In this document: piece by piece, positions 1 through 64,000 of the stretch
How the letters are laid out: each line of letters opens with the position of its first letter
Numbering within the stretch: position 1 is the first letter of the stretch
From: Thermoanaerobaculia bacterium
GTDB lineage: Bacteria; Acidobacteriota; Thermoanaerobaculia; Multivoradales; Multivoraceae
Direction of reading: 5' to 3'
Assembly: GCA_022822365.1 (NCBI GenBank)
Contig: JAJEBV010000035.1
Coordinates: 10,082-74,081, forward strand
DNA: 64,000 bases
Made by a program: the position numbers and the translations under genes
The notes under the pieces: generated by a model
The model's database searches: none
The model's input: the letters and a program-made list of their open reading frames with translations, nothing else
What the model was told of the DNA's origin: nothing

Positions 1-467
1 GCGACGCTCTGGTCGCCATGGCCGGCGACGACCAGACGAATCTCCTCTGCTCGCTGATCGCCAAGCAGCTCGGGATTCCGAAGGTCGTGACCGGCGTCAG
101 CCAGGACACGAGCAGCGCCCTGTTCGAGCGGGTCGGAATCGACGTCACCCTGAACGCCCGTGCCGCCGCGATCGCCGAGGTGCTGCACCAGATTCAGGCG
201 CCGCGCCTGCAATACCGGGCGACGCTCGAGGCCGGGCGGGCGGAAGTCGTCGAAGTCGCCGTGCCGCCGGACTTCGAGACGACGCGGCTGCGCGAGATGG
301 ACATGCCGACCGGCGTCATCGTCGGCGCCGTCCTGCGGCAATACAACACGATCGTGCCCGGCGGCGACGATGAAGTGCGGGCCGGCGACCGCCTGCTGGT
401 CGTTGCCACGCCAGAGGGCGCGGAGACCGTGGGTCCGGCCTTCGGTCTGACGCCCGACTCCTCGTAG
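1..467 (+). CDS. trkA: TrkA C-terminal (TrkA-C/RCK_C) fragment of a potassium uptake protein; the 5' end lies outside the window
   Basis: 149-aa ORF ending at 467. Its RCK_C-like sequence (GVIVGAVLRQ...GDRLLVVATPEG) sits directly upstream of trkH. Confidence 0.65.
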   Translation, partial: DALVAMAGDDQTNLLCSLIAKQLGIPKVVTGVSQDTSSALFERVGIDVTLNARAAAIAEVLHQIQAPRLQYRATLEAGRAEVVEVAVPPDFETTRLREMDMPTGVIVGAVLRQYNTIVPGGDDEVRAGDRLLVVATPEGAETVGPAFGLTPDSS

Positions 468-475
468 CGCCGCCC

Positions 476-1954
476 GTGCGCGTCTCGCTGGTCCTCCGCA
501 CGACGTTGGCCCTGGTGGGCTGCTTCGGAGCTGTCCTGCTGGCGCCGTCGGTGGTCGAGGCGGCCTACGGACACAGCCGCAGTGCGATCGCCTTTCTCGG
601 CGCGGCCCTGCTCGCCATTCTGCTGGGGCTCGGTTCCAGGCTCCTGCCGGGCCGGGGACTCGAGATGCGGAGGATGGAAGGGCTCGCGACCGTGGCCGTG
701 GCCTGGCTGTTGCTGGTCCTGATCGGCGCCATCCCTTACTCCGCGAACGGCTTCGCCCCGGCCGACGCGCTGTTCGAGTCGATGTCGGGGCTGACCGGCA
801 CCGGCGCCACGATCCTCACCGACTTCGACGCGGTCAGCGAGGGCATCTTCCTGTGGCGCAGCCTGAGCGAGTGGGTGGGCAGCATGGGCATCATCGCCCT
901 CTTCATCGCCGTGCTGCCCGCGCTTCGCATCGCCGGCCGCCAGATGTTCTTCGCCGAAGCGCCGGGGCCCACGGAGGAGCGCCTCACGCCCCGGATCCGC
1001 AACACGGCGCTCTACCTTTACTCGTTCTACGTCGGCCTGACCGCCCTGGAGATCGGCCTCCTCATCCGGTTCGGCATGCCGCCCTTCGACGCCGTCTGCA
1101 ACTCCCTCTCCACCGTGTCGGCCGGCGGCTTCTCTCCCAACCCGAGCAGCATCGGCGGCTACAGCAGCAGCCTGATCGAGTGGACCGTCATGGCGTTCAT
1201 GCTCCTGGCCGGAGCGAACTACGCCTTCCAGTTCCAGGTTGTTCGGGGCCGACCGCTCACGTTGTTGAGAAGCGAGGAGTTCCGGCTCTACGTCCTGATC
1301 GTGATCTGCGCGACCCTGCTGCTCGCCTGCACGCTGAAGAGCGACGACGTGCCGCTGTGGGAGTGGATCGCCACGGACGCCCTGTCGGAGGAGACGCTGA
1401 GGCGCGCCGGCTTCCAGGCGCTGGCGATCATCACGACGACCGGATTCGCGACCGAGGACTTCGCGCTCTGGGCCCAGGCGAGTCAGACGATCCTTCTGCT
1501 GCTCATGTTCTGCGGCGGCTGCGGCGGTTCAGCAGCCGGCGGCCCGAAGCTCGTGCGGGTATGGCTGATCGCAAAGTCGACCCTGCTCGAACTGTTCCAG
1601 ACCGTCTTTCCGCGGGCCGTGCGGCCGCTGCGCCTGGACGGCCGCCGAGTGCCCGACGACGTGATCCGCGCCGTCGTGTCCTTCCTGCTCCTCTACCTCG
1701 TGCTGTTCGCGCTGAGCGTCGGCGTGGTGGGGCTGGCCGGCACCGACATGCCCACCGCGGTGACCGCCAGCATCGCGACGCTGGGCAACATCGGCCCGGG
1801 CCTCGGAGACGTCGGCCCGTTCGGCAGCTACGCCCACTTTCCCGATGCAATCAAGGTCTACCTGTCTCTCAACATGTGGATCGGCCGGCTCGAGATCATC
1901 ACCGTCCTGATCTTCCTGCACCCCGCCGCCTGGCTGGGCATTCGCTGGCGGTAG
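476..1954 (+). CDS. trkH: TrkH/KtrB-family potassium transporter
   Basis: 492-aa multi-pass membrane protein with the GLTGTGATILTDFD selectivity-filter-like motif. GTG start; adjacent to trkA. Confidence 0.85.
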   Translation: MRVSLVLRTTLALVGCFGAVLLAPSVVEAAYGHSRSAIAFLGAALLAILLGLGSRLLPGRGLEMRRMEGLATVAVAWLLLVLIGAIPYSANGFAPADALFESMSGLTGTGATILTDFDAVSEGIFLWRSLSEWVGSMGIIALFIAVLPALRIAGRQMFFAEAPGPTEERLTPRIRNTALYLYSFYVGLTALEIGLLIRFGMPPFDAVCNSLSTVSAGGFSPNPSSIGGYSSSLIEWTVMAFMLLAGANYAFQFQVVRGRPLTLLRSEEFRLYVLIVICATLLLACTLKSDDVPLWEWIATDALSEETLRRAGFQALAIITTTGFATEDFALWAQASQTILLLLMFCGGCGGSAAGGPKLVRVWLIAKSTLLELFQTVFPRAVRPLRLDGRRVPDDVIRAVVSFLLLYLVLFALSVGVVGLAGTDMPTAVTASIATLGNIGPGLGDVGPFGSYAHFPDAIKVYLSLNMWIGRLEIITVLIFLHPAAWLGIRWR

Positions 1955-2049
1955 CGCCTGTCGGTGCGCGGGCCTTCTGGCCCGCCTGGGGCGAAGCCCC
2001 AAGGAAGTCGCGCTGCCCGAAGGCCGGCGCCCTTCGGGCGCGCCCGCCC

Positions 2050-2259
2050 TCAAGCGCGCTCGAACTCCTCGCGCTCGATCCCCAAGTCCCGCAGAATGGC
2101 CCGTACGGTGCCCGATCTGAGGTCCCGGCTGCCCCAGTTCGGGATCGTCGTGCGCCCTCGCGTGGAACGGCGAATCCAGATCTCGTGACTCCCGCGTGCC
2201 TGACGGTCCAACTCGCAATCGAGGCGCCGCAGCTTGCGGGTGAGTTCGCGGTAGGTCAA
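2050..2259 (-). CDS. hicA: HicA-family toxin (mRNA interferase)
   Basis: 69-aa protein with the typical HicA pattern (TYRELTRKLRRLDCEL...GSHEIW). 4-nt overlap with the upstream hicB. Confidence 0.8.
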   Translation of the reverse strand: MTYRELTRKLRRLDCELDRQARGSHEIWIRRSTRGRTTIPNWGSRDLRSGTVRAILRDLGIEREEFERA

Positions 2260-2519
2260 ACAGCGACCATGACTTCACTGACTCCCCGGTGCTCGCCAAC
2301 GTCTACAGCGGCGGCGGCAACCTCGGGAGGAAGTGGATCGCCATGAGCACGATGAGATTCGATGAAGGCCGTAGTGACGCTTTGCAGGTTCTCCAGTGCA
2401 AGGGCAGCGGTCTCGCCCCAGGCCCGGCAGCCGGGCAACGCGGGGACTTCCGCAAGGTACATGCCCTCCGTGTCTTCCGACGGCTCTCTGAGGACGAACT
2501 CCAGCCTGTACAGCTTCAT
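2256..2519 (-). CDS. hicB: HicB-family antitoxin (UPF0150)
   Basis: 87-aa protein with a HicB N-terminal-like sequence (YLAEVPALPGCRAWGET). Coupled to hicA. Confidence 0.75.
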   Translation of the reverse strand: MKLYRLEFVLREPSEDTEGMYLAEVPALPGCRAWGETAALALENLQSVTTAFIESHRAHGDPLPPEVAAAAVDVGEHRGVSEVMVAV

Positions 2520-2740
2520 GGTGAACCCCTTCGACGACCGTGCGGCACGACCGGCAGCGTCTACCGGCCATCGTCATTCGCAACAAGCGGACGGGTGTCT
2601 TCGTTCGCCGCCACCCGATCATAGTGCCTCCGGCCAAGCCGCCGGCGCCTTCTTCGGCTTCTCAAGGCGAACACGGCGCCGGTCAACTCCACGAACCGAA
2701 CGCTACGCCCGGCTTCTCCCTGCTACAGTGCCCCCGCCCC

Positions 2741-3568
2741 ATGGAACTTCTGGCCTCCGGCTACACGCTGATCGAAGGCCCGCGCGTCGACGCTGCTGAC
2801 CGCCTGTACTTCAGCGACGTCCACAACGGCGGCGTCTACCGCCGCAGTCCTGACGGCGAGATCGAAACGGTGGTGCCCAAGCGCCGCGGCGTCGGCGGTA
2901 TCGCGCTCCACGCCGGCGGCGGCATCGTCTGCTCCGGCCGCAACATCTGCCACGTCAAGGACGGCGTCACGCGGATTCTCTTCGACCCGCCCGACACGCC
3001 TGGCTTCAACGACCTGTTCGTGGACTCGCGCGGCCGCGCGATCACCGGCACCATGCGCACGAACCCCTTCGGCGGGGCCACGGAACGGACTCCCGGCGAG
3101 TGCTGGCGCGTCGATGCGGAAGACCAAGCTACCGAGCTCTACGGCGACATCAGCCTGACCAACGGCATCGGCTTCTCGCCGGACGGCCGCACGCTGTACC
3201 ACGCGGACACCGCCCGCAACCATGTCGTGGCACACGACGTCGAGGACGACGGGAGTTGCGTCGACCGCCGCGCCCTTGCCTCGCCCGACCGTGGCCGCCC
3301 CGACGGACTCGCCGTCGACGAAGAGGGCTGCCTCTGGGTCGCCTGCTTCGCCGGCGGCTGTGTGACCCGCTTCGATGCCGAGGGCAGGATCCTCAGCCAC
3401 CTGGAAGTTCCCGCGAAGAACATCACCAGCGTCTGCTTCGGCGGCAGCGACCGTCGCGATCTCTACGTCGTCACGGCCGGTGACCCGGACGACCCCGAAA
3501 GCAGCGGCTCGATCTTCCGGACCCGGGCGACCGTGGCCGGACTGGCTGTGCCGATGGCAACGATCTGA
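2741..3568 (+). CDS. SMP-30/gluconolactonase/LRE-like protein
   Basis: Regucalcin/gluconolactonase-like beta-propeller sequence (IEGPRVD...LYFSDVHNG...NGIGFSPDGRTLYHADT). Internal ATG at 2741 chosen over the ORF-track start at 2540, whose N-terminal extension is low-complexity. Confidence 0.65.
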   Translation: MELLASGYTLIEGPRVDAADRLYFSDVHNGGVYRRSPDGEIETVVPKRRGVGGIALHAGGGIVCSGRNICHVKDGVTRILFDPPDTPGFNDLFVDSRGRAITGTMRTNPFGGATERTPGECWRVDAEDQATELYGDISLTNGIGFSPDGRTLYHADTARNHVVAHDVEDDGSCVDRRALASPDRGRPDGLAVDEEGCLWVACFAGGCVTRFDAEGRILSHLEVPAKNITSVCFGGSDRRDLYVVTAGDPDDPESSGSIFRTRATVAGLAVPMATI

Positions 3569-3589
3569 GAGACGAGAGGCCTACGCAGC

Positions 3590-4621
3590 GTGAACGAAGA
3601 AGAACCGAACCTGGGGAAGATCCAGAAGGTCAAACTTCGAGAAGGCTGGCCCAACGAAGCGGCGGACCTGACGCCATGGCTGGCCAAGCATCCAGAACTG
3701 CTCTCCGAAACGCTGGGCATCGGTGACCTCGAAGTCAAGGAAATCGAGAAGAGTGTAGGGGGCTACCGGGCCGATCTCGTACTGAAAGGAGTTGACGGCA
3801 CCGTCGTCGTCGAGAATCAACTCGGCCACACCGACCACGACCACCTCGGCAAGCTCATCACGTACGGAGCAGGCGAAAGGGCACAGACCGTGGTCTGGCT
3901 CGCAAGGAGCTTCCGGGACGAGCATCGAGCGGCCGTCGACTGGCTCAACGACATCTCGGAGGGCACGGACTTCTTCGGCGTGGAACTCGAACTCTGGCGG
4001 ATCGATGACTCAAGGCCGGCGCCACGACTGAACGTCGTCGCCAAGCCGAACGACTGGTCACGGGAGGCCACACGAACGAGGCGGGCGGAGGAACGGTCTC
4101 CGACAAAGGAGACGCAACTCCGCTATTGGACAGCGTTCCGAGAAGTCCTACTTTCCGCAGAAGGACCCGCAACGCCAACCAAGGCCCTGCCGCAGCATTG
4201 GATGAACGTGTCCATCGGCCGCACCGGCTTCAGACTCGCCGCCGCTACCAACTCGCAGGACTCGTGGATTCGCGCCGAACTGTACTTGGACCACAGCGTA
4301 CTGAAGAAGCGGGCACCTTATCGCGACGCCAACGCCTACTTTGAGGCCCTTGAGCTAGCCCACGAGGTGATCGAGCGAGAACTCGGTCTCTCCTTGGACT
4401 GGGAAGATCTCCCTGCCAGCGACTCCTGTCGTATTGCCACCTACAAGGAGTGCGACCCGACCGACGAGTCCGACTGGCCCAAGCAGCACGAGTGGTTCGC
4501 GGACCGCCTGAACCGGCTGCACCGTGTCCTGGCCCCGCGTGTCAAGGTGCTCAAGCCTGTTGACGACGCCGAAGCCGAGTCGACCGCCGACGCTACGGAT
4601 CCGAATCCGTCGTCCAACTGA
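3590..4621 (+). CDS. PD-(D/E)XK nuclease-like protein, DUF4268-like
   Basis: 343 aa. N-terminal nuclease-like motifs (GGYRADLVL...VVENQLGHTDHDHLGKLITY); GTG start with an upstream GAGAGG. Confidence 0.5.
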   Translation: MNEEEPNLGKIQKVKLREGWPNEAADLTPWLAKHPELLSETLGIGDLEVKEIEKSVGGYRADLVLKGVDGTVVVENQLGHTDHDHLGKLITYGAGERAQTVVWLARSFRDEHRAAVDWLNDISEGTDFFGVELELWRIDDSRPAPRLNVVAKPNDWSREATRTRRAEERSPTKETQLRYWTAFREVLLSAEGPATPTKALPQHWMNVSIGRTGFRLAAATNSQDSWIRAELYLDHSVLKKRAPYRDANAYFEALELAHEVIERELGLSLDWEDLPASDSCRIATYKECDPTDESDWPKQHEWFADRLNRLHRVLAPRVKVLKPVDDAEAESTADATDPNPSSN

Positions 4622-4798
4622 GCACGTTCCCCTCGTCGGACAGCAGCACCGTCCCCGGCATGACGCGAAGCCACCCGGGCTCCAACCACGGCACGGCGAA
4701 TCCCGGACTGTCGGAGCCGCCCAAGGACCGATACTCCGCCTCGCTTGTACGATAGTCACCGGCAGAGTCGCGACCTCAACACCCTGGAGACTCCGAAG

Positions 4799-5251
4799 AT
4801 GGGCAAGGTGCAATCCGCAAGCAGGACCACCGACGCCACGGATCTCCAGGCCCGCCTGACCCGCGCCCTGAAGCCACGGCCCGAGGTCCTCGATGCCTAC
4901 CTCTGCGGTTCGCAGGCGCGCGGCGACGCGGGCGCCCTGAGCGATATCGATGTCGCCGTCTTCATCGACGAAGACCTCGCCGAGCCGGGCCCGTACGGCT
5001 ACGATGCAGAACTCATCACCGACCTCATGACCGAGCTGGGAACGAACGACATCGACGTCGTCCTCCTGAACCAGGCGCCACCGCTGCTCTACCACCGCGT
5101 CCTGCGTGACGGCAAACTGCTGGTGACCCGCGACCTGGCGGCCACGACCACGCGCGCCGGCTACGCTCTCTCCCGCTACCTCGACTTCGTTCCGCAAATG
5201 GAGAAACAGGCCGCCGCCCGCCGCTACGCGAAAAACAACCGCCGGGCTTGA
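4799..5251 (+). CDS. MntA-like minimal nucleotidyltransferase (antitoxin-type) with no adjacent HepT
   Basis: GS-x10-DxD nucleotidyltransferase motif (CGSQARGDAGALSDIDVAVF). The ATG at 4799 is preceded by GGAGA. Confidence 0.6.
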   Translation: MGKVQSASRTTDATDLQARLTRALKPRPEVLDAYLCGSQARGDAGALSDIDVAVFIDEDLAEPGPYGYDAELITDLMTELGTNDIDVVLLNQAPPLLYHRVLRDGKLLVTRDLAATTTRAGYALSRYLDFVPQMEKQAAARRYAKNNRRA

Positions 5252-5297
5252 GCCCGGGCCAGGCGCTGGTTGGTCGGCTGACGCCAGAGCTCAGTCC

Positions 5298-6738
5298 CTA
5301 CGAACCCAGGCGCTCGACTTCGTAGACCACCCGGCCGAAGACGTCGCGGTGCCGCAGGACGATCCGCGGCAGGTCACCGACCCAGTCGACGTCGACGCTG
5401 AGGAACCCGCCGCCGACGCGGTGGAAGCGGTGGTACTCCGGGTCTTCCCCCGGGGTGCCGCCGGCGTGGGCGTCGCTGGCCGGGCCGACGGAGAACTCGT
5501 TGAGCCCGGTCTCGGGGTGAACCGAGTGGTACTGCCAGTGGCGGTCGCCGACGATGACCAGGAAGCGGTCGTCCAGGTTCGCGCGGAACCACTCGCGGAT
5601 CGCGTCGCCTTCGTGGCTGAAGGTCGCGTTGGCGTGATTGTCGGCCTTGTTGCTGCGATCCGGGCCGACGATCGGCGTGGGCGAAACGAGCACCTTCCAG
5701 TCCGCGTCGCTGGCGAGCAGGGACTCCCGCAGCCAGCGCCACTGCTCGGCGCCCCAGATCGTCTTGCCGGGACCGTCCGGCATGTCGTTGGGCGAACGGA
5801 AGTCGCGGCCTTCGACCAGCCAGAGCTGCAGCCCTTTGCCCCAGCGGATGGTCCGGTACGGGCGTTCCGGCGCCGGGTTCTGCTCCGCGAAGAGCGCCAG
5901 CCCCTCCTCGAAGGTCAGCGGCGCGACGATGCCGGACTCGATCCCGGGCCACGAGTCGTTCAGGAGCAGGTCGTGGTCGTCCTTGAGCCAGTAGCCGGGG
6001 ACCGAACGCAGGAAGGACGCGATCGCCGGCAGGGTGAACATCCGCTGCCAGTGGTAGCGCGCCAGCTCCACCGACGTGGCGCGAGGCGACTCGCTGTCCA
6101 GGTAGACGTTGTCGCCGATCGACAGGTAGAAGTCGGGCCTGCGGGCGGCCATCGAAGGATAGATCTGGAAGCCGTCCGGCCGATCGCGCCGGCCGTAGAA
6201 CTGACAGGTCATCGCGGTGAAGCGAATCGGCCGCCGCTGGTCAGGCGCCGGCGCGGTGCGGAAACTCGCCGTCTCGATGGCGCTCGTTGTGCCGCCCGCA
6301 GTCGGACGCGCGTCGACGGTGACCAGGTAGCCGGTATCAGGCGTCAACTCGTCGAAGGCCACCTGACGAGTGAAGTCGCCGTCCGAATCCGTCGGCAGCC
6401 AGCCGGAGACACGCACCGAATTCGCACCGTCGTTGGTGCCGATCGGCTCGGCGCCACGGAGCGTGACCCTGACCTCCCCGTCCGCACCCGGGACGGCGCC
6501 CTCGAGCGACGAGACGTCCACCCCCGCCGCGAGGGTGACGACGGGCCGGCCCGAGATCTCCCGCCCGGCCCGCCGCCGCGGTTCGGCCGTGGTCCGGGTC
6601 CAGACCACCGCAGAGGTCGCGGTCACCTCCCCCACCCGGACGCCGCTGGCGAGGAACACCGCGTCCGCCGCGTCGGCGGCCGGCTGCGCCGCCGCCGCGC
6701 CGGCCAGCAGGACGAGCGCGATGAGAGAGCGAATCAAC
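5298..6738 (-). CDS. phoD: Alkaline phosphatase D (PhoD-family metallophosphatase) with a signal peptide
   Basis: PhoD-like metallophosphatase sequence (GDNVYLDS...WLKDDHDL...GDRHWQYHS). Probable TTG start at 6738 overlapping the SDR stop. The upstream part of the 802-aa ORF is an alternate-frame artefact. Confidence 0.75.
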
Positions 6739-7501
6739 CGCAGCCCAGCACTCCGCCGTCGACGGTGAAGGTCTGGCCCGTGGTCCACGAGCCGGCCCGC
6801 GACGCGAGGTAGACCGCGATGCCCGCGCAGTCGACCGGCTCGCCGAGGCGCCGCAGCGGTGTCCTCCCGGCGACCGCCTGCTCCCGCTGCGGGTCCTCCC
6901 ACAGGGCGCGGGCGAAGTTCGTCTTGACCAGGCCGGGGCAGACGGCGTTGACGCGGATGTTGTCGGGACCGAACTCCGCCGCCAGGTTCCGCGCGAGCTG
7001 CATGTCCGCCGCCTTGGAGATCGCGTAGGCGCCGAGCATCGAGTTGCCGCGGAAGCCGCCGACCGAGGACACGATGACGATCGACCCGTCCTTGCGCTCC
7101 TGCATCTCGGGAATCACCATCTGGCACAGCCAGTGGACGCTCTTGATGTTGACCTCCATCACCTTGTCGAACGCCGAGTCCGGAATGCCCAGGCTCGAGC
7201 CGAAGTACGGATTGACCGCGGCGTTGACGACCAGATTGTCGATCTTGCCCCAGCGCTCCCGGGTCGCCGCGACCAGCCGTTCCAACTGGTCCTTGTGGCC
7301 GACGTGGCAGGGGTGCGCCACCGCCTCGCCGCCGCTCTCGTTGATCGATGCCGCGACCGCGTCGCAGGCATCCGCCTTGCGGCTCGAGATGACCACCTTC
7401 GAACCAAAGGCGGCCAGGGCTTCGGCCATCGCCTTGCCGATACCCTTCGTCGATCCGGTGATGACGCTCACCTTGCCAGTGAGATCGAAGAGATCCTTCA
7501 T
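6734..7501 (-). CDS. SDR-family oxidoreductase
   Basis: TGSTKGIGKA Rossmann motif and YxxxK (YAISKAA); 255 aa. Confidence 0.85.
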   Translation of the reverse strand: MKDLFDLTGKVSVITGSTKGIGKAMAEALAAFGSKVVISSRKADACDAVAASINESGGEAVAHPCHVGHKDQLERLVAATRERWGKIDNLVVNAAVNPYFGSSLGIPDSAFDKVMEVNIKSVHWLCQMVIPEMQERKDGSIVIVSSVGGFRGNSMLGAYAISKAADMQLARNLAAEFGPDNIRVNAVCPGLVKTNFARALWEDPQREQAVAGRTPLRRLGEPVDCAGIAVYLASRAGSWTTGQTFTVDGGVLGCG

Positions 7502-7578
7502 CGTGCGCTTCTCCTTGTACGAAGGTTGAGGGCCGCAGAGGGTAGCAGCCCGCGGCCGCTGCTACAGTCCCCGCCGCG

Positions 7579-8754
7579 ATGACAGACGCCCAAGGCACAG
7601 GCGGCCCACCCGCGAACCCGATTCCCATGCGAGTCGGCATGACCGCTCCTGAAGCGTTCCCGGCCGCGGAGATGGCCGAGGCGGCCGGCCGCGCGATCCT
7701 CGACATCGGGAAGGACTTCGCCTTCTACCCCGGCGATCTCGGCCATGCCGGCCTGCGCGAGGTGCTCGCCCGGCGCGAAGCGGATCGCGAAGGCGTGGAG
7801 TTCGACGCCGACGAGATCGCTCTGACCAACGGCTCCATGCAGGCAGTGACCCTGGTGGGCAGGGTGCTGATGGAAAGGCCCGGCGACATCGTGATCACGG
7901 AGGAGACGACCTACTCGGGCACGCTCGGCGCCTACCGGGGGCTCGGCTATCGCCTGGTCGGCGTGCCGGTCGACGAACAGGGCATGGACGTCGGCGCCCT
8001 GCGCCGGACACTCGCGAGCCATGCGGCGGACGGTCACAAGCCGCGCTTCATCTACACGCTGCCGACCTACCACAACCCCACCGGTGCGGTGATGCCCCGC
8101 GAGCGTCGCCTCGGGATGATTGAGGCCGCCCGCGAGTTCGATGTCCTCCTGGTCGAGGACAACTGCTACGCCGACGTCCACTACGACGACGCGCCCCGAC
8201 CGCCGCGGAGCCTCTACACGCTGGCGAATGGCGACGGCGTCGTCTACATCGGTTCGCTGTCCAAGATCCTCGGCGCCGGCGTCCGGATCGGCTACTTTCT
8301 GGCCAGACAACCCCTGCAGCAGCGCTTCCTCGACGAGCGCTACGACGCCGGCCAGAGCACGCTGTCATCGAGCATCGTCGCGGAACTGCTGCGCGGACGC
8401 CTGCCGGCGCAGATCGAGCGCAACAACGCCGCCCTGCTACCGAAGCGCGACGCGTTGCTGGCGGCACTCGGCGAGCAACTCGGCGGCGTCTGCACCTGGC
8501 GCAAGCCGGCCGGCGCCATGTTCCTCTGGGTCGGCCTGCCGAAGGAAGTGGACCGCGAAGCGCTGTTCGCCCTGAGTGAGCGGCGCGGCCTCGACTACGG
8601 CTACGGCGCCGCCTACCACGCCGGAGGCGACGACGTGCCGTTCCTGCGCCTCGCCTACGCGTGCCCCTCCGCCGACCGGATCCGCGAAGGAGTGGAGCTG
8701 CTGGCGGAGTGCCTGCGGGAAGTGGCGCCGGAGAGTTTCGCTCAGTCCACGTAG
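7579..8754 (+). CDS. PLP-dependent aminotransferase (class I/II, MocR/2-aminoadipate transaminase-like)
   Basis: HNPTG...SLSKILGAGVRIGY lysine-PLP region; 391 aa. Confidence 0.8.
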   Translation: MTDAQGTGGPPANPIPMRVGMTAPEAFPAAEMAEAAGRAILDIGKDFAFYPGDLGHAGLREVLARREADREGVEFDADEIALTNGSMQAVTLVGRVLMERPGDIVITEETTYSGTLGAYRGLGYRLVGVPVDEQGMDVGALRRTLASHAADGHKPRFIYTLPTYHNPTGAVMPRERRLGMIEAAREFDVLLVEDNCYADVHYDDAPRPPRSLYTLANGDGVVYIGSLSKILGAGVRIGYFLARQPLQQRFLDERYDAGQSTLSSSIVAELLRGRLPAQIERNNAALLPKRDALLAALGEQLGGVCTWRKPAGAMFLWVGLPKEVDREALFALSERRGLDYGYGAAYHAGGDDVPFLRLAYACPSADRIREGVELLAECLREVAPESFAQST

Positions 8755-10172
8755 CCCAGCGCCCTGAGACGCCGGCGCACGTCCTCGTCGAGCTGGTCGT
8801 CCTCGATCTCTTTGGCGGAGACGATCTCACCGGCCAGGTTGCGCTCCGCCAGCAGGGCGAGCATCCGCTCCACGATGTCCGGCCGGTCGGCGGCCACGTC
8901 CTTCAACTCGCCCGGATCCGCATCCAGGTCGAAGAGCATCGGCGCCGTCCCATGCGAGGGCGACTGTGGCAGCACCAGCTTGTAGGGGCCGCGGATCACG
9001 GAGGCGGCCCGGTGGCCGTCCACGTCGAGGTGGGTGTAGACGTCCAGGGGTGCGTCGCCGCGGCGCCGAGGCGCCAGCAGGTCGCGTCCGTCGGTGGGCG
9101 GCGCCTCGATGCCCAGGTAAGCGAGCAGCGTCGGCAGGACGTCGACGTGCTGCGCCGGCTCTTCCACGCGCCGCGGCGGCACCCCGGGCAGGCGCATGAC
9201 CAGCGGGACCCGCAGCACCTCCTCGTAGAGCGACAGGCCGTGCTCCCAGCGTCCGTGCTCCGCGAACTCCTCGCCGTGGTCGGAGAGATAGATCACCGCC
9301 GTGTCCTCGACCAGGCCGCGCGCCTCCAGCTCGTCGAGCAACTCGCCGAAGGCGCGGTCGTTCTGGGCCACCTCGGCGTCGTACAGCCGCGAAAGCGCGC
9401 CGGCGGTCTCCGGCCCGGGTTCCACGTCGCCGCGGTTCAACCCCAGCAGGTAGCGGACGGTCCGGTAATGCGCCGGCGCGCCGCCGGCCTCGAACATCTC
9501 CTCGAACTCGGGCGCGGGGTCGTAGGGTCCGTGGGGGTCGATCGCGTGCAGGAAGAGAAAGAACGGCTCCTCCGCGCCCTGCCGTTCGTCGAGCCACAAG
9601 CGCACCCGGTCCAGCATCGTCTCGTCCCGCTCGCGGTCCTCGCTGCGGAAGCGGCTGAACCCCTGGGCGAAGCCGAAGGCGCGACCGACGTTCGGATTGC
9701 GAACCAGGCCCATGCCCTCGTAGCCGTGGACGGCCAGGATTTCGGCCAGGGTCGTCGCGTCCTCGGGCAGCACGGAACGGCGGCCGACGGTGCGATGCGC
9801 CGGCGGCAGCAGGCCGGTGAACAGGGAGGCCACCGCGGGCCGCGTCCACGAGGACTGGGCGTAGGCGTTCTCGAAGAGGACCGCTTCCTCCGCGAAGGCG
9901 TCGAGGCGCGGCGAGGTCGGCTTCCCGTAGCCGTAGACGCCGAGGCGGTCGGCGCGGACGGTGTCGACGACGTAGAGGACGATGTTCGGCCGCCGGACGG
10001 CCGCGTCGCCCGGCGCTTCGCCTCCGCAGCCGGCCAGCGGGGCCGCCAGCACGACTGCCGAGACGAGCCGCCCGATCGCAGGAAGGCCCGACGACCGGGA
10101 CGCCGCGCGCGATCGCGGCCTCAACCGGCCGGCGAAGCGAATCGCGGCTTCGGTTGCGTGGTCATTAGGCAC
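8742..10172 (-). CDS. Sulfatase-like hydrolase (alkaline phosphatase superfamily) lipoprotein
   Basis: N-terminal metal-binding motif (IVLYVVDTVRADRLGVYGY), LAGC lipobox, 476 aa. Confidence 0.75.
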   Translation of the reverse strand: MPNDHATEAAIRFAGRLRPRSRAASRSSGLPAIGRLVSAVVLAAPLAGCGGEAPGDAAVRRPNIVLYVVDTVRADRLGVYGYGKPTSPRLDAFAEEAVLFENAYAQSSWTRPAVASLFTGLLPPAHRTVGRRSVLPEDATTLAEILAVHGYEGMGLVRNPNVGRAFGFAQGFSRFRSEDRERDETMLDRVRLWLDERQGAEEPFFLFLHAIDPHGPYDPAPEFEEMFEAGGAPAHYRTVRYLLGLNRGDVEPGPETAGALSRLYDAEVAQNDRAFGELLDELEARGLVEDTAVIYLSDHGEEFAEHGRWEHGLSLYEEVLRVPLVMRLPGVPPRRVEEPAQHVDVLPTLLAYLGIEAPPTDGRDLLAPRRRGDAPLDVYTHLDVDGHRAASVIRGPYKLVLPQSPSHGTAPMLFDLDADPGELKDVAADRPDIVERMLALLAERNLAGEIVSAKEIEDDQLDEDVRRRLRALGYVD

Positions 10173-10217
10173 GGCGACCGAACCGTAGCAGCGCCGCTCC
10201 TGCTACCCTCCGCCGCG

Positions 10218-10952
10218 ATGAACTCCCTGTGCGCTCTCGCTTCTCCGTTAGTTTCGGCGGCCGCCCTCGTCGTCGGTCTGATCGGGGTCCTCGAGGCCCG
10301 GTTCGGCCTGATCTCGCCCCTCGTCGGCTTCGCCCTGTTCTCGTTTCTGATGCCCCTGGGGCTCCTGCTCGGCCTGCTCCTCGGGTTGATCGGCCTGGTG
10401 CGGACCCGCCGCAACCAGCGCCGCGGCGGGGCGTCCCAGGCGTGGGGCGGTGCGCTCCTCTCTGTCGTGGTGCTCGGCTGGGTGTTCGTGCTCGCCTACG
10501 GAACCGTGCAGGCGCCGGCGATCCACGACATCACGACGAACATCGACGACCCGCCGGCCTTCGAGGCCGCGGCCGCCGAGGACAGCCGTGGCGCCGGCTT
10601 CGCCTACCCGAGCGGCGGAGCTACCGTGCCCGATCAGCAGCGGCAGGCCTACCCCGAACTCGACACGCTCCAACTCGACATCTCCCGGGACGAAGCCGTC
10701 TGGCGGGTCCGCCACACGGCGGAGGATCTCGGCTGGACGCCGATTCTCGAAGACCCGGGGAACGGACGCTTCGAGTTCTCGGACGCGACGCCCTGGTTCC
10801 GTTTCATCGACTTCGTCGCCGTCCGCGTCCGCGACGACGGCGCCGGCGCGGCCGTCGACGTGCGCTCCGTGTCCCAGGTCGGAGTCGGCGACCTGGGCGC
10901 CAACGCGGCCCGGATCCATCGGTTCCTGGACGTGCTTGGCCACGGCCACTGA
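10218..10952 (+). CDS. DUF1499-like membrane protein
   Basis: Two N-terminal transmembrane helices followed by a conserved C-terminal domain. The ATG at 10218 lies inside the long antisense ORF 8661-10952. Confidence 0.5.
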   Translation: MNSLCALASPLVSAAALVVGLIGVLEARFGLISPLVGFALFSFLMPLGLLLGLLLGLIGLVRTRRNQRRGGASQAWGGALLSVVVLGWVFVLAYGTVQAPAIHDITTNIDDPPAFEAAAAEDSRGAGFAYPSGGATVPDQQRQAYPELDTLQLDISRDEAVWRVRHTAEDLGWTPILEDPGNGRFEFSDATPWFRFIDFVAVRVRDDGAGAAVDVRSVSQVGVGDLGANAARIHRFLDVLGHGH

Positions 10953-11031
10953 GCGGCTACGATACCGGCCCATTCCACCAACGATCCCCGAGCAACGCAC
11001 CGGCGCGCCCGCGCCAGGAGACACCACCAAT

Positions 11032-13122
11032 ATGACTGCACTCACCGACATGGTCGACTACGAAGTCCGCGGCGAAGTCGCCCTGATCGTCATCGACAAT
11101 CCCCCCGTCAACGCGCTCAGCCACGGCGTGCGCGCCGGCATGGTCGAGGGACTGGCGAAGGCCGAGGCCGATGAGGACGTGGCGGCCGTCCTCCTGGTCT
11201 GCAAGGGCCGCACGTTCATCGCCGGCGCCGACATCACCGAGTTCGGCAAACCGATGAAGGAGCCCGGCCTCAACGAGGCGATCGAGGCGATGGAACAGGC
11301 GACCAAGCCCGTCGTGGCGGCGATCCACGGCACCGCTCTGGGCGGCGGCCTCGAGACGGCGATGGCCTGCCACTACCGGGTGGGCGTCGCGTCTGCCCGC
11401 TTCGGCCAGCCCGAGGTCAAGCTGGGGATCCTGCCGGGCGCGGGCGGCACCCAGCGGCTGCCCCGGCTGGTCGGCTACCCGAAGGCGCTCGAGATGTGCG
11501 TCATCGGCAACCCGATCGGCGCCGCGGAAGCGCTTGAGGGCGGCCTGCTCGACGAGATCGTGGACGACGTCTTCGAGGGCGGCGTCGCCTTCGCCGAGAA
11601 GCTGATCGCCGAAGACCGGCCGCTCAGGAAGATCCGCGACCTGAACGAGAACGTCAACGAGGCGCGCGCCAACCGCGAGGAGATCTTCGACGGCTTCCGC
11701 CGCAAGATCGCCCGCCGCACGCGAGGCTTCGAGGCGCCCGAGGCGAACGTCCGGGCGATCGAGGCAGGCCTCGACATGTCCTTCGACGAGGCGCTCGACA
11801 ACGAGCGGAAGCTGTTCGCCGAGCTCATGGCCGGCAAGCAGTCGATCGCCCAGCGCTACTACTTCTTCGCCGAGCGCGAGGCGGCCAAGGTGCCCGATGT
11901 TCCGCGCGACACGCCGATGCGGAAGATCGAGAAGGTCGGCGTCCTCGGCTGCGGCACGATGGGCGGCGGTATCTCGATGAACTTCGCCAACCGCGGCATC
12001 GGCGTGACGATCGTCGAGGCCGAGCAGAGCCGCCTCGACCACGGCTTCGGCGTCATCCGCAAGAACTACGAGCGGACCGCCAGCCGCGGCCGCATGACGA
12101 TGGAGCAGGTCGACGACTGCATGGGCCTGCTCAACGGCGTGACGGACCGCGAGGCGCTCGCCGACTGCGACCTGGTGATCGAGGCCGTGTTCGAGAACAT
12201 GGATCTCAAGAAGGAGATCTTCGCCAGTCTCGACCGGATCGTGAAGCCCGGCACCATCCTCGCCACGAACACGTCGGCGCTCGACGTCAACGAGATCGCG
12301 GCCGCCACGGCGAGGCCCGAGGACGTGATCGGCATGCACTTCTTCTCGCCGGCGAACATCATGCGGCTGCTCGAGGTCGTGCGCGGCGAGAAGACGGCGA
12401 AGGACGTGATCCACACGTCGATGACGATCTCCAAGCAGATCGGCAAGGTGCCGGTGCTGGTCGGCGTCTGCCGCGGCTTCGTCGGCAACCGGATCCTGTT
12501 CCAGCGCCAGCAGCAGGCGCAACAGATCATCCTGGAGGGCGCGAAGTACTACGACGTGGACCGCGTCCTCTACGACTTCGGCTTCCCGATGGGCCCGTTC
12601 GCGATGAGCGACCTCGCCGGACTCGACATCGGCTGGAACGAGAAGACGTCGGCATCCCGCGACATCCGCGAGATCCTCTGCGAATCCGGCCGGCGCGGCC
12701 AGAAGAACGGCCGCGGCTACTACGTCTACGACCCCGAGACGCGCGCTTCCGCGCCCGACCCGGAAGTCGAGAAGATCATCAGCGACTTCGGCTCGGCCCA
12801 GGGCATCGAGCAGCGCGAGGTCGGCGCGGAGGAGATCCTCGAACGCTGCCTCTACCCGATGGTCAACGAAGGCGCGAAGATCCTGGAGGAAGGGATCGCC
12901 ATCCGGCCGTCGGACGTCGACGTGATCTGGGTCAATGGCTACGGCTGGCCCGTCTACCGGGGCGGCCCGATGCACTGGGGCGACAGCGTCGGCCTCGGCA
13001 AGGTAGCGGCCCGGATGCGAGAGTTCGCGGACGAGAGCGGCAGCCCGTTCTGGCAGCCGTCGGCGCTGCTCGCTGAACTGGCCGATGCCGGCAAGAGCTT
13101 CAGCGACTGGAGAGCCGGCTGA
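11032..13122 (+). CDS. fadB: Multifunctional fatty-acid oxidation alpha subunit (enoyl-CoA hydratase / 3-hydroxyacyl-CoA dehydrogenase, FadB/FadJ-like)
   Basis: Crotonase domain ([13 protein letters not shown]) plus 3-HCDH NAD-binding domain ([13 protein letters not shown]); 697 aa from the ATG at 11032. Confidence 0.85.
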
Positions 13123-14090
13123 CGGAGACCCGCATCGAGATCGGGCTGACGCCCTGGGTCGACTACCTGGGCACCGAGGCGGGGTCCATCGCCGACCAGG
13201 CGGAGTTCGCCGACCGGCTCGGATTCCACTCGCTGTTCCTGCCGGAAAGCCACTTCAGCGGGGCGGCCTCCTGCCCGTCGCCCATCGTCGTTCTGGCCGC
13301 CGCGGCCGCGCGAACGAAGCAGTTGCGCCTCGGCACGACCTCGTATCTGCTGCCGGTCCGCAACGCCTTCCAGGCGGCTGAGGATGTCGCCGTGCTGGAC
13401 CGCCTCTCCAACGGCCGCGTCATCCTGGGTCTCGGCCGCGGTTTCCGGCCCGCGCTGTTCGCCGCCTTCGGCGTCGACCCCCGCACGAAGCGCCAGCGCT
13501 TCGTCGAGTCTCTCGACCTGATGAAGCGGGCCTGGGCCGGCGAAGCGATCGAGGTCGGCGAACCCGGCACGCGTCAAGCCGTGCGGATCGCGCCGCTGCC
13601 GGTGCAGCAACCGCATCCGGAACTGTGGGTCGCCGCCTTCGGCCCCCTGGCGCTCAAGCAGGCCGGCGAACTGGGCCTTCCTTACCTGTCGTCTCCACTC
13701 GAGACGATCGGCCGGCTCACCAGGAACCACGAGCTCCATCGCGAGGCCCTGCCCCAGGGGGCGCCGCGACCGATCGTGCCGGTCATGCGTACCGTGTTCG
13801 TCTCGGAAGACCGGGCCACCTGCGATCGCGTCCGGTCCGCCCTGACCGCGCAGGCGCTCAGGATGGCGCGCGCCGGTACCCGTCTGGTGCAGGAAGAAGA
13901 GCTGGCGGACATCGAGAACTGGGCGGTCGTCGGCGGTCTCGACCAGGTGCGCGCCGGCCTCGACCGCTACCGTGAGTGCATCGGCATGACCCACGTCATC
14001 GCCCGCTGCGGCGTTCCGGACGCGACGCCGCGGGAGATCGAGGAGTCGATCCAGGCGCTCGCGGAGCTTGCGGGAACGTCAGGCCGATGA
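13119..14090 (+). CDS. LLM-class (luciferase-like) flavin-dependent oxidoreductase with a non-canonical or unresolved start
   Basis: Homology clearly extends upstream of the tracker start (IEIGLTPWVDYLG...HSLFLPESHF). No ATG, GTG or TTG lies in frame between the stop at 13074 and the TTG at 13323. Confidence 0.6.
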   Translation: MTETRIEIGLTPWVDYLGTEAGSIADQAEFADRLGFHSLFLPESHFSGAASCPSPIVVLAAAAARTKQLRLGTTSYLLPVRNAFQAAEDVAVLDRLSNGRVILGLGRGFRPALFAAFGVDPRTKRQRFVESLDLMKRAWAGEAIEVGEPGTRQAVRIAPLPVQQPHPELWVAAFGPLALKQAGELGLPYLSSPLETIGRLTRNHELHREALPQGAPRPIVPVMRTVFVSEDRATCDRVRSALTAQALRMARAGTRLVQEEELADIENWAVVGGLDQVRAGLDRYRECIGMTHVIARCGVPDATPREIEESIQALAELAGTSGR

Positions 14091-14660
14091 AGACGCGCAG
14101 GAATCCGGGAACGCCGCGGCGTCGGTCAGGGCGGGCGCGGGACGGCCAGGCTCCTTCGTGTACTTCTTGACGTGGACCACGCTGCCGTCCGCCGGCAACG
14201 TCGTGTCCCGCACGGTGATCGTGTAGCCGACGTCCGTCGCCGCGGCCGCGTAGACCCAGTTGTGCTGGTTGACGCCGCAGGCGTCCAGCACCTTCAGCAG
14301 CATCTCCCAGTTCGACGGGTCGAAGAAGTAGAACAGGCCGGATTCCCTCGTTCCAATGGGCCGGCTGCCGCCCCTGACCACCTTCGCCGGCTGCGGCGCG
14401 GCCTCGGCGTTCACGAGAACCTCGACGGTCACTTCGTAGCGGCCTTCCTGCAGGCACATGACGGAAGCGCTTTCCACGCAGCCGCCCTCCTCACTGGCGG
14501 TCGGGACCGTTTCAGGCAAGGCCGCATCCTCCGCCACGTCGACCTCGTCGGCGTAAGCGGCGCCGCCGTGCAGTCCCAGCAGCAACAGACAGGCGACGAC
14601 GGCGACAAGCGGGCCGTCGCTCCGGATGAGCCTCAGCGAATCTCCGATTGACTTCGACAT
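14079..14660 (-). CDS. Small secreted protein consisting of a signal peptide plus the four-cysteine C-terminal domain shared with the giant LRR proteins
   Basis: ATG at 14660 preceded by AAGGAG and followed by a signal peptide. The C-terminal 115 aa align with the C-termini of the CDSs at 21231-24893 and 25030-29454 (CLQ-RY-V-V...FFD-NWE-L-KVLD-C...TDVGY-I-V-DT...AFP--C). Confidence 0.6.
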   Translation of the reverse strand: MSKSIGDSLRLIRSDGPLVAVVACLLLLGLHGGAAYADEVDVAEDAALPETVPTASEEGGCVESASVMCLQEGRYEVTVEVLVNAEAAPQPAKVVRGGSRPIGTRESGLFYFFDPSNWEMLLKVLDACGVNQHNWVYAAAATDVGYTITVRDTTLPADGSVVHVKKYTKEPGRPAPALTDAAAFPDSCASSSA

Positions 14661-14914
14661 TCTGACGTTACTCCTTGTGGCGCAGCCGGACTGCGGAGAC
14701 GATTGTGTGGGCGCCGCCCATCCTAGCGCAAGTCCGACCGCGGGTGGCAAGCCGCGTCGCAGTCGCCGCGAAATCAACTGACGAGCCAGGACCTCCAGGG
14801 CCGGCATCGGGCCCGGCGTCGCGCGGGCAGATCGACTTGATGGACCATGGAGATAGCATGGCCGTCCTTTCCCGTGACCGTCAAGCAAACTCTCGCCGAT
14901 CAGAGGAGACCGCC

Positions 14915-16522
14915 ATGATTCACCACCGACTTCGAGCCGTCGCGGCCTCTGCGGCCGTCACCGCACTGTTCATGGCCGCTCTCGTCACGCCGACAGCGGT
15001 CACGCACGCGGCCGCCAACGGCGACGCCACGGTCGAGGTGGACACCGGGACTCTCCGCGGCGAGGTCCTCGACGCGGCCGGCGGACTGACGGTCTACCGG
15101 GGGGTTCCGTTCGCCGCGCCGCCGGTGGGCGACCTGCGCTGGAAGGCGCCGCGGCCTCCGGCGAAGTGGGACGGCGTACGCGACGCAACGGAGTTCGGCG
15201 CGATCTGCCCGCAGAGCCCCGTCCTGGCGATGATGACCGGCGCGAGCCTTCCGGAGACATCGGAGGACTGCCTGTTCCTGAACGTGTGGACAGCAGCCAG
15301 AAGCAACGATGAGCCGCGGCCGGTCATGGTCTGGATCCACGGCGGAGGCTTGAGCCTCGGCTGGAGCAACGAGGCGACCTACGAGGGCTCCGCCTTCGCC
15401 AGGAAGGGCGTCGTCCTCGTCTCGATCAACTACCGGCTCGGACCGCTCGGCTACCTCGCCCACCCGGCGCTGTCGAAGGAGTCGGGCGGAGATTCGGGCA
15501 ACTACGGCTTCCTCGACCAGATCGCGGCGCTTCGCTGGGTCAGCCGGAACATCGCCCGGTTCGGCGGCGACCCGGACAACGTGACGATCTTCGGCGAGTC
15601 CGCGGGCGGCACGAGCGTCCATGCCCTGATGGCGAGTCCGATGGCTGCCGGACTCATCCACCGCGCCATCGCCCAGAGTCCCTGGATCACCGACACGAAC
15701 ATCCGGCCGCTACGGGATGTCGGAGAAGGGCCGGCCAGCGCGGAGGACGTGGGGGCCTCCTGGGCCCAGGCGATGCTCGGCGACGGCGCGAAGCAGACAG
15801 CCGCGGCCCTGCGCGCGCTGGACGCGGACACGATCATCGCCAGAACTCCCCAGGGCGTGCAGCCCGGCGCGTTCGAACCGCACATCACCTGGGGCACGGC
15901 CTTCATGCCGGAGTCGAGCGAGGATCGCTACTCGGCCGGCGAGCACCACGACATCCCGATGATCGTCGGCACGAACCGCAACGAGGGAACGATGTTCATG
16001 AGCTTCCAGCCGGTCGCGGATCGGGGGGAGTTCCTCCAGACGATCGAGGCGACGTATGGCGACCAGGCCGGGGAGGTGGCGAAGCTCTACCCGTCCTCCA
16101 ATGCCGACGAGCTCAAGGCGCAGCAGGACCGCTTCATCACCGACACCTGGTTCCTGCGCGGCGCCCGCCGGATGCTGCTCGGCATGGACAGGGTGCCCTC
16201 CCCCGCCTTCCAGTACTTCTTCACCCGCGTGAACCCGGAGAACCCCGCCTGGGGGGCGCACCATGCAGCCGAGCTGGGCTACGTCTTCAATACGCTCCAG
16301 GGCGAGAACTACGACGGCACGGACGATCGCCTCGCCGCCCTGATAATCGACTACTGGGTGCAGTTCGCCCGTACAGGCGACCCGAACGGAGGCGGCCGGC
16401 CCGTCTGGCCGGTGTTCGACGGAAAGAAGCAGGCGTATCTCGAACTCGGTGACGAAGTGAAGACGGGCGCGGAGCTGGAACGGAAGATCAACGACCGGCT
16501 GGAAGCGATTCGCGGACAGTAG
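14915..16522 (+). CDS. Carboxylesterase type B (para-nitrobenzyl esterase-like) with a signal peptide
   Basis: GESAGG nucleophile elbow, COesterase N-terminal motifs, GGAGA ribosome-binding site before the ATG at 14915. Confidence 0.85.
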   Translation: MIHHRLRAVAASAAVTALFMAALVTPTAVTHAAANGDATVEVDTGTLRGEVLDAAGGLTVYRGVPFAAPPVGDLRWKAPRPPAKWDGVRDATEFGAICPQSPVLAMMTGASLPETSEDCLFLNVWTAARSNDEPRPVMVWIHGGGLSLGWSNEATYEGSAFARKGVVLVSINYRLGPLGYLAHPALSKESGGDSGNYGFLDQIAALRWVSRNIARFGGDPDNVTIFGESAGGTSVHALMASPMAAGLIHRAIAQSPWITDTNIRPLRDVGEGPASAEDVGASWAQAMLGDGAKQTAAALRALDADTIIARTPQGVQPGAFEPHITWGTAFMPESSEDRYSAGEHHDIPMIVGTNRNEGTMFMSFQPVADRGEFLQTIEATYGDQAGEVAKLYPSSNADELKAQQDRFITDTWFLRGARRMLLGMDRVPSPAFQYFFTRVNPENPAWGAHHAAELGYVFNTLQGENYDGTDDRLAALIIDYWVQFARTGDPNGGGRPVWPVFDGKKQAYLELGDEVKTGAELERKINDRLEAIRGQ

Positions 16523-16576
16523 GCAAGGCCGGAAGAAGCTGGCTGGAAACACCATGAAACCCGAAGGCCAGCGCGG

Positions 16577-17851
16577 ATGACGAAGCGCCCGTTCATCGGC
16601 TGGTGGATGGTCGGGGCCGGCTCGCTCTGCTACGGCTTCGGCATCTCGCCGATGTACTACGGCTGGGGTCTGTTCCAGCCGGAGATGCAGCCCGCGCTGG
16701 GCCTCAGCGACACCCAGTCCGGCTTCGTGTTCAGCGTCTTCAGTTGGACCTACCACCTGCTCGGACCGGTCTGCGGCATCGCGATGGCCCGCTGGGGCAT
16801 CCGCTGGGTCATGGTTCCCGGCTCCGCCGTCGCCGTGCTCGGCTTCTGGATGCTCAGCCGGGCGGAGTCCTTCGTGGACTGCATCATCGCCTACGGCATT
16901 CTGGGCGGGATCGCGATCGGCTTCTCCACCATTCTGCCGGCCCAGACCCTGGCCTCGAACTGGTTCGTCCGCTACCGTGCCCGAGCGATCGCACTCGTCT
17001 TGGGCGGCGGCGCGATCGTCGGCACCTGGGTCAACATGCTTTTCGCTCCGGGGATCCTCCGGATCGCCGACTGGCGCACGGGTTGGCTGATCATTGCCGG
17101 GATCTCGGCCGTCGTCGGCGTGGTCGCTCTGGTCTTCCTCCGGGGGACGCCGGAGAAGGTACGCCAGCAACCGGACGGCGGCGCGGCCCCGAGCGATTCG
17201 GGCCAGGATAGAGCCACCGGCCCCACCGGCCACGGAGAGTGGACGGCGCCGCTAGCGCTCCGCACGTCCCAGTTCTACATCCTGGTCGGCCTGTCGATCG
17301 CCTACGGCGTACCCTGGGGCATCATCGCCGTGTACGGACGACTGCATCTCGAGTCGCTGGGCTTCACCACCGCCGCTGCGGGCGCCATCCTCGGCGCCCG
17401 CGTCTTCGTCAGCCTGTTCGGACGCTTCAGCGCCTCGTTCGGAGACTTCATGCCTCCACAGCGGCTGCTTGCCATCGTCCTGCTCGTGGAAGGCATCGGC
17501 AGCGCCGGCCTGATCGTCGCCGGCAACCCGCTCCTGGCCTACGCATCCGTCGTCCTCATCGGGCTGGGCTTCGGCGCGGCCTACGTGAGCATCCCCGTCG
17601 TCTTCTCGTCGTTCTACGGTCGGCGCGCCTTCGGCACGACGGTGGGCATCCGGTTTGCCATCACCGGCGTCGTCGCGCCAGCCTCACCGACGCTCGCCGG
17701 CATGCTCTCCGACTGGTCCGGCTCCCACGTGCTGAGCTTCTCCATCATGGCCACGGTCTGCCTCCTCGGCGCCCTGGTCGCCTTCGGCCTGCGAGCGCCC
17801 GTGCTGGGGGCACGACCTATAGCACCCGCAACGACGAGTTCCATCAAATGA
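16577..17851 (+). CDS. MFS transporter
   Basis: 12-TM profile; 424 aa. Confidence 0.8.
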   Translation: MTKRPFIGWWMVGAGSLCYGFGISPMYYGWGLFQPEMQPALGLSDTQSGFVFSVFSWTYHLLGPVCGIAMARWGIRWVMVPGSAVAVLGFWMLSRAESFVDCIIAYGILGGIAIGFSTILPAQTLASNWFVRYRARAIALVLGGGAIVGTWVNMLFAPGILRIADWRTGWLIIAGISAVVGVVALVFLRGTPEKVRQQPDGGAAPSDSGQDRATGPTGHGEWTAPLALRTSQFYILVGLSIAYGVPWGIIAVYGRLHLESLGFTTAAAGAILGARVFVSLFGRFSASFGDFMPPQRLLAIVLLVEGIGSAGLIVAGNPLLAYASVVLIGLGFGAAYVSIPVVFSSFYGRRAFGTTVGIRFAITGVVAPASPTLAGMLSDWSGSHVLSFSIMATVCLLGALVAFGLRAPVLGARPIAPATTSSIK

Positions 17852-17869
17852 AGCCGCTGGAGGCTGCCA

Positions 17870-18148
17870 TCAGGTCGCGCTGTACGCTCCAATGGTCGGG
17901 CTTCTCCCGATGATCTCCTCGTCCTCAAGCCCGGCAGCGAGTGAGAGCGCCTTGTCCAGTTCGAACCGCGACGTGTCCATGCGCACCGTCGCTCGCCGGA
18001 ACGTCGGTCGCCCGACGGCAGTCGACTCCGCAGCCAAACCGGACCGCAACAGCCGGTTGACCACGCGGGTCACGCTCATGCCCTCGGCTTCCGAGAACAC
18101 GCGGAGGGCCTCCATGATGTCGTCATCGAATCGCACAGTGTTGCGCAC
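17870..18148 (-). CDS. Ribbon-helix-helix (CopG/VapB-like) antitoxin-type protein
   Basis: 92-aa RHH-like N-terminus (TVRFDDDIMEALRVFSEAEGMSVTRVVNRLL). Head-to-head with the PIN gene. Confidence 0.5.
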   Translation of the reverse strand: MRNTVRFDDDIMEALRVFSEAEGMSVTRVVNRLLRSGLAAESTAVGRPTFRRATVRMDTSRFELDKALSLAAGLEDEEIIGRSPTIGAYSAT

Positions 18149-18171
18149 GATGTGTTGATACCATATCGCCA

Positions 18172-18597
18172 GTGATGCGTTTGGTTCTGGACACGAATGT
18201 CATTGTTGCAGGCTTGCGAAGTCCGAGTGGCGCGTCTGCAGCGTTGATCGACCACGCCTTGAGCGCGACGTTCGTGTTGGTGCTGTCCGTACCTTTGGCG
18301 CTGGAGTACGAGGCCATCTGCCGAGATCCGGCCCAACGAATCGTGTCGGGCTTGAGCGAGACCGAGGTCGAGATCATCGTCTCGGCTCTTTGCGCAGTCG
18401 CGGCCCCCGTTGCAACCCGGTTTCTTTGGCGTCCGCAGTTGCACGATCCGGCCGACGAGATGGTGCTTGAAACCGCCATCAACGGCGGGGCGGACAGCTT
18501 GGTGACCTTCAACCAGAAGGACTTCGGCTCGGCGCCCGAACGCTTCGGCATCGCCCTGCTGTCACCCCAGGAGGCCCTCAGGAGACTGTCGTCATGA
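18172..18597 (+). CDS. PIN-domain toxin (VapC-like)
   Basis: LVLDTNVIVAGL N-terminal PIN motif with conserved acidic residues; 141 aa. Confidence 0.7.
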   Translation: MMRLVLDTNVIVAGLRSPSGASAALIDHALSATFVLVLSVPLALEYEAICRDPAQRIVSGLSETEVEIIVSALCAVAAPVATRFLWRPQLHDPADEMVLETAINGGADSLVTFNQKDFGSAPERFGIALLSPQEALRRLSS

Positions 18598-18848
18598 AGA
18601 AACAGCTCAGTACCTACCCGTTGCGGCTGCCTGCGTCGTTGAAGACCGCGGTCGTCGAGATCAGCCAGGCCGACGGCACGAGCATCAACCAGTTCGTGAC
18701 GACGGCGGTGGCCGAGAAAGTGTCGGCGATGCGGACTGCCGAGTTCTTCACGGGACGCGCGTCCCGGCCTGATATCGAAGCGGCGCGGCGGCTGTTGCGC
18801 AGATCAGGCGGCCAAGCTCCTGATCCCGACGACCGACTGGAAAACTGA
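18594..18848 (+). CDS. RHH/Arc-type antitoxin (HicB-C-like DNA-binding domain)
   Basis: 84 aa (TSINQFVTTAVAEKV). ATGA start/stop overlap with the PIN gene. Confidence 0.55.
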   Translation: MKKQLSTYPLRLPASLKTAVVEISQADGTSINQFVTTAVAEKVSAMRTAEFFTGRASRPDIEAARRLLRRSGGQAPDPDDRLEN

Positions 18849-18894
18849 GACCAAGGCGCCGGACCGGGGCCCTCCCCGGATCGGAACGCGAGTC

Positions 18895-19566
18895 CTACCG
18901 GGTTCCGCCGGGGGCGGAGACGGTGGTCTGCCAGCGGTGCTCGCCCCAGATCAGCTTGAGCCTCCCGGGAGCGTCGCCCTCGGGCGGCTCGATGTCGATC
19001 GTCAGGCTCGACTTGCCGCCCTCCACGGTGGAGTGCTCGAGCGGGGTTTCGCCCAGGTCCTTCGCCGGGTCATGCATCGTGCCCCAGATATCGGGCTCGT
19101 GGTTCACGATCAGCGTCCACCGGCCATCGTCGTCCAGGCGGAGCCAGAGGCTGTAGAGACCAGCGAAACCGGGTGAGACGTTGCCGGCCGGCACCTCGAG
19201 GTCGCCGACGACGATGTCGGCTTCCGTGCGGAGCTTGATCGCCGCGAAGGTCTGAAACTCGAGCAACCCCTGTTCGTGCTCGACAAAGGACAACCAGTCG
19301 ACGCCGAGGAGCGGCACCCTGCCGGCGTTGACCTCGACGGCGCCGCCGCCGATCTCGGCCCGGTCGATCGAGCGGGTCGCGTTGACCAGCAGCGCGAAGG
19401 CGTTGGTCAGGCCCGAGGCGTCCAGCTTGCGGCCCTCACCCTCCTTCGAGGACTTCTCGATCACCTCGTCGGTTTCGGCGAACTGGCCCGACACCGGCGC
19501 CGCGGCCAGGAGAAGCGGCAGGAGGGCGGCGACCCGGGTCAGCTGCCGCCCGCTCGAACCGACCAT
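18895..19566 (-). CDS. Secreted hypothetical protein
   Basis: Signal peptide from the internal ATG at 19566; 224 aa; no confident family assignment. Confidence 0.45.
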   Translation of the reverse strand: MVGSSGRQLTRVAALLPLLLAAAPVSGQFAETDEVIEKSSKEGEGRKLDASGLTNAFALLVNATRSIDRAEIGGGAVEVNAGRVPLLGVDWLSFVEHEQGLLEFQTFAAIKLRTEADIVVGDLEVPAGNVSPGFAGLYSLWLRLDDDGRWTLIVNHEPDIWGTMHDPAKDLGETPLEHSTVEGGKSSLTIDIEPPEGDAPGRLKLIWGEHRWQTTVSAPGGTR

Positions 19567-19576
19567 CGCCGCCTTC

Positions 19577-20905
19577 CTACTCCCCGCCGGCGCCTTGCAC
19601 CGTCGCGAGGCCGAGCTCCAGCTTGATCGGGTCGACCGGCTCAATCGGCGCCCAGGCAACGAAGCCAAGCATCATCTCGTCGGTCGTCGCCGTACCGGTG
19701 ATCACGTTGTCCGCCGGGTCGAAACCGCGCTCCTCGCCGCGTTCCGGCGTGTTCTCGAACCACATCGAGACCTCGACGCGGGTTCCCGCGGGGATCGTCT
19801 TCGGCTTCTTGTACTGGTACGTCGTCTGCCACTCCTGGTCGTAGTTCGGCACGTCGAGCAGGACCTCGGTCGTGCCGTCCGGGTAGAACGCGTCGTAGCG
19901 CACCGCGACCGACCGCAGGTGGGCGTGGGGCCACAGAGCCAGGATGTCCGTCTCGACCGGGAACACCCGCGCCGCGCCGACCTTCCAGCGCTCGTGGCCG
20001 GGCGGGATCTCGAAGGTCAGGTTGCCGATCGAGTCGAACTTGACCTCGCGCAGTTCGCTCTCCGGCGCGTCTGCGAAGACGAAGCCGATCTCGGAGCGGT
20101 CATGGAAGCCGCTGCCCTCGCCGGCCTCCTTGTTGTAGTGCATGGAGAACTCGATCGTCGAACCGGGCTCGATCTTCATCGCGTAGCCGGGCTCCATCAG
20201 GTGGCTCTCGGCGCCGAGCGCGATGCAGCCGAGCGAGCTGTCGCTGAACTTGCCGAGCGCCGTCGCGCCGCCCGGGGGCCGGATGCTCGCGCACATGTGG
20301 TGAACGTCGCTGCCGCCGACCTTGAACTCGACGCCGCGCACCCAAACCGGCTCGGGAAGCATCTCTTCCGTGAGCTCGGCCTCGAAGTTGATGTTGATGT
20401 CGGCGATGTCGTCGGCGACCCAGTACTCCTCGGGCATCTGCACGACCAGGTCGGGCCGGCCGAGCGACCAGCCGCCGGAGCCTTCCTCGACGAACGTCTT
20501 CGGTGGCGGAGCGTCCGCCGCCTCGCCGGCCGGCGCGCCGCCGCGGGCCCAAGCCATGACCGTCTCGATCTCGTCGTCCGTCATCACTCGCTCGTGGTGG
20601 AACTGGCCGCGGGTCGCCTCCGTTGCGAACCACGGCGGCATCGAGCGGTTCTCGACCGCCCGCGCGATGGACCGCGCCCACGGTCTCGTCTGCTGGTACG
20701 TCATCAGCGGCATCGGCGCGATCATGCCGCCGATGTTCTCCCTCTCGCCCTCCGGGCGGTGGCAGGTCTGACAGTTCTCCTGGAGCACCGGCAGCACGTC
20801 GGCGTAGAACGTGGGCGTCTCCGCGGCGGCGGCGCGAGCGACGCCCGGGAAGATGACGGCACCGGCAACGACAAGGAGCGCGGCGCCAGCAGTTTCGGTC
20901 TTCAT
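19577..20905 (-). CDS. Secreted fusion of a c-type cytochrome (CxxCH) with a copper type II ascorbate-dependent monooxygenase (PHM/DBH)-like domain
   Basis: CQTCH haem-binding motif. HHM (CuH-like), HAH and a downstream Met (CuM-like). Signal peptide. Confidence 0.55.
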   Translation of the reverse strand: MKTETAGAALLVVAGAVIFPGVARAAAAETPTFYADVLPVLQENCQTCHRPEGERENIGGMIAPMPLMTYQQTRPWARSIARAVENRSMPPWFATEATRGQFHHERVMTDDEIETVMAWARGGAPAGEAADAPPPKTFVEEGSGGWSLGRPDLVVQMPEEYWVADDIADININFEAELTEEMLPEPVWVRGVEFKVGGSDVHHMCASIRPPGGATALGKFSDSSLGCIALGAESHLMEPGYAMKIEPGSTIEFSMHYNKEAGEGSGFHDRSEIGFVFADAPESELREVKFDSIGNLTFEIPPGHERWKVGAARVFPVETDILALWPHAHLRSVAVRYDAFYPDGTTEVLLDVPNYDQEWQTTYQYKKPKTIPAGTRVEVSMWFENTPERGEERGFDPADNVITGTATTDEMMLGFVAWAPIEPVDPIKLELGLATVQGAGGE

Positions 20906-21230
20906 CTGTCTGATTCTCCGAAGTTGTGCGATCCGCGGCGCCCGCCACCGGCGTGCCTCGAAATCGCTCTTCCGATCCCCGATCAGCGTCCGGACACCCT
21001 ATCGGATCCCGTCTGAACGGCGCCGATCAGCGCGCCGTCACGATGGCCGCCACGGTCCTCGAGTCTGAACGGGATCTGACGATTCCGGGAACCCGGCCCC
21101 GACCCGTTGTCCTCGAGCGAGGTGGGCCCTACAGTCCGCGGTCCGTCCTGACGGTCGCTCACCGCCTCCCGGCCCCACCAGGCAGCCGCAGTCCCGTGGA
21201 CGGTGCCCCACCCTACCGGCGCCTCCCGCA

Positions 21231-24200
21231 ATGACCCGACCTTCGAAACGAGCCGACAGCGCCTCCGGCTACCGCGACGGACGCCGGGGCGCCGCCCCGG
21301 TTCTCCTCGCGGTGCTCCTCCTGAGCGCGGCGGGTGTCGCCAGGGCGCAGGAGTCCGCCTCCTGCACCGCCACGTCCGCCGCCGTCAGGGAGACGAATCC
21401 CAAGGACGACGCGGCGGCCGAGGCGCTGGCCATGGACTGCGCCTTCCTGCTGGACATCAAGGGCACGCTGGAGGGCAACTCGCCAACCAAGCCGCTCAAC
21501 TGGGCGGCGAACCTCGACATGGCCGATTGGAACGGCATCTCGTTGACGTCCCGCGGCAACCGCGTCGGCGGCATCCTGCTCCCGTCCTGGGGACTGGACG
21601 GCGCAATGCCGACGAGCTTCGCCGCCCTAGGCGGGCTGACTTCGCTTCGGATCACGAGCAGCGGATTGGCCGGCGACGTCCCGGCTCTGCCCGCCAGCCT
21701 GCAACACCTCGACGTCAGCGAGAACGCGTTGGCCGGGACCATCCCCGACCTGAGCGCCCTGACCAGCCTCCGGCAAGTCAACCTCAGCGCCAACGAACTG
21801 ACCGGCGGCATCCCGGCCCTTCCCCCCAGCCTCGCCGCCCTGCGGCTGATCGACAACGATCTGTCCGGCGAGATCGGGGACTTGAGCTCCGTGACCAGCC
21901 TGCTGCACCTTCACCTGGACTACAACGGGTTCACCGGCGACATCCCGGACGCAACCGAGCTGCCCGAAAGGCTTCAGCAGCTCCAGATCAGTCGGAACAG
22001 GCTGAACGGGAACTCCTTTCCCGATCTGAGCGCGCTGACCAGCCTGGTCCACATCTGGCTAGGCGGCAACGAACTGAGCGGAACGCTGCCCGACGCCAGT
22101 TCGCTGCCGGCCGGCATCGAGCGCCTTCTGATCTACGACAACCGACTGACGGGGACCATCCCCGATCTGAGCCCGCTGATGTCGCTCGCCGACCTCTATC
22201 TGTGGGAAAACAAACTGAGCGGTCCGATTCCGCCCGCGAGCGCGCTCCCTCCGAACGTTCAGCGGCTCGCGCTCGGCGGCAACCATCTCGACCACGCAAT
22301 CCCCGACCTGAGCGGACTGACCGCCCTCGAGTGGTTCTACGCGTCCGGGAACGCCTTGACCGGCAACGTCCCGACCGCCACCGAGCTGCCAGCGGGCCTC
22401 GAGCGCCTCATCCTCGGCGGCAACGAACTGACGGGCGGGATTCCGGATCTCGGCACGCGCACTTCGCTCACGCACCTTGATTTGCACCTCAACGCACTGA
22501 CCGGTTCGATCCCGACCACCCTGCCGCCGAGTCTCCAGACCCTGCACCTTGCCGGCAACGACCTCGCCAACGCGATTCCCTCACAGCTTGGCGGTCTGAC
22601 CGCTCTGACGCAGCTCTCGCTCTGCGGCGCCAGACTGACGGGGACCCTGCCGCCGGCCCTGGAGACCAGGCGCCGTCTGGGAACGCTCGCTGTTTCCTCC
22701 TGCGCCGCAATCGCGGACGCTTCGGCGACGGAGGGCGCGGCCGTCGAGTTCACCGTCACGCACGACACCTTCCCCGTGCCGGGCGGCGCCGGGGCGGCGG
22801 ACCTCACCCTCTCGTACGAAACGGCTGACGGCACGGCGACGAGCGGGGACTACACGGGGACAGCCGAAGGCGCGGCGGGAACCGTGACGATCCGCGGCAA
22901 CACGAACACGGAGACAACCACCAGTACGGCGACGATATCCATCGCCACGACGGAGGACGCTGCCATCGAGAGCGACGAAGAGTTCACCGTCACCGTGGCT
23001 CTCCCGAAGGGGACGGAAAGCGTGTTCCTCACACGGGCCGAGGCGACCGGCACGATCGAGGACGACGCGCGCGCGGACGTGACGGTCGACCTCGGCCTCC
23101 CGTCGGCCGGCGCGGTGACGGAGGGCGGCACGCTGACGATCAGCGCGACGGTGAGTCAGGCGCCGTCGGGAACGAGCCTGAGCATCCCCCTCCAGCGGGT
23201 GACGGGAGCTGTCTCGACCGCGACCGCCGCGGACTACTCGCTGGCCGCGGCGATCACGATCGCCGACGGGATGACGACCGGCACGGCCACCCTGACCGCG
23301 GCAGACGACACCGCGGACGAGCCGGTCGAGACTCTCCGTCTCGAGCTCGGGACGCTGCCCGCAGCCCACGCGCGCGGTCCGACGCCTGATGTGGATATCG
23401 CGATAAGCGACAACGACCCGACGACCGTGACGCTGACCACGCCGGACGCCGCCGCCCGGGAGGGCGACGCGTCGGACACCGCCACGATCCGCCTGACGCT
23501 CGGCCGCGGCCTCGTCTTCGGCGAGAGTCTGGCGATTCCGCTCCAGTTCGACGGCGGCGACGCAGGCACGGACTTCACATTGGCCCAGGCCGGCTCGCGA
23601 ACAGGCGTCGCGTTCGATGCGACGAACAGCACGGCGACCTTCACCGGTCCGAGCGCCAGAACAGCGGATCTCGTACTGACTCCGGCATCCGACCCCGATG
23701 CCGAGGACCTTGCGGTGACCGTGTCCATGCCGGCGACTTCGACCGGCGCCGCGCCGAAGCTCACCGCGAGGAACCTCGACGGCGGCGCCGCGGGCAGTCT
23801 TTCGGGACACGGCCTGATCACGATCACCGACGACGAAACGAAGAGGCTCCTCCTCTCCGTGACGAGATTGATGACCGTGGTCGAGGAGAGCAACGCGAGC
23901 TACACGGTGAAGCTTGCTTCCCGGCCGACCAGCGACGTCACGGTAACCGCTGACGGCCACGAGCGCACCGCCCTGATGCTCGACAAGGCGACCCTGATCT
24001 TCTCGGCATCCGCCTGGAATGCGGCGCAGACCGTCACCGTTACGGCCACTCCCGACCCGGACACCGCGAACGAAACCGTCACACTGACGCACGCAGCCAG
24101 CGGCGGCGGCTACAACGGCGTTTCGGAGACCGTGACGATCGTCGTGACGGACAACGACGAGACGGAGCCGCCGCCACCGCCGGCGCCCGAACCACCACCG

Positions 24201-24893
24201 CCGGCGCCGGAACCACCAACGCCAAAGCCCGAACCGCCACCACCGACGCCGGAACCGCCGGAGGCGAGCTTCAGCGTTGCCGGCGCCGCGTGCGCGGACG
24301 ACCTCTGCACGGCCCTCACCGGCGTGCCCGTAACCTTCGAGGACACGAGCACCGGCGCCGTCACGGAACGCGCATGGCATACCGGTGACAACGGCGTCTT
24401 CGACGACTCGACTCTTGCCCACGCCTGGACGGAACCCGGCTTCTACCGGCTAACGCTGACGGTCAGCGGCCCCGGCGGATCGGACGATACTCACGCCGAC
24501 TTCCTGGTCCGGCCGGGCGATCCCGCGGGAACCTGCGATCCCGACGACTTCACCCTCTGCCTCCAGGACGAGCGCTACCGGGTCGAGGTGGACTGGTGGA
24601 CGGCGGGCGGCGAAACCGGACGGGGCGCCGTCGTCCGCGAGGGCACGAACGACTCCGGCATCTTCCGGTTCTTCGACGACGCGAACTGGGAGGTTCTCGT
24701 GAAGGTCCTGGACGCCTGCGAGGTGGATGGCCGCCACTGGTTGTTCGCGGCCGCCACCACGGACGTGGGCTACGAGATCGCCGTGACCGACACGGCGGGC
24801 ACGGGCCCTCCGCGGGTGTACCGGAACGAACCCGGCATGCCGGCCGCGGCCACTACCGATACGAGCGCCTTTCCGAACGCCTGCGAACATTGA
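21231..24893 (+). CDS. Giant secreted protein: plant-type LRRNT and about sixteen 24-residue LRRs, Calx-beta-like repeats, a Pro-rich linker, a PKD domain and a conserved four-cysteine C-terminal domain
   Basis: 1220 aa with a signal peptide. LRR consensus LxxLxxLxLxxNxLxGxIPDLSxL. PPPPAPEPPPPAPEPP linker. PKD motif (VTFEDTSTG...WHTGDNG). Confidence 0.8.
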   Translation: MTRPSKRADSASGYRDGRRGAAPVLLAVLLLSAAGVARAQESASCTATSAAVRETNPKDDAAAEALAMDCAFLLDIKGTLEGNSPTKPLNWAANLDMADWNGISLTSRGNRVGGILLPSWGLDGAMPTSFAALGGLTSLRITSSGLAGDVPALPASLQHLDVSENALAGTIPDLSALTSLRQVNLSANELTGGIPALPPSLAALRLIDNDLSGEIGDLSSVTSLLHLHLDYNGFTGDIPDATELPERLQQLQISRNRLNGNSFPDLSALTSLVHIWLGGNELSGTLPDASSLPAGIERLLIYDNRLTGTIPDLSPLMSLADLYLWENKLSGPIPPASALPPNVQRLALGGNHLDHAIPDLSGLTALEWFYASGNALTGNVPTATELPAGLERLILGGNELTGGIPDLGTRTSLTHLDLHLNALTGSIPTTLPPSLQTLHLAGNDLANAIPSQLGGLTALTQLSLCGARLTGTLPPALETRRRLGTLAVSSCAAIADASATEGAAVEFTVTHDTFPVPGGAGAADLTLSYETADGTATSGDYTGTAEGAAGTVTIRGNTNTETTTSTATISIATTEDAAIESDEEFTVTVALPKGTESVFLTRAEATGTIEDDARADVTVDLGLPSAGAVTEGGTLTISATVSQAPSGTSLSIPLQRVTGAVSTATAADYSLAAAITIADGMTTGTATLTAADDTADEPVETLRLELGTLPAAHARGPTPDVDIAISDNDPTTVTLTTPDAAAREGDASDTATIRLTLGRGLVFGESLAIPLQFDGGDAGTDFTLAQAGSRTGVAFDATNSTATFTGPSARTADLVLTPASDPDAEDLAVTVSMPATSTGAAPKLTARNLDGGAAGSLSGHGLITITDDETKRLLLSVTRLMTVVEESNASYTVKLASRPTSDVTVTADGHERTALMLDKATLIFSASAWNAAQTVTVTATPDPDTANETVTLTHAASGGGYNGVSETVTIVVTDNDETEPPPPPAPEPPPPAPEPPTPKPEPPPPTPEPPEASFSVAGAACADDLCTALTGVPVTFEDTSTGAVTERAWHTGDNGVFDDSTLAHAWTEPGFYRLTLTVSGPGGSDDTHADFLVRPGDPAGTCDPDDFTLCLQDERYRVEVDWWTAGGETGRGAVVREGTNDSGIFRFFDDANWEVLVKVLDACEVDGRHWLFAAATTDVGYEIAVTDTAGTGPPRVYRNEPGMPAAATTDTSAFPNACEH

Positions 24894-25029
24894 AGAGGCG
24901 GCGCGGGCGCCAACGCGCTCGCCGCGCGGACCCGAGTTCCGATAAGGTCGGAGAGTCACCTCTGGTGGCGGCAGCCCCTTGGACAGGAGTCGGGGAGATG
25001 ACAACCCGGATGTAGCGACAGTCAGTCTG

Positions 25030-28000
25030 ATGGTTCGTCGGGCAACCCGGCTGTTGCCCGCGCCACTTGCGGCCCTGTTCCTGTTCGGCGTGGGGTCGCG
25101 TCTTCACGCCCAGACGACCTGCACGACAACCGACACGGCGGTCGCGGCCATAGGCGCGAGCGACCCCGCCGCGCTGGCCGGCGACTGCACGATCCTGCTC
25201 GGCGCGAAGGCGGGCTGGGGAGGCAGCTCGACCACGCTGAACTGGGCAAGCACCCTGAGCATGTCCTCGTGGGACGGAGTCGCCGTGAGGGACAGCCGCG
25301 TCGTCCGTCTCGATTTTCGCTTCAAGAGTCTCTCCGGGAGCATCCCCGATCTGAGCGGCCTCGCCAACCTCGAGCGTCTGGATCTGAGCTGGAACGGCCT
25401 GACCGGGAACATCCCGGCCACACTGGGTTCCCTCACCAAACTCACGGCTCTCGTTCTGCACGGCAACCAGTTGACCGGAAGCATCCCCGACCTGAGCGGA
25501 CTCGCCAACCTCGAGACCCTGGACCTGGGCTCTAACGGCCTGACCGGGAACATCCCGGCCACACTGGGTTCCCTCACCAAACTCAAGTGGCTCTCTCTGA
25601 CCACCAACCAGTTGGACGGGAGCGCCCCCGCCCTTGGCGCCCTCGTCAACCTCGAGGACCTCATTCTCTCCAAGAACCAGCTCTCCGGGAGTATCCCCGA
25701 CCTCAGCAGTCTCGCCAGTCTCGAACAGCTCGATCTCGCCGGCAACCGGCTGACGGGGTCGATCCCCGCCACGCTCGGTTCACTTGCCAACCTGGAGCAA
25801 CTGACTCTCTGGAACAACCAACTGTCGGGAAGCATCCCCGACCTGAGCGGACTCTCCAACCTGGTCAGCCTCCATCTCCACCAGAACCGTCTGACCGGGA
25901 GCATCCCGGCTTCGTTGGGGTCGCTCGCCGAACTCCTGAACCTGCAACTCCACAAGAACCAGTTGACGGGGAGCATCCCCAAGGAGCTGGGCTCTCTCGC
26001 CAAGCTCCGGCAGCTCTTCCTCAACGAAAACAGGCTGACGGGCAACATCCCCGCGGAACTGGGTTCTCTCGTCAACGTGACCAACCTTCAGTTGCACAAG
26101 AACCAACTGACGGGGCCGATCCCCGACCTGAGCGCCCTCACGAGTCTCTGGCTGCTCTCGCTCGAGGACAACCAACTGACGGGGCGGATCCCCGACCTCG
26201 ACGACCTTGCAAGCCTCGCGTATCTCTCGCTCGAAGACAACCAACTGACGGGAACGATCCCCGCTCTTCCCGCCAGCGTCCAGTCCTTGAGCCTTCAACG
26301 CAACCAGGTCTCCGGGAGCATCCCCGACCTGAGCGCCCTCACGGGCCTCCACACGCTGTACCTCCATCAGAACGAGCTGACGGGGACGATCCCCGCAACG
26401 CTGGGCGACCTGACCAGCCTCGGGCAACTGCATCTCGCCGCGAACAGGCTGACCGGGGGCATCCCCGGCGACCTGGGCAAACTGACCAGCCTCTGGGGTC
26501 TCTCTCTGTGCGGCAACGATCTCGATGCCGCGGCGACCCTGCCGACGGCGCTGCAAGCCCGCCGGACGGCGTCGGAACTGGACGTCTGGCCATGCGTCTG
26601 GATCGACGACGCGACGGCTGTAGAAGGGCAGCCCCTCGCGTTCACCGTGACGTACTCGACCCAACCGGTGCGGGGAGCGACCGGCGCCGCCAGTCTGAGA
26701 CTGACCTGGTGGACGATCGACGGCACCGCAAAGACCCCCGGCGACTACACGAGAAGGTCGGGCCTGATCACGATTCCCGGCAACACGGACAGTTCGACCT
26801 ACCTCAGCACTGCGACGGTCAGCGTGCCGACCGTCGTCGACGCCGTCGCCGAAGGCGCGGAGACCTTCATCGTCCGGATCAACAGCAGTGCCGCGGTCTT
26901 CGTAGACCCCGACGCCGCGACGGGCACCATTACCGAGCCGATCCCCGATCCGACCGTCGATATCTCCGTCAACAACGGCGGCTCGCTGACCGAAGGCGGG
27001 ACGGTGACGATCACGGCGACGGTCAGCCGGGCGCCTTCCGGCTCGAGCCTTGCCGTCCCCTTGCAGCGGGTCGCGGGCCACTCCGCCGCTGCAACCACGG
27101 ACTACTCCCTGTCCGGCTCGCCGGCGGGCACGATCACCGTGGCCGACGGCGCGACAACCGGCACGCTCACCCTGACGGCGGCGAGCGATTCCATCGACGA
27201 AACCGACGAGACGCTCCGCCTGACGCTCGGCGCGGTAGCCGGCTACGACCACGGCTCGAACTCCCACGTGGACGTCACGATCACGGACAACACGGCGACC
27301 TCCGTGACCCTGTCCCTGCCGGACGCCGCCGCCGAAGAAGGCAACGCGGCAAACACCGCCACCATCCGGCTGACCCTGGGCCGCGGCCTGGTGGACGGCG
27401 AGGTCCTGGCCGTACCGTTGCAGTTCACGGGCGGCGCGGCTGGCACGGACTTCACGCTGGCGCTCTCCGGGGCGCCGTCCGGCGTCACCTTCGACGCGAG
27501 CAGCAGCACGGTCACCTTCACCGGACCGCAGACGGGCGCCGCCGCCACCGCGGCGGACATCACCCTGACCCCCGCCGACGACGACGACGCGGAAGACCGA
27601 ACCGTCACCGTGTCCATCCCCGCGACCTCCACCGGCGCCGGGACGATCCTCACCGCCACCAATCTCGACGGCGGCGCCACGGGCAGCCGCACCGGCAACG
27701 GCCAGATCGCGATTGCCGACGACGACAGGAAGGCGCTCGTTCTCCTCCCGACGACGTCGGTAACCGTGGTCGAGGAAGCCACGGAGACCTACACTGTGAA
27801 CCTCGCCACGCGGCCCAGGGGCGACGTGACCGTCGCCATCACCGGCTATGGACAGACGGACTTGACGCTCGACAAGGCGAGCCTGACCTTCCGGGCCACG
27901 ACCTGGAACGTGCCGCAGACCGTCACCGTGACCGCCAACCCGGACACGAACACGGCGAACGAGTCCATCCCGCTGACGCATACCGCCAGTGGCGGCGGCT

Positions 28001-29454
28001 ACGCCTCCATCGCCGGCACGCTGACGGTCAACGTGACGGACAACGACACGGCCGGTCTTGTCATCTCGACCATGGTCCCGGTGGACGAAGGACGCAGTGC
28101 AACCTACACGGTCAAGCTCGCCACCGAACCGAGCGCCACCGTCACGGTTGTCGTCTCCGGCTTCGAGAACTCCGACCTGACCCTCGACGAGACGGCCCTC
28201 ACCTTCACGACCGCCAACTGGAACGAAGAGCAGACGGTGACGGTCACCGCCGACGAGGACACCGATCTCGCGGACGATACGGTCGACCTCGACCATGTGG
28301 CCGATGGCGGGGACTACGCGGGCGTGACGCGATCCATCACCGTCAACATCAAGGACGACGACGAAGCGGTCGCCACCTTCGAACTGGCGGGCGCGAGCAT
28401 CGACGAGGCGGGCGGCAGCCGAAACGTCATGGTCCGCCTGGACCCGACGCCGATCAAGTCCACCATGCTGAGCTACACCCTGTCCGGCGCACCCGTCCAC
28501 GGCGACGACTACACGGTCAGCGGCGCCAACGGCAACTCGGGGACGGCATCGGTTCCCGCGGGCGCGGCCAGCGTCGACATCACCGTAGAGATCATGGACG
28601 ACGCGGTGGTCGAAGACGCCGAGACCATCGTCCTGACCCTGGCCGACGGGCCGGGTTACACGCCGGGCACTCCGCGAGTCCATCGCCTGATCATCATGGA
28701 CAACGACGAGGCGGAACCGCCGCCACCACCACCGCCGCCACCCGAGCCACCGCCGACCGTGGAGCCGCCACCTCCAACGCCAACCCCGCCGTCCGGGCCG
28801 GTCGGGCCGGCCGGGCCGCTCGTGGCGAGCTTCGCCATCTCCGGCGCCGAGTGCACGGAAGACCTCTGCACGACCTTTACCGGCGCCCCGGTCACCTTCA
28901 CGGACACGAGCACCGGCGCCGTGGCCGAGCGCAAGTGGGACACCGGCGACGGAGAGACGTCACGCAGGCCGATCCTCAACCACTCCTGGGCCGAGCCCGG
29001 CTTCTACAGGGTGGCGCTCACCGTCCGCGGCGACGGCGAGGAAGACCAGGCCGAAGCCGACTTCCTGGTCCGGCCCAGCCAGCCGGACGGGACCTGCGCT
29101 CCCGACCCGTGGACACTCTGTCTCCTGAACGAGCGCTACCGCGTGCAAGTCGACTGGCGGACACGGAGCGGCGACACCGGCCGAGGCTTCGCCCTGTACC
29201 AGGGAACCAACGATTCCGGGCTCTTCTGGTTCTTCGACCGGGACAACTGGGAGGTCCTCGTCAAGGTGCTGGACGGCTGCGCCGTCGACGGCCGCCACTG
29301 GGTGTTCTCGGCGGCAACGACCGACGTCCGCTACGAGATGACGGTGACCGACACGCTTGGCGCGAGCCCCCCGAAGGTCTACATCAACGAACTCGACAGG
29401 CCCGCCGTCGCCCTCACCGATACGTCGGCTTTCCCCAACGGTTGCGAACGTTGA
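25030..29454 (+). CDS. Second giant secreted LRR / Calx-beta-like / PKD protein, paralogous to the upstream gene
   Basis: About 1475 aa from the ATG at 25030 (signal peptide). Same architecture and C-terminal domain as 21231-24893. Near-identical internal LRR DNA repeats. Confidence 0.8.
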   Translation: MVRRATRLLPAPLAALFLFGVGSRLHAQTTCTTTDTAVAAIGASDPAALAGDCTILLGAKAGWGGSSTTLNWASTLSMSSWDGVAVRDSRVVRLDFRFKSLSGSIPDLSGLANLERLDLSWNGLTGNIPATLGSLTKLTALVLHGNQLTGSIPDLSGLANLETLDLGSNGLTGNIPATLGSLTKLKWLSLTTNQLDGSAPALGALVNLEDLILSKNQLSGSIPDLSSLASLEQLDLAGNRLTGSIPATLGSLANLEQLTLWNNQLSGSIPDLSGLSNLVSLHLHQNRLTGSIPASLGSLAELLNLQLHKNQLTGSIPKELGSLAKLRQLFLNENRLTGNIPAELGSLVNVTNLQLHKNQLTGPIPDLSALTSLWLLSLEDNQLTGRIPDLDDLASLAYLSLEDNQLTGTIPALPASVQSLSLQRNQVSGSIPDLSALTGLHTLYLHQNELTGTIPATLGDLTSLGQLHLAANRLTGGIPGDLGKLTSLWGLSLCGNDLDAAATLPTALQARRTASELDVWPCVWIDDATAVEGQPLAFTVTYSTQPVRGATGAASLRLTWWTIDGTAKTPGDYTRRSGLITIPGNTDSSTYLSTATVSVPTVVDAVAEGAETFIVRINSSAAVFVDPDAATGTITEPIPDPTVDISVNNGGSLTEGGTVTITATVSRAPSGSSLAVPLQRVAGHSAAATTDYSLSGSPAGTITVADGATTGTLTLTAASDSIDETDETLRLTLGAVAGYDHGSNSHVDVTITDNTATSVTLSLPDAAAEEGNAANTATIRLTLGRGLVDGEVLAVPLQFTGGAAGTDFTLALSGAPSGVTFDASSSTVTFTGPQTGAAATAADITLTPADDDDAEDRTVTVSIPATSTGAGTILTATNLDGGATGSRTGNGQIAIADDDRKALVLLPTTSVTVVEEATETYTVNLATRPRGDVTVAITGYGQTDLTLDKASLTFRATTWNVPQTVTVTANPDTNTANESIPLTHTASGGGYASIAGTLTVNVTDNDTAGLVISTMVPVDEGRSATYTVKLATEPSATVTVVVSGFENSDLTLDETALTFTTANWNEEQTVTVTADEDTDLADDTVDLDHVADGGDYAGVTRSITVNIKDDDEAVATFELAGASIDEAGGSRNVMVRLDPTPIKSTMLSYTLSGAPVHGDDYTVSGANGNSGTASVPAGAASVDITVEIMDDAVVEDAETIVLTLADGPGYTPGTPRVHRLIIMDNDEAEPPPPPPPPPEPPPTVEPPPPTPTPPSGPVGPAGPLVASFAISGAECTEDLCTTFTGAPVTFTDTSTGAVAERKWDTGDGETSRRPILNHSWAEPGFYRVALTVRGDGEEDQAEADFLVRPSQPDGTCAPDPWTLCLLNERYRVQVDWRTRSGDTGRGFALYQGTNDSGLFWFFDRDNWEVLVKVLDGCAVDGRHWVFSAATTDVRYEMTVTDTLGASPPKVYINELDRPAVALTDTSAFPNGCER

Positions 29455-29540
29455 ACGGGTCCCGAACCCGGCGGCGACACCCACATACGTGAAGCGCCCT
29501 GTATACTGCCGTCTCTCGTCGGAGTCCACTTCTCCCCTCG

Positions 29541-30800
29541 GTGCCCACCTGGATCATGCGCAAGTGTCTGACTCTGCTTGCTCTGGCGACGTTCGTCGGC
29601 GCGTGGCCGGCGTCATCGCAAGATGAAGACGGCGCCGCGGCGCCGGCGACCTTCGGCCAGGCGGTGCGCGACGCGGACGTCTCGGTCGGGCTCCGCTACC
29701 GCGTCGAGCAGTCGGACGACGACGCCTTCGACGACGCGGCGCTCGCCTCCACCCTGCGCACGAGCCTCAAGCTGCGGACGAAGGCCTTCCGCGGCTTCTC
29801 CTTCCTGCTCGAGGCGGAGGAGGTAACGCCGGTCGGCAACGACAGCACGTACCGCAATCTGGGCTACGGCGGACTCGACAACGGCGTACGCGACCGGCCG
29901 GTCATCGCCGACCCGGCGCTCACCGCGATCAACCAGGCGGCGGCTCGCCTGGAACGCGGGCCGGTCGCGTTCACGCTCGGCCGGACGGAACTCCTGATCG
30001 GCGACCAGCGCTTCGTCGGCGCGGTCGGCTGGCGCCAGCATCACCAGGCGTTCGACGCGGCCGCCCTCGACACGAAGCTCGCGGCCGACTGGATGCTCCG
30101 CTACGCCTTCCTCGACCGCGCTCACCGGATCACCGGCGCCGAGGAGGCGATGGGCTCCCATGTGCTCCATGTCTCCGGCCCGGCGGGTCCGGGCACACTG
30201 GCGCTGTTCGGTTACCTGCTGGACTACGAGCGGCCCGGCGCCGCGACCAACTCGACATCCAACTGGGGCGCCAGCTACAACGGCTCGCGCGACGCCGGCG
30301 CGGCCTCCGTCCTGTGGGAACTCCAGTACGCCGTGCAGTCGGACTGGGCGGACCACCCCGGCAGCGTCGACCTCGACTACCAGAAGACCGGCATCGGCTT
30401 CACGCGCGGCGACGTCAGCGTGCGCGCGGTGCGCGAGGCCCTCGACGGCGACGGCACGTACGGTTTCCGCACGCCGCTGGCGACGCTGCACGGTTTCAAC
30501 GGCTGGACCGACAAGTTCCTCGGGACGCCGGCCGACGGCCTGGTCGACGTCTACCTTCGCCTCGATCACAACCTGGACACCTGGAACTGGACGGTGCGCT
30601 GGCACCAGTTCCGCTCCGCGGTCGGCAGCATGGACTACGGCTCGGAAGTCGACGCGATGGCCGTCTGGAACACCCCCTGGAATCAGGACTTCGGCATCAA
30701 GCTGGCGCGGTACAGCGCGGACGAGTTCGCCACGGACACGTTCAAGGTCTGGATCTGGACGTCCTGGAACGTCAGCCTGCGTTCCGCAGGCGGCCGTTGA
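29541..30800 (+). CDS. Outer-membrane beta-barrel protein, alginate-export (AlgE-like) family
   Basis: Signal peptide. Alternating amphipathic beta-strand pattern with a C-terminal aromatic-rich end. Confidence 0.45.
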   Translation: MPTWIMRKCLTLLALATFVGAWPASSQDEDGAAAPATFGQAVRDADVSVGLRYRVEQSDDDAFDDAALASTLRTSLKLRTKAFRGFSFLLEAEEVTPVGNDSTYRNLGYGGLDNGVRDRPVIADPALTAINQAAARLERGPVAFTLGRTELLIGDQRFVGAVGWRQHHQAFDAAALDTKLAADWMLRYAFLDRAHRITGAEEAMGSHVLHVSGPAGPGTLALFGYLLDYERPGAATNSTSNWGASYNGSRDAGAASVLWELQYAVQSDWADHPGSVDLDYQKTGIGFTRGDVSVRAVREALDGDGTYGFRTPLATLHGFNGWTDKFLGTPADGLVDVYLRLDHNLDTWNWTVRWHQFRSAVGSMDYGSEVDAMAVWNTPWNQDFGIKLARYSADEFATDTFKVWIWTSWNVSLRSAGGR

Positions 30801-31194
30801 CGTCAACCGAGACCTCGGCGCCTTCGCGCAGGGCATCCCAGTCGGCCGCGGCCAGCACGACGACGGGCGGCGACCGTTCGTAGAGCTCCCGGGCCACGGC
30901 GGCGCCGAGGGCCAGGATGCCGTCGAGCTCCCGCAGGACGACGGCGGCCGGCGCCGTGCCGAGACGCACGCCTTCGAGAAGCACCGAACTCGAACTGCTC
31001 GAGCCACGTCCGTACGGCATGACGAGGACGCGGCCGGCGACGCTCGCGCCGCAGCGCGGGTGACGCCGGTCAATGATCCGTCCGGTGACCGGATCGACGC
31101 CGCCCCAGAACGACAGCGGCTCCTCGAGCCGCAGCACGCTGCCCGCGCCGGCGCCGCCGACCAGAACCCGGCCCTCGAGTTCCACGCCGGTCAC
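30772..31194 (-). CDS. Aconitase X swivel-domain small subunit (DUF126)
   Basis: 140 aa (VLVMPYGRGSSSSSSVL). GTGA start/stop overlap with the upstream large subunit. Confidence 0.6.
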   Translation of the reverse strand: MTGVELEGRVLVGGAGAGSVLRLEEPLSFWGGVDPVTGRIIDRRHPRCGASVAGRVLVMPYGRGSSSSSSVLLEGVRLGTAPAAVVLRELDGILALGAAVARELYERSPPVVVLAAADWDALREGAEVSVDVNGRLRNAG

Positions 31195-32498
31195 GGCCAC
31201 AGCTCCGGGTCGCGCCACAGGCGGCCCGCCTGGGCAGAACGCACGCACTCGGCCAGACTGCCGAAGACGACATCGAATCCGACGTTGCCCGGCGCGTAGT
31301 GCGCGAACTTGCCCGAGTTCGTCATCAGCACGCCGCCCGCGGCCGTACGGAGGATCGGAGCCACGACGACGCAGGTGTCGACGACCACGCGCACGCCAAG
31401 CGCGCGCAGCCGCTCGAGACCGCCGCTCTGTTCGAGATGGCCGAGCGAGAGGCGGTTCGTGCAGACGACGAACTCGACACTGCCGGCCGGCGGATGCCGT
31501 TCGACAAGGGGCAGCAGTTCCGCGAACTCGCGCGGCGAGAAGTGCGGGCTGCCGAGCGCCACGACGTCGATCGCCAGGCCGGCGCCCTCCGAACTGCCCG
31601 CTCCAGGGGCCGTGGACAGGCTCCGCAGACCGGCGCGCAGGTCGGACAAGCCGATCTCGATCCACTCCTCCGCGTCCTTGCCGCCCAGCGCCGCCTCCAG
31701 CGTCGGCGCCTCGGGCGTGATGCCGACGGCGTGGAACAGGGCGACAGCGCCCGAGGACGCCGCGGCCGCCCCCAGAGCCTTCAGGCCGTCCTCGTCCGCC
31801 GCTTCCAAACCGACCAGTACGGGCACGCGGTTGCCGCAGCGCTCGCCCACCAGATAGCCGATCGCCGGCAGCAACCAGGACGCGCTCCTGAGAGCGTCCG
31901 GCAGCGCCCGCAAGTCGAAGACGATCTGGCCACGACGGTTCTCCTCCAGGTGGAGTCCCACCGCCGGGGCGCGACCGGTGATCGCCGCGCAGATGTCGAT
32001 GAAGTCGCCGTAGCGGTGCGTACGCGCGCCGAGCACCGAGTTCGCGAACACGATCGCGTTGCTCTCGGCCCAGGCGACCTGCTGGCCGAACGCCGGTCGG
32101 GGCGTCGTCTGGTAGGGCGCGCAGGTCCAGATCGTCCGGCAACCCATCTCCTCGTAGCACTCCATCAGCCGCTGAGCCTTCGCCCGGCGTTCCGCCGTGC
32201 CCTCGAACTCCTCCGGGTGCAACAGATCGAGGCCGCCGACGTTCAGCGTCGTCGGCACGCGGACACGGGCGCCGCCCGCGACCAGGAGCTCCGCGAAGTC
32301 GACGCCCGAATCGCCGTGGTACAGGCAACCATCGATGTGGGCGCCCTCGATGTCGAGCAGTCGCTCCGCACCGTAGACCCCGGCCATCGTGACCAGGATG
32401 CGCATCGCGACCGCCGCTGCCTCGCCTAGGTCGCCGGCGAGCATCGCGCGATCGCGGGCGGTCAACGCGACCGTCTCGTGCGTGTTCGCGGCGGCCAT
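31191..32498 (-). CDS. Aconitase X catalytic large subunit (DUF521)
   Basis: 435-aa DUF521-like protein, translationally coupled to the DUF126 gene. Confidence 0.7.
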   Translation of the reverse strand: MAAANTHETVALTARDRAMLAGDLGEAAAVAMRILVTMAGVYGAERLLDIEGAHIDGCLYHGDSGVDFAELLVAGGARVRVPTTLNVGGLDLLHPEEFEGTAERRAKAQRLMECYEEMGCRTIWTCAPYQTTPRPAFGQQVAWAESNAIVFANSVLGARTHRYGDFIDICAAITGRAPAVGLHLEENRRGQIVFDLRALPDALRSASWLLPAIGYLVGERCGNRVPVLVGLEAADEDGLKALGAAAASSGAVALFHAVGITPEAPTLEAALGGKDAEEWIEIGLSDLRAGLRSLSTAPGAGSSEGAGLAIDVVALGSPHFSPREFAELLPLVERHPPAGSVEFVVCTNRLSLGHLEQSGGLERLRALGVRVVVDTCVVVAPILRTAAGGVLMTNSGKFAHYAPGNVGFDVVFGSLAECVRSAQAGRLWRDPELWP

Positions 32499-32610
32499 GG
32501 GCGGTCAGTGTAGCTATGGGTACACTCGCGGCTCTTCCAGAAATCCCGAGCAACGCACCAACGAAGGAAACCAGGGCGCCCCCTCTTTCGGCGCCCGCGG
32601 AGAAGCCCGC

Positions 32611-34191
32611 ATGGCGATCGACCCAGCACTGCAGGAACGACTCATGGCCGTCGCGCCCTACGGCATGGGCGTCGCGCTCCACGCGCAAGAGGCCCCCGAC
32701 CGAATGGCCGTGGTGTCGAAGTTCGGCGGCCGGACGCTCGCCGAACTGAATGCCAACGCGAACCGCCTGGCCCGGGTGCTGCGGGCGCACGGCGTCGGTC
32801 CCGACGTGGGCGTCGCCCTGCTGTGCCGGAACCGGCCCGAGTTCATCGAGACGGTCGTGGCCTGCCAGCGCAGCGGCGGACGGATGACGCCGATCAACTG
32901 GCACCTCTCGCCACCCGAAGTCGCCTACATCGTCGACAACTGCGAGGCTCGCGTGCTGATCGCGGACGAGGCCTTCTCTCCGGCCGTCGCCGCGGCGCGG
33001 GCCGGATCGGAGCACCTGCGGCTGACTCTCGCCGTCGGCGGCGGGGTCGAAGGCGCCGAGTCCTACGACGAAGCGCTCGCCGCCGAGGACGGCTCGAACA
33101 TCGACAAGCCGGTTCTCGGCACGCCGATGCTCTACACCTCCGGCACCACCGGCCACCCCAAGGGGGTGTACCGCAAGGCGAACGCGACGCCGACGCCATT
33201 CCTGCTGGCCGTCCGCGAGGCGGCCGACTTCGAGCCGGACACGGACTGCTCGCTCGTCACGGGACCGCTCTACCACGCCGCGCCACTGGGCATCAATCTG
33301 GCGATCCCGATGGCCGTCGGCGTCGGCTCCGTGCTGATGGACAAGTGGGACGCCGAGGAGACTCTCGCCCTGATCGACAGGCACCGGGCGACCCACACCC
33401 ACATGGTGGCGACGATGTTCCACCGCATGCTGGCGCTGCCGCGGGAGGTTCGGGAACGCTACGACGTCTCCTCGATGCGCTGGCTCGTCCACGGCGCGGC
33501 GCCGACGCCCGTCCACGTCAAGCACAAGATCATCGAGTGGTTCGGTCCGGTGGTCTGGGAGTACTACGCGGCGACCGAAGGCGGCACCTTCTGGGTCGAC
33601 TCGAAAGAGTGGCTCGAAAAGCCCGGCAGCGTCGGCCGCACCGTAGAGGGAACGAAGTACAAGGTGCTCGACGACGACGGCGAGCCGGTGCCGGCGGGAA
33701 CCACCGGCACGGTCTACTTCGAGGCCAGCGAGAACCGTTTCGAGTACTTCAAGGCGCCCGACAAGACCGACGACGCCTACCTGGACGACTACTTCACGAT
33801 GGGCGACATGGGCTACGTCGACGAGGACGGCTACCTGTTCCTGACCGGCCGCTCGGCGGAGACGATCATCGCCGGCGGCGTGAACATCTACCCCCAGGAG
33901 ATCGACGACGTGATCCAGCAGCACCCGGCCGTGTACGAGGTCTGCACCGTGGGCGTGCCCCACGAGGAGTGGGGCGAGAGCGTCAAGTCGGTCGTCGAGG
34001 TCGGCGACGGCTACGAGGCCGGCGAGGAACTCGCCGAGGAGCTGCTCGCCTGGTGCCGCGAGCACCTGCCCGACTTCAAGCGTCCGCGCTCGATCGACTT
34101 CGCGACCGACCTGCCCCGGATGCCCACCGGCAAGATCCAGCGCGGCCTGGTCCGGGCGCCGTACTGGAAGGGCCGCGAGCGGCAGATCTGA
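32611..34191 (+). CDS. AMP-dependent synthetase/ligase (acyl-CoA synthetase)
   Basis: TSGTTGHPKGV AMP-binding motif. ATG at 32611 with an upstream GGAG. Confidence 0.8.
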   Translation: MAIDPALQERLMAVAPYGMGVALHAQEAPDRMAVVSKFGGRTLAELNANANRLARVLRAHGVGPDVGVALLCRNRPEFIETVVACQRSGGRMTPINWHLSPPEVAYIVDNCEARVLIADEAFSPAVAAARAGSEHLRLTLAVGGGVEGAESYDEALAAEDGSNIDKPVLGTPMLYTSGTTGHPKGVYRKANATPTPFLLAVREAADFEPDTDCSLVTGPLYHAAPLGINLAIPMAVGVGSVLMDKWDAEETLALIDRHRATHTHMVATMFHRMLALPREVRERYDVSSMRWLVHGAAPTPVHVKHKIIEWFGPVVWEYYAATEGGTFWVDSKEWLEKPGSVGRTVEGTKYKVLDDDGEPVPAGTTGTVYFEASENRFEYFKAPDKTDDAYLDDYFTMGDMGYVDEDGYLFLTGRSAETIIAGGVNIYPQEIDDVIQQHPAVYEVCTVGVPHEEWGESVKSVVEVGDGYEAGEELAEELLAWCREHLPDFKRPRSIDFATDLPRMPTGKIQRGLVRAPYWKGRERQI

Positions 34192-34228
34192 CCGACGATT
34201 CCAACCCATACCCCTGTGAGGCGAGAGC

Positions 34229-35206
34229 ATGAAGGCAGTCGTTTGCAGTGAATTCGGTCCCCCGGAGAACCTGACCATCGAGGAACTCCCCGATCCTGTG
34301 GCGGGGTCCGGCGAAGTCGTCGTCGACATCCGCGCGGCGGCGATCACCTGGCCCGACACGCTGATCATCGAGAACCGGTACCAGTTCCGTGGCGAGCCGC
34401 CCTTCGTCGTCGGTGGCGAAGTAGGCGGCAAGGTCGCCGCGGTCGGCCCGGATGTCGATGGCCTTGCGGTCGGCGACGACGTGGTCGGCGGCGGCGGAAC
34501 GGGCGGCTTCGCGGAGCAGGTGCTGCTCAAGGCGTCCCAGGTGCGCAAGCTGCCACCGGGGCTCGGCCACGCGGAGGCCACGGGATACGGCTACGCCTAC
34601 GGCACGGGCCACTACGCCCTGAAGTACCGGGGCGATCTCAAGCCCGGGGAGACGCTGCTCGTGCTCGGCGCCGCCGGCGGCGTCGGCCTGGCGGCCCTGG
34701 AACTCGGCAAGGTGATGGGCGCCCGGGTGATCGCCGCCGCTTCGAGCGCGGAGAAGCTGGCGCTCTGCCGTGAACGAGGCGCGGACGAGACGATCAACTA
34801 CTCCGAAGAGGATCTGAAGAACCGAGCCAAGGAACTGACCGCCGGCAAGGGCGTCGACATCGTCTACGACGCGGTCGGCGGCGAGTACGCGGAAGCGGCG
34901 CTGCGGGCCACGAACTGGCGCGGCCGGTTCCTGGTCATCGGCTTCACCGCCGGCATTCCGCGCATGCCGCTCAACCTGACCCTGCTCAAGGGCTGCGACA
35001 TCGTCGGCGTGTTCTGGGGCGCTTCCCGGATGCGCGAGCCGGAGATCTTCGAGGCGACGCGGGTCGAGACGGAGGCGCTCGCCGCGGAGGGCAAGATCCA
35101 GCCCTACATCTCGCGCCGCTATCCCCTGGAAGAGGTGCCGCAGGCGCTTCGCGACATGATGGACCGCAAGATCATCGGCAAGATGGTGATGGAGCGCACC
35201 GGCTGA
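34229..35206 (+). CDS. NADPH:quinone oxidoreductase / zinc-type alcohol dehydrogenase-like (MDR family)
   Basis: GAAGGVG NAD(P)-binding motif; 325 aa. Confidence 0.8.
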   Translation: MKAVVCSEFGPPENLTIEELPDPVAGSGEVVVDIRAAAITWPDTLIIENRYQFRGEPPFVVGGEVGGKVAAVGPDVDGLAVGDDVVGGGGTGGFAEQVLLKASQVRKLPPGLGHAEATGYGYAYGTGHYALKYRGDLKPGETLLVLGAAGGVGLAALELGKVMGARVIAAASSAEKLALCRERGADETINYSEEDLKNRAKELTAGKGVDIVYDAVGGEYAEAALRATNWRGRFLVIGFTAGIPRMPLNLTLLKGCDIVGVFWGASRMREPEIFEATRVETEALAAEGKIQPYISRRYPLEEVPQALRDMMDRKIIGKMVMERTG

Positions 35207-35293
35207 GTCCCGGGAAGGACGCGACGGTGAGGTTCGGCCAGAAGGTAATGCAACGCGGCGCCTAGCCGGGAATCGGGACAAGGGAGAACGAGC

Positions 35294-36220
35294 ATGAAGT
35301 TCGGCGCACAGGTCACCGTCTATCGCAACACCTGGGACAGCGTCCGGGAGGTGGCCGAGCTGCTCGACCAGGGCCCCTGGGACAGCATCTGGTACGCGGA
35401 CCACTACCTGCCGCCGCCCGGCATCAAGGAAGAGGAGCACCTGGCGGCGCAGGAGGCGTTCACCGTGGCCGCGGCGACCGCGAGCATCACGAAGAACCTG
35501 AAGATCGGCCACCTGGTGCTGGGCAACACGTACCGGAATCCCGGCCTGGTCGCCAAGATGGCGGGCACTCTGGACCACATCTCCCACGGCCGCTTCGTCC
35601 TCGGCATCGGCGCGGCCTGGTTCAAGCGGGAGCACGAGGCCTACGGCTGGACGTTCCCGTCGATGAAGGAGCGCCAGGACCGCTTCGAGGAGGCCGTCGA
35701 GCTGATCCGGGCCCTGTTCCGGTCCGGCGAGCCGGTCGACTTCCAGGGCGAGTACTACCGGCTCGACTCGGCACCGCTCTCCCCCGGCTGCTACGACGCA
35801 GCCATCCCGATCCTGATCGGCGGCACCGGCGAGAAGCGGACGCTGCGCACGCTGGCGCGCCACGGCGACGTGATGAACCTCGACGGCTGGGCGCGCGGAC
35901 CGATGACCCGGGAGTACTTCCGGCACAAGGTCTCCGTCGTCAACCGGCACTGCGAGGACGCCGGCCGCGACCCGGCCGAGATCCGGCACACGGTGCTCAT
36001 GCCGACCTTCGTGACGGACGACGAGGCGGCGGCCAGGCGGTTCGTCGATGCCCGCGGCCTGGGCGAGGGCACCGCGTCCGGCCCGAAGAGCTACGTCATC
36101 GACCGGATCGGCGAGATGATCGACGCCGGCGCCCACGAGATCATGATCGGCGGCATCCCGACCCAGAAGCTCGACCACTACCAGATGGTCGCGGAAGAGA
36201 TCATCCCCGCCTTCGGCTGA
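35294..36220 (+). CDS. LLM-class F420/flavin-dependent oxidoreductase
   Basis: Luciferase-like TIM-barrel motifs; 308 aa. Confidence 0.75.
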   Translation: MKFGAQVTVYRNTWDSVREVAELLDQGPWDSIWYADHYLPPPGIKEEEHLAAQEAFTVAAATASITKNLKIGHLVLGNTYRNPGLVAKMAGTLDHISHGRFVLGIGAAWFKREHEAYGWTFPSMKERQDRFEEAVELIRALFRSGEPVDFQGEYYRLDSAPLSPGCYDAAIPILIGGTGEKRTLRTLARHGDVMNLDGWARGPMTREYFRHKVSVVNRHCEDAGRDPAEIRHTVLMPTFVTDDEAAARRFVDARGLGEGTASGPKSYVIDRIGEMIDAGAHEIMIGGIPTQKLDHYQMVAEEIIPAFG

Positions 36221-36288
36221 GGCGGATGGTCCATTGAGGCCAGGTTCCGCCAGCGAAGACGCTGTAGCCGAAGGGCAGCGACGTCGCT

Positions 36289-36314
36289 CTGGGTGCGCGG
36301 GTCTTCTGACCCGC
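36289..36314. repeat. Copy C of a 26-nt hairpin repeat (CTGGGTGCGCGGGTCTTCTGACCCGC)
   Basis: Exact 26-nt match to the copies at 49498 and 50953 (reverse complement). Stem GCGGGTC/GACCCGC with loop TTCT. Confidence 0.7.
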
Positions 36315-36368
36315 ATCGGACGAGGCGCGAAGCGGCGAGGCCGCAGAGACTCGTTGCGCCCTTACACG

Positions 36369-38387
36369 ATGGTTGCAGCCGTAGCTGCAACCGTGCTTCC
36401 TTCCGTGGCGCCGGCCCGGGCCCAGGACAGCGACTGGCCGACGATCACCGGCGGCAACGACGCGGGCCGCTACGCCGCGCTCGACCAGATCGACGCCTCG
36501 AACTTCGCACGCCTCGAACCGGCCTGGCGCTGGCGGCTGCCGGACAACGACCTGATGGCGAACGATCCTCGCTTCGAGGACGCGTCGATGCAGCAGCGCA
36601 CGCATGTGACGACGCCGATCAAGGTCGGCGACCGGCTCTACGTCGTAACCGGCTACGGCATCGCCGCCGCCGTCGACCCGGCCGAAGGCACGACGATCTG
36701 GCGGCACGATCCCCAGAGCTACGGCCACGGCCGGCCGACGAACCACGGCTTCACCCACAAGGGACCCAGCTTCTGGCGCGACCCCGAGCACCCGGAGGCT
36801 CCCGGCCGCCTGATCTACGCCAGTACGGACGCCATCCTGCGCGCCGTCTACGCCGACGAGGGCACGGCGGTGCGCTCCTTCGGCAACCACGGCGGCGTCG
36901 ACCTGACCACCGGCCTGCACCGGGCGGTCGAACGCCGCAAGTACACCGTCAGCTCGCCGGCGACCATCTGCCGAGACGTCGCGATCGTCGGCTCATCCAT
37001 CTCGGACGGACCGCTCGGGCCGGACGACGGGCCGCCCGGCGATGTTCGCGGTTTCGACGTGCGGACCGGCAGGCAGCTCTGGACCTTCCACACCGTGCCC
37101 CGGGAAGGCGAGCACGGCACGGACACCTGGGAGGACGACTCCTGGCGGATCGCCGGCGGCGCGAACGTGTGGGGCCTGATGAGCGCCGACGAGGAACTCG
37201 GCCTCGCCTACCTGCCGACGAGCACGCCGACGAACGACTGGTATGGTGGCCACCGCCGCGGCGACAACCTGTACGCGGAGAGCCTGGTCGCGGTCGACTG
37301 CGAGACCGGCGAGCGCCGCTGGCACTTCCAGGCCGTCCACCACGGCCTCTGGGACTACGACTTCGCCGCGCCGGCCGTGCTGGGCGACATCGTCGTCGAC
37401 GGGCGCACGGTGAAGGCGGCGATGCTGCCGAGCAAGCAGGCCTTCCTCTACGTCTTCAACCGGGAAACCGGCGAACCCGTGTGGCCGATCGAGGAACGGC
37501 AGGTCCCCCAGACCGGCATCCCCGGCGAGCAGACCTCGCCCACCCAGCCCTTCCCCACCCGGCCGCCGCCATTCGACCGCCAGGGCATGCGGCTCGTCGA
37601 CGTCGTCGACTTCACACCCGAGATCCGCGCCGAGGCGGAACGCATCCTGACTTCGCACCAGTACGGGCCGATGTACACGCCGCCCAGCGAGCGCGGAACC
37701 GTCGCCATGCCCGGCTTCGAGGGCGGCGCGAGCTGGCCCGGCGGCGCCTTCGACCCGGACACCGGCAGGCTCTACGTGCCGTCCTTCACGGCGCCGATCC
37801 TGATCACGCTGCGGAGGCCTGACCCGAACCGCTCCGCGTTCGACTTCGTGGCCCGCGTGTCGGCGTTTCACGGCCCCTTCGACCTGCCGATCTCCAAGCC
37901 ACCCTGGTCACGAGTCACCGCCTACGACATGAGCCGCGGCGATATCGCTTGGCAGACCCCGCTCGGCGAGGGGCCGCGCCGCCACCCGAAGCTCGCCGCC
38001 CTCGACCTGCCGCTCCTCGGCTCCGGGGTCCGCGGCCACGCCCTGCTGACGAAGACGCTGCTCATCGTCAGCTCCGGCCACTCCCGCTCCTTCCGCTCCC
38101 AGGAGGCGAAGGCGGAGCGCGAGTGGAGCGAACAGCCCGAAGAAGTCACCGGCGGCCTCGCCTGGACCAATCCGCAATCGGCGGCGCGCGAGGACTGGCG
38201 CTACACCGTTCCCGCTGTCCGCGCCTTCGACAAGGCGACCGGCGACCTCGTCGCCGAAGTCGAGCTGCCGGCCCACTCCGATGGCAGCCCGATCACCTAC
38301 CTGCACCGCGGCGTGCAGTACCTCGTCGTCTCCATCGGCGGCCGCGGCGAGCCGTTCGAACTGATCGCCTACCGGCTCCCGGCTTGA
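36369..38387 (+). CDS. PQQ-dependent dehydrogenase (quinoprotein beta-propeller) with a signal peptide
   Basis: Repeated W-motifs of the PQQ beta-propeller; about 672 aa from the ATG at 36369. Confidence 0.8.
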   Translation: MVAAVAATVLPSVAPARAQDSDWPTITGGNDAGRYAALDQIDASNFARLEPAWRWRLPDNDLMANDPRFEDASMQQRTHVTTPIKVGDRLYVVTGYGIAAAVDPAEGTTIWRHDPQSYGHGRPTNHGFTHKGPSFWRDPEHPEAPGRLIYASTDAILRAVYADEGTAVRSFGNHGGVDLTTGLHRAVERRKYTVSSPATICRDVAIVGSSISDGPLGPDDGPPGDVRGFDVRTGRQLWTFHTVPREGEHGTDTWEDDSWRIAGGANVWGLMSADEELGLAYLPTSTPTNDWYGGHRRGDNLYAESLVAVDCETGERRWHFQAVHHGLWDYDFAAPAVLGDIVVDGRTVKAAMLPSKQAFLYVFNRETGEPVWPIEERQVPQTGIPGEQTSPTQPFPTRPPPFDRQGMRLVDVVDFTPEIRAEAERILTSHQYGPMYTPPSERGTVAMPGFEGGASWPGGAFDPDTGRLYVPSFTAPILITLRRPDPNRSAFDFVARVSAFHGPFDLPISKPPWSRVTAYDMSRGDIAWQTPLGEGPRRHPKLAALDLPLLGSGVRGHALLTKTLLIVSSGHSRSFRSQEAKAEREWSEQPEEVTGGLAWTNPQSAAREDWRYTVPAVRAFDKATGDLVAEVELPAHSDGSPITYLHRGVQYLVVSIGGRGEPFELIAYRLPA

Positions 38388-38409
38388 AGCCGAGTTCAGC
38401 CTCTACCGC

Positions 38410-39447
38410 CTATGCCCAGCGCGGCCCAGGCTTGTTCGTGGACGGCGTAGCATGGACTCCGGGAATCCGATCCCTGATCGCGAGCGCCAGTTCCCATCCG
38501 TAGCTCCGCGTGTTGTCCGTCACGACCCGCTTGGCTCCCGTCGCCTTGACGTACGCGAGGGTCTCCTCAAAGTCGGCATGATTCGACAAGGCAACACAGT
38601 AGCTGCTACTGGAGTACATTGTCAGCGGATCGTTGTGGCCATCCCGACCCGACATGAAGGCGCTGCACGCGATGCTCGTTCCGCCAACCGGCTCGTTGCC
38701 CCGCCCATCGCCCTTCGAGTACAACCGCACGTAGGAACGCTGCCTCAGTGCTGACTCGCCTTCATCCGAATCGAGCGCGATCAGATCGGCAGCCGCTAAG
38801 CCGAACCGCCTATAGACCTCGACTTCCCCAATCAGCCGCCGGCTCGCCACGATAGGAACATCAACGCCGCCAGCGAGCACCGTCAATACGCGCTCCATCG
38901 TTCCTCGGTGGGCCCTGATATGTACCGGCCCCTGACGTACGCGCTCACACACCAGAACGAACAGGCATGCCTCTGCTTCCGCCTGCGTGTACTTGCGAAC
39001 GCTCGCCGGACTGCCGTAGGTGGCGTCGACGACGAGTTCGTCAACTTGGATCACTCGATCGAGCGGCCAGCCGAAGTCGCCGGAGTAGCCGAGTCGTCGT
39101 CCGTCCGAAAGCTCCAGTGCCGTCTGGCAGGCACCGAGCATGTGGTTCGACGGCAGCAGAAGGAGCTGCGAAGCGTCTTCAAGGACGCGCTTCTCGCCTC
39201 GCTTCAGCCTATGGAGATTGGATCTGTACTCGAGGTCGACATCACGCTCATCCACGAGCAGCGCATACGTTTCCGGGCTCATGATGAGGTCCTGAAGCCC
39301 CTTGCTGCGCTCGAAGTCCGCCATGTGGTCGTCGTGCACATGGGTCTGAATGCGCCACGGACAGCCCTCGGCGAATCCGTCGCACACCACCGCCGGGCCA
39401 AGACGCACCGCACCCGTAGCCAAGACGTCAACTTCTGCTGGAGCCAC
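38410..39447 (-). CDS. MBL-fold metallo-hydrolase; last gene of the sulfur-modification/defence operon
   Basis: HVHDDH metal-binding motif. 20-nt overlap with the upstream gene. Confidence 0.65.
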   Translation of the reverse strand: MAPAEVDVLATGAVRLGPAVVCDGFAEGCPWRIQTHVHDDHMADFERSKGLQDLIMSPETYALLVDERDVDLEYRSNLHRLKRGEKRVLEDASQLLLLPSNHMLGACQTALELSDGRRLGYSGDFGWPLDRVIQVDELVVDATYGSPASVRKYTQAEAEACLFVLVCERVRQGPVHIRAHRGTMERVLTVLAGGVDVPIVASRRLIGEVEVYRRFGLAAADLIALDSDEGESALRQRSYVRLYSKGDGRGNEPVGGTSIACSAFMSGRDGHNDPLTMYSSSSYCVALSNHADFEETLAYVKATGAKRVVTDNTRSYGWELALAIRDRIPGVHATPSTNKPGPRWA

Positions 39448-40168
39448 TCTGGACGTTCTCCCGAAGATGGGCCCGAATCAGGCCTTCGATGCTCCCCCGC
39501 CCAACTTGAGCCATCGATTCGCCGAACTTCTCGGCTCCTACCAACGTGAAAATCCTCTTACCAAGCCGGCCTGATGCGCCGCGCAAGCCGATAGCCCGAA
39601 TCGCGCCAGCAAGAGCCGCATCGCGTTCGGCCTGTAGCAAGCTCCCGAGAGCGGCCACGACGTCCTCGTCAACGACGGCACCCATGAACACGTAACGCTT
39701 CTCTACGACCGGCCGCATCCCCACGACTTCCTGGACGCAGTCGGGAACGGCGCGACCGGAGCGCTCGCGAAGCTGCACGACCTGACGCACTTCCTTGCTC
39801 GTCAGGTGCTCGGACAAGACCGCTTCCGCGACCACCCGCCGGTCTTCGCTATCCGCGAGCCGGACCAGCTCGGCAGCGGATGAGAAGCCGACGAAGTCCC
39901 CTCTTCCCCAGTCCACCAAATGCTGAACCTCCGGCGGAAGGTCCAGTAATCGGAGGAACCGGCCAACACCCGTAACGTCGAGGTCTGTTTTCCTGGCACT
40001 CTCGACTCGGCTCGAACCCTCCCGCTCAGCGCGCCTGTACAGCCGCCCACACTCGACCGGGGAAAAGGGTCTGTTGCGTTGATGCCGCCCGTATCCGACG
40101 GACATCTTGAGCTGTGCGAGTTCCTCGGGACTCAGCCCCCGCCACACCCTATGAACCAAGGACGCCAC
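39428..40168 (-). CDS. Hypothetical protein in the defence operon, possibly a ParB-like or HTH DNA-binding partner
   Basis: 246 aa. Overlaps both neighbours. No confident family assignment. Confidence 0.4.
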   Translation of the reverse strand: MASLVHRVWRGLSPEELAQLKMSVGYGRHQRNRPFSPVECGRLYRRAEREGSSRVESARKTDLDVTGVGRFLRLLDLPPEVQHLVDWGRGDFVGFSSAAELVRLADSEDRRVVAEAVLSEHLTSKEVRQVVQLRERSGRAVPDCVQEVVGMRPVVEKRYVFMGAVVDEDVVAALGSLLQAERDAALAGAIRAIGLRGASGRLGKRIFTLVGAEKFGESMAQVGRGSIEGLIRAHLRENVQSGSSRS

Positions 40169-40973
40169 GTTCCATCAGCGCTTCCTCGATCAGCATGGCC
40201 GCAGTCTCGTCTTGGTTCATCCCCTCCTCCACCGCGACACGGCGAAGCGCAGCGTGAACGTCCATCGTCACGGTGGCGTTGATCTGAGTCACCTTGTCAG
40301 CGCTCTTCGCCCTCTCGATCAGCTCGTCGACACTCCCTTCGGGGGCTCGTTCGCGCACCTTCGTCAGCTTCTTCTGCTGAACACCGGACATGTCTCCCAT
40401 CGCCCTAGCCAGCTTCACGGCGTCGGCAACGATCGGTTGGCCGTCCGGCCCGACGGACGTGTCCTGAGCCTTCAATGCGACCTTCACGTCCACAGCACCG
40501 TCGTCGACCATCTTCTTCAGCTCCGGCTTGAGCCTCGGGTACTTGACGTGGCTGCGGACTGTGTCAGCCGAGAGTCCGGTCGCCTCCACGACAGCCTTCT
40601 GCGAGCCGTAGTGGTTGTACAGATGGGTGATTCCGTCGACAAGCTCCTTGCCCGAGAGCTTTCTCCGAATCAGATTCTCCGTGATCGAGATGGCCTTGGC
40701 GTGAGCCTCGGGAACACGCTCGTCCAGAATCGCTGCAGGGATCGCCTCCCTGCCGAGCCGCCTGTGCGCGAGGAATCGTCGCTGTCCCGTGAGGATCTCC
40801 CACCGCCCCGTCTCAACCGCCTCGCACACCACGATGGGCTGCAGAAGGCCCAGTTTCTCGATGCTGCTCGCCAACTCATCCACGTCTGCCATGGAAGGCG
40901 AGGTTCGCGCCTGCGCCTTGCCGATCGTCAGGTCGTCCAGCGGCACATCCCTGTATCCGACTATCTTCGCCAT
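40149..40973 (-). CDS. ParB/Srx-fold (ParB N-terminal nuclease-like) protein, DndB-like in position
   Basis: LLQPIVV...GQRRF ParB-N motif; 274 aa. Confidence 0.6.
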   Translation of the reverse strand: MAKIVGYRDVPLDDLTIGKAQARTSPSMADVDELASSIEKLGLLQPIVVCEAVETGRWEILTGQRRFLAHRRLGREAIPAAILDERVPEAHAKAISITENLIRRKLSGKELVDGITHLYNHYGSQKAVVEATGLSADTVRSHVKYPRLKPELKKMVDDGAVDVKVALKAQDTSVGPDGQPIVADAVKLARAMGDMSGVQQKKLTKVRERAPEGSVDELIERAKSADKVTQINATVTMDVHAALRRVAVEEGMNQDETAAMLIEEALMERGVLGS

Positions 40974-42358
40974 GCTCGTTCTCCAGGTTCGTCAGTCACC
41001 GGCGCGAGATCGCCGGCGGAAAGCCCGAGGATACTCATCAGCTCCTGCCTCGTGAACGCCTCCCCGGCCATGCCGGACGACTCCACCACGTCCTCGAAGA
41101 GGCGCGCCTTCTCTTCGAGGATCGACCCGATCCGCTCCTCGATCGAGTCCTGCACGAGGAACCGGATCACGTGCAGGGGCTCCTCTCGCTCGAAACGGTG
41201 CGCTCGGAAGATCGCCTGCATCTCGACCGCCGGATTCCACCATCGGTCGAAGAGAACCACATGGGACGCCTCTCCCAAGTTGAGGCCGACACCGCCCGCG
41301 CGCAGCGAGACGAGCAGAACCCGAGGCGCCCTTTCTTCCCTGAAGCGGTCCATCGCCGCCTCACGCTTCGCGAGCGGCATCGCACCCGTGACGAGGTCCG
41401 TAGTTAGGCCCAGTCGCGGCGAAATCGCCTCCAACGTCCTCACGAACTGGGAGAAGACGAGAATCCGCGCCGAAGGACCCGCCGCATGGCACAGCACCCG
41501 CAGGGAATCCAGTTTGGACGAAACGCTCATAGAGGAATCGAAATTGCAGATCAGCTTCAGTCGCGTGAGGAGCCCCAGCAAAGCCGCAGTGTCGCCGTCC
41601 TCGTTGCGCCGCCGCACAAGACGGGCACGCGTCGTCCAGATCTCGTCGTACTCGGCGCGCTGGTCCGCCGACAGATCCACCGGGAGGTCCTGAATCAGGA
41701 CCGGAGGCAGTTCCGCACGGACCGCGGTCTTCCGCCGTCTGAGCATCAGCCTGTCCAAGTCTCTTTGGAGCTCCCCCCTATGCGCCCTCCGGACTGGACC
41801 GTCGGATTCCAGAAACTCCAACAGCGTCTGCAGTTCTGCCTCGTCGTTCTCCAGAGGCGTAGCCGACAGTGCCCACGCACGAGTCCGCGGAAGCAGAAGG
41901 CAGGCCAAAGCCGTTGCTGAGTTGCGGTTCTTGATCCTCTGGGCCTCGTCCAGCACAACCAAGTCAAACGTGCCAGAAGGAATACGGTCGAGTCCGTCCT
42001 GGCGAATCTGCTCATACGAAGCGATGAGGACCGGGATCGGAAGAAGGTAATACGCCTCTCGGTCGGTCGCTCGTCCTTGCACCCGTCTTGCGGTCAGGGA
42101 AGGTGCCCAAGCGTTGATCTCCCGCAGCCAGTTCGTAGTCAACGATGCAGGCGCCACGATCAGCACCCGGCGAATCCCGTGGTCCCTTCTCAACAGCAGC
42201 GCTAGAGCGACCGCAGCCTGTACTGTCTTGCCGAGGCCCATCTCGTCGGCCAAAAGAGCACCGCGCGTGCGATAGAGGAAGGCCACCCCTTCCCACTGAT
42301 AGTCGCGCAGCGTTGAAGGCACCCCGAGTTCCTCCTCCGCCATCTGGCGGAGGGTCAT
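40961..42358 (-). CDS. SNF2-family helicase (DEXH-box plus helicase-C)
   Basis: LADEMGLGKT, DEAQRIKN and helicase-C motifs. ATG at 42358 preceded by GGAGAAGGA. Confidence 0.75.
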   Translation of the reverse strand: MTLRQMAEEELGVPSTLRDYQWEGVAFLYRTRGALLADEMGLGKTVQAAVALALLLRRDHGIRRVLIVAPASLTTNWLREINAWAPSLTARRVQGRATDREAYYLLPIPVLIASYEQIRQDGLDRIPSGTFDLVVLDEAQRIKNRNSATALACLLLPRTRAWALSATPLENDEAELQTLLEFLESDGPVRRAHRGELQRDLDRLMLRRRKTAVRAELPPVLIQDLPVDLSADQRAEYDEIWTTRARLVRRRNEDGDTAALLGLLTRLKLICNFDSSMSVSSKLDSLRVLCHAAGPSARILVFSQFVRTLEAISPRLGLTTDLVTGAMPLAKREAAMDRFREERAPRVLLVSLRAGGVGLNLGEASHVVLFDRWWNPAVEMQAIFRAHRFEREEPLHVIRFLVQDSIEERIGSILEEKARLFEDVVESSGMAGEAFTRQELMSILGLSAGDLAPVTDEPGERAWRR

Positions 42359-42381
42359 CGCATCGGGGTCCTTCTCCGAAT

Positions 42382-44172
42382 CTAGGGAAACGCCCACACT
42401 GCCGCGGCTTGCCTGGCGATCAGGTTCTGCCGCTCCTCGACCGCCTCGGGAGTCCACTCACACTGCTCGCAGAGCGCCCGAGTGATGGCAACGCTGCTCC
42501 GCTTGTAGCTACCGATCTTGTCGTGAAACGAGCGGTTGAAGTTGGTACCGGCTCGATTGTCCGTCGGCCCCATGAGAGTCAGATTACCCACCCGGTCCAC
42601 CCAATCGGCGCAATCCACCTCCCGAAAGCCGCTCCAAGTTGGCCAGTGCTGAGCCGCCGAGGGCAGGACGTGTTCTAGCGTGGTTTTGCCCTCGTTTAGC
42701 AGCGGAGGATCGTTCTGCTCTGCCCGGTTCACGCCTCGCAACAACTGGCGGGCCAGGCGTCCTCTCTTCATTCGAGTACTCCGAAGTGCCCGGATGAAGT
42801 ACGCGTCGTCCAGCACACCCCATCCGTCGCAACCGCCAAGGAACTCCCCGAAAGCAAGGTCCGCGACATCTGTGGCCGCGGCGATCTCCCGAGCGTAGTC
42901 GGCGAACTTCCTCTCAAACTCCGACGGGGCGAAGCGCTGCCTCACGAACGCCGTCCTGAGTACAAAGGCCGACAACCGCTGTAAGTTCCTCATCACGGCC
43001 TTGGCGATCCGGGCGCGACGTCGGCCATCAGTATCGCGGACAAACCTGTCCAGCAGGGCGAAAACGAGCGGGTGAGTGACCTTGTAGCCGCGGAGTTCTC
43101 CCAGCAGCACGGAGAGATTCCGCCGCGACGTTACAGCACCCGCCGCCACGTCGAACACCCCGACAAAGCCCGGATCGGGATTCGTGGAAGTCATCATGCG
43201 AAAGAGTTCCGCAGCCGCCGGCGAGCAAACATCCTCGACCAACGCTGACACATAGCGCGTCGATTTGGCCTTTTCTTCGCCAGCTTCTGTCGTCACGGAC
43301 CGACGACGATCCGTCAGCGCCCTCCGTGCATCGCGATAGAAGTGGCTGCCTCTCAGGAACCCCCACTTGCACTGAAGACGGCACCGTAGGTACTCAGCAG
43401 CGAGATTACCTCTCGGGAAGAGAGTGCGAACACGCTCGAGATGCTCGTGGATCGCCTCCTTCCCCTCTAAATCACTGTCTCCACCGAAATAGGAGTAGAG
43501 GTGATTCCGAAGACGGTCCAGATCGTCCAGGGTCTTGCCTCTGGAATTGATCGTCTCGAAAACGGCATTGGCATCGACTTCCGGAGGAAGGCGGAGACAC
43601 GCCACTTCAAGACGTTGGATCAAATAGTCGAAGTAGTCCCTTGATGCTTCGAGCCCCAGCCCGTCGACGAACTGCTCTATCTTCTGCCACGCGGCCGTCA
43701 GCTTGCCGTTCGTCCCGATCGTCCGGCCCCGGATCATCTGTCGGTAGGCCGCCGAGTCATTCCGCGGAGGTTTGAGCCGGCGCGTGTACTCGTCTGCCTC
43801 CGCCAGCCGGCAAGGCCGGTTTGCGTCCAAGTCGAACAACAATCGAAGCGCGATCGCCTCGCGCTGAGGATCGCTGTCGTCCCGAGCGAACCGCCTGCAG
43901 AAGGCGGCGGAGACGAGTGAAACTGTGACCATCCTCTGCTGGCCGTCGTTGATCTCCCACACTCCGTCCCCGTTGCCGGCGAGGATCACCGCACCAAGGA
44001 AGTAGCAACCGCTCTTCGCCTCGACGGCCTCCTGGAGGTCCTCAAGCAGGTCGCTAACCTCGTTCTGACTCCAGTCGTAGTAGCGCTGATGCCACGGCAC
44101 CTCGAATCGCCCATCGAAGAACAGATCTGAGAAGCGCGTTGCCTCGGCTTGGACGACGGTCGGCTGGGTCAT
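42382..44172 (-). CDS. DUF262 (ParB-like NTPase, DGQQR) plus DUF1524 (His-Me finger) nuclease, GmrSD/SspE-like
   Basis: N-terminal WHQRYYDW...INDGQQR and C-terminal TLEHVLP...W. ATGA overlap with the upstream PAPS-reductase-like gene. Confidence 0.75.
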   Translation of the reverse strand: MTQPTVVQAEATRFSDLFFDGRFEVPWHQRYYDWSQNEVSDLLEDLQEAVEAKSGCYFLGAVILAGNGDGVWEINDGQQRMVTVSLVSAAFCRRFARDDSDPQREAIALRLLFDLDANRPCRLAEADEYTRRLKPPRNDSAAYRQMIRGRTIGTNGKLTAAWQKIEQFVDGLGLEASRDYFDYLIQRLEVACLRLPPEVDANAVFETINSRGKTLDDLDRLRNHLYSYFGGDSDLEGKEAIHEHLERVRTLFPRGNLAAEYLRCRLQCKWGFLRGSHFYRDARRALTDRRRSVTTEAGEEKAKSTRYVSALVEDVCSPAAAELFRMMTSTNPDPGFVGVFDVAAGAVTSRRNLSVLLGELRGYKVTHPLVFALLDRFVRDTDGRRRARIAKAVMRNLQRLSAFVLRTAFVRQRFAPSEFERKFADYAREIAAATDVADLAFGEFLGGCDGWGVLDDAYFIRALRSTRMKRGRLARQLLRGVNRAEQNDPPLLNEGKTTLEHVLPSAAQHWPTWSGFREVDCADWVDRVGNLTLMGPTDNRAGTNFNRSFHDKIGSYKRSSVAITRALCEQCEWTPEAVEERQNLIARQAAAVWAFP

Positions 44173-45383
44173 CCCGCCGCGACTTCCCTGGGCGCCAATC
44201 CGACAGCCACGCGAAGCGCTGAACGGCACTCCTCCCGCACCAAGTCACGGCGCCAGATGTCCTCGATGACCTCCTGCTCGGCAGGCGAAATGAGCTGTTG
44301 ACTCACATCGTCCTGAAGAGCCCGCAGTTCATCGAGGATCCTCTTGCGCACACCAAGCGTGAACGGTCCCATGACCTGACTGCCGTCAGCTCGGAACCGG
44401 ACATTCCCGTCCCTGCGAACCGACTCGCGGTTTCCGTCTTGCTCCCGGAGTTCAACGAGCCACTCCCGGAACTCGAAAAGCCGGCTGAAGACATCGGCTT
44501 CCGCATGGCCCGACGCGATCAGACCCCGGAGGCTTCGGTCCTTCTTTACGACGGTGCAGGTCCAGCAGCCGAAACGAGGCGAGTTCGTCCCGCATGAAGG
44601 AGCGTCGTCCTTCGTCAACACGAGAGGACATTCGCCCCCGCCGGCATTGCGGTAGAGCGTGATCAGATTTCTGTGGGTGCCGCCCCAAGGCGGACGGCGC
44701 TGCATCAGCACCAGCCAGACATCCTGGTCCTCAAAATCGGCGAGTGGAGCGAACATCCAGCAGCGATCCATGGTGCCGTGCGGGTTCAGTTTCCCGGCCG
44801 CAACCCCGCGCCTGTCCATCGTCCGACGCCGGTTGTCAGACTCGCTCCTGCGCGTGCCCACCAGCAGAACAGCACCGCCATATGTGCGAATGAGATTGGC
44901 GAGCAGCCGGTTGGTTGGATGGATCTTCATTCGGTCCGTACACCAGCGGAAGTTCCGAGTCGGCGGTATGTAACCGCGACCGATCACGTTGACCCAGAAT
45001 GTCTGATCGACATGAGGCTTCGTGATCCGAGTCTCAATGGGCAGGTCGGCGGCGGCCGCCGCGCCCCCGATCTCCGTGAGAGTCGTTCGCAGGTGGCCGA
45101 CGACGAGCGGTGACTCGACTAGCGTGTCGTTGCCGACGACGTACACCTTGCGACACCGCTCGGCTGCCGGCAGGTCCGCGATGACCTCCCAAGTCAGTTG
45201 AAGCAGGAGCGTGGAGTCCTTGCCGCCCGAGAATGCCACGACCCACGGATGAGCATGGCCAGCCAGATACTGCTCCCTGATGGCGAGCTTGGCGGCACCG
45301 AGCCGCTTGACGACCTCGGCGACGCCCCCGCCAGCATCGGCGGAATGGCCTGAAGAGACCACCGCAGTCATGCCGTGACCCAA
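44169..45383 (-). CDS. PAPS-reductase-family ATP pyrophosphatase, DndC/SspD-like
   Basis: SGGKDS PP-loop and a C-terminal cysteine cluster (C-x9-C-x2-C); 404 aa. Confidence 0.7.
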   Translation of the reverse strand: MGHGMTAVVSSGHSADAGGGVAEVVKRLGAAKLAIREQYLAGHAHPWVVAFSGGKDSTLLLQLTWEVIADLPAAERCRKVYVVGNDTLVESPLVVGHLRTTLTEIGGAAAAADLPIETRITKPHVDQTFWVNVIGRGYIPPTRNFRWCTDRMKIHPTNRLLANLIRTYGGAVLLVGTRRSESDNRRRTMDRRGVAAGKLNPHGTMDRCWMFAPLADFEDQDVWLVLMQRRPPWGGTHRNLITLYRNAGGGECPLVLTKDDAPSCGTNSPRFGCWTCTVVKKDRSLRGLIASGHAEADVFSRLFEFREWLVELREQDGNRESVRRDGNVRFRADGSQVMGPFTLGVRKRILDELRALQDDVSQQLISPAEQEVIEDIWRRDLVREECRSALRVAVGLAPREVAAG

Positions 45384-46648
45384 CGCTGCTCTTGAGCGTG
45401 CCTTTCCGGCTGGCGACCAGACGTCCCGACCTCGGTCCAGCTAGAAGAAAGCTGCCGAAGGTCGGCTATCGTCTCTCTCAGTCGCGCCACGGCGAAGTCC
45501 ACTTCCTCCACTGTCGTACTCCGGCCTAAGCTGAATCGAACCGAGCAGGCTACCGCCTCCTCGGACAGCCGAAGCGCAGTCAGGACATGGGACGGCTCCA
45601 CGCGGGCCGAAGTACAGGCCGAACCTGATGAGATCGCCACTTCGTCCCGAAGGGCCACTAGCAAGGCCTCGCTGTCTATGCTGGCAAAGCCGGCGCTGAG
45701 GATTCCCGGCACTCGAACTCCCTGGTTGCCATTCAGGAAGCTGCAGGGGATCTCTTCTAGTAGAACCCGGAGCCGCCGGTCCAGCGCCGCCGTCGCCTCA
45801 GCATCTTCGTCCAGGCGCTCGCACGCCAGCTCAGCGGCCTTGCCCATCCCCACAACCTGGTGAGTGGCGAGGGTGCCGGAACGAAGGCCTTGTTCCTGGT
45901 CGCCGCCATGCATCTGAGGTTCAAGCGGGGAGGGACAGGAACTCCGTACGTAGAGCGCGCCAACCCCCTTCGGACCGTACATCTTGTGGCCGCTCAGGGA
46001 AACGAGATCCGCCCGTATCTCCCGTACATCCAGCGGCAAGCGCGCCGCACTTTGGCTCGCGTCAACGTGGAAGACGACGCCGCGCTCCCGCGCAAGGCGT
46101 CCAACGGCCGCCACGTCGGTGATCGTGCCGATCTCGTTGTTTACGTGCATGAGGGAGACGAGAATCGTGTCGCGCCGCAATACACGCTCGATGCTCTGCC
46201 ATGTGACGGTTCCGTCAGTGTGGGGGTCGACCAGCGTAACCTCGAACCCCTCCCGAGCCAGTCGAGCACAGGAATCCAGGACCGCCTTGTGCTCCATTGA
46301 CGAAGTGACGATATGTCGGCCACGGCCGCGCGCACCGCAGGCGGCACCCTTGATCGCCAGATTGATCGACTCGGTAGCCCCGGAGGTCCAGACGATCTCA
46401 GCCGGGTCGGCAGCCACGAGTTGGGCCACTTGTTCGCGGGCCGCTTCCACCGCCGCCTTGGCCTCGACGCCGAATCGATGCGGCCGCGAGGCCGCATTGC
46501 CGAAGAGCCCCTCCAGCCCCAAGCAACGGGACATCGCCTCCGCGACCTCCGGTGCTACAGGCGTCGTCGCGGCGTAGTCAAGGTAGACGCAACTCGCCGT
46601 TCGCCGTTCGGTGCCCTGGTGGTAACGGTTCATCAAGAGGCGCTTCAA
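45368..46648 (-). CDS. Cysteine desulfurase (IscS/NifS-like), DndA/SspA-like in position
   Basis: SGHKMYGPKG PLP-lysine motif and SSGSACTS active-site cysteine loop; 426 aa. Confidence 0.8.
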   Translation of the reverse strand: MKRLLMNRYHQGTERRTASCVYLDYAATTPVAPEVAEAMSRCLGLEGLFGNAASRPHRFGVEAKAAVEAAREQVAQLVAADPAEIVWTSGATESINLAIKGAACGARGRGRHIVTSSMEHKAVLDSCARLAREGFEVTLVDPHTDGTVTWQSIERVLRRDTILVSLMHVNNEIGTITDVAAVGRLARERGVVFHVDASQSAARLPLDVREIRADLVSLSGHKMYGPKGVGALYVRSSCPSPLEPQMHGGDQEQGLRSGTLATHQVVGMGKAAELACERLDEDAEATAALDRRLRVLLEEIPCSFLNGNQGVRVPGILSAGFASIDSEALLVALRDEVAISSGSACTSARVEPSHVLTALRLSEEAVACSVRFSLGRSTTVEEVDFAVARLRETIADLRQLSSSWTEVGTSGRQPERHAQEQRWVTA

Positions 46649-46726
46649 GGCGATGGGCCTGCGGCGCGTTCGGATCCTACTAGGCCAGCAGACAGGGCAA
46701 CCGCTCGACGGGTCCTCGTTGCCCGC

Positions 46727-47965
46727 CTACTCAGCCGGCCACGGCGTCCCCAGGTCCTCCTCCGGCACCGGCTGCATGCCCATGTTCACGAACTTCTGCA
46801 GCCGCTTCCCCTCGTAGGTCTCCGTCGTGTAGATGTTGCCCTTCGAGTCGGTCGCGATGCTGTGAACGGCGAAGAACTGGCCGGGCTGGCGGCCGCCGTC
46901 GCCGAAGGCGTAGAGCACCTCCATGCTCTCCCGCTCGATCACGTGGACCTTCATGTTCTGGCCGTCGGCCAGGTAGAGGAACTTCTGTTCGGCGTCGGGC
47001 GAGAAGGCGACGTCCCAGGTCGAACCCTGGGAGAGCGTCTCCGGCGCGATGAAGACCTCTTCGACGTACGTGCCGTCGGCCTCGAAGACCTGAATGCGGT
47101 CGGCGGCCCGGTCGCATACGTAAAGCAGGCCGTCCGCCGCGATGTCGGCGCAGTGGACCGGACCGCGGAACTGCGTCGCCGGCGGATCCCCGGGAGCGTA
47201 CTGGCCGAGGTCGAGTTCGTCGTCGGGCGCCTCGCCATAGGCGCCCCAGAAGCGCTTGAACTCGCCGGTGTCCGCATCGATCACGACCACGCGCCGGTTG
47301 AAGTAGCCGTCGGCGACGTAGACCTCGTTCGCCGCCGGATCGACCGAGAGCTTCGCCACCCGGCCGAAGTTCTCCATGTCGTGGCTGTTGCGGACGAACC
47401 GCGGCTCGTCCTCGCCGGCCCCTTCGTTGACGAGGGCGTTCGCCTTGCCGACCTGCATCAGGAACTGGCCGTCGCGGGTGAACTTCAGCGCGTGGGAGTC
47501 GCCGCCGCCGTTGCCGCCGATCCACACGTTGTCCATGTGATCGACGAGGATGCCGTGGTTGGACGCCGGCCATTCGTACTCGCCGGTCTCGCTCGGACCG
47601 CCCCAGTGGCCGACCAGGTTGCCGTCGGGGTCGAACTCCAGCACCGGCGGCGCCGGGATGCAGCACTCGGAGAGCGGCGGATCCTGCGCCGCGCCGATCT
47701 CGTTGATCGCGCCGAACGCCCCCGGCGTGTTCCGGTGAACGATCCAGACGTGGTCGCGGGAGTCGACCGCGACGCCGATCGCCGGGCCGAGAATCCAGTG
47801 GTTCGGCAGCGGCCGCGGCCAGAACGGATCGACCTCGAAGCGCGGCGCCATCGGCCCGTCGCCGGTGACCTCATCGCCGCCGTAGCCGCCACCATCGCCG
47901 CAAGCGGCGAAGACCAGTACAAGGGCCGCGCAGCCGAGAGCACAGTGCGAACGCTTCCAAGTCAT
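46727..47965 (-). CDS. NHL-repeat six-bladed beta-propeller lipoprotein (PAL-like fold)
   Basis: FAAC lipobox. Repeated NHL-type motifs. Confidence 0.55.
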   Translation of the reverse strand: MTWKRSHCALGCAALVLVFAACGDGGGYGGDEVTGDGPMAPRFEVDPFWPRPLPNHWILGPAIGVAVDSRDHVWIVHRNTPGAFGAINEIGAAQDPPLSECCIPAPPVLEFDPDGNLVGHWGGPSETGEYEWPASNHGILVDHMDNVWIGGNGGGDSHALKFTRDGQFLMQVGKANALVNEGAGEDEPRFVRNSHDMENFGRVAKLSVDPAANEVYVADGYFNRRVVVIDADTGEFKRFWGAYGEAPDDELDLGQYAPGDPPATQFRGPVHCADIAADGLLYVCDRAADRIQVFEADGTYVEEVFIAPETLSQGSTWDVAFSPDAEQKFLYLADGQNMKVHVIERESMEVLYAFGDGGRQPGQFFAVHSIATDSKGNIYTTETYEGKRLQKFVNMGMQPVPEEDLGTPWPAE

Positions 47966-48227
47966 CGTCGCCCTTCCTCGAAATTGGAGTCAAAGGCAGT
48001 GTACAACGCGGCTGACTGGGTGCGCCGGCGTCCCCGCCGGCATCCGGCGCGAAGCGCCGGCTTCCGGCTCTTCGGGCCGCTCCACGGCTAGCATCAACCC
48101 CCTGAACCGCCACCGTTCCAACCACGACCGCCGACCCACCCTCCCCGGCGTCCTCGCCGCGGCCCCGCTGCTTCTCGCCGCTGGCGCCGCCGCGGCCCAC
48201 GAGGTCCCCGGCAGCGTCACGGTCCAG

Positions 48228-49472
48228 GTGCTGGTCAAGCAGCAGGACGACCGGCTCCAGGTGCTCGTGCGCACGCCGCTCGAAGCGATGCAGGAGATGC
48301 AGTTCCCGGTCGACTACCGGAGCATTCTGGACCTCGACGAGCTGAGCGCGAGCAACCTGCTCGCGGAAGCCGCCAACCGCTGGATCACGCCCAACCTCGA
48401 CCTCTACGCCGGCCGCGACAAGCTGCCGCCTACCACCGTTCAGTCGGTCCGGCTGTCGATCCCGTCCGACCGCTCCTTCACCGACTTCGACAGCGCCCTC
48501 GCCCACGTCCGCGGTCCACCCCTGCCTCCGACGACGCAGCTCGTCTGGCGGCAGGCGCTGCTCGACGTCCACCTGGAGACCCCGCTCGGTGCTCACGGCG
48601 CCAACGAACGACCCCGGTTCTCCATCGACCCACGCTTCGGCCGCCTCGGCATCCGCGTTCTCACCGTCATCCTCTACGAGTCGTCCGACGGCGATGCGCG
48701 CGTGCTCCAGCTCGCCGCCGAACCCGGCAGGGTCCGCCTCGATCCCAACTGGGCGCAGGCCGGGGTGCATTTCGTCGCGATGGGCTTCGAACACATCCTG
48801 AGCGGTCTCGACCACCTGCTCTTCCTGGTCTGCCTGGTGGCGCCGCTGCGCAAGCTCCGTCAACTCGTGCTCGTCGTCACCTCGTTCACGGTCGCCCACT
48901 CGATCACCCTGATCGCCTCGGCGGCCGGCCTCGCTCCGCGCGCGTTGTGGTTCCCGACCCTGGTCGAGGTCCTGATCGCTCTCTCCATCGTCTACATGGC
49001 GTTCGAGAACATCCTCGGAGTCGGCGAGGAACGCCGCTGGACCGCCGCCTTCGGCTTCGGCCTCGTCCACGGTTTCGGCTTCTCCTTCGCGCTCAGCGAG
49101 TCGCTCCAGTTCGCCGGCTCCCACCTCGTCACCTCGTTGCTCGCCTTCAACGTCGGCGTCGAACTCGGGCAGCTCCTGGTCCTGCTGCTGCTGGTCCCCC
49201 TGATGGACTTCGTCTTCCGCCGCCTGCCCAACGAGCGGCTGGGGATCATCCTCGTCTCGGCGCTCATCGTTCACACCGCCTGGCACTGGACGGGCGACCG
49301 GGGTTCCGACCTGCTGCAGTACCGGCCTCTGGCGTCGTTGACGGACGCGGTTCCCGAGGGTGTGCTGCCGTGGTTTCTCGTCGTGGTCGCGGCCGCGCTA
49401 CCCACCGGCCAGTGGTTGCACCGCCGGCGCTCTCGGCAGAAGAAGCCGGCCGAAGGCCGGCTCGCTTCCTAG
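48228..49472 (+). CDS. HupE/UreJ-family metal (Ni/Co) transporter; the true start probably lies upstream (about 48102, CTG) and adds a signal peptide
   Basis: GFEHILSGLDHLLFLV and HGFGFS motifs. The in-frame upstream sequence encodes an AAAPLLLAAGAAAA|HEV signal peptide with no canonical start codon. Confidence 0.6.
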   Translation: MLVKQQDDRLQVLVRTPLEAMQEMQFPVDYRSILDLDELSASNLLAEAANRWITPNLDLYAGRDKLPPTTVQSVRLSIPSDRSFTDFDSALAHVRGPPLPPTTQLVWRQALLDVHLETPLGAHGANERPRFSIDPRFGRLGIRVLTVILYESSDGDARVLQLAAEPGRVRLDPNWAQAGVHFVAMGFEHILSGLDHLLFLVCLVAPLRKLRQLVLVVTSFTVAHSITLIASAAGLAPRALWFPTLVEVLIALSIVYMAFENILGVGEERRWTAAFGFGLVHGFGFSFALSESLQFAGSHLVTSLLAFNVGVELGQLLVLLLLVPLMDFVFRRLPNERLGIILVSALIVHTAWHWTGDRGSDLLQYRPLASLTDAVPEGVLPWFLVVVAAALPTGQWLHRRRSRQKKPAEGRLAS

Positions 49473-49473
49473 G

Positions 49474-49570
49474 CCGCCTTCGGCGGCAGGGGTCTGCTGG
49501 GTGCGCGGGTCTTCTGACCCGCCGCCGCCGAAGGCGGCTCTGAATCGCCGGCCGAAGGCCGACCTTTTCC
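49474..49570. repeat. Copy A of a REP-like palindromic element of about 95 bp containing the 26-nt core
   Basis: Core at 49498-49523. Outer inverted repeat GCCGCCTTCGGCGGC ... GCCGCCGAAGGCGGC. Additional CCGGCCGAAGGCCGAC palindromes. Confidence 0.7.
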
Positions 49571-49592
49571 TCTGCGCTCTCCGCCGGCAGCG

Positions 49593-50837
49593 CTACCGCA
49601 CCGCGTCCGCGAGCGCCTCGACCAACGCGACGCGGTGGCGGCTGTACTCCGGGTTCGTCGCGTACGGCCAGGCACTGTGGGTGACGATGACGATGTTGTC
49701 CGCCGGGTCGATCGCGAGGAACTGGCCGAAGATGCCGATCCCGGAGAAGCGGCCGTCACCGGCAAGCCACCAGAGGTAGCCATAGCCGTCATAGCCGCTG
49801 CTGGGGGTGGTGGACTCCTCCATCCAGCCTTCGGGCAGCACCCGGGTGCCGTCGCGCAGCACGCCGCCGTTCATCGCGAAGATCCCGATCCGGGCGTAGT
49901 CGCGCAGCGTCGCGTTGATGCAGCAGCCGCCCAGTTCGCCGCCGCCCTCCTCGTGGAGCAGCCAGTTGGCGTCGGCCTCCATGCCGAACGGTCCCCAGAC
50001 CTTGTGCTCCAGGTAGGTCGAGAGGTTGTTGCCGATCGCCGCCCGCAGCACGGCGCCGGCCATGTTCGTCTCGCCCGTGTTGTAGTTGAAGACCTCGCCC
50101 GGAGGATGGAGTGGCTCGAGCCCGGCCATGTAGCGCGTCTGCTCCACGATCGGCCCCGGTAGCGTCGCCACGTCGGATTCCGGGTCCGCGTAGTCCTCGT
50201 TCCAGTCGACGCCGGAAGACATCTGCAGCACGTCCCTGATCGAAACGCCGTCGTAACCGCCCCCGGCGAGCAGCGGCAGGTACTTGGTGACCGGATCATC
50301 GACGCTGCCGATGTAGCCGTCGGCGATGGCAGCGCCATAGAGCATCGAGACGACGGACTTGGCGATCGAGAACGAGATCCAGCGCGAGTTCTCGTCGTTG
50401 CCCAGGCCGTAGCGTTCGAAGAGGATTTCGTCATCCTTGACCACGAGCAGGCCGGCGATCCGCCGGTCGCGGATGTACTCCTCGACCGTGAAGGTCTCGC
50501 CCTCGACCTCGTAGGTCACCGACGACAGGTCCCGCGGCGCCGGCGCCAGCGGATACGGATCGTCGGACGCCTCGAACCAGCGCGCGGCGCCGACGAGGTC
50601 CGCGTTCCGGTAGCCCGCGATCTGCTGTTCCGGTGTCCAGAACAGCACCTGATCTCTGGGGCCCAGGTTCTCCAGATCGGGATTCACCGACTCCGACGCG
50701 GCGGCGTCGGTGTCCGCCGGCGGCCCCGGAGCACATGCCGCGAAGGCCGTACACAGCGCAATGGACGCAGCGCCCAGGACCAGACGCCATCCTCCGGCCG
50801 CCTCCAGCCACGTCCTTCTCTTCCGACCCATGGTCAT
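49593..50837 (-). CDS. Serine hydrolase, beta-lactamase/transpeptidase-like (class C-related esterase) lipoprotein
   Basis: SFSIAKS (S-x-x-K) motif and FAACA lipobox. Flanked by inverted hairpin repeats. Confidence 0.8.
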   Translation of the reverse strand: MTMGRKRRTWLEAAGGWRLVLGAASIALCTAFAACAPGPPADTDAAASESVNPDLENLGPRDQVLFWTPEQQIAGYRNADLVGAARWFEASDDPYPLAPAPRDLSSVTYEVEGETFTVEEYIRDRRIAGLLVVKDDEILFERYGLGNDENSRWISFSIAKSVVSMLYGAAIADGYIGSVDDPVTKYLPLLAGGGYDGVSIRDVLQMSSGVDWNEDYADPESDVATLPGPIVEQTRYMAGLEPLHPPGEVFNYNTGETNMAGAVLRAAIGNNLSTYLEHKVWGPFGMEADANWLLHEEGGGELGGCCINATLRDYARIGIFAMNGGVLRDGTRVLPEGWMEESTTPSSGYDGYGYLWWLAGDGRFSGIGIFGQFLAIDPADNIVIVTHSAWPYATNPEYSRHRVALVEALADAVR

Positions 50838-50884
50838 CTCCTCTCGTCGTGAATGCGGGGAGGCAAGTCTACGGCCCAGGCTCG

Positions 50885-50990
50885 CAGGGAACCGGCCGCC
50901 AAAGCGGAGCCGACCTTCGGCCGGCGCGTATTCTTGGCCGCCTGCGGCGGCAGCGGGTCAGAAGACCCGCGCACCCAGTGGGCGGCCAGT
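50885..50990. repeat. Copy B of the REP-like element, inverted relative to copy A
   Basis: Core reverse complement at 50953-50978. About 80% identity to copy A over the flanking 45 nt. Confidence 0.7.
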
Positions 50991-51020
50991 CGCATCTGAG
51001 GCTCCCGATCCTGGACTGAA

Positions 51021-52097
51021 ATGGACAGCAAGAACCACCCCGCCGCAGTCACGCCGGTTCGTTCGGCGTCGGTGCACTCCGTCGCCGGAGACGAAGAGGC
51101 TCAGGCGACGTTCGAGGCCCGCGGCTGGACCGACGGCCTGCCCATCACGCCGCCGACGCCGGAACGGGTGGCGGCCGCGCTCGAGGCGGCGGTCATGGAG
51201 CCGGGCCAGGTACTGGGCGTGGAGACGGTGCGCGGCCGGGCGATCACGGCCCAGAAGGCGGCGATCAACGCGGTGATGGCGGGCTGCCGGCCGCGCGACT
51301 TCGCGGTCGTCGCCGCCGCGGTCGAGGCGATGTGCGACCCGGAGTTCCTCCTGCACGGCGCCACCTCGAGCACGGGCGGCTGCGCTGTGCTGATCGTCGT
51401 CAACGGACCGATCCGCCGGGAACTCGGCATGACCGGGACGTTCAACGCGCTCGGCGGCGCCGACCGGGCCTCGCCGGCGATCGGCCGCGCGCAACGGCTC
51501 ATCCTCCGCAACCTGCTCGGGGTCCGGCCGGGAGAACTCGACCGCTCGACCCTGGGACACCCGGGGAAGCTTGGCTACTGTCTCGCCGAGGACGAGGAGG
51601 GTTCGCCATGGCCGTCCCTTGCCGCCGAACGCGGGGCGCCCGACGGCACGTCGACGGTGACCGTCTTCGCCGCCGGCGCGCCGCGCCAGATCATGAACGA
51701 GTGGACGACGGAGCCGGAAGCGATCCTCGACACGATCGCGGCCGAGATGCGGGCGAATCTGCTGCACTACTCGATCTGGGCCGGCAACCACTGCCTCGTC
51801 CTGCCGCCGCAGTTGCGGGACCGGCTGGCCGGCGAAGGCTGGAGCAAGGCCGACATTCGCGAGTACCTGCACCGGCAAGCGCGCGTGCGCCGCGGCGACT
51901 GGGAACAGGTCGGCAAGGCGGCCGTCGTGACCGAGGCGAACCGGGATCAGGAGTACGGGGCGCTCGAATCGCCGGATGACCTGCTGATCGTCGCCGCCGG
52001 CGGCCCGGCGGGAGGGTTCGCGGCGGTGATTCCGCCCTGGTTCGGCAACAAGTCGCGGGCGGTGACGGCGGGCGTGGGGTTCTGCCTGGAGTGCTGA
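51021..52097 (+). CDS. Hypothetical protein
   Basis: 358-aa ORF with coding-like composition. C-terminal CxEC. No confident family assignment. Confidence 0.45.
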   Translation: MDSKNHPAAVTPVRSASVHSVAGDEEAQATFEARGWTDGLPITPPTPERVAAALEAAVMEPGQVLGVETVRGRAITAQKAAINAVMAGCRPRDFAVVAAAVEAMCDPEFLLHGATSSTGGCAVLIVVNGPIRRELGMTGTFNALGGADRASPAIGRAQRLILRNLLGVRPGELDRSTLGHPGKLGYCLAEDEEGSPWPSLAAERGAPDGTSTVTVFAAGAPRQIMNEWTTEPEAILDTIAAEMRANLLHYSIWAGNHCLVLPPQLRDRLAGEGWSKADIREYLHRQARVRRGDWEQVGKAAVVTEANRDQEYGALESPDDLLIVAAGGPAGGFAAVIPPWFGNKSRAVTAGVGFCLEC

Positions 52098-52103
52098 GGG
52101 GCC

Positions 52104-52622
52104 TCAGTCCTCGCAGGACGCGCTGAGCAGGTCGCTCAGCGCCACTCCCGAAACCAAGCCGCGGTAGCGGCCGCAGACCTCGCCGTTCTCAAGCCGCACC
52201 ACGAAGACGGCGTCGGCACGATCCTCCTCCTCGCCGTTTGAGCCAGCCAGATCCCGCCAGGCGTCCGCACCTTCCTCGACGACCAGAAACGACTCCTGGC
52301 GCGCCGGGGGAACGTCGCCGCGGAGCGCGCGGACCACCATCCGCCGAACGAACGCGGGCGCTCCTTCGAGCACGACCACCGTGTAGACCGACCAGCCCTC
52401 CGTCCGCCGATCGTCATCGAGAACGCGCCGCCACTCCCGTGCGGCGCCGTTCGCGACGCGATGGAAGCTGGCGACGAGAATCGACCGCGCGCCCAGGTCC
52501 GCCGGAGCCGCGACCTCGTTCCCGGCAAGAGTGACCGCCCGCGGGATCTCGCTGGACGCGGCCGCGCCGACGGCCCCGAGCACCAGGCACAGGCCGGCCG
52601 CGACCGCGCTCCGCAAGGCCAT
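52104..52622 (-). CDS. Hypothetical secreted protein
   Basis: 172 aa with an N-terminal signal peptide. Confidence 0.4.
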   Translation of the reverse strand: MALRSAVAAGLCLVLGAVGAAASSEIPRAVTLAGNEVAAPADLGARSILVASFHRVANGAAREWRRVLDDDRRTEGWSVYTVVVLEGAPAFVRRMVVRALRGDVPPARQESFLVVEEGADAWRDLAGSNGEEEDRADAVFVVRLENGEVCGRYRGLVSGVALSDLLSASCED

Positions 52623-52626
52623 CCGC

Positions 52627-53427
52627 CTACGCCGCGCTCCGGAAGCGCATCACCCGATAGCACCTTGTGCGCTCGAAGGCCTCCGGATCGAGCAGCCGGT
52701 CAAGCCGGTCAAGCCAGCGGGTCACGGGCCCGGCCAGACGCCAGGCGGCGCCGGCCATACGGGGGAAGCGCTGCGTCGACGCTTCGCGCGCGAGACTCAC
52801 GACCCCGCGGCCGAAGCGCTCCACGATCGCCTGTCCGAGACGGAGCGTCGGCAACACCGAGAAGGTCACGTCTTCGTCCGTCTCGAGAACGAGGCCGGCC
52901 GCCTCGGCCCGGGCAAGGAAGTCGCCAAGCGGGTGACCGCTCTTCGGCTTGCCCGTCTCGCCCGCGTCCACGGTGAAGTAGTCGCAGAGCAGCACGCAGC
53001 CTCCCGGGGCCAGCGACCGCCGGACCGCGTCGAAGAACTCGTCGAGCCACACGTACTGCGCCGACTCGCACAGGAACAGGACGTCGTACCGGCGGTCCGG
53101 CTCGAACTCCTGGAAGCGGCCCAGGTGGAAGCGTCGATCCGGCAGCCGTTCCCTGAACAGCTTGCCGTGGTAGGGATCGGGCGACAGGCCTTCGACGTCG
53201 TAGCCGAGTGCGAGCAACCGTTCGCTGATCGCGCCGGTGCCACAGCCGACGTCGAGCACGGACGTGACCCCCGGCGGCAACAGCTCGAACAGGCGCGCCA
53301 CGAGGCGCTCCTGAGCCCGCCGCAACCCGGCCACGTCGAGCGGGTCCTGCTCGCTCCAGATCCCGAAGTTCAGGAGATCCAGGCCGACGATCCGGTGCAG
53401 GAACTGGAGCGCGAAGCTCGTCTTCAC
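52627..53427 (-). CDS. Class I SAM-dependent methyltransferase
   Basis: VLDVGCGTG motif I. Probable GTG start at 53427, because the N-terminal 75 aa of the ORF-track call are low-complexity. Confidence 0.55.
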   Translation of the reverse strand: MKTSFALQFLHRIVGLDLLNFGIWSEQDPLDVAGLRRAQERLVARLFELLPPGVTSVLDVGCGTGAISERLLALGYDVEGLSPDPYHGKLFRERLPDRRFHLGRFQEFEPDRRYDVLFLCESAQYVWLDEFFDAVRRSLAPGGCVLLCDYFTVDAGETGKPKSGHPLGDFLARAEAAGLVLETDEDVTFSVLPTLRLGQAIVERFGRGVVSLAREASTQRFPRMAGAAWRLAGPVTRWLDRLDRLLDPEAFERTRCYRVMRFRSAA

Positions 53428-53832
53428 CTGCCGCGGGCTGTTACCGTCCGCGGGCCGCCGGAACAGCTGCCGTCCCTGCGGTCCCGGCCAGCGACGTGGC
53501 GCCGCGGGGACCGGTGCAGGGGCAGAGGCCACGCCCGAGCGCGGAGGTGGCGGAACGACGCGCAAACTCACCGGGGCAAGAGTGTACCGCCCACGGCGCC
53601 CGGGATAGGGTCGCCTTATCGACCGGAAGATCCATCGCGCCGGCCGGCGCATCGACCATGTGAGCTGCGGCGAGAGTGGCGGGCAAGGCGGAATGGCTCG
53701 AAGACGGCGGCAATCCCCGCTTCGTCGCCACCAGTCTGTCGAGAAGCCGCGCCGGCAGACAGGCGCTCTACGAGCAGCTCTACTGCAGACCGACTCTCGA
53801 CCTCGACCGCCTCGCGGGGTACGATCTGCCCG

Positions 53833-54075
53833 ATGACGTTCGACACCCTCGCCGCCGCCCGGACCCTGGAGGACGCCGGTCTGACTTCCAAGCAGGCCGA
53901 AGCGGTGACGACTACGATCCGCGTAGCGATCGCCGAAGGCACCGCCACGAAGGAGGACATCACCCGCCTGGAGGCGAGACTCGCGGAACTCGAAACGCGC
54001 CTGACTTGGCGGATGTTCGCCGTTGTCGGCGGGCTGCTGGCCTTGGTGACGGCGCTCGACCGGCTGATCGGCTAG
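53833..54075 (+). CDS. Small coiled-coil plus C-terminal TM protein (DUF1640-like)
   Basis: 80 aa from the ATG at 53833; sits at the end of a long spurious ORF. Confidence 0.4.
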   Translation: MTFDTLAAARTLEDAGLTSKQAEAVTTTIRVAIAEGTATKEDITRLEARLAELETRLTWRMFAVVGGLLALVTALDRLIG

Positions 54076-54210
54076 GACTTCGGATCTCGGACGGCGCTCC
54101 TGGGTCGCTCAAGGGCGACAATTGACAATGCCCCTTGGCCACACGTCGTCCGCCGCCGACGTGAGCCCCCGTCAAACGCTCAACCAGCGTCTCACACGAA
54201 TACAGCGCGG

Positions 54211-54273
54211 CACGGCTTCGAGCTCCGGCCGTTCGATTTCTTCGACCGCAACCCGGCGCTCGACCTGCCCTGA
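54211..54273 (+). pseudogene. Relic 3' end of a paralogous copper amine oxidase gene
   Basis: 63 nt encode HGFELRPFDFFDRNPALDLP*, identical in protein to the C-terminus of the gene ending at 56345, with only synonymous nucleotide differences. Confidence 0.6.
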
Positions 54274-54347
54274 CCGCTAGACTCGGGGGACCGGTCTCCT
54301 GAGCCACCGACACGGCCTCCCCCATCCGAGGCCTCAAGGGAGCAACC

Positions 54348-56345
54348 ATGCGCAAGCCAGCCCTCCGCCTGACTCTCTGTCTCCTCGTGGCGGCCGCGAT
54401 CCCCGCGGCGGCAGCGAATCACCCGCTCGATCAGCTCAGCTACCAGGAAGTGTGGCGGGCGCTCGAGATCCTGCGCGACGCGGGTCGGCTCGACGCTGAG
54501 ACGACCTTCTCGCAGCTCACGCTGAGCGAGCCGGACAAGGATGTCGTCCGCGCCTGGCGGGAGGGCGACGACAGACCGAGGGCCGCCTACGCCCTCGTGC
54601 GCCAGGGCGAGGACACGTTCGAGGCGACGGTCGACCTCGCCGCCGGAGAGGTCTCCGCCTGGACGCAGCTCACCGGCGTCCAGCCGAACTGGAGCCTCGG
54701 CGAATTCGGCGCGGTGGTCGGCAAGGTCCTCGAACATCCCGATTTCATCGCGGGGCTCGAGAAGCGGGGCATCACCGACACGAGCTTTCTGGACTGCTCG
54801 ACGATCCCGCCCGGCTACTTCGGCACCGAGGAAGAGAAAGGGCGGCGGCTCGGACACGTCCGTTGCTCCGAGGCTCGCGGCGCCAGGAACACCTGGGCGC
54901 GCCAGGTCGAAGGCCTGACCGCGGTGGTCGACCTGACGGCCGGCGAGGTGCTCAGGGTCGTCGACGACGGCGTGGCGCCGATCCCGGACGTGGACGCCGA
55001 CTACGACCGGACCACGCTGGACCATCCGCGCGAGATCGCGGGCCCCTTCGACCTGGACCTGCCCGAGGGCGTCGGCTTCGACATGAACGGCTACGAAGTG
55101 AGCTGGCAGAACTGGAGCTTCCACCTGCGGCCCGACCAGCGCACCGGCCTCGTCGTGTCTCTCGTCGGCTACCGCGAGAGCCCCGATTCGAGTCCGCGCT
55201 CGGTCATGTACCAGGGCCAGCTGTCCGAGATCTACGTGCCCTACATGGATCCGGCGTTCGCCTGGTACGCCCGCAACTTCATCGATGCCGGCGAGTTCCC
55301 GGCGGGCGGCCTGGCCAAGCCGCTGCTGCGCGGCCGGGACTGCCCGGACCACGCCGTCTACCTCGACTCGATCAACACGAACTCCCAGGGCCGGCCGCGC
55401 ACGGTGCCCCGGACCACGTGCATCTACGAGCGGGAAACGGGAGACCCGTCCTGGCGGCACTACGAGGACGAGCAGCCGGACAGCAGACAGAGCCGTGACC
55501 TCGTCGTGCGCACCGCCGCCGTGGTCGGCAACTACGACTACCTGCTCGACTGGATCTTCCGCCAGGACGGCTCGATCGAAGCCCGCGTCGGCGCCACCGG
55601 CCTCCTCGAGGTCAAGGCGACGAGCGCCGTGTCGGCCATCCCGCCGACTCCGGCGGCCGGCCCCGTGAACGCGACCGCCGTCGACGCTCTCCAGGCCGGG
55701 ACGGCCGCCGACGCCTACGGCCGCTTTCTCGACCGCAACGTCATCGGCGTGAACCACGACCACTACTTCAGCTACCGCCTCGACCTCGACGTCGACGGCG
55801 CGGACAACCGCTTCGTGGCGGACCGCCTGGTCACGCGGGAGCTGCCGGCCGACCATCCCCGCCGCAGCCTCTGGGTTCAGGAGCCCCACGCCGCCCAGAC
55901 CGAACAGGACGCCCAGCTCGACATCAACCTCGCGCAGCCCGCGCTGTGGCGGATTCTGAGCACGAGCCGCCGGAACGCGGTCGGCTACCCCACCAGCTAC
56001 CAGTTGATGCCGGGGCGCAACGCCAACCACCTGTTCGTGGCCGACGACTACTCGCTCCGCCGCGCCGGGTTCATCGATCATCACCTCTGGGTGACGCCGT
56101 ACGATCCGGACGAACGTTTCGCCGCCGGCGACCATCCCACCCTGAGCGAGCCGGGAATGGGCCTGCCGGCCTGGACCGAAGCGAACCGGTCGATCAGCGA
56201 CGAGGACCTCGTGATCTGGCACACGGTCGGCATGCACCACCTGCCCCGCGCCGAGGACTGGCCCGTGATGCCGGTCATGTGGCACGGCTTCGAACTGCGG
56301 CCGTTCGACTTCTTCGACCGCAACCCGGCGCTCGATCTCCCCTGA
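54348..56345 (+). CDS. tynA: Copper-containing primary amine oxidase (TPQ cofactor)
   Basis: N-Y-D-Y TPQ precursor motif (VVGNYDYLLDW), histidine ligands, signal peptide. Confidence 0.85.
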   Translation: MRKPALRLTLCLLVAAAIPAAAANHPLDQLSYQEVWRALEILRDAGRLDAETTFSQLTLSEPDKDVVRAWREGDDRPRAAYALVRQGEDTFEATVDLAAGEVSAWTQLTGVQPNWSLGEFGAVVGKVLEHPDFIAGLEKRGITDTSFLDCSTIPPGYFGTEEEKGRRLGHVRCSEARGARNTWARQVEGLTAVVDLTAGEVLRVVDDGVAPIPDVDADYDRTTLDHPREIAGPFDLDLPEGVGFDMNGYEVSWQNWSFHLRPDQRTGLVVSLVGYRESPDSSPRSVMYQGQLSEIYVPYMDPAFAWYARNFIDAGEFPAGGLAKPLLRGRDCPDHAVYLDSINTNSQGRPRTVPRTTCIYERETGDPSWRHYEDEQPDSRQSRDLVVRTAAVVGNYDYLLDWIFRQDGSIEARVGATGLLEVKATSAVSAIPPTPAAGPVNATAVDALQAGTAADAYGRFLDRNVIGVNHDHYFSYRLDLDVDGADNRFVADRLVTRELPADHPRRSLWVQEPHAAQTEQDAQLDINLAQPALWRILSTSRRNAVGYPTSYQLMPGRNANHLFVADDYSLRRAGFIDHHLWVTPYDPDERFAAGDHPTLSEPGMGLPAWTEANRSISDEDLVIWHTVGMHHLPRAEDWPVMPVMWHGFELRPFDFFDRNPALDLP

Positions 56346-56705
56346 AACGGGGCGCAGAGCGGGCGCGACAAATCTGTCGCGCTCAAACACTGGCCGCACA
56401 TTCCTGTGCGGCCCATCCGAGTCGACCGCTTCGCCGAGCCGGTCGCTGAGCTTGGCCAGGGGCTCCCCGGGGCGTCCCTGGACAGGCTCTAAGTCCCATG
56501 GAACCGGGCGTTTCCCGGTCGCCGTCCGGCCGCCGCCCGGGCCGGCGCCCGCGACCGGCGGCAACCCGCACGGTTGGCACGATTCTCGATACATGAGGGG
56601 GCACGCCCGGCCGTCAGTTCCGGAACCTGACCTCGGCTGAGACCCCAAAGGGGGCGACAATCGAGACGCTCGGCCGGGCCAACCGAACTACGAGGAGGTA
56701 CTCGA

Positions 56706-58046
56706 ATGAGCTTCAGAACGCGAGGCCGGACGTTTCGTCTGGTTCCGGCCCTGGGACTGACGTTGCTCCTGGCCCTGCTGGCCGCTTCGCCGGCAGCAGC
56801 CCAGGACGGCGTGGACAGCGGCGACACGGCCTGGATGCTGACGGCCAGCGCCCTGGTGCTGCTGATGACGCCGGGACTGGCGTTCTTCTACGGCGGCCTG
56901 GTCCGCCGCAAGAATGTCCTCTCGATCCTCATGCAGTGCTTCCTCTGCATGGGAATCATGACGGTGCTCTGGGTCATCGTCGGCTTCAGCCTCGCTTTCG
57001 GTTCCGACGCCCTGGGCGGCGTGATCGGAGGCGGCGACTACTTCCTGCTGGGCGGCCTCGGCTATGACGCCTGGGACGGCACCGGCATCCCGGCGCCGCT
57101 GTTCATGATCTTCCAGGGCATGTTCGCGATCATCACGCCCGCCCTCATGATCGGCGCCTTCGCCGAACGGATGAAGTTCAGCGCCATCTGCCTGTTCATG
57201 AGCGCCTGGCTGCTGGTCGTCTACGCTCCGGTTTGCCACTGGGTCTGGGGCGGTTCGGAAGGCTTCTTCGGCCTCGGCGGCGACGGCGCCCTCGACTTCG
57301 CGGGCGGCACCGTGGTCCACATCAACGCGGGCGTATCCGCCCTGGTCGCGGCGATCGTCCTCGGCCGGCGGCGCGGCTATCCCGTGCATACCTCCCCGCC
57401 CCACAACCTGCCCTTTGCCGTCCTCGGTACCGGCCTGCTCTGGTTCGGCTGGTTCGGCTTCAACGCGGGCAGCGCGGTGGCAGCCAACGGTTCGGCCGCC
57501 AACGCCTTCGTCGTCACCCAGGTCGCCACGGCCACTGCCGCAGCCGCCTGGGGCCTGATCGACTGGATCCGCGACTCGAAGCCGACGCTCCTGGGCGTCA
57601 TCACCGGCGCCGTCGCCGGACTCGTGGCGATCACGCCGGCCTGCGGTTCGGTCAGCGCGATCGGCGCGATCGGCGTCGGCGCGGGCGCATCCGTGTGCGC
57701 CTACCTCGCCGTCACCTGGCTCAAGTCGAAGCTCGGCTACGACGACTCGCTGGACGTCTTCGGCGTCCACGGCGTCGCCGGCATGTGGGGCGCGGTCGCG
57801 GCAGGCCTCTGGGCCACCGATGTCGTGCCCGGCAACGACGCGAACGGCCTGTTCTACGGCAACGCCGCACAGGTCGCGATTCAGCTCAAGGCTGTCGCCT
57901 ACACGATCGTCTGGGCCGCCGTCGTGTCCTTCATCCTGCTCAAGATCGTCGACCTGATCGTCGGTCTGCGCGTCAGCGATGACGAGGAGCGGATCGGTCT
58001 CGACCTCACCGACCACCGCGAAAACGCCTACACCCTGGTTGACTAG
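56706..58046 (+). CDS. amtB: Ammonium transporter
   Basis: Amt/MEP signature; 446 aa; signal peptide. Confidence 0.85.
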   Translation: MSFRTRGRTFRLVPALGLTLLLALLAASPAAAQDGVDSGDTAWMLTASALVLLMTPGLAFFYGGLVRRKNVLSILMQCFLCMGIMTVLWVIVGFSLAFGSDALGGVIGGGDYFLLGGLGYDAWDGTGIPAPLFMIFQGMFAIITPALMIGAFAERMKFSAICLFMSAWLLVVYAPVCHWVWGGSEGFFGLGGDGALDFAGGTVVHINAGVSALVAAIVLGRRRGYPVHTSPPHNLPFAVLGTGLLWFGWFGFNAGSAVAANGSAANAFVVTQVATATAAAAWGLIDWIRDSKPTLLGVITGAVAGLVAITPACGSVSAIGAIGVGAGASVCAYLAVTWLKSKLGYDDSLDVFGVHGVAGMWGAVAAGLWATDVVPGNDANGLFYGNAAQVAIQLKAVAYTIVWAAVVSFILLKIVDLIVGLRVSDDEERIGLDLTDHRENAYTLVD

Positions 58047-58064
58047 GGCCGAAGGAGAAATGAC

Positions 58065-58406
58065 ATGAAGTACATCGTGGCGATCGTTCAGCCCGACCGG
58101 ATGCAGGAGGTCCTCGATCTCCTGGAACAGAAGGAGATTCACCTCCTGACCGTGACCAACGTGATGGGGCGCGGCCGCCAGCGGGGCGTCGCCGAGGTCT
58201 ATCGGGGTCACAAGGAAGCGGGCGCCCTGCTGCGCAAGCTCAAGATCGAGATCGCGGTGAACGACGACTACGTCGACGTCGTGATCGACGCCATCTCGAG
58301 AGGCGCCAAGACCGGCAGGGTCGGCGACGGCAAGATCTTCGTCATGCCGCTCGACGAGACGATCCGCATTCGCACGGGCGAAACGGGCAACGTCGCGATC
58401 GGCTGA
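58065..58406 (+). CDS. glnK: P-II nitrogen regulatory protein
   Basis: 113 aa with a T-loop (GRGRQRG...YRG). Immediately downstream of amtB. Confidence 0.85.
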   Translation: MKYIVAIVQPDRMQEVLDLLEQKEIHLLTVTNVMGRGRQRGVAEVYRGHKEAGALLRKLKIEIAVNDDYVDVVIDAISRGAKTGRVGDGKIFVMPLDETIRIRTGETGNVAIG

Positions 58407-58430
58407 ATCAGCCGCATCGCATCTGCGGAG

Positions 58431-58472
58431 AGCGCGCCGCGGGAGCTTTCGCTCCCCGGCGCGTTTCTTCGT
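58431..58472. terminator. Candidate bidirectional intrinsic terminator between convergent glnK and the glnE-like gene
   Basis: GC-rich imperfect hairpin (GCGCCGCGGGAGC-TTTCG-CTCCCCGGCGC) followed by GTTTCTTCG. Confidence 0.4.
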
Positions 58473-58495
58473 CCGGCCTCCGCCGGCTGCGACGC

Positions 58496-61400
58496 TCAGT
58501 CCGCGAGGCCGTCGAACAGGCGCCGAAGAGCCGCCATCCGTTCGGCGATCCGGTCCCAGCCGCCCTCCTCGTCCGGCAACTGGCCCAGACTGACGAGCCG
58601 CCTCGCCAGGAAGCGGAACTCGCTCGTGTCCGCCGCGGGAATGACGAGGTCCTTGCTGTGGCCGCGGACGATCCGCAGGCAGTTGATCACCGCGCGCAGG
58701 AGCCGGTAGCCCTCGCCGATCTGCTCGAACTCCTCGTCCGCCAGGTGGCCGCGCTCGTGGAGCGCGGCGAGTGCATCGAGGGTGTTCGTCTGGCGCACCT
58801 CCGGGTCGCCGGCGCCCGCCGCGATCTGCCGCACCTGGACGAAGTACTCGGCGTCCAGCAGGCCGCCGGCGCTGAACTTCGCGTTCGTCGTGCCGCGGGT
58901 CACGAGTTCCGAGCGCTGGCGGTTTCTCAGATGCCGGATCCGTGCGACATCGTGCGGCCGCGGATCGAAGACGAACTCCTGGCGGTGCGTCTCGACCCGG
59001 GCGGCAAGGTCCGGATCGCCGGCGACGGTGCGAAGCCGCACCAGCGCCTGGCGCTCGTACGGGTCCGCCTCGCCGTCGGCGCTGTAGTAGGAGGCGAAGC
59101 GCTGGAACGAGGCGGCGAGCGGCGACGAAGCGCCTCCCGGCCGCAACCGCCAGTCGAGCTCGAAGATCCCGTCGCGCTTGGCGCGGATCAGACGGGCCAG
59201 CCGCTGCGCCGCGCGCTCGTAGAACTCGCCAGCCCGGGCCAGCCGAGACCGTTCGGCGTCCCAGACGAACATCAACTCGATGTCCGACGCGTACCCCAGA
59301 TCGCGTCCGCCCCACTTCCCGAGCGCGCACAGGCACCAGGCGCCGGGTTCGCGGGAGTCGTCGGCCATCTCTCCGACAGCCTCGGCCGCCGCCCGGGTGA
59401 GCACGACGTCGGAGAGCGTCGAGAGTTCCTCGCCGAAATCGCTGAATCGCTCGATCCGCCGCGTCAGGTGCCGCATGTCGATCCGCCCGATCTCGTCGTC
59501 CTTGAAGCGGTTGAGCGCCTCGTCCGGCGCCTCCCGCGCTTCGAGCGCGGCATCGAGGCGGCGCTCCAGGTCCTCCCGTCCGGCGCCCAGGTCGAGGTCG
59601 GCCATGCCTTCGAGCAGCGGCATCAGGTTCTCGTGCTGACGGCGAAGGAACTCCTCCCAGAGCCAGGTACCGGCGCCCAGGACGCGCGCCAGTTCGTCGA
59701 GTGACGAGGCGAGGGCCTGCGTCGGGTCGGCGACCTGCTTGCAGGCCGCGTCGATCAGCGCCCCGAACTGCCGCAGGGCGAGCTGCGGGTTCGGCGCCAC
59801 CGCCAGCCGCCGCGCGAACTGCTTCATCAGCGTCACGGTCAGCCGCAGGTGGTCGACGCCGATGCGATCCTCGATCTTCCCGCCGCTCCGCGTCGTCACG
59901 AAGAGGCGGTCGCGGATCTCGCCTTCGACCGTGTCGAACTCCACCTTGTCGATCCAGTAGTCGCGGGTGGAGAGAACGTTGGAGAACTCGAACAGGAACA
60001 TGAAGCTGTCGGGGCTGCGGATCTCGAGGATCGTGCAGTGCTCGTCGGACTCGTTGTCGACCGAAATCGAGATGGGAGGCATGACGTGTTCGGCATCGAC
60101 GCCCGGGTCCGTCAGGCGGGCGGTCTCCATCACGCGCAGGGTCAGTTCCTCGTTGGCGCGTTGCGCGTCACCGGTGGCCAGGAGTCCGAGAAGCCTGTTC
60201 AGGTCCCGCTCGAAGTCCGTCCACGAGAAGACGCGGGAGGCGTGGGCCGGCGCCGGCTGGACCTCCGCCGAGTACACGATGCGCGTGGGGCCATGCGTCG
60301 AGTGCCGCGACCTCCGGTCCTTGCGCCGGCGCTGGCGGCCGCGGCGGCCGCCGGGCCGCGCCGAACGACGCCGCTCCGCCCTCCCGGGCCGGCGGTAGAA
60401 CTCCATGTCGCCCGCATCCTGGTAGGTGTAGGAACTGCCGCTGAGGATCGACTGGCCGTAGGCCGCCAGCAGGCCGCAGATCTTCGCGAACTCTCCCTGG
60501 TAGTCGTTCGCGACCACCGTCACCCGGCGAGTCGAGCCGACGTGGCGCACATCGACCCGGCAGAGTCGTTCGGCGTCGAGCTCGTGGATCATCTCCACGT
60601 GGTGCGCCACTTCGCCGACGGTGTGCGACAGGAAGTACGCACTCTCCATGCGTCTGAAGTGCTCGTCGATGAGTTCAGCGGGCAGATCCGGGCAGAGCTC
60701 CCGTACACGTTGCTTGCGTTCCAGGAACTCGATCGTCTCGTCGAAGAACTCACCGAAGATGCGGCGGACTTCGGCCGCCGTCTCTTCGTAGCGGCCGCCC
60801 AGGTCCAGGGTGTCGAGCGGCTGGCGCAATGCGAAGGCCACCCGCCACTGGAACGTCGCCCACTGCTTGGGCTCGCGCGGGAGCTGGCGCACCGGCAGGT
60901 CGCGCTCCAGTTGCAGCACGTGCTCGACGACGCGCAGGAAGACGTAGGCCTCGCGCAAGCGGTCGTACTCGTCCCGGGTGATCACGCGATGCGCCCGCAA
61001 CCGGGACATGGCGCGCAGCGTGTTCGGCGAGCGGAGGCTGTCGTTGGAGGCGCCGTGGTAGAGCTGCAGCAACTGGACGATGAACTCGATGTCCCGAATG
61101 CTGCCGGCCCCGAGCTTGACGTTGCCGACCTCCGTACCCTTGGAGCGGAGCGACTTCTCGATCATCTGCTTCATCTCGAAGACCTCGCGCAGCAGGGCCT
61201 CCGGCGATCTGTCCGGGTCGAAGACGAAGCGCCGCGTGCCGTCGATCAGCGCCCTGGCGGCCGCCGCGTCGCCGCCGGCGAAGCGCGCCTTGATCAGCGC
61301 CTGGAACGTCCAGTTCATGCCGTAGCGCTCGTAGAAGCGGAGGTACTGGCTCACCGTCCGCACCAGGGGGCCCATCTTCCCCTCGGGCCGCAGCCGCATG

Positions 61401-61993
61401 TCGACACGGAAGACGAAACCGTCGCCCGTGTTGTCGGAGATCAGGCGGATGAACTTCGGCGCCTGCCGCTGGAGCCGGTGAAGCGCCTCCTGGTCGACGT
61501 CGTCCGAGGCGACGAAGAGCGCGTCGATGTCCGAGCTGTAGTTGACCTCCAGGCCGCCCCACTTGCCCATGGCGATGACCGCGAACGGTTCCTTGTCGAG
61601 ACCCGTCGCGTCGAGGGCCCGCTGGACGCAGACATCCGCGACCTGGGAGATCTTCTGCGTCGTCGCGGCGAAGTCGTCGAGGCCGCTGAAGTCGGCGACC
61701 GCGACCCGGATCAGCTCGCGGTAACGCAGGACGCGGAGCCAGCGCCGAATGTCCTCGTCCGCGTCCGGCCGGAGCGCCGCCATGCGCTCGCGCTGCTCGT
61801 CCACCGACTCCCGCTCGACGGGAAAGAGCCCCTCGTCCGCCTCCGCGTGCGCGTCGAGCCACCGCGCGTAGGCCGGCGCGTACTCGCGCAGGATGTCGCG
61901 CTGCGAGAGCGCAAGCGTCTCCCGTGGATCCTCGGCGTCCTCGATGTCCATGGCCGCGAAGGCCTCGATCGCTTGCTCAAGGCGCGAGTTCAC
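58496..61993 (-). CDS. glnE: Glutamine synthetase adenylyltransferase/adenylyl-removing enzyme (GlnE-like) with two inserted ACT domains and an Arg-rich low-complexity segment
   Basis: Two GlnE-type nucleotidyltransferase motifs (AMGKWGGLEVNYSSDIDALFV and ALGKWGGRDLGYASDIELMFV), each followed by R-x-D-x-RLRP. Two ACT-like domains lie between them. Confidence 0.75.
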   Translation of the reverse strand: MNSRLEQAIEAFAAMDIEDAEDPRETLALSQRDILREYAPAYARWLDAHAEADEGLFPVERESVDEQRERMAALRPDADEDIRRWLRVLRYRELIRVAVADFSGLDDFAATTQKISQVADVCVQRALDATGLDKEPFAVIAMGKWGGLEVNYSSDIDALFVASDDVDQEALHRLQRQAPKFIRLISDNTGDGFVFRVDMRLRPEGKMGPLVRTVSQYLRFYERYGMNWTFQALIKARFAGGDAAAARALIDGTRRFVFDPDRSPEALLREVFEMKQMIEKSLRSKGTEVGNVKLGAGSIRDIEFIVQLLQLYHGASNDSLRSPNTLRAMSRLRAHRVITRDEYDRLREAYVFLRVVEHVLQLERDLPVRQLPREPKQWATFQWRVAFALRQPLDTLDLGGRYEETAAEVRRIFGEFFDETIEFLERKQRVRELCPDLPAELIDEHFRRMESAYFLSHTVGEVAHHVEMIHELDAERLCRVDVRHVGSTRRVTVVANDYQGEFAKICGLLAAYGQSILSGSSYTYQDAGDMEFYRRPGRAERRRSARPGGRRGRQRRRKDRRSRHSTHGPTRIVYSAEVQPAPAHASRVFSWTDFERDLNRLLGLLATGDAQRANEELTLRVMETARLTDPGVDAEHVMPPISISVDNESDEHCTILEIRSPDSFMFLFEFSNVLSTRDYWIDKVEFDTVEGEIRDRLFVTTRSGGKIEDRIGVDHLRLTVTLMKQFARRLAVAPNPQLALRQFGALIDAACKQVADPTQALASSLDELARVLGAGTWLWEEFLRRQHENLMPLLEGMADLDLGAGREDLERRLDAALEAREAPDEALNRFKDDEIGRIDMRHLTRRIERFSDFGEELSTLSDVVLTRAAAEAVGEMADDSREPGAWCLCALGKWGGRDLGYASDIELMFVWDAERSRLARAGEFYERAAQRLARLIRAKRDGIFELDWRLRPGGASSPLAASFQRFASYYSADGEADPYERQALVRLRTVAGDPDLAARVETHRQEFVFDPRPHDVARIRHLRNRQRSELVTRGTTNAKFSAGGLLDAEYFVQVRQIAAGAGDPEVRQTNTLDALAALHERGHLADEEFEQIGEGYRLLRAVINCLRIVRGHSKDLVIPAADTSEFRFLARRLVSLGQLPDEEGGWDRIAERMAALRRLFDGLAD

Positions 61994-62132
61994 TACGGTC
62001 TCCTCCTCGTCGCTGGCCCGCCGACAGCGGCGGAGGCAGGATGCTAGCGAACGGTGCGTCCCTCAGGTGAAGTCCCGTCAGATCCAGATGTACCCTTGAC
62101 GTACAGCGTCAATCACCCTAAGCTCCCTGCCT

Positions 62133-62417
62133 GTGATCCTCGGCTATGGCGATGCGAAAACCAGGCGCTTCGCCGAGGGCCGATTCGTGGGGGACTTCCA
62201 GGGATTCGAGCAACAAGCGTCCAAGCGACTGGCGATTCTCAACGCCGCCCCCTCCCTCCACACGTTGAGAGGGCTGCCCAGCAACCGTCTGGAGGCCTTG
62301 CGCGGCGCCCGCAAAGGCCAGTACTCCATCCGCATCAACCGCCAGTGGAGAATCTGCTTCGAATGGCCCGACAGTCAACCTGGACCCAACCGCGTCCAAA
62401 TCACCGACTACCACTGA
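62133..62417 (+). CDS. higB: HigB-like toxin (RelE/ParE superfamily)
   Basis: 94 aa; precedes the XRE-HTH antitoxin. Confidence 0.7.
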   Translation: MILGYGDAKTRRFAEGRFVGDFQGFEQQASKRLAILNAAPSLHTLRGLPSNRLEALRGARKGQYSIRINRQWRICFEWPDSQPGPNRVQITDYH

Positions 62418-62429
62418 AGGAAGACTGAC

Positions 62430-62726
62430 ATGCTGAAGAGAGCCGTTCATCCGGGTCGAGTGCTGAAGGATGAACTAGCCGAACTCGACGTTACGCCAAC
62501 GGAGTTCGCACGCAACATCGGAGTGCCGCCCAACCGCGTTAGCCAGATCATCAACGGCAAGCGCTCGATCACCGGCGACACCGCGCTGCGTTTCGGCCAC
62601 TGGTTCAACGTCGAGCCACAGTTCTGGCTCAACCTGCAGACCCAGTTCGACCTCGTCCAGGCCGACAGGCGACGCGGCGCCGCTATCCGGGAACTGCCGA
62701 CGAGTGCGGACCTGTTGGCAGGTTGA
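62430..62726 (+). CDS. higA: HigA antitoxin (XRE-family HTH)
   Basis: HTH sequence TEFARNIGVPPNRVSQIINGKRSIT. Confidence 0.75.
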   Translation: MLKRAVHPGRVLKDELAELDVTPTEFARNIGVPPNRVSQIINGKRSITGDTALRFGHWFNVEPQFWLNLQTQFDLVQADRRRGAAIRELPTSADLLAG

Positions 62727-62814
62727 CCCAACATCGGCGGCGTAGCGGCCCCTGAGTCAGGAAGACGCCCTCCTGGAAGCCGGGCGCAGACTGACTACAC
62801 GGTACGGGCGGAGA

Positions 62815-64000
62815 TCAGCCGGCCGCCCAACCCGCGGACAGCACCTCCGCCTGCTCCAGCACGGTCCGGGTGGCCTTCTCCTGTTTGTCAGGCGGATAGC
62901 CGTGCTTCCGCAGGATCCGCTTGACCAGCACACGCAACTGCGCTCGCACGTTCTCGCGTAACGTCCAGTCGATCGTCACGTTGCGGCGCACCGTCTCGAC
63001 GAGCTCCCGGGCGATATCCCGCAGCGTCTCGTCGCCGAGCACCTGGACGGCGCTGTCGCTCGTCTCCAGAGCGTCGTAGAAGGCAAGCTCGTCGTCAGAG
63101 AGGCCGAGCTTCTCGCCGCGGCGTTCCGCCTCCCGCACTTCTCGCGCCAGACCGATCAGTTCCTGGATGACCTGAGCCGCTTCGATGGCCCGATTCTGGT
63201 AGCGGCGGAGCGTCCGGGCCAGCATCTCCGAGAAGGTCCGCGCCTGAACCACGTTCTTCTTCCGCTTCGCGGCGAGTTCGCCCTTGAGCAGCTTCTGCAG
63301 GAGCTCAACCGCCAAGTTGCGCCGCTTCATGCCCCGGACCTCGGCCAGGAACTCCTCCGACAGGACCGAGATGTCGGGCTTCTCGAGGCCCGCCGCCGCG
63401 AAGATGTCGACCACGCCCTCCGGCGCCACGGCACGCGAGACGATCTGCCGCAGAGCGTGGTCGAGTTCTTCCCGCGGCCGCGCTTCGGCCGCGGTGCGCT
63501 TCGCCAGTACCGACCGGACGGCCTGGAAGAACTCCACATCGTCCCGAATTCGGATCGCCTCATCGTGCGGAACGGCGAGCGCGAACGCCTGAGTCAGCTC
63601 GCGCACGGCTCGAAGGCAGCGCTCCTTCCCGTCTTCCTGCGCCAGGACGTGCTCCTGCGCCGCCGGCAGCAGACCGAGGCGTTCTGCAGGCGTGCCGCCG
63701 ACCCACGCCGACCAGTCGAAGCCATGAAACAAGGCGCAGCAGACCTCGTGCTTCTCCAGCATCGCCCGCACGGCCTCCGCCTGGTCAACCGCGGCGCGGC
63801 CCGTACCGCCGCTCTCGGTGTAGGTCGCCAGCGCGCGCTTGAGTTCGTGCGCGAGCCCCAAGTAGTCCACCACCAGGCCTCCCGGCTTGTCCCGGAACAC
63901 CCGGTTGACACGCGCGATGGCCTGCATCAGCGCGTGGCCGCGCATCGGCTTGTCGACGTACATCGTGTGCAGGCTCGGCGCATCGAAGCCGGTTAGCCAC
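62815..64000 (-). CDS. hsdR: Type I restriction enzyme R subunit (HsdR), C-terminal part with a DUF3387-like region; the 5' end lies outside the window
   Basis: [16 protein letters not shown] motif and the C-terminal helical domain typical of HsdR. The reading frame is open to the window edge. Confidence 0.65.

Follow-up and report, generated by a model that had tools for sequence, protein, structure and literature searches.

Three copies of a domain of about 120 residues were located in the window, as we call the whole 64,000-nt stretch of Thermoanaerobaculia DNA analysed here. The first makes up most of a 193-aa stand-alone secreted protein encoded on the minus strand (14079..14660), a gene recognised by its translation, codon-position GC and syntenic orthologues. 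Its product consists of a putative signal peptide (residues 1–37, 14550..14660 on the minus strand, predicted cleavage AYA-DE, read off the sequence and from the N-termini of homologues), a short acidic linker and domain copy 1 (residues 57–193, 14082..14492 on the minus strand, cysteines at 61, 69, 128 and 188; identified by tblastn, alignment and an AlphaFold2 model with pLDDT 91.1). This corresponds to the free-standing secreted module described in the original prediction.

The other two copies close two giant secreted proteins on the plus strand, both recognised by translation and Pfam. Giant protein 1 (21231..24893, 1220 aa) comprises a signal peptide, LRRs, Calx-beta-like repeats, a Pro-rich linker, a PKD domain (aa 1030–1091, 24318..24503; Pfam PKD_4/PKD) and, immediately downstream, domain copy 2 (24501..24890; AlphaFold2 pLDDT 92.9). 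Giant protein 2 (25030..29454) has 1474 aa when read from MVRRATRLL, a start codon (25030) placed by its signal-peptide-like sequence, or 1491 aa when read from 24979, where the ORF opens; it carries LRRs, Calx-beta, a PKD domain (28879..29064, aa 1301–1362 of the ORF opening at 24979; Pfam PKD_4/PKD) and, again immediately downstream, domain copy 3 (29062..29451). In both giants the last residue of the copy is 1 before the stop codon and the PKD match ends where the common segment starts, which bore out the predicted placement after PKD at the extreme C-terminus. An assignment of the segment itself to PKD (PF00801/PF18911) was rejected, as the PKD matches stop upstream of it, at aa 1091 and 1362, and none was obtained on the stand-alone protein.

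The alignment of a ~115-aa segment across the three proteins, from which the prediction had started, proved highly significant and did not fall apart under statistical scrutiny. The last ~130 aa of the 193-aa protein matched the C-terminus of the 1220-aa giant with 44% identity (E = 1e-33 in BLASTP) and that of the 1474/1491-aa giant with 42% identity (E = 2e-32), and copies 2 and 3 were 68% identical to each other. When the three copies were searched against the whole window with tblastn, exactly three places were returned, the next-best match having an E-value of ~2.6; the spans initially proposed for the giants (24540–24890 and 29095–29451) are contained in the tblastn spans (24501–24890 and 29062–29451). 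At the DNA level, the window was 99.35% identical to an ENA metagenome contig and ~90–93% identical to the Thermoanaerobaculia MAG JAJEHN01.

Codon-position GC of the 193-aa gene was 0.65/0.50/0.87, as is usual for genes of the window, whose GC content is 68%; the antisense ORF on the plus strand (14172–14651) had a GC3 of just 0.68, a shadow-frame pattern. The product, which differs from a database protein (P0001) by a single residue (R13Q), opens MSKSIGD, and its N-terminal sequence, MSKSIGDSLRLIRSDGPLVAVVACLLLLGLHGGAAYA, is followed by the predicted cleavage and then DE, consistent with a Sec-type signal peptide; in all its homologues, too, a hydrophobic stretch at the N-terminus precedes A-x-A/G. 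A lipoprotein reading (VVAC) was rejected, given that the cysteine is not conserved: Cys24 is Gly in the JAJEHN01 orthologue, and the sequence is therefore no lipobox. The gene is flanked by a divergent carboxylesterase/MFS pair and a convergent luciferase-like monooxygenase, and the same arrangement was found around orthologues at 50–55% identity. Relative to the JAJEHN01 protein, nine out of ten amino-acid changes fell in the signal peptide or linker, leaving one in the 135-aa domain. Members of a second subfamily are mostly ~145-aa stand-alone proteins, whose genes likewise keep to one genomic place, with a methyltransferase gene on one side and a lipid A acyltransferase-like gene on the other. 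The stand-alone forms are syntenic orthologues under purifying selection, so that the domain by itself is conserved and selected as a gene product.

With the 193-aa protein as query, a word-indexed search returned 60 relatives, nearly all of them stand-alone proteins of 165–240 aa without a Pfam domain. These were named 'hypothetical' and came from Holophagales or Acidobacteriota MAGs. Neighbourhoods of the stand-alone genes held housekeeping or unrelated neighbours only and gave no functional hint.

Comparison with curated families was uniformly negative. No Pfam-A model matched the 193-aa protein at E ≤ 0.1, and none covered the domain in the 81 proteins scanned (the three window proteins plus 78 further carriers); because a covering model would have matched nearly all of the 78 further proteins, we conclude that Pfam holds no model for it. 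The only NCBIfam match of the three copies at E ≤ 10 was to PA0111_fam, at 15.7 bits against a cut-off of 230, and was treated as chance. Two alignments, run as profiles against PDB sequences, yielded sub-threshold matches only. Among these, 1zx5 mannose-phosphate isomerase (E = 0.011) and CRABP2 (E = 0.028–0.08, over ~40 residues around the NWExLLKVL-like stretch) were likewise treated as chance; the latter had raised the idea of a calycin/FABP-like beta-barrel. The absence of a known C-terminal sorting signal, as initially claimed, was upheld by the lack of any Pfam-A or NCBIfam match, T9SS, PEP-CTERM and LPXTG models included. More specifically, the T9SS CTD models PF18962 and PF13585 (Pfam, E ≤ 0.1) and TIGR04183 and TIGR04131 (NCBIfam, E ≤ 10) did not match the three copies, and no Pfam T9SS CTD model matched the 78 further family members. 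PEP-CTERM, LPXTG, GlyGly-CTERM and MYXO-CTERM were rejected on the additional ground that the proteins end in AFP(D/N)xC plus 0–5 residues without a hydrophobic helix. PPC (PF04151) had no match in any Pfam scan of family members. Searches of the literature on Thermoanaerobaculia, 'Candidatus Multivorans', acidobacterial eukaryotic-like proteins and type IX secretion in Acidobacteriota brought up nothing relevant to the domain. By the tests available to us, the domain belongs to no described family, and every claim of the original prediction that could be checked was borne out, with the qualifications given below.

A HMMER profile of the domain was then run against 1.84 billion cluster representatives, where it matched 9,926 at E ≤ 1e-3, 8,667 at E ≤ 1e-10 and 3,474 at E ≤ 1e-30, the family count of 9,926 being one of clusters at 50% identity. 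The epithet 'new' applied to the domain beforehand is accordingly apt in one sense only: the domain is unannotated, but with ~10,000 such clusters in public data it can hardly be called unseen. Scanning one genome per GTDB species gave at least 558 confirmed domain loci, the best 80 of which were all from Thermoanaerobaculia, 'Candidatus Multivorans', 'Holophagales' or unclassified Acidobacteriota MAGs. At least 18 domain loci (18 among the best 80 of the 558 or more) fell on a single 3.7-Mb chromosome, OZ220482.1. A divergent subfamily lacking C3 and C4 (cysteines numbered C1 to C4 from the N-terminus) was also from Thermoanaerobaculia/Acidobacteriota. All named hits came from Thermoanaerobaculia/'Holophagales' Acidobacteriota, and as far as these hits show, the family is specific to Thermoanaerobaculia (Acidobacteriota).

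From 462 unique instances a core motif was derived, C-x7-CL-x3-R(F/Y)-x-V ... (S/T)G-x-F-x-FF-x3-N(W/V)E-x-L-x-KVLDGC-x2-N-x3-WVF ... V-x-D(T) ... Y ... AF-x(1-3)-C, which is present in all three window copies. Positions R, F, F, N, E, K, W and D were each conserved in 96–100% of instances. Occupancy of the cysteines C1–C4 was 0.87, 0.95, 0.96 and 0.94, respectively, with all four present in 378 of 462 instances; the four cysteines are therefore conserved as predicted, but not strictly invariant. Joint losses affected C1 and C2 in 16 instances and C3 and C4 in 13, and C1 was lost alone in 39, probably in part an alignment effect. This paired loss argues for disulfides C1–C2 and C3–C4 and supports the two disulfides of the original prediction.

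Structure prediction, proposed along with the original alignment, gave confident models for copy 1 (pLDDT 91.1, pTM 0.87) and copy 2 (pLDDT 92.9, pTM 0.87), both compact and all-beta, built of 8–10 strands, with a single short turn of helix that follows the third cysteine. Mean-field DCA for strand topology (610 instances) was not used, its top couplings being dominated by subfamily signal. We read the segment as an autonomously folding extracellular beta domain of ~120 residues with two disulfides, in which C1–C2 would pin an N-terminal hairpin and C3–C4 would tie the C-terminal tail to a central strand.

Neither model had a Foldseek match at E ≤ 0.001 among 350,542 PDB chains (best TM 0.3–0.38), and one of the two, searched against BFVD, had none at that threshold either. 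Lipocalin and avidin chains were hit only at TM 0.2–0.3 and E > 0.5, and the calycin fold was rejected. Galectins appeared only at E > 0.3 and a TM of about 0.2, and CBMs and lectins had no Pfam match. No fold match was obtained in the PDB to the Ig-like beta-sandwich of solved T9SS CTDs.

The conservation of R, N, E, K and D in at least 98% of these 462 divergent instances raises the question of an own biochemical activity. The domain could be a small enzyme, a disulfide-rich protease inhibitor, or a unit that self-associates or cross-links covalently via its invariant Lys/Asn/Asp/Glu, and both the secreted stand-alone forms and the many peptidases among its partner domains would suit such a role. 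However, no enzyme or inhibitor family was similar in sequence or fold beyond sub-threshold matches, and tandem repeats on adhesins (see below) would not be expected of an enzyme or inhibitor. We consider this explanation very unlikely.

Placement of the domain was examined in 108 domain-bearing ORFs, obtained by six-frame translation from 82 genomic loci. In 99 of the 108 the domain ended no more than two residues from the stop codon, and 31 contained 2–4 copies in tandem. Among the 150 best cluster representatives a C-terminal copy was present in 132, while in nine a genuine signal peptide led straight into an N-terminal tandem pair, with FG-GAP or other domains downstream, and one had a copy at each end. 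Internal copies also exist. Partner domains recognised by Pfam were heterogeneous yet always extracellular, and comprised PKD, fn3, Calx-beta, He_PIG, cadherin, SWM_repeat, FG-GAP, LRR, Spondin_N and sulfatase as well as the peptidases Reprolysin-like (M12), Matrixin (M10), M14, M23 and S8, the last also with P_proprotein. PKD_4 was the most frequent family (24 of 58 carriers scanned), and PKD often lay just upstream of the domain. Named carriers take their names from these other domains, for example 'PKD domain-containing' or 'VCBS repeat-containing'.

The general kind of element, a shared accessory module ending secreted multidomain proteins, is already well known. Among the closest analogies are the CTDs of T9SS cargo (Por_Secre_tail, PF18962/TIGR04183; type B, PF13585/TIGR04131). 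There, too, secreted enzymes and adhesins that are unrelated to one another, dozens of them in each genome, all end in a small beta domain, which often follows PKD or Ig-like domains and is confined to one bacterial lineage. The present domain might by analogy be a C-terminal export or sorting domain, read after Sec translocation by a Thermoanaerobaculia-specific outer-membrane translocon or sortase-like system, and possibly cleaved or surface-attaching. Its terminal position (0–2 residues from the end in 99/108 ORFs, C-terminal in 132/150 representatives), the dozens of unrelated cargoes per genome, with proteases and adhesins prominent and PKD/Ig-like domains often directly upstream, as in T9SS cargo, and the lineage restriction of the family all favour this possibility. 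Nevertheless, the domain differs from T9SS CTDs in lacking any HMM or fold match to them, in its length (~120 aa) and two predicted disulfides, in being often tandem and sometimes N-terminal or internal, in having stand-alone forms and in occurring in Acidobacteriota, for which our literature search gave no T9SS link. A single copy confined to the extreme C-terminus, as is characteristic of T9SS CTDs, was not what we found. Because tandem copies are present in ~30% of carriers, N-terminal copies follow real signal peptides and syntenic stand-alone forms without any cargo are conserved in two subfamilies, the domain fits poorly with a pure sorting tag. None of these three features would be expected of a tag that has to be recognised at a free C-terminus.

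Gene neighbourhoods did not supply machinery for such a pathway. Nothing of the kind of PorV, PorU, SprA/Sov or GldKLMN lay within the 64-kb window, and no candidate machinery adjoined the domain genes. An Alginate_exp-like outer-membrane barrel is encoded just downstream of the second LRR gene, but recurs in two close relatives only. Around the domain loci at large, no conserved partner gene was found; in all-against-all clustering of ORFs from the 82 loci, the large clusters consisted of shadow ORFs, which in these high-GC genomes overlap the domain genes, and were rejected as partners. All in all, we regard a dedicated export or sorting domain as unlikely, though it is the main alternative to the explanation favoured below. 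The initial description of the domain as placed 'as sorting or anchoring domains do' thus holds for its C-terminal bias (99/108), whereas the sorting half is weakened by the tandem, internal and N-terminal copies.

Type I dockerins provide a related comparison, in that a single terminal module recurs on many different secreted proteins encoded by one genome, as would suit docking to a shared partner. The dockerin, however, is a ~70-aa Ca-binding helical EF-hand-like duplication, unlike the 120-aa all-beta domain described here, and no cohesin-like partner was identified. A bolder version of the sorting idea would make the domain the address tag of an undescribed Thermoanaerobaculia-specific sorting or surface-display pathway built on a new fold. 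The tag would then be a functional analogue of the T9SS CTD or of cohesin–dockerin, through which proteases and eukaryotic-like adhesins by the dozen, the LRR proteins of sponge and coral symbionts among them, would reach the cell surface, with stand-alone copies acting as regulators or competitors. We hold this to be somewhat more doubtful still, though the chance is a real one.

The frequent fusion behind PKD to secreted peptidases (Reprolysin-like, Matrixin, M14, M23, S8 with P_proprotein) also recalls the PPC (PF04151) and PKD accessory domains, where a C-terminal beta domain follows PKD on secreted peptidases. A domain that is terminal, compact and (by prediction) disulfide-bonded could accordingly serve structure or maturation without a ligand of its own, as a disulfide-stabilised cap, an intramolecular chaperone or a protease-protecting pro-domain in a PPC/P-domain-like role. 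It is, however, not limited to peptidases and occurs equally on non-enzymatic LRR, FG-GAP, SWM and cadherin proteins; neither PPC nor P_proprotein matched the segment in Pfam; and a cap or pro-domain would not readily account for the conserved stand-alone genes or for the tandem and N-terminal copies. A purely structural or maturation role therefore seems quite improbable.

The explanation that we favour, though at somewhat less than even probability, is that the domain is an autonomous binding or anchoring module common to many secreted proteins. It is preferred because tandem copies, N-terminal copies and conserved proteins without cargo are typical of SLH, LysM, GW and CBM modules. With these, and with choline-binding repeats, the domain shares the character of a modular, non-catalytic unit found at either end of proteins, often in tandem, on small stand-alone proteins and many times per genome, although it has no sequence or structural relationship to any of them. 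Whole proteins made up of a signal peptide and the domain, needing no cargo, are in line with a binding module, as are the multiple copies, the placement at either end, the many loci per genome, the varied extracellular cargo and the compact predicted fold. Compatible with it as well are the R, N, E, K and D positions and the aromatic F, F and W, which, at 96% conservation or more across the 462 instances, could form a binding site; the invariant charged ones, on the other hand, might just as well be salt bridges buried in the structure. Speaking against it, there was no significant Foldseek match to any lectin or CBM structure in the PDB, and gene neighbourhoods gave no functional hint. The C-terminal placement (99/108) is, moreover, stricter than is usual for binding modules, much stronger than in most CBMs or LysM, and resembles that of export or sorting signals.

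If the domain is a binding module, we infer that it would act as a non-catalytic targeting unit recognising one common ligand. Most plausibly, this ligand would be a glycan or another polymer, belonging either to the envelope or matrix of the bacterium itself or, in the sponge- and coral-associated lineages, to the matrix of the host. Binding would hold dozens of secreted enzymes and adhesins, in the window the two LRR giants, at one place, and tandem copies might raise avidity. The stand-alone 193-aa protein may represent this binding unit set free by itself, perhaps occupying, capping or cross-linking the ligand.

Profile searching and counting per genome had been suggested with the original prediction, and the numbers obtained (9,926 clusters; at least 18 loci in OZ220482.1) illustrate the scale of the gap in annotation. 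Approximately 10,000 clusters carry the domain without a Pfam or NCBIfam model, a name or a structural relative, and their members are annotated through other domains only, or as hypothetical. A large share of the Thermoanaerobaculia secretome bears the domain, eukaryotic-like LRR, cadherin and FG-GAP proteins included, and a family definition would immediately improve annotation. The anatomy, which is what we show, makes the domain a sound candidate for a new family; its function is what we infer. A ligand or receptor, once found, would show how these diderm bacteria position their extracellular enzymes and adhesins, and, if the sorting-signal reading were true, a new export or anchoring route would be revealed.

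Thermoanaerobaculia are common in marine sponges and corals and also in soils, and eukaryotic-like LRR, cadherin and FG-GAP proteins are believed to serve in contact with the host. Among the carriers, several series of MAG names (SB06xx, RHO1, COS1, Plut) presumably stem from sponge and coral microbiome studies. Domain-bearing genes are often organised in arrays, such as the four consecutive genes at locus L073.

Comparison of gene order with two domain-bearing loci of relatives, L079 and L080, suggests that the tandem LRR genes of the window (21231–29454) are a lineage-specific insertion or replacement, because the position which they occupy in the window, as well as in the ENA metagenome contig that is 99% identical to it, upstream of a conserved gene pair encoding a 442-aa protein and a DUF2911 protein, is taken in L079 and L080 by a DUF3604 gene. 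Between the DUF2911 gene and an MFS gene, a plus-strand PIN-domain gene (141 aa) and an overlapping 84-aa gene (18172–18848), probably forming a toxin-antitoxin pair, are inserted in the window; the pair was absent from the same syntenic position in L079 and L080.

The second LRR gene is followed, at a spacing of 87 bp, by a plus-strand gene (29541–30800) whose 419-aa product has a signal peptide and weakly matches Alginate_exp (outer-membrane beta-barrel). Elsewhere, such a gene adjoined a domain-bearing gene in only two close relatives (L007 and L013), and it therefore has no general link to the domain.

A run of minus-strand genes at 38410–46648 lies in a lower-GC island (61–65% GC, versus 68–72% in the surroundings). 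Its genes encode MBL-fold (Lactamase_B_2), HTH_ParB, ParB_N and SNF2/DEAD helicase proteins, together with a GmrSD (DUF262 + DUF1524) endonuclease, a PAPS_reductase-like protein and an IscS-like class-V aminotransferase, a set which we take to resemble DNA phosphorothioation-type (Dnd/Ssp-like) modification-restriction defence islands.

In the window (14172–14651, plus strand), and generally across the 82 domain-bearing loci L001–L082 of these high-GC genomes, the domain genes share their DNA with long 'shadow' ORFs that run antisense or in an alternate frame. The largest clusters in the all-against-all ORF comparison consisted of such ORFs and were rejected as an artefact.

Two kinds of insertion were seen among stand-alone relatives of the 193-aa protein (P0012–P0049 and P0051/P0055/P0057/P0058 in alignment A1). 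Many orthologues carry an acidic insertion of ~30 aa (…RRPQGPDESDEDY…LAKGH…) ahead of the last strand, and a second group has an Asp/Asn-rich insertion of ~50 aa in the second loop; the stand-alone copy of the window contains neither.

A divergent subfamily (P0305–P0424), from MAGs labelled Thermoanaerobaculia or Acidobacteriota, consists mostly of stand-alone proteins of ~145 aa. Its members have Arg in place of the third cysteine, the fourth being lost jointly with it, and show NVE instead of the NWE motif and TGYF instead of SGLF, as exemplified by '…DTGYFWFF…NVELVVKVVDGRAFN…ADTSAF'.

Follow-up and report, generated by a model that had tools for sequence, protein, structure and literature searches.

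The gene cluster at positions 38410-46648 of the window, the 64-kb stretch of DNA analyzed here, is best explained as a horizontally acquired phosphorothioate (PT) restriction-modification island of separable units, with a two-gene writer and two restriction arms, a reading to which we assign a probability of roughly 0.55. The island is composite, joining a DndA-DndC(short)-DndI-like unit to a separable module of Snf2, ParB, the ParB paralog ParB' and a β-CASP protein. The writer chemistry and the type of PT-sensing nuclease were already known; what is new is the Snf2/ParB/ParB'/β-CASP module and its presence beside three unrelated PT writers. A sequence-only reading of the DNA had held the combination to be unlike Dnd, Ssp, DndFGH, SspFGH, and Pbe. 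In agreement, PADLOC matches none of the seven island proteins to DndB, DndD-H, SspB, SspC, SspF-H, or Pbe and none of the four module proteins to Dnd, Ssp, or Pbe models of any kind, and a literature search found no paper on the cassette combination or the module.

ORF inspection of the window confirms seven co-oriented minus-strand genes that tile the island, with the two ATGA couplings seen in the earlier reading at the dndA/dndC (45371-45368) and dndC/gmrSD (44172-44169) junctions. The snf2/parB, parB/parB', and parB'/mbl ORFs overlap by 13, 20, and 20 nt, respectively. The sole intergenic gap spans 23 nt, from the gmrSD stop (42384-42382) to the snf2 ATG (42358), and holds GGAGAAGGA at 42377-42369, 10 nt upstream of the snf2 start. 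The first ATG there, at 42363, lies in another frame (ATG CGA TGA) and was rejected; the true start at 42358 gives a 465-residue protein. The GC content of the island (62-64%, versus ~69% in the flanks) supports acquisition. A tblastn search of the 64-kb window detected no DndD, DndE, SspB, SspC, or SspD, bearing out the initial view that the locus lacks DndD/SspC, SspB, and DndE; as the search covered 64 kb, DndD and DndE could sit elsewhere in the genome.

The writer opens with a dndA-type (IscS/NifS-class) cysteine desulfurase (45368-46648), encoded by a 426-aa ORF in which translation may begin a few codons in. The protein matches Aminotran_5 in Pfam (6e-81) and both SspA (1.8e-149) and DndA (1.5e-146) in PADLOC, and scores under the NCBIfam equivalog cutoffs for both IscS and DndA. 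Its PLP-binding lysine (SGHK) and catalytic cysteine (SSGSAC) are invariant among 53 orthologs. The adjoining PP-loop ATP pyrophosphatase (44169-45371, 400 aa), first described as DndC/SspD-like, proves to be a DndC equivalog: it scores 343 bits against TIGR03183 (cutoff 290), over profile positions 4-347 of 447 only, and PADLOC assigns it to DndC at 8e-111 versus 1.4e-5 for SspD. These scores rule out an SspD or TtcA/tRNA thiolase identity. It is 41% identical to a canonical 492-aa DndC over residues 31-374, leaving the canonical C-terminus unmatched, and is without the C-terminal ~100 residues of canonical DndC. The SGGKDS, RWC, GEC, SCG, and CWTC motifs, which make up the PP-loop and the DndC cysteine set, are invariant in 61 orthologs.

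Four hits of a DndC-seeded metagenome scan share at least 62% identity with this protein, and all are followed by GmrSD; where the contig is long enough (L087 and L088), the full module lies downstream of short DndC and GmrSD. The 76 hits with at most 52% identity have DndD next wherever the contig reaches, except for a few (L117, L155, and L157) in which no partner was detected. Three further DndC-seeded look-ups all returned the full cassette. By sequence, short DndC is a discrete clade within DndC, and its lineage appears to have lost the DndD/DndE partners, which would leave DndA and short DndC as a two-gene writer. Such a writer is put forward as a proposal only, because DndD and DndE are considered indispensable in work on canonical Dnd and in comparative genomics (PMC10853773). 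The sulfur enzymes might instead modify a target other than the backbone, through RNA/tRNA thiolation or a sulfur-containing base modification, as tRNA thiolases also belong to the PAPS-reductase/PP-loop enzymes and the truncated DndC lineage is without its usual partners. We find this very hard to credit for a protein that scores above the DndC equivalog cutoff with the DndC-specific cysteine pattern retained, whose closest relatives are without exception DndCs with DndD next in line, and whose partner proteins all handle DNA.

The putative first arm is a GmrSD-family protein (42382-44172, 596 aa) with DUF262 and DUF1524 domains (Pfam GmrSD_N, 1.4e-22; GmrSD_C, 5.1e-18), in which the DGQQR and E-H...N residues are invariant across 54 sequences. 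The domain assignment of the earlier reading stands, while the likeness to SspE that it proposed gives way to a closer one: PADLOC matches are to HEC-06 (1.6e-65), ‘Orf5’ (3.6e-51), and SspE (3.9e-10), and the best solved relative is DndI (9JFL, E = 1.4e-13), also of 596 aa. DndI is an experimentally shown PT-sensing restriction nuclease and the partner of IscS-DndBCDE (PMC11662687). Its PT-sensing residue, Tyr25, aligns with His28 of the island protein, so it is not certain that this arm senses PT.

The four module proteins follow. The minimal Snf2-family ATPase/dsDNA translocase (40961-42358) consists of two RecA lobes only (SNF2-rel_dom, 3.5e-43; Helicase_C, 1.4e-19); its PDB relatives are ISWI, Chd1, and a Sulfolobus Rad54-like protein (~1e-38 to 1e-40), and GLGKT, DEAQ, and QAxxRAHR are conserved in 60 sequences. 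Assignments as DpdE, ZorD, or DrmD were rejected on scores far under the NCBIfam cutoffs. The ParB-family protein (40149-40973, 274 aa) combines an N-terminal CTPase-type domain with an HTH (ParB_N, 6.1e-16; TIGR00180, 72.8 bits, cutoff 58) and has Noc, ParB, and Spo0J as its closest structures. Its CTP-binding motifs are intact, and GxRR and ENLxR do not vary among 75 sequences. The DndC, DUF262/DUF1524, SNF2, and ParB-N calls made from the sequence all hold in HMM searches. ParB' (39428-40168, 246 aa), formerly left without assignment, matches HTH_ParB and is a paralog of the ParB DNA-binding domain without the CTPase domain, and it carries a further C-terminal ~90-aa α/β domain.

The last gene (38410-39447, 345 aa) had been called an MBL-fold hydrolase, and the fold holds: a weak Pfam match to Lactamase_B_2 is resolved as β-CASP by structure prediction. 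Foldseek places the AlphaFold model (pLDDT 83) closest to Artemis, SNM1A, and Apollo (E ~1e-15 to 1e-17, TM 0.64-0.70), and the sequence profile also matches aCPSF1, SNM1A, and FttA in the PDB. The HxHxDH metal-binding residues and H102, D124, and H290 are invariant in 80 sequences, with one gap at H36. On this model, the protein is a putative Artemis/SNM1-like DNA nuclease. Its family is a discrete one, with 216 representatives reaching E ≤ 1e-30 out of 1.84 billion searched; the protein's only NCBIfam match is to TIGR04122 (1e-11, 44 bits versus a cutoff of 325), and ParB'-nuclease fusions occur in some genomes. Type VII CRISPR Cas14 is also among the Foldseek matches, and β-CASP nucleases are already known as defense effectors.

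A nuclease-seeded scan yielded 118 relatives, from which 80 loci were kept at about one per species. Dozens of species-level genomes carry the cassette genes in the same order, which argues that the island is not a product of chance. The carriers, all uncultured and mostly sponge symbionts, are metagenome-assembled genomes from at least 15 phyla, in which the cassette order is conserved and the catalytic motifs are invariant. The host of the window is itself a sponge-associated Acidobacteriota (Thermoanaerobaculia/‘Ca. Multivorans’ relatives). The ParB-ParB'-β-CASP trio is present in 84 of 86 loci, and Snf2 accompanies it in 75 of these 84. The seven genes proposed as one system are co-conserved in the same order, but they do not form an indivisible unit: the DndA-DndC-DndI-like unit is inverted relative to the module in L050, L051, and L054, and writer type switches several times on the nuclease tree.

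A PT writer lies within 10 kb of the module in 79 of 84 loci, usually on the same strand. It is short DndC in ~60 loci, canonical DndC-DndD-DndE in ~11, and SspB/C/D in 7, and writer and module ORFs can overlap (dndE/snf2 in L062, sspD/snf2 in L071). No writer was found within 10 kb in L027, L035, L066, L068, and L085. These five loci, one of which adjoins ftsA/ftsZ (L066), would suit an independent, PT-unrelated defense system whose proximity to PT genes reflects no more than the tendency of defense genes to collect in islands, as would the standing of GmrSD-type proteins alone as candidate defense genes (PADLOC HEC-06). We regard this as highly improbable given the linkage to three unrelated writer architectures with overlapping ORFs. 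Two of the exceptions are decayed, through a truncated ParB (L027) or an IS3-family transposase (L068), and no other recurrent defense-system type accompanies the module in cassette and PT-writer queries or in ORF clustering of 21 divergent loci.

The same linkage bears on whether the module serves the writer, loading, moving, or nicking DNA for the truncated DndC in place of DndD as ATPase, DndE/SspB as DNA-binding or nicking proteins, and DndB as ParB-family regulator. The window type is without DndD, DndE, SspB, and SspC, short DndC is missing the C-terminal region of canonical DndC, DndB, which regulates PT, belongs to the ParB superfamily (PMC10853773), and a nickase role has been described for SspB (PMC12914056). 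DpdA requires the ParB-like ATPase DpdB to place its modification in DNA (PMC12839542), and this precedent for a ParB-family helper of a modifying enzyme counts against restriction. In L050, Snf2 sits inside the writer operon, away from the trio; together with the nine Snf2-less loci, this placement fits a helper role for Snf2 as well as a restriction role. Nevertheless, an accessory role for the whole module seems unlikely. The module also stands beside complete DndC-DndD-DndE and SspB-SspC-SspD writers, which are self-sufficient in model organisms, a nuclease of Artemis type that keeps its metal ligands and is fused to its DNA-binding partner rather resembles an effector, and nine trio loci do without Snf2. 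The absence of DndD/DndE here was correctly read from the sequence, but the module is probably not simply their replacement.

DNA that carries PT is easily cleaved by oxidation. A maintenance device, in which an SNM1-like 5' exonuclease works with a translocase on strand breaks or oxidized PT lesions rather than on foreign DNA, would explain linkage to PT writers of any type, and both the closest structural relatives of the nuclease (SNM1A, Apollo, and Artemis) and its far-under-cutoff match to the ligase-associated DNA-damage-response exonuclease TIGR04122 are repair enzymes. Yet the loci hold no conserved ligase, polymerase, or other repair partner, a ParB clamp with its paralog is not known to act in repair, and defense modules typically show such frequent partner swaps and such scattered horizontal spread, here over at least 15 phyla, making repair improbable.

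We therefore favor restriction-modification by two arms under one writer, for which the additive protection by SspE and SspFGH from a single writer is a precedent (PMC8092258). If the island makes PT, DndA would draw sulfur from cysteine as a persulfide and pass it to the truncated DndC, whose PP-loop would activate a DNA backbone phosphate by ATP and insert the sulfur, the two proteins presumably sufficing. PT sensing would fall to the ParB-like NTPase of the DndI-like protein, with its coupled His-Me nickase damaging PT-free DNA. The module would restrict rather than assist writing: the CTP-binding ParB clamp and ParB', the latter physically coupled to the nuclease, would load the complex onto DNA, Snf2 would move it along the duplex, and the Artemis-like nuclease would cleave DNA without PT marks. 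PT on self DNA would stall or release the complex, as for DndFGH and DndI.

Among known systems, IscS-DndBCDE-DndI of Salmonella enterica Cerro 87 (PMC11662687) likewise pairs a cysteine desulfurase and DndC writer with a DUF262 (DGQQR)/DUF1524 (HNH) nuclease, here of DndI length with His28 for Tyr25; the island differs in the absence of DndB, DndD, and DndE, the truncated DndC, and four extra conserved genes. With DndABCDE and DndFGH it shares the DndA/DndC chemistry and the idea of a translocase-coupled nuclease held back by self PT. The window, however, has no DndD SMC-like ATPase, DndE, or DndB, the module matches no PADLOC DndF, DndG, or DndH model, its motor is Snf2 rather than FtsK/HerA-type, and its nuclease is β-CASP rather than REase-fold. 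SspABCD-SspE/SspFGH offers the DUF262/DUF1524 architecture of SspE and one writer with two arms (PMC8092258), and SspBCD is accompanied by the module in seven loci; the island writer, in contrast, is DndC-type without SspB and SspC, and the SspF Walker-A protein and FtsK-like SspH (PMC8092258) are unrelated to the module. By description only, TdpABC of thermophiles (An et al. 2025) is a compact PT system with a single DndC-type writer without DndD/DndE, a precedent for a minimal writer; as described, it has two restriction genes (TdpA and TdpB) versus five in the island, whose hosts are mesophilic symbionts. The Dpd 7-deazaguanine system (DpdA-K) is also a DNA-modification defense island with a ParB-like NTPase (DpdB) and an Snf2 helicase (DpdE), and PADLOC DpdE models match the island Snf2 core (9e-59). 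Its chemistry is different, with no TGT/DpdA or DpdB model match in the island and an NCBIfam DpdE score of 74 bits versus a cutoff of 500. Finally, the nuclease shares fold, size (~340 aa), and metal-binding motifs with SNM1/Artemis/Apollo and TIGR04122, but identity is 14-20%, and its context is ParB/Snf2/PT rather than Lhr/ligase.

The cassette at positions 38410–46648 is a composite of a phosphorothioate (PT) writer/GmrSD unit and a separable module, and this is the main new result of our analysis. Its seven minus-strand genes encode, in order, a cysteine desulfurase (dndA), a short DndC of 400 aa, a DndI-like protein of 596 aa (gmrSD), an Snf2 ATPase, ParB, ParB′ (a 246-aa paralog of the ParB DNA-binding domain), and a β-CASP nuclease (mbl). 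The last three form a trio, which together with Snf2 constitutes the module. That these genes make up one operon, as proposed from the sequence alone, is borne out by ORFs that tile the interval almost without intergenic DNA. An ATGA is shared at both the dndA/dndC (45371–45368, minus strand) and dndC/gmrSD (44172–44169, minus strand) junctions, and the remaining minus-strand genes overlap by 13 nt (snf2/parB), 20 nt (parB/parB′), and 20 nt (parB′/mbl). The sole gap in the cassette, 23 nt on the same strand, carries GGAGAAGGA 10 nt 5′ of the Snf2 ATG at 42358. An ATG at 42363 was rejected as the Snf2 start since it is out of frame (ATG CGA TGA). It opens a three-codon mini-ORF (42363–42355) that overlaps the Snf2 start codon just 3′ of the ribosome-binding site and may reflect either chance or a translational-coupling device.

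The cassette block has a GC content of 62–64% compared to approximately 69% for the genome, and is flanked by ordinary chromosomal genes encoding a PQQ dehydrogenase and an NHL-repeat protein. The window contains no tRNA genes, direct or inverted repeats around the cassette do not exceed chance level, and the ORFs on either side of it include no integrase. No promoter-like sites were found, and terminator-like sites are no more frequent than background. Searches with the nuclease across 72,556 plasmids, 50,697 phage records, and IMG/VR contigs gave no match, leaving a plasmid or phage origin unsupported.

The seven genes are co-conserved, in line with the sequence-only reading. Three look-ups seeded with DndC homologs (91%, 66%, and 64% identity) returned the identical set and order in metagenome-assembled genomes (MAGs) of Holophagales, Gammaproteobacteria, and Dadabacteria. 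A nuclease-seeded scan with one genome per species found 118 relatives, of which 80 loci were kept; these span Acidobacteriota, Latescibacterota, Chloroflexota, Gamma- and Alphaproteobacteria, Bacteroidota, Dadabacteria, Thermodesulfobacteriota, Gemmatimonadota, Binatia, Poribacteria, Planctomycetota, Verrucomicrobiota, Actinomycetota, Armatimonadota, and Myxococcota. The arrangement seen in the window is found in about 60 of the 86 loci compared, and the MAGs closest to the window are those of Thermoanaerobaculia and ‘Ca. Multivorans’ (91–96% identity). All carriers of the kept loci are MAGs of uncultured organisms; many of their titles name recognized sponge-symbiont lineages, and a few come from soil or peat. 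Elsewhere in the window, two tandem plus-strand genes encode giant proteins of 1220 aa (21231–24893) and 1491 aa (24979–29454) with leucine-rich repeats (LRR) and PKD domains, the second with an additional Calx-beta domain. ‘Eukaryote-like’ proteins of this kind are a common trait of sponge symbionts, and their presence agrees with the link of nearly all cassette relatives to sponge MAGs.

The desulfurase belongs to the IscS/NifS/DndA class (HMM: Aminotran_5, 6e-81; PADLOC DndA, 1.5e-146), and its SGHK motif and active-site cysteine are invariant across orthologs. It scores below the NCBIfam equivalog cutoffs for DndA (405 versus 480) and likewise for IscS, so we assign it to the desulfurase class without a subfamily. 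Six cassettes lack DndA (L017, L021, L048, L055, L072, and L074) and presumably rely on housekeeping IscS. A second desulfurase gene lies just past the cassette in a gammaproteobacterial locus (L022) and, downstream of the nuclease, in several Bryobacterales loci (L011, L013, and L015).

The PP-loop protein had been described as DndC/SspD-like; the DndC half of that call holds (PADLOC, 8e-111), while the SspD half does not (1.4e-5). It scores 343 bits against TIGR03183, above the curated cutoff of 290, although the match ends at profile position 347 of 447 and the last ~100 positions are missing. A canonical 492-aa DndC aligns with the short form over residues 31–374 at 41% identity, and its next ~100 aa, in which Pfam places an Sp-DndD-like segment, have no counterpart. 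The SGGKDS motif and four cysteines are invariant among short-DndC orthologs. We found no solved DndC structure. DndD, DndE, SspB, SspC, and SspD give no tblastn match within the 64-kb window, none of the seven cassette proteins matches DndB or DndE in PADLOC, and DndD is absent near the short DndC in about 60 loci.

A DndC-seeded metagenome scan separates two groups among 80 loci. In all four with at least 62% identity to the short DndC, the GmrSD gene comes next and is followed by the whole module where the contig suffices (L087 and L088). In the 76 at 52% identity or below, DndD comes next wherever the contig reaches, except in L117, L155, and L157, for which no downstream DndC partner was detected. 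The ~250–330-nt gap before DndD in this second group corresponds to the C-terminal extension of canonical DndC. The short DndC forms a lineage of its own, and the pattern of downstream partners suggests that this clade swapped DndD/DndE for GmrSD and the module, shedding its C-terminal region concurrently.

The recognition of DUF262 and DUF1524 in the third protein was correct, as both GmrSD_N and GmrSD_C are matched in Pfam. Its closest solved relative is DndI (9JFL), likewise 596 aa, a PT-sensing, ATP-switching nickase and partner of IscS-DndBCDE (PMC11662687). The DGQQR motif of DUF262 and the E-H...N His-Me residues of DUF1524 are invariant in 54 DndI-like sequences. Tyr25, from the hydrophobic patch with which DndI senses PT, lines up with His28, adjacent to Trp27, in a HMMER alignment of sequence only. 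GmrSD (11169–12976) and ParB (14501–15326) are each called as two ORFs in three independent Dadabacteria assemblies (L004–L006), which suggests that both are decaying there; DndA, DndC, Snf2, ParB′, and the nuclease are intact. PADLOC ‘Orf5’ models match the DndI-like protein strongly; we place no weight on this ambiguous label.

Catalytic residues were checked in 50–80 distinct orthologs, down to 37–47% identity, and essentially all are invariant. Snf2 is a bare two-lobe ATPase that scores well under the equivalog cutoffs for DpdE, ZorD, and DrmD, with invariant GLGKT, DEAQ, and motif VI. ParB exceeds the TIGR00180 cutoff, and its closest solved structures in the PDB are the CTPase clamps Noc, Spo0J, and ParB. 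Its nucleotide-binding boxes, GxRR and ENLxR, are invariant in 75 sequences and an HTH domain is present; ParB thus has the hallmarks of a ParB/Noc CTPase clamp and is predicted to bind CTP. The last protein, earlier termed an MBL hydrolase, does have the MBL fold and is more specifically a β-CASP nuclease according to its predicted structure (pLDDT 83). Structurally, the model matches Artemis, SNM1A, and Apollo best (E 1e-15 to 1e-17, TM 0.64–0.70), and fold matches that also include CPSF73 have a probability of 1.00 (TM 0.61–0.70). The metal ligands of HxHxDH plus H, D, and H are invariant. This kinship to SNM1/Artemis, along with a weak TIGR04122 match, would support a less likely rival reading, in which the module is a PT-DNA repair device. 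The nuclease belongs to a well-delimited, fairly small family: 216 representatives at E ≤ 1e-30 among 1.84 billion. Two 50%-identity cluster representatives, P0343 (582 aa) and P0350 (459 aa, possibly partial), are putative natural ParB′-nuclease fusions; a gene-calling artifact across the usual 4–20-nt overlap is possible. If genuine, the fusions argue that ParB′ and the nuclease work together in one complex.

The trio occurs in all but two of the 86 loci and Snf2 in 75 of those 84, and a PT writer of the short-DndC, DndCDE, or Ssp type lies within 10 kb in 79 of the 84. Where the nuclease is 44–53% identical to that of the window, the trio (mostly with Snf2) does not adjoin a short DndC. Canonical DndC (492 aa)-DndD-DndE and DndA adjoin it in L062, L067, L070, L075, L078, and L079, plus partial cases; SspB-SspC-SspD and SspA do so in L071 and L081; and an SspC...SspD variant does so in L073, L077, L080, L082, and L083. 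Between SspC and SspD, this variant carries two extra conserved genes (about 1800–6200 in each locus) that encode a 782-aa protein with two GHKL-type HATPase_c domains and a 688-aa protein with no Pfam or PADLOC match, and may represent a further PT-associated component. A PLD (HKD)-SF2 helicase fusion (3466–5583) lies upstream of DndD and the trio in L084, replacing the usual Snf2, and resembles HKD/SF2-helicase nucleases reported beside Dnd genes (PMC10853773).

In a neighbor-joining tree of the nuclease, one large clade is linked to the short DndC, the basal clades are linked to DndCDE or Ssp, and the writer has been swapped several times (L040, L069, and Ssp in two places). The units are also mutually inverted, splitting between gmrSD and snf2 in L051 and L054 and between snf2 and parB in L050. 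Simple co-location in an island is an unlikely account of the association with PT genes; overlapping ORFs at the writer/module junction (dndE/snf2 in L062, sspD/snf2 in L071) argue for common operons beyond mere adjacency. The five writer-less exceptions include L027, with a truncated ParB, and L068, with an IS3-family transposase (HTH_Tnp_1 and rve; 6958–8384) at the Snf2 position. ParB matches are incomplete in L027 (56% coverage) and L035 (89%), neither of which has a writer or Snf2 upstream. All three look like degraded copies.

Persulfide from DndA/IscS supplies DndC, a PP-loop ATP pyrophosphatase, and the resulting PT labels self DNA; DndFGH, DndI, SspE, and SspFGH damage unmarked DNA, with PT modulating their NTPase activity (PMC11662687, PMC10853773, PMC8092258). 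The most plausible working of the locus is a predicted writer with two restriction arms, one of them new. DndA and the short DndC would write PT, the DndI-like protein would serve as the first arm, and the module would provide the second, in which ParB/ParB′ would bind or clamp DNA, Snf2 would translocate, and the Artemis-like nuclease would cut. One writer serving two arms has a precedent with additive protection (PMC8092258). A PT-linked role is most strongly argued by the choice of neighbors: the module follows three writers alike only in the modification they make. That the sulfur enzymes make a non-DNA modification is an improbable rival. The module might instead be a writer accessory, as the missing DndD/DndE, the split between snf2 and parB in L050, and the precedents of DpdB and DndB would favor. 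Restriction is preferred over writing because in model organisms neither DndCDE nor SspBCD depends on helpers of this kind, and because the module contains a conserved nuclease. Our analysis upholds, at the computational level, the proposal of a candidate new PT-type modification and defense system.

A bolder joint reading, to which we assign a probability of roughly one in three, is that the trio (with Snf2) is a universal PT reader/effector and that DndA and the truncated DndC form a self-sufficient mesophile PT writer. The scanning of DNA for PT would fall to a CTP-gated ParB clamp, which would license the Artemis-like nuclease; on this reading, a module that works with Dnd-, Ssp-, and short-DndC-type writers must recognize sulfur itself rather than a sequence motif.

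Two elements appear new: a widespread DndC lineage whose loci lack DndD/DndE, and a four-gene module (three-gene core) that swaps among all three major PT writer types. Of sspBCD sets, 83.9% lack SspE or SspFGH (PMC8092258), leaving most Ssp writers with no known restriction partner, and DndFGH occurs in only 806 of 3416 nuclease-bearing taxa (PMC10853773), leaving many Dnd writers without it. The present module, found beside three unrelated writer types, offers a concrete candidate for one missing partner and, if true, would bring into PT biology a ParB-type CTP switch and a β-CASP nuclease, two elements absent from every system that we found described. The short-DndC clade offers a natural test of whether sulfur insertion needs DndD/DndE; a two-gene writer of DndA and truncated DndC, if true, would overturn the view that they are indispensable.

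PT-based restriction-modification is itself a known category, and the cassette does not found a new one. With Dnd (DndABCDE) it shares a desulfurase and a PP-loop enzyme bearing the Fe-S/dyad cysteines of DndC but lacks DndB (a DGQHR ParB-like regulator), DndD (an SMC-like ABC ATPase), and DndE (double RHH), and it differs from Ssp (SspABCD-SspE) in having DndC instead of an SspD-type writer and no SspB (DUF4007) or SspC (Orc/Cdc6-type ATPase) within the window. Like DndI/SspE-type nucleases, its GmrSD protein combines an N-terminal DUF262 DGQQR with a C-terminal DUF1524 His-Me motif. Snf2, ParB, ParB′, and the nuclease have no PADLOC match to DndF/G/H, SspF/G/H, or PbeA-D; SspFGH includes a Walker-A protein and an FtsK-like protein (PMC8092258). 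As for Dpd, Snf2 scores 74.5 bits against an NCBIfam DpdE cutoff of 500, and Pfam and PADLOC reveal no TGT-like (DpdA) or DpdB-like protein among the seven. The Tdp system, as described in papers citing it, consists of a TdpC-type stand-alone writer with TdpA/TdpB. The catalogs of PT systems that we consulted list Dnd (with DndFGH, PbeABCD, and DndI), Ssp (with SspE and SspFGH), Tdp, and BREX type 4, none of which has an Snf2, ParB, or β-CASP component. The most detailed comparative study took DndD/DndE as its anchor and as universal, a design to which DndC-only loci would be invisible; metallo-β-lactamases do not appear in it, and SNF2 comes up only for a DndH domain (PMC10853773). A 2026 neighborhood survey contains small uncharacterized DndC clusters with P-loop or DUF262 neighbors (Sulfurimonas, Anaerolineales, Burkholderia), left undescribed, one of which may be the present cassette. 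Reports from sponges of enriched but ‘not functionally complete’ dnd genes in the microbiome (PMC5099237) and of dndA, dndC, and ‘dndB-like’ DUF262/DUF1524 genes in Thaumarchaeota (PMC6790972) are consistent with this cassette, which appears concentrated in sponge symbionts and may account for them.

Follow-up and report, generated by a model that had tools for sequence, protein, structure and literature searches.

A predicted Dnd-type defence cassette pairing DndC with a DndI-like DUF262-HNH nuclease

The window, by which we mean the whole 64-kb stretch of DNA analysed, carries a seven-gene operon on the minus strand, running from 46648 to 38410, which encodes an IscS/DndA-like cysteine desulfurase, DndC, a DUF262-HNH nuclease, an SNF2-family ATPase, a ParB protein, an HTH_ParB-like protein, and a beta-CASP nuclease. 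Judged by its sequence, the cassette is probably a Dnd-type anti-phage defence based on DNA phosphorothioate (PT) modification, and it appears to be undescribed as a set. The explanation we favour, at somewhat better than even probability, is a horizontally spread cassette with the DUF262-HNH gene in third place, predicted to combine a DndA/DndC PT writer, a DndI-like reader nickase, and an optional translocase/exonuclease arm. DndC and the DUF262-HNH protein stay paired in all related loci examined and diverge together, whereas the last four genes make up a separate module that can be acquired, lost, inverted, or exchanged.

Gene content and organisation of the cassette

All seven genes are given here with minus-strand coordinates. 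The first (45368..46648) encodes a cysteine desulfurase of about 420 aa, the exact start of which is uncertain, with matches to Aminotran_5 in Pfam (6e-81) and to SspA (1.8e-149) and DndA (1.5e-146) in PADLOC. Its NCBIfam matches are of the IscS type and below the equivalog cutoffs, and we call the protein IscS/DndA-like because it scores 405 bits against TIGR03235, where the cutoff is 480. The second gene (44169..45383, likely start ATG 45371) encodes a PP-loop ATP pyrophosphatase, which its scores against TIGR03183 (343 bits versus a cutoff of 290) and PADLOC DndC (8e-111 versus 1.4e-5 for SspD) identify as a true DndC sulfurtransferase, with sulfur insertion as its predicted activity. The SGGKDS motif and the cysteines C148, C208, C252, C264, C273, and C276 are invariant, and a search of PDB chains gave no sequence match to DndC. 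No homologues of DndB, DndD, or DndE are found in the 64-kb window, and a tblastn search with the DndD and DndE proteins of two related or outside loci (L015 and L088) likewise gives no match there.

ATGA overlaps chain the DndA, DndC, and DUF262-HNH genes. The likely DndC start overlaps the DndA stop at 45368-45371, and the overlap at 44169-44172, which the sequence-only reading had described exactly, joins the stop of the PP-loop open reading frame (TGA 44171-44169) to the start of the nuclease gene (ATG 44172-44170), the junction reading ...GCGGCGGG ATGA CCCAG.... That reading had placed the nuclease at 42358-44229. The gene is indeed there, but 44229 is an upstream in-frame GTG and 42358 is the SNF2 ATG; because all 15 homologues begin at the position of ATG 44172, we define the gene as 42382..44172 (596 aa). 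From its TAG (42384-42382) to the SNF2 ATG (42358), the gap is 23 nt rather than the 21 nt first given, and it holds a GGAG-rich stretch resembling a ribosome-binding site. Nor is the nuclease embedded inside modification genes, as had been proposed: it sits after DndA and DndC, and the later genes include no known modification gene.

The SNF2 gene (40961..42358) encodes a minimal ATPase of 465 aa that consists of the two RecA lobes only (Pfam SNF2-rel_dom, 2.8e-43; Helicase_C, 1.2e-19). Residues 11-449 match the Sulfolobus Rad54-like core in the PDB (PDB ID 1Z63, 7e-38), the Walker A sequence DEMGLGKT, the DEAQ motif, and motif VI are invariant, and the best PADLOC matches are DpdE (7.9e-59) and ZorD. 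The ParB gene (40149..40973) shares its first 13 nt with the end of the SNF2 gene. Its 274-aa product carries a ParB N-domain (Pfam ParB_N, 6.1e-16; TIGR00180 above cutoff) with CTPase-type motifs, of which GQRR (residues 63-66) and TENLxRR (residues 98-104) are invariant. The next gene (39428..40168) has its likely start at GTG 40147, 1 nt past the ParB stop, and encodes an HTH_ParB-like DNA-binding protein of about 239 to 246 aa (Pfam HTH_ParB, 2.5e-6). The start of the last gene (38410..39447) overlaps the preceding gene by 20 nt, and its product is a 345-aa metallo-beta-lactamase/beta-CASP nuclease with an HxHxDH motif at residues 36-41 and weak matches to Pfam Lactamase_B_2 and to the NCBIfam ligase-associated exonuclease. 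The best Foldseek hits for its AlphaFold2 model (pLDDT 80.4) are SNM1A, Artemis, Apollo, CPSF73, and RNase J, with E-values of about 1e-14.

The cassette genes form one tight operon without detectable internal signals. Between 37500 and 47500, a consensus scan returned no promoter-like sites and 7 terminator-like sites versus 6.0 expected by shuffling, all of them within coding sequence, although such a scan is weak for an organism with 69% G+C. The sequence-only reading had named separate promoters and terminators between the genes as evidence against its proposal; because the scan finds none above chance, no such separation is indicated. Across the cassette, the G+C content dips to 0.62-0.64 while the flanks are at about 0.69, and the surrounding genes in the window are metabolic, with no defence island.

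The DUF262-HNH nuclease and its relatives

The third protein matches GmrSD_N/DUF262 (Pfam ID PF03235, 1.3e-22) and GmrSD_C/DUF1524 (Pfam ID PF07510, 4.8e-18), which comprise a ParB-like NTPase domain and an HNH domain. In an alignment with 15 homologues, the NTPase motif DGQQR (D76-R80, 43933..43947) is invariant, and so are E500, H501, N530, D538, N539, and N546 of the HNH or His-Me finger region (42535..42675). Aligned to DndI (PDB ID 9JFL), R80 corresponds to R87, H501 to H508, and N539 to N541, and the DndI residues H508, N532, and N541 match invariant HNH residues of the nuclease; the DUF1524 catalytic residues that the sequence-only reading had proposed to check are all present. The R87 mutant of DndI is ATPase-dead (PMC11662687), R80 of HEC-06 is the equivalent of R80 here (bioRxiv 10.1101/2024.01.29.577857), and the equivalent residues are needed for defence in both DndI and HEC-06 (PMC11662687; bioRxiv 10.1101/2024.01.29.577857). 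These features place the protein in the GmrSD/SspE/DndI superfamily as a DUF262(DGQQR)-DUF1524(HNH) enzyme, predicted to have NTPase and nicking activities.

The description of the protein as SspE/GmrSD-like holds at the level of the superfamily, but the characterised proteins closest to it are DndI and HEC-06 rather than SspE. In PADLOC, the HEC-06 profile ranks first (PDLC04157, 1.4e-65), followed by Orf5 (3.2e-51), which we take to be DndI, and SspE (3.4e-10). Among solved structures, DndI is the best match by sequence (1.4e-13) and in a profile search of the PDB (8e-23). A structure prediction had been suggested as a check, and for the AlphaFold2 model (pLDDT 82.6) the only significant Foldseek matches are DndI (6e-17), SspE (PDB ID 7DRS, 7e-13), and BrxU, with TM-scores of 0.36-0.49, these values being due to differing domain orientation.

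DndI from the IscS-DndBCDE-DndI system of Salmonella enterica Cerro 87 is likewise a 596-aa DUF262(DGQQR)-HNH protein, which works with IscS and DndC-made PT (PMC11662687), and the cassette also has an IscS/DndA-like protein and a DndC. However, the two nucleases are only about 20% identical, and DndI is outscored by the HEC-06 profile. The DndI gene shares a transcript with dndFGH and not with dndC, to which the cassette nuclease is coupled; the DndI system includes DndB, DndD, and DndE, all three missing from the cassette, but lacks the SNF2, ParB, and beta-CASP partners that the cassette has. The patch by which DndI senses PT (P23, Y25, Q26) aligns with P26, H28, and Q29, so the patch retains its Pro and Gln while the sensing tyrosine (Y25 in DndI, Y30 in SspE) is replaced by an invariant histidine.

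The best aligned stretch with HEC-06 is the N-terminal half (query residues 5-296), and a second stretch also matches. Q79 and R80 carry the same numbering in both proteins, and E500 and H501 of the nuclease correspond to the EH nuclease motif, which HEC-06 needs for defence (bioRxiv 10.1101/2024.01.29.577857). HEC-06 is found within Hma systems and acts alone, whereas the cassette nuclease always lies directly after DndC. The SspABCD-SspE system similarly joins a PT writer to a DUF262-DUF1524 nickase with a PT-sensing NTPase, but its writer is of the SspD type and not of the DndC type, SspE has about 770 aa, and its best matching stretch is a short N-terminal one of about 70 residues. Pfam finds no SspB or SspC domains in the cassette.

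A conserved pair and its exchangeable modules

We collected 92 related loci (87, plus 5 from further look-ups from the metallo-beta-lactamase or DndC side), all of them on MAGs or metagenome contigs, and in all 92 the gene immediately upstream of DUF262-HNH is DndC. The two genes share an NTGA overlap in 51 of the 79 non-redundant loci, across many phyla, and most of the others have a gap of at most 24 nt, which bears out the translational coupling between a DndC-like enzyme and the nuclease that had been read from the window. Pairwise identities of the two proteins correlate (r = 0.85). The mean is 0.47 for the nuclease and 0.66 for DndC, and this faster divergence is more typical of a conflict-facing effector; together with the HTH_ParB-like protein (median identity to the window protein, 50%), the nuclease is one of the two fastest-diverging components. 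In two loci (L168 and L170), an intact DndC stands beside a DUF262-HNH gene that is split or carries an IS element, and in three (L082 to L084) the DUF262-HNH gene is matched only in part, while no locus has a broken DndC next to an intact DUF262-HNH gene. Such decay is the pattern expected of a restriction gene. About three quarters of the loci have a DndA-like gene. In six loci, ScoMcrA-type sulfur-binding-domain HNH genes adjoin the cassette, a further link to PT.

The SNF2, ParB, HTH, and beta-CASP genes co-occur as a four-gene block, which is missing or replaced in about a third of the related loci (types B, C, and none). The replacements are a GIY-YIG protein with DndB or, as a rare variant in L015 and L042, a PbeC/DndD-like ATPase with a DndE-FtsK fusion. 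The module type differs in 20 of 78 nearest neighbours, some with nucleases that are 83-86% identical. In one locus (L065), the block is inverted and moved upstream as a unit, and two loci (L039 and L060) keep ParB-HTH-beta-CASP with SNF2 absent. The junction between the DUF262-HNH and SNF2 genes ranges from -19 to +302 nt; among the 45 non-redundant loci in which it was scored, 10 show an overlap of 1 or 4 nt.

An SNF2 ATPase beside a DNA-modification module is also seen in DISARM (DrmD) and Dpd (DpdE), the latter of which uses a ParB-like ATPase, DpdB. The analogy to DISARM that had been drawn from the sequence is nevertheless a loose one. The DrmD match is weak and restricted to the core (4e-35), the DpdE match covers the motor core only (profile positions 697-1171 of 1176), and both proteins are much larger than the bare motor found here; DrmA, DrmB (DUF1998), DrmC, and a methylase are absent from the cassette, and Pfam finds no DpdA (TGT-family protein) in it.

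With canonical DndABCDE the cassette shares the DndA and DndC families, but the DUF262-HNH gene occupies the position of DndD-DndE, the scanning pair considered to form the core of the PT writer (PMC10853773). DndD and DndE are found in none of the type A and B loci, whereas the PbeC/DndD-like ATPase and DndE-FtsK fusion retained in L015 and L042 are as in Dnd/Pbe loci. A compact PT system has a precedent in TdpABC, with one DndC-like writer and no DndD/DndE; PMC12914056 cites An et al. (Nat Chem Biol 2025), according to whom TdpC reportedly writes PT by itself.

Every genomic match is an uncultured MAG. The matches span at least 12 phylum-level lineages, and many are tied to sponge microbiomes, a distribution pointing to intense horizontal exchange in a single habitat. 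An earlier study described an enrichment of sponge metagenomes in genes for DNA phosphorothioation, "even though not functionally complete" (PMC5099237), and the cassette may explain this enrichment of incomplete gene sets.

Possible mechanism and competing explanations

In the explanation we favour, DndA would hand persulfide sulfur to DndC, which would write PT into host DNA with no DndD/DndE scanner of the usual kind. The DUF262-HNH enzyme would read DNA as DndI does, PT-stimulated NTP hydrolysis freeing the nuclease from self DNA, and unmarked invader DNA would be nicked. Going by their domains, the SNF2, ParB, and HTH proteins may load onto DNA and track along it, and the SNM1-like beta-CASP exonuclease may widen the nicks; the four would form a second restriction arm with a role comparable to that of DndFGH, for which PADLOC gives no match among the seven cassette proteins. 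The tight translational coupling might fix the proportion of writer to nuclease and thereby limit self-damage. Against this explanation count the replacement of the PT-sensing tyrosine by His28, the requirement of canonical DndC for DndD and DndE, the stand-alone function of the best PADLOC match, HEC-06, and the lack of any DndC::DUF262 fusion among the 120 closest DndC homologues.

As the DUF262-HNH gene lies in the exact DndD-DndE slot, a writer role suits it no less than a reader role. The protein could then be a new kind of PT-writer subunit and not a restriction enzyme, its NTPase and nickase replacing DndD (ATPase/nicking) and DndE (nicked-DNA binding) and opening the backbone for DndC, with the SNF2-ParB-HTH-beta-CASP block, GIY-YIG plus DndB, and the PbeC-like ATPase plus DndE-FtsK as interchangeable restriction arms. 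The absence of DndD and DndE from the window and from type A and B loci agrees with this, as do the unbroken adjacency to DndC and the conserved NTGA coupling. The DndCs that come closest from beyond the family (43-52% identity and likewise about 400 aa) belong to DndC-DndD-DndE(-PbeC-like-DndE::FtsK) loci such as L088, which L015 and L042 resemble with DUF262-HNH in place of DndD-DndE; known PT systems, moreover, combine a conserved writer with varying restriction modules, and SspB is a nickase within the Ssp writer. We nonetheless consider a writer subunit unlikely. The characterised DUF262-HNH proteins (DndI, SspE, BrxU, GmrSD, and HEC-06) are all restriction effectors, the nuclease outpaces DndC in divergence and is found disrupted beside it, loci with only DndA-DndC-DUF262-HNH would have no restriction function, and TdpC, in the account cited above, would need no such partner.

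The sequence-only reading had paired the SNF2 translocase with the DGQQR/HNH nuclease as the restriction module. Taken as one obligate ATP-dependent complex in which SNF2 supplies the scanning, this has a low probability in our view. SNF2 is the next gene in the window, with intact ATPase motifs, the two genes overlap in some loci, and the DndI authors leave the scanning mechanism of DndI open. The same nuclease, however, occurs without SNF2 in about a third of the family, SNF2 travels with ParB, HTH, and beta-CASP in a block that can be inverted as a unit or keep its other members without it, the junction varies widely, and the module switches between closely similar nucleases. The partnership is only partly supported because DndC and DUF262-HNH are invariant while SNF2 belongs to the swappable block; cooperation between SNF2 and the nickase is possible in the variant found in the window, but the family does not require it. 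Least probable, and in our estimate very much so, is that the genes are neighbours with independent functions, DndA-DndC lying beside a PT-independent nuclease of the HEC-06/GmrSD type (type IV-like) that acts alone and beside a distinct SNF2/ParB/nuclease system. HEC-06 defends alone, the PT-sensing tyrosine is not conserved, and defence genes commonly cluster, yet adjacency to DndC in every locus examined, across at least 12 phyla, the conserved 4-nt overlaps, the correlated divergence, and the setting of the window cassette among metabolic genes all argue against it.

PT-based defence is known from the Dnd, Ssp, BREX type 4, and Tdp systems; in the last of these, TdpAB is reportedly a hexameric translocase with a nuclease, not a DUF262-HNH protein. 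The cassette presents a Dnd-type writer without DndD and DndE, always tied to a DndI-like nuclease and compatible with at least three interchangeable accessory modules. If the DUF262-HNH protein were a writer subunit after all, the cassette would comprise a PT writer made of two proteins, together with a new SNF2/ParB-clamp/SNM1-like restriction module, both spread horizontally among uncultured bacteria, of which many are sponge symbionts. The cassette is a natural experiment on whether DndC can write PT without DndD and DndE, and it bears on how nucleases of the DndI type scan DNA and distinguish self from non-self, given the histidine in place of the sensor tyrosine, and on the roles of SNF2 motors, ParB clamps, and SNM1-like exonucleases in modification-based immunity.

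Gene content of the cassette

Seven tightly packed genes run on the minus strand from 46648 to 38410, and the third of them encodes the DUF262-HNH nuclease. Gene 1 (45368-46648) encodes an IscS/DndA-like cysteine desulfurase (Pfam Aminotran_5; PADLOC SspA/DndA), and gene 2 (44169-45383) encodes DndC (Pfam PAPS_reduct), which scores 343 bits against TIGR03183 (cutoff 290) and matches the PADLOC DndC profile at 8e-111 versus 1.4e-5 for SspD. The 596-aa nuclease of gene 3 carries the Pfam domains GmrSD_N/DUF262 (1.3e-22) and GmrSD_C/DUF1524 (4.8e-18). Gene 4 (40961-42358) encodes a 465-aa SNF2 ATPase consisting of the motor lobes only (Pfam SNF2-rel_dom and Helicase_C; core of PDB ID 1Z63, 7e-38), followed by a ParB N-domain protein (40149-40973; Pfam ParB_N, 6.1e-16) with invariant GQRR and TENLxRR motifs and an HTH_ParB-like protein (39428-40168; Pfam HTH_ParB, 2.5e-6). 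The AlphaFold2 structure for gene 7 (38410-39447; pLDDT 80.4) has a metallo-beta-lactamase fold, and its best Foldseek matches are SNM1A, Artemis, Apollo, CPSF73, and RNase J (E about 1e-14), so that the modelled protein is predicted to be a beta-CASP nuclease.

Read along the minus strand from 44400 to 42200, the sequence has GCGGCGGG-ATGA-CCCAG at the junction between DndC and the nuclease. The nuclease ATG (44172-44170) opens a 596-codon frame and the TGA (44171-44169) ends the PP-loop ORF at 44169-45383, so direct reading bears out the ATGA overlap at 44169-44172 described in the sequence-only reading. That reading placed the SNF2 gene 21 nt downstream of the nuclease; the gap, which holds a GGAG-rich stretch, is 23 nt, from the TAG at 42384-42382 to the ATG at 42358. 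Of the limits 42358-44229 that it gave its finding, 44229 is an in-frame GTG upstream of the ATG and 42358 is the SNF2 ATG; since the starts of all 15 homologues compared fall at the ATG position, the nuclease gene is taken as 42382-44172. With the first ATG of DndC taken as its start, the DndA stop forms a second ATGA with it (45368-45371, minus strand), and overlaps of 4 nt join DndA to DndC and DndC to the nuclease, an arrangement also present in two related loci, L166 and L170. The remaining genes overlap or abut, by 13 nt (SNF2/ParB), about 1 to 20 nt (ParB/HTH), and 20 nt (HTH/beta-CASP).

Separate promoters or terminators between the genes would have argued against an operon. A sigma-70 consensus scan of 37500-47500 yields no promoter-like site. 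It does yield seven terminator-like hairpins, where shuffling predicts 6.0, and each of them lies within coding sequence; a promoter and intrinsic-terminator scan has limited power in an Acidobacteriota genome of 69% G+C. The cassette (38000-46000) has a G+C content of 0.62 to 0.64 versus about 0.69 in its flanks. Its neighbours are metabolic, comprising a PQQ dehydrogenase (36234-38387), a luciferase-like monooxygenase, and an NHL-repeat protein (46727-47965), and do not form a defence island; the flank ORF listings and Pfam checks show neither an integrase gene nor any other sign of mobility. Three long ORFs nearby (51021-52097, 52531-54075, and 54192-56660) have no Pfam match at E <=1e-4, and some of them may be spurious shadow ORFs of a high-G+C genome.

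Intact active-site motifs and relatives of the nuclease

The nuclease family shows no variation in the DGQQR motif (residues 76-80) or in residues E500, H501, N530, D538, N539, and N546. In a HMMER alignment to the Salmonella DndI structure (PDB ID 9JFL), R80, H501, and N539 correspond to R87, H508, and N541, where R87A abolishes ATPase activity, N541A strongly reduces nicking, and both impair defence (PMC11662687). The DUF1524 catalytic residues, whose absence would have spoken against the assignment, are thus in place. The AlphaFold2 model (pLDDT 82.6, pTM 0.71) finds significant Foldseek matches only in DndI (6e-17), SspE (7e-13 to 3e-4), and BrxU (1.5e-3). The nuclease belongs to the GmrSD-like superfamily. 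The PADLOC profiles rank HEC-06 (1.4e-65) before Orf5 (3.2e-51) and SspE (3.4e-10). We infer that Orf5, a name that the DndI paper does not use, is the DndI profile of PADLOC. HEC-06 has been validated by experiment as a GmrSD-like defence gene that works on its own, and in it Q79, R80, and the E-H pair are essential (bioRxiv 10.1101/2024.01.29.577857).

The phosphorothioate (PT)-sensing patch of DndI (P23, Y25, and Q26; Y30 in SspE) aligns with P26, H28, and Q29 of the nuclease. Whereas DndI and SspE have a PT-sensing tyrosine, the cassette family has an invariant histidine at that site. We do not class the nuclease as SspE, as the writer is of the DndC and not the SspD type, the length does not fit, and the two proteins are only weakly similar (PADLOC 3.4e-10), nor as DndI in the strict sense, given an identity of about 20%, another gene context, and the absent sensor tyrosine. 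The cassette is Dnd-type in its writer but lacks the DndD and DndE expected of a Dnd system: homologues of DndB, DndD, and DndE are absent from the whole 64-kb window. We reject a special "short" DndC; TIGR03183 and PRK06850 are longer profiles than the cassette protein, but the closest canonical DndCs, from DndC-DndD-DndE loci, stop where it does to within about 20 residues. No solved structure in the PDB matches this DndC by sequence.

We found no description of a DndC-DUF262-SNF2-ParB-beta-CASP cassette in the literature searched. Two broad Aravind/Krishnan surveys, which cover the gene neighbourhoods of Dnd and BREX, include ParB-HNH nucleases as well as nucleases linked to Dnd, but not this arrangement (PMC10853773, PMC12839542).

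Conserved coupling and modularity

In each of the 87 loci compared by tblastn with the seven window proteins, and in all five further look-ups begun from the beta-CASP or DndC side, the gene just upstream of the nuclease is DndC; the beta-CASP homologue search returned close family members only (>60% identity). An NTGA overlap joins the pair in 51 of 79 non-redundant loci, and the two proteins vary together in pairwise identity (correlation r = 0.85). The nuclease is the fastest-diverging component, with a median identity to the window protein of 44%, followed by the HTH-ParB-like protein (50%), ParB (60%), SNF2 (61%), beta-CASP (62%), and DndC (64%). None of the 120 closest DndC homologues (366-421 aa, PF01507 only) is a DndC::DUF262 Rosetta-stone fusion.

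What follows the pair varies. The SNF2-ParB-HTH-beta-CASP block is found in 49 of 78 non-redundant loci. In 19 of the 78, about a quarter, it is replaced by a GIY-YIG-like protein of roughly 120 aa and a 420-aa DndB (examples include L001, L009, L029, L031, L036, L043, and L052); both module types thus combine a ParB-superfamily protein with a nuclease. In a third type, seen in L015 (12125-17707) and L042 (6049-11755), DndC and the nuclease precede a PbeC/DndD-like ABC ATPase, a fusion of DndE with FtsK, and a pair made up of an AriA-like ATPase (AAA_21) and an AriB-like protein (DUF4435); a third locus typed in this way, L040, has a large candidate SMC-like ORF only. Five of the 78 loci have no recognisable module after the pair, two loci keep ParB-HTH-beta-CASP without SNF2, and L065 carries the four-gene block inverted and upstream as one unit. 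The module type differs in 20 of 78 nearest neighbours, some at 83-86% nuclease identity. This variation places the SNF2 gene, as judged from the compared loci, in the swappable block rather than with the nuclease.

Proposed mechanism, hosts, and spread

Taken as a whole, we lean, with little more than even confidence, towards a DndA/DndC PT writer working with a DndI-like nuclease and an SNF2/ParB/HTH/beta-CASP arm. DndA and DndC would mark host DNA with PT and need neither DndD nor DndE for it, and TdpC, as cited in PMC12914056, offers a precedent for a single-enzyme PT writer. The DUF262-HNH enzyme would act like DndI, as an NTPase-gated nickase sparing PT-marked DNA. Where the four-gene block is present, as here, its SNF2 motor, clamp-like ParB, and HTH protein would load on and track along DNA, and the SNM1-like exonuclease would enlarge the damage. 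ScoMcrA-type sulfur-binding domains recognise phosphorothioate DNA. HNH genes with such a domain (PF26340 and HNH_2) adjoin the cassette in six loci (L166, 12524-13456, minus strand; L025, L055, L079, L019, and L073), which hints, if modestly, at genuine PT in the DNA.

The main rival, which we judge rather unlikely, has the DUF262-HNH protein standing in for DndD/DndE inside the PT writer, with the variable modules as restriction arms. The nearest DndCs outside the family (43-52% identical, also about 400 aa) lie in DndA-DndC-DndD-DndE loci, some of which, such as L088, then carry a PbeC-like ATPase and a DndE-FtsK fusion; L015 resembles L088 with DndD-DndE swapped for the DUF262-HNH gene. 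This slot replacement and the obligate coupling with DndC speak for a writer role, but all characterised DUF262-HNH relatives behave otherwise, the nuclease diverges faster, and decaying copies keep DndC. The nuclease is split by a frameshift in L168 (9215-11010, with a truncated SNF2 gene) and interrupted by an insertion-sequence transposase in L170 (9200-11411, with DndA and DndC intact); an intact nuclease beside a decayed DndC was not seen in the loci examined. The partnership of SNF2 and nuclease as a restriction module, suggested earlier, is supported in part only, with SNF2 in a swappable block and the same nuclease in loci without it; an obligate complex of the two fits the comparative data less well and appears quite improbable. 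Mere neighbourhood of the cassette genes also fits these data less well, and we consider it very improbable.

Close relatives of the nuclease, about 596 aa long, number more than 500, and a scan at one genome per species gave 80 loci. The closest to the window are Candidatus Multivorans/Thermoanaerobaculia MAGs (91-94% identity), in which the cassette and its flanks are syntenic. The search of IMG/VR viral contigs found no relative, and that of 72,556 plasmids found no match to the beta-CASP protein; the DUF262 proteins in plasmids are only distant ones (<34% identity). In L169, the entire cassette lies between transposase genes (5386-6570 and 15002-16096). Horn et al. 2016 (PMC5099237) reported an enrichment of sponge metagenomes in genes for DNA phosphorothioation, "even though not functionally complete". 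HiFi sponge-metagenome assemblies with PacBio reads, such as OZ242040.1, also carry the cassette. Every genomic relative of the cassette (the 80 loci, L006-L085, together with L086-L087 and L166-L170) comes from an uncultured MAG, and these MAGs span at least 12 phylum-level lineages, including Acidobacteriota, Latescibacterota, Chloroflexota, Binatia, Gamma- and Alphaproteobacteria, Thermodesulfobacteriota, Rhodothermales, Nitrospinota, Nitrospirales, Poribacteria, Spirochaetia, and Dadabacteria. Many are sponge-linked, among them the jk18x bins from Ircinia, Poriferihabitaceae and Porisulfidus, which appear in sponge genome notes, Poribacteria, and Ca. Multivorans. This distribution suggests a cross-phylum horizontal spread of the cassette inside one habitat.
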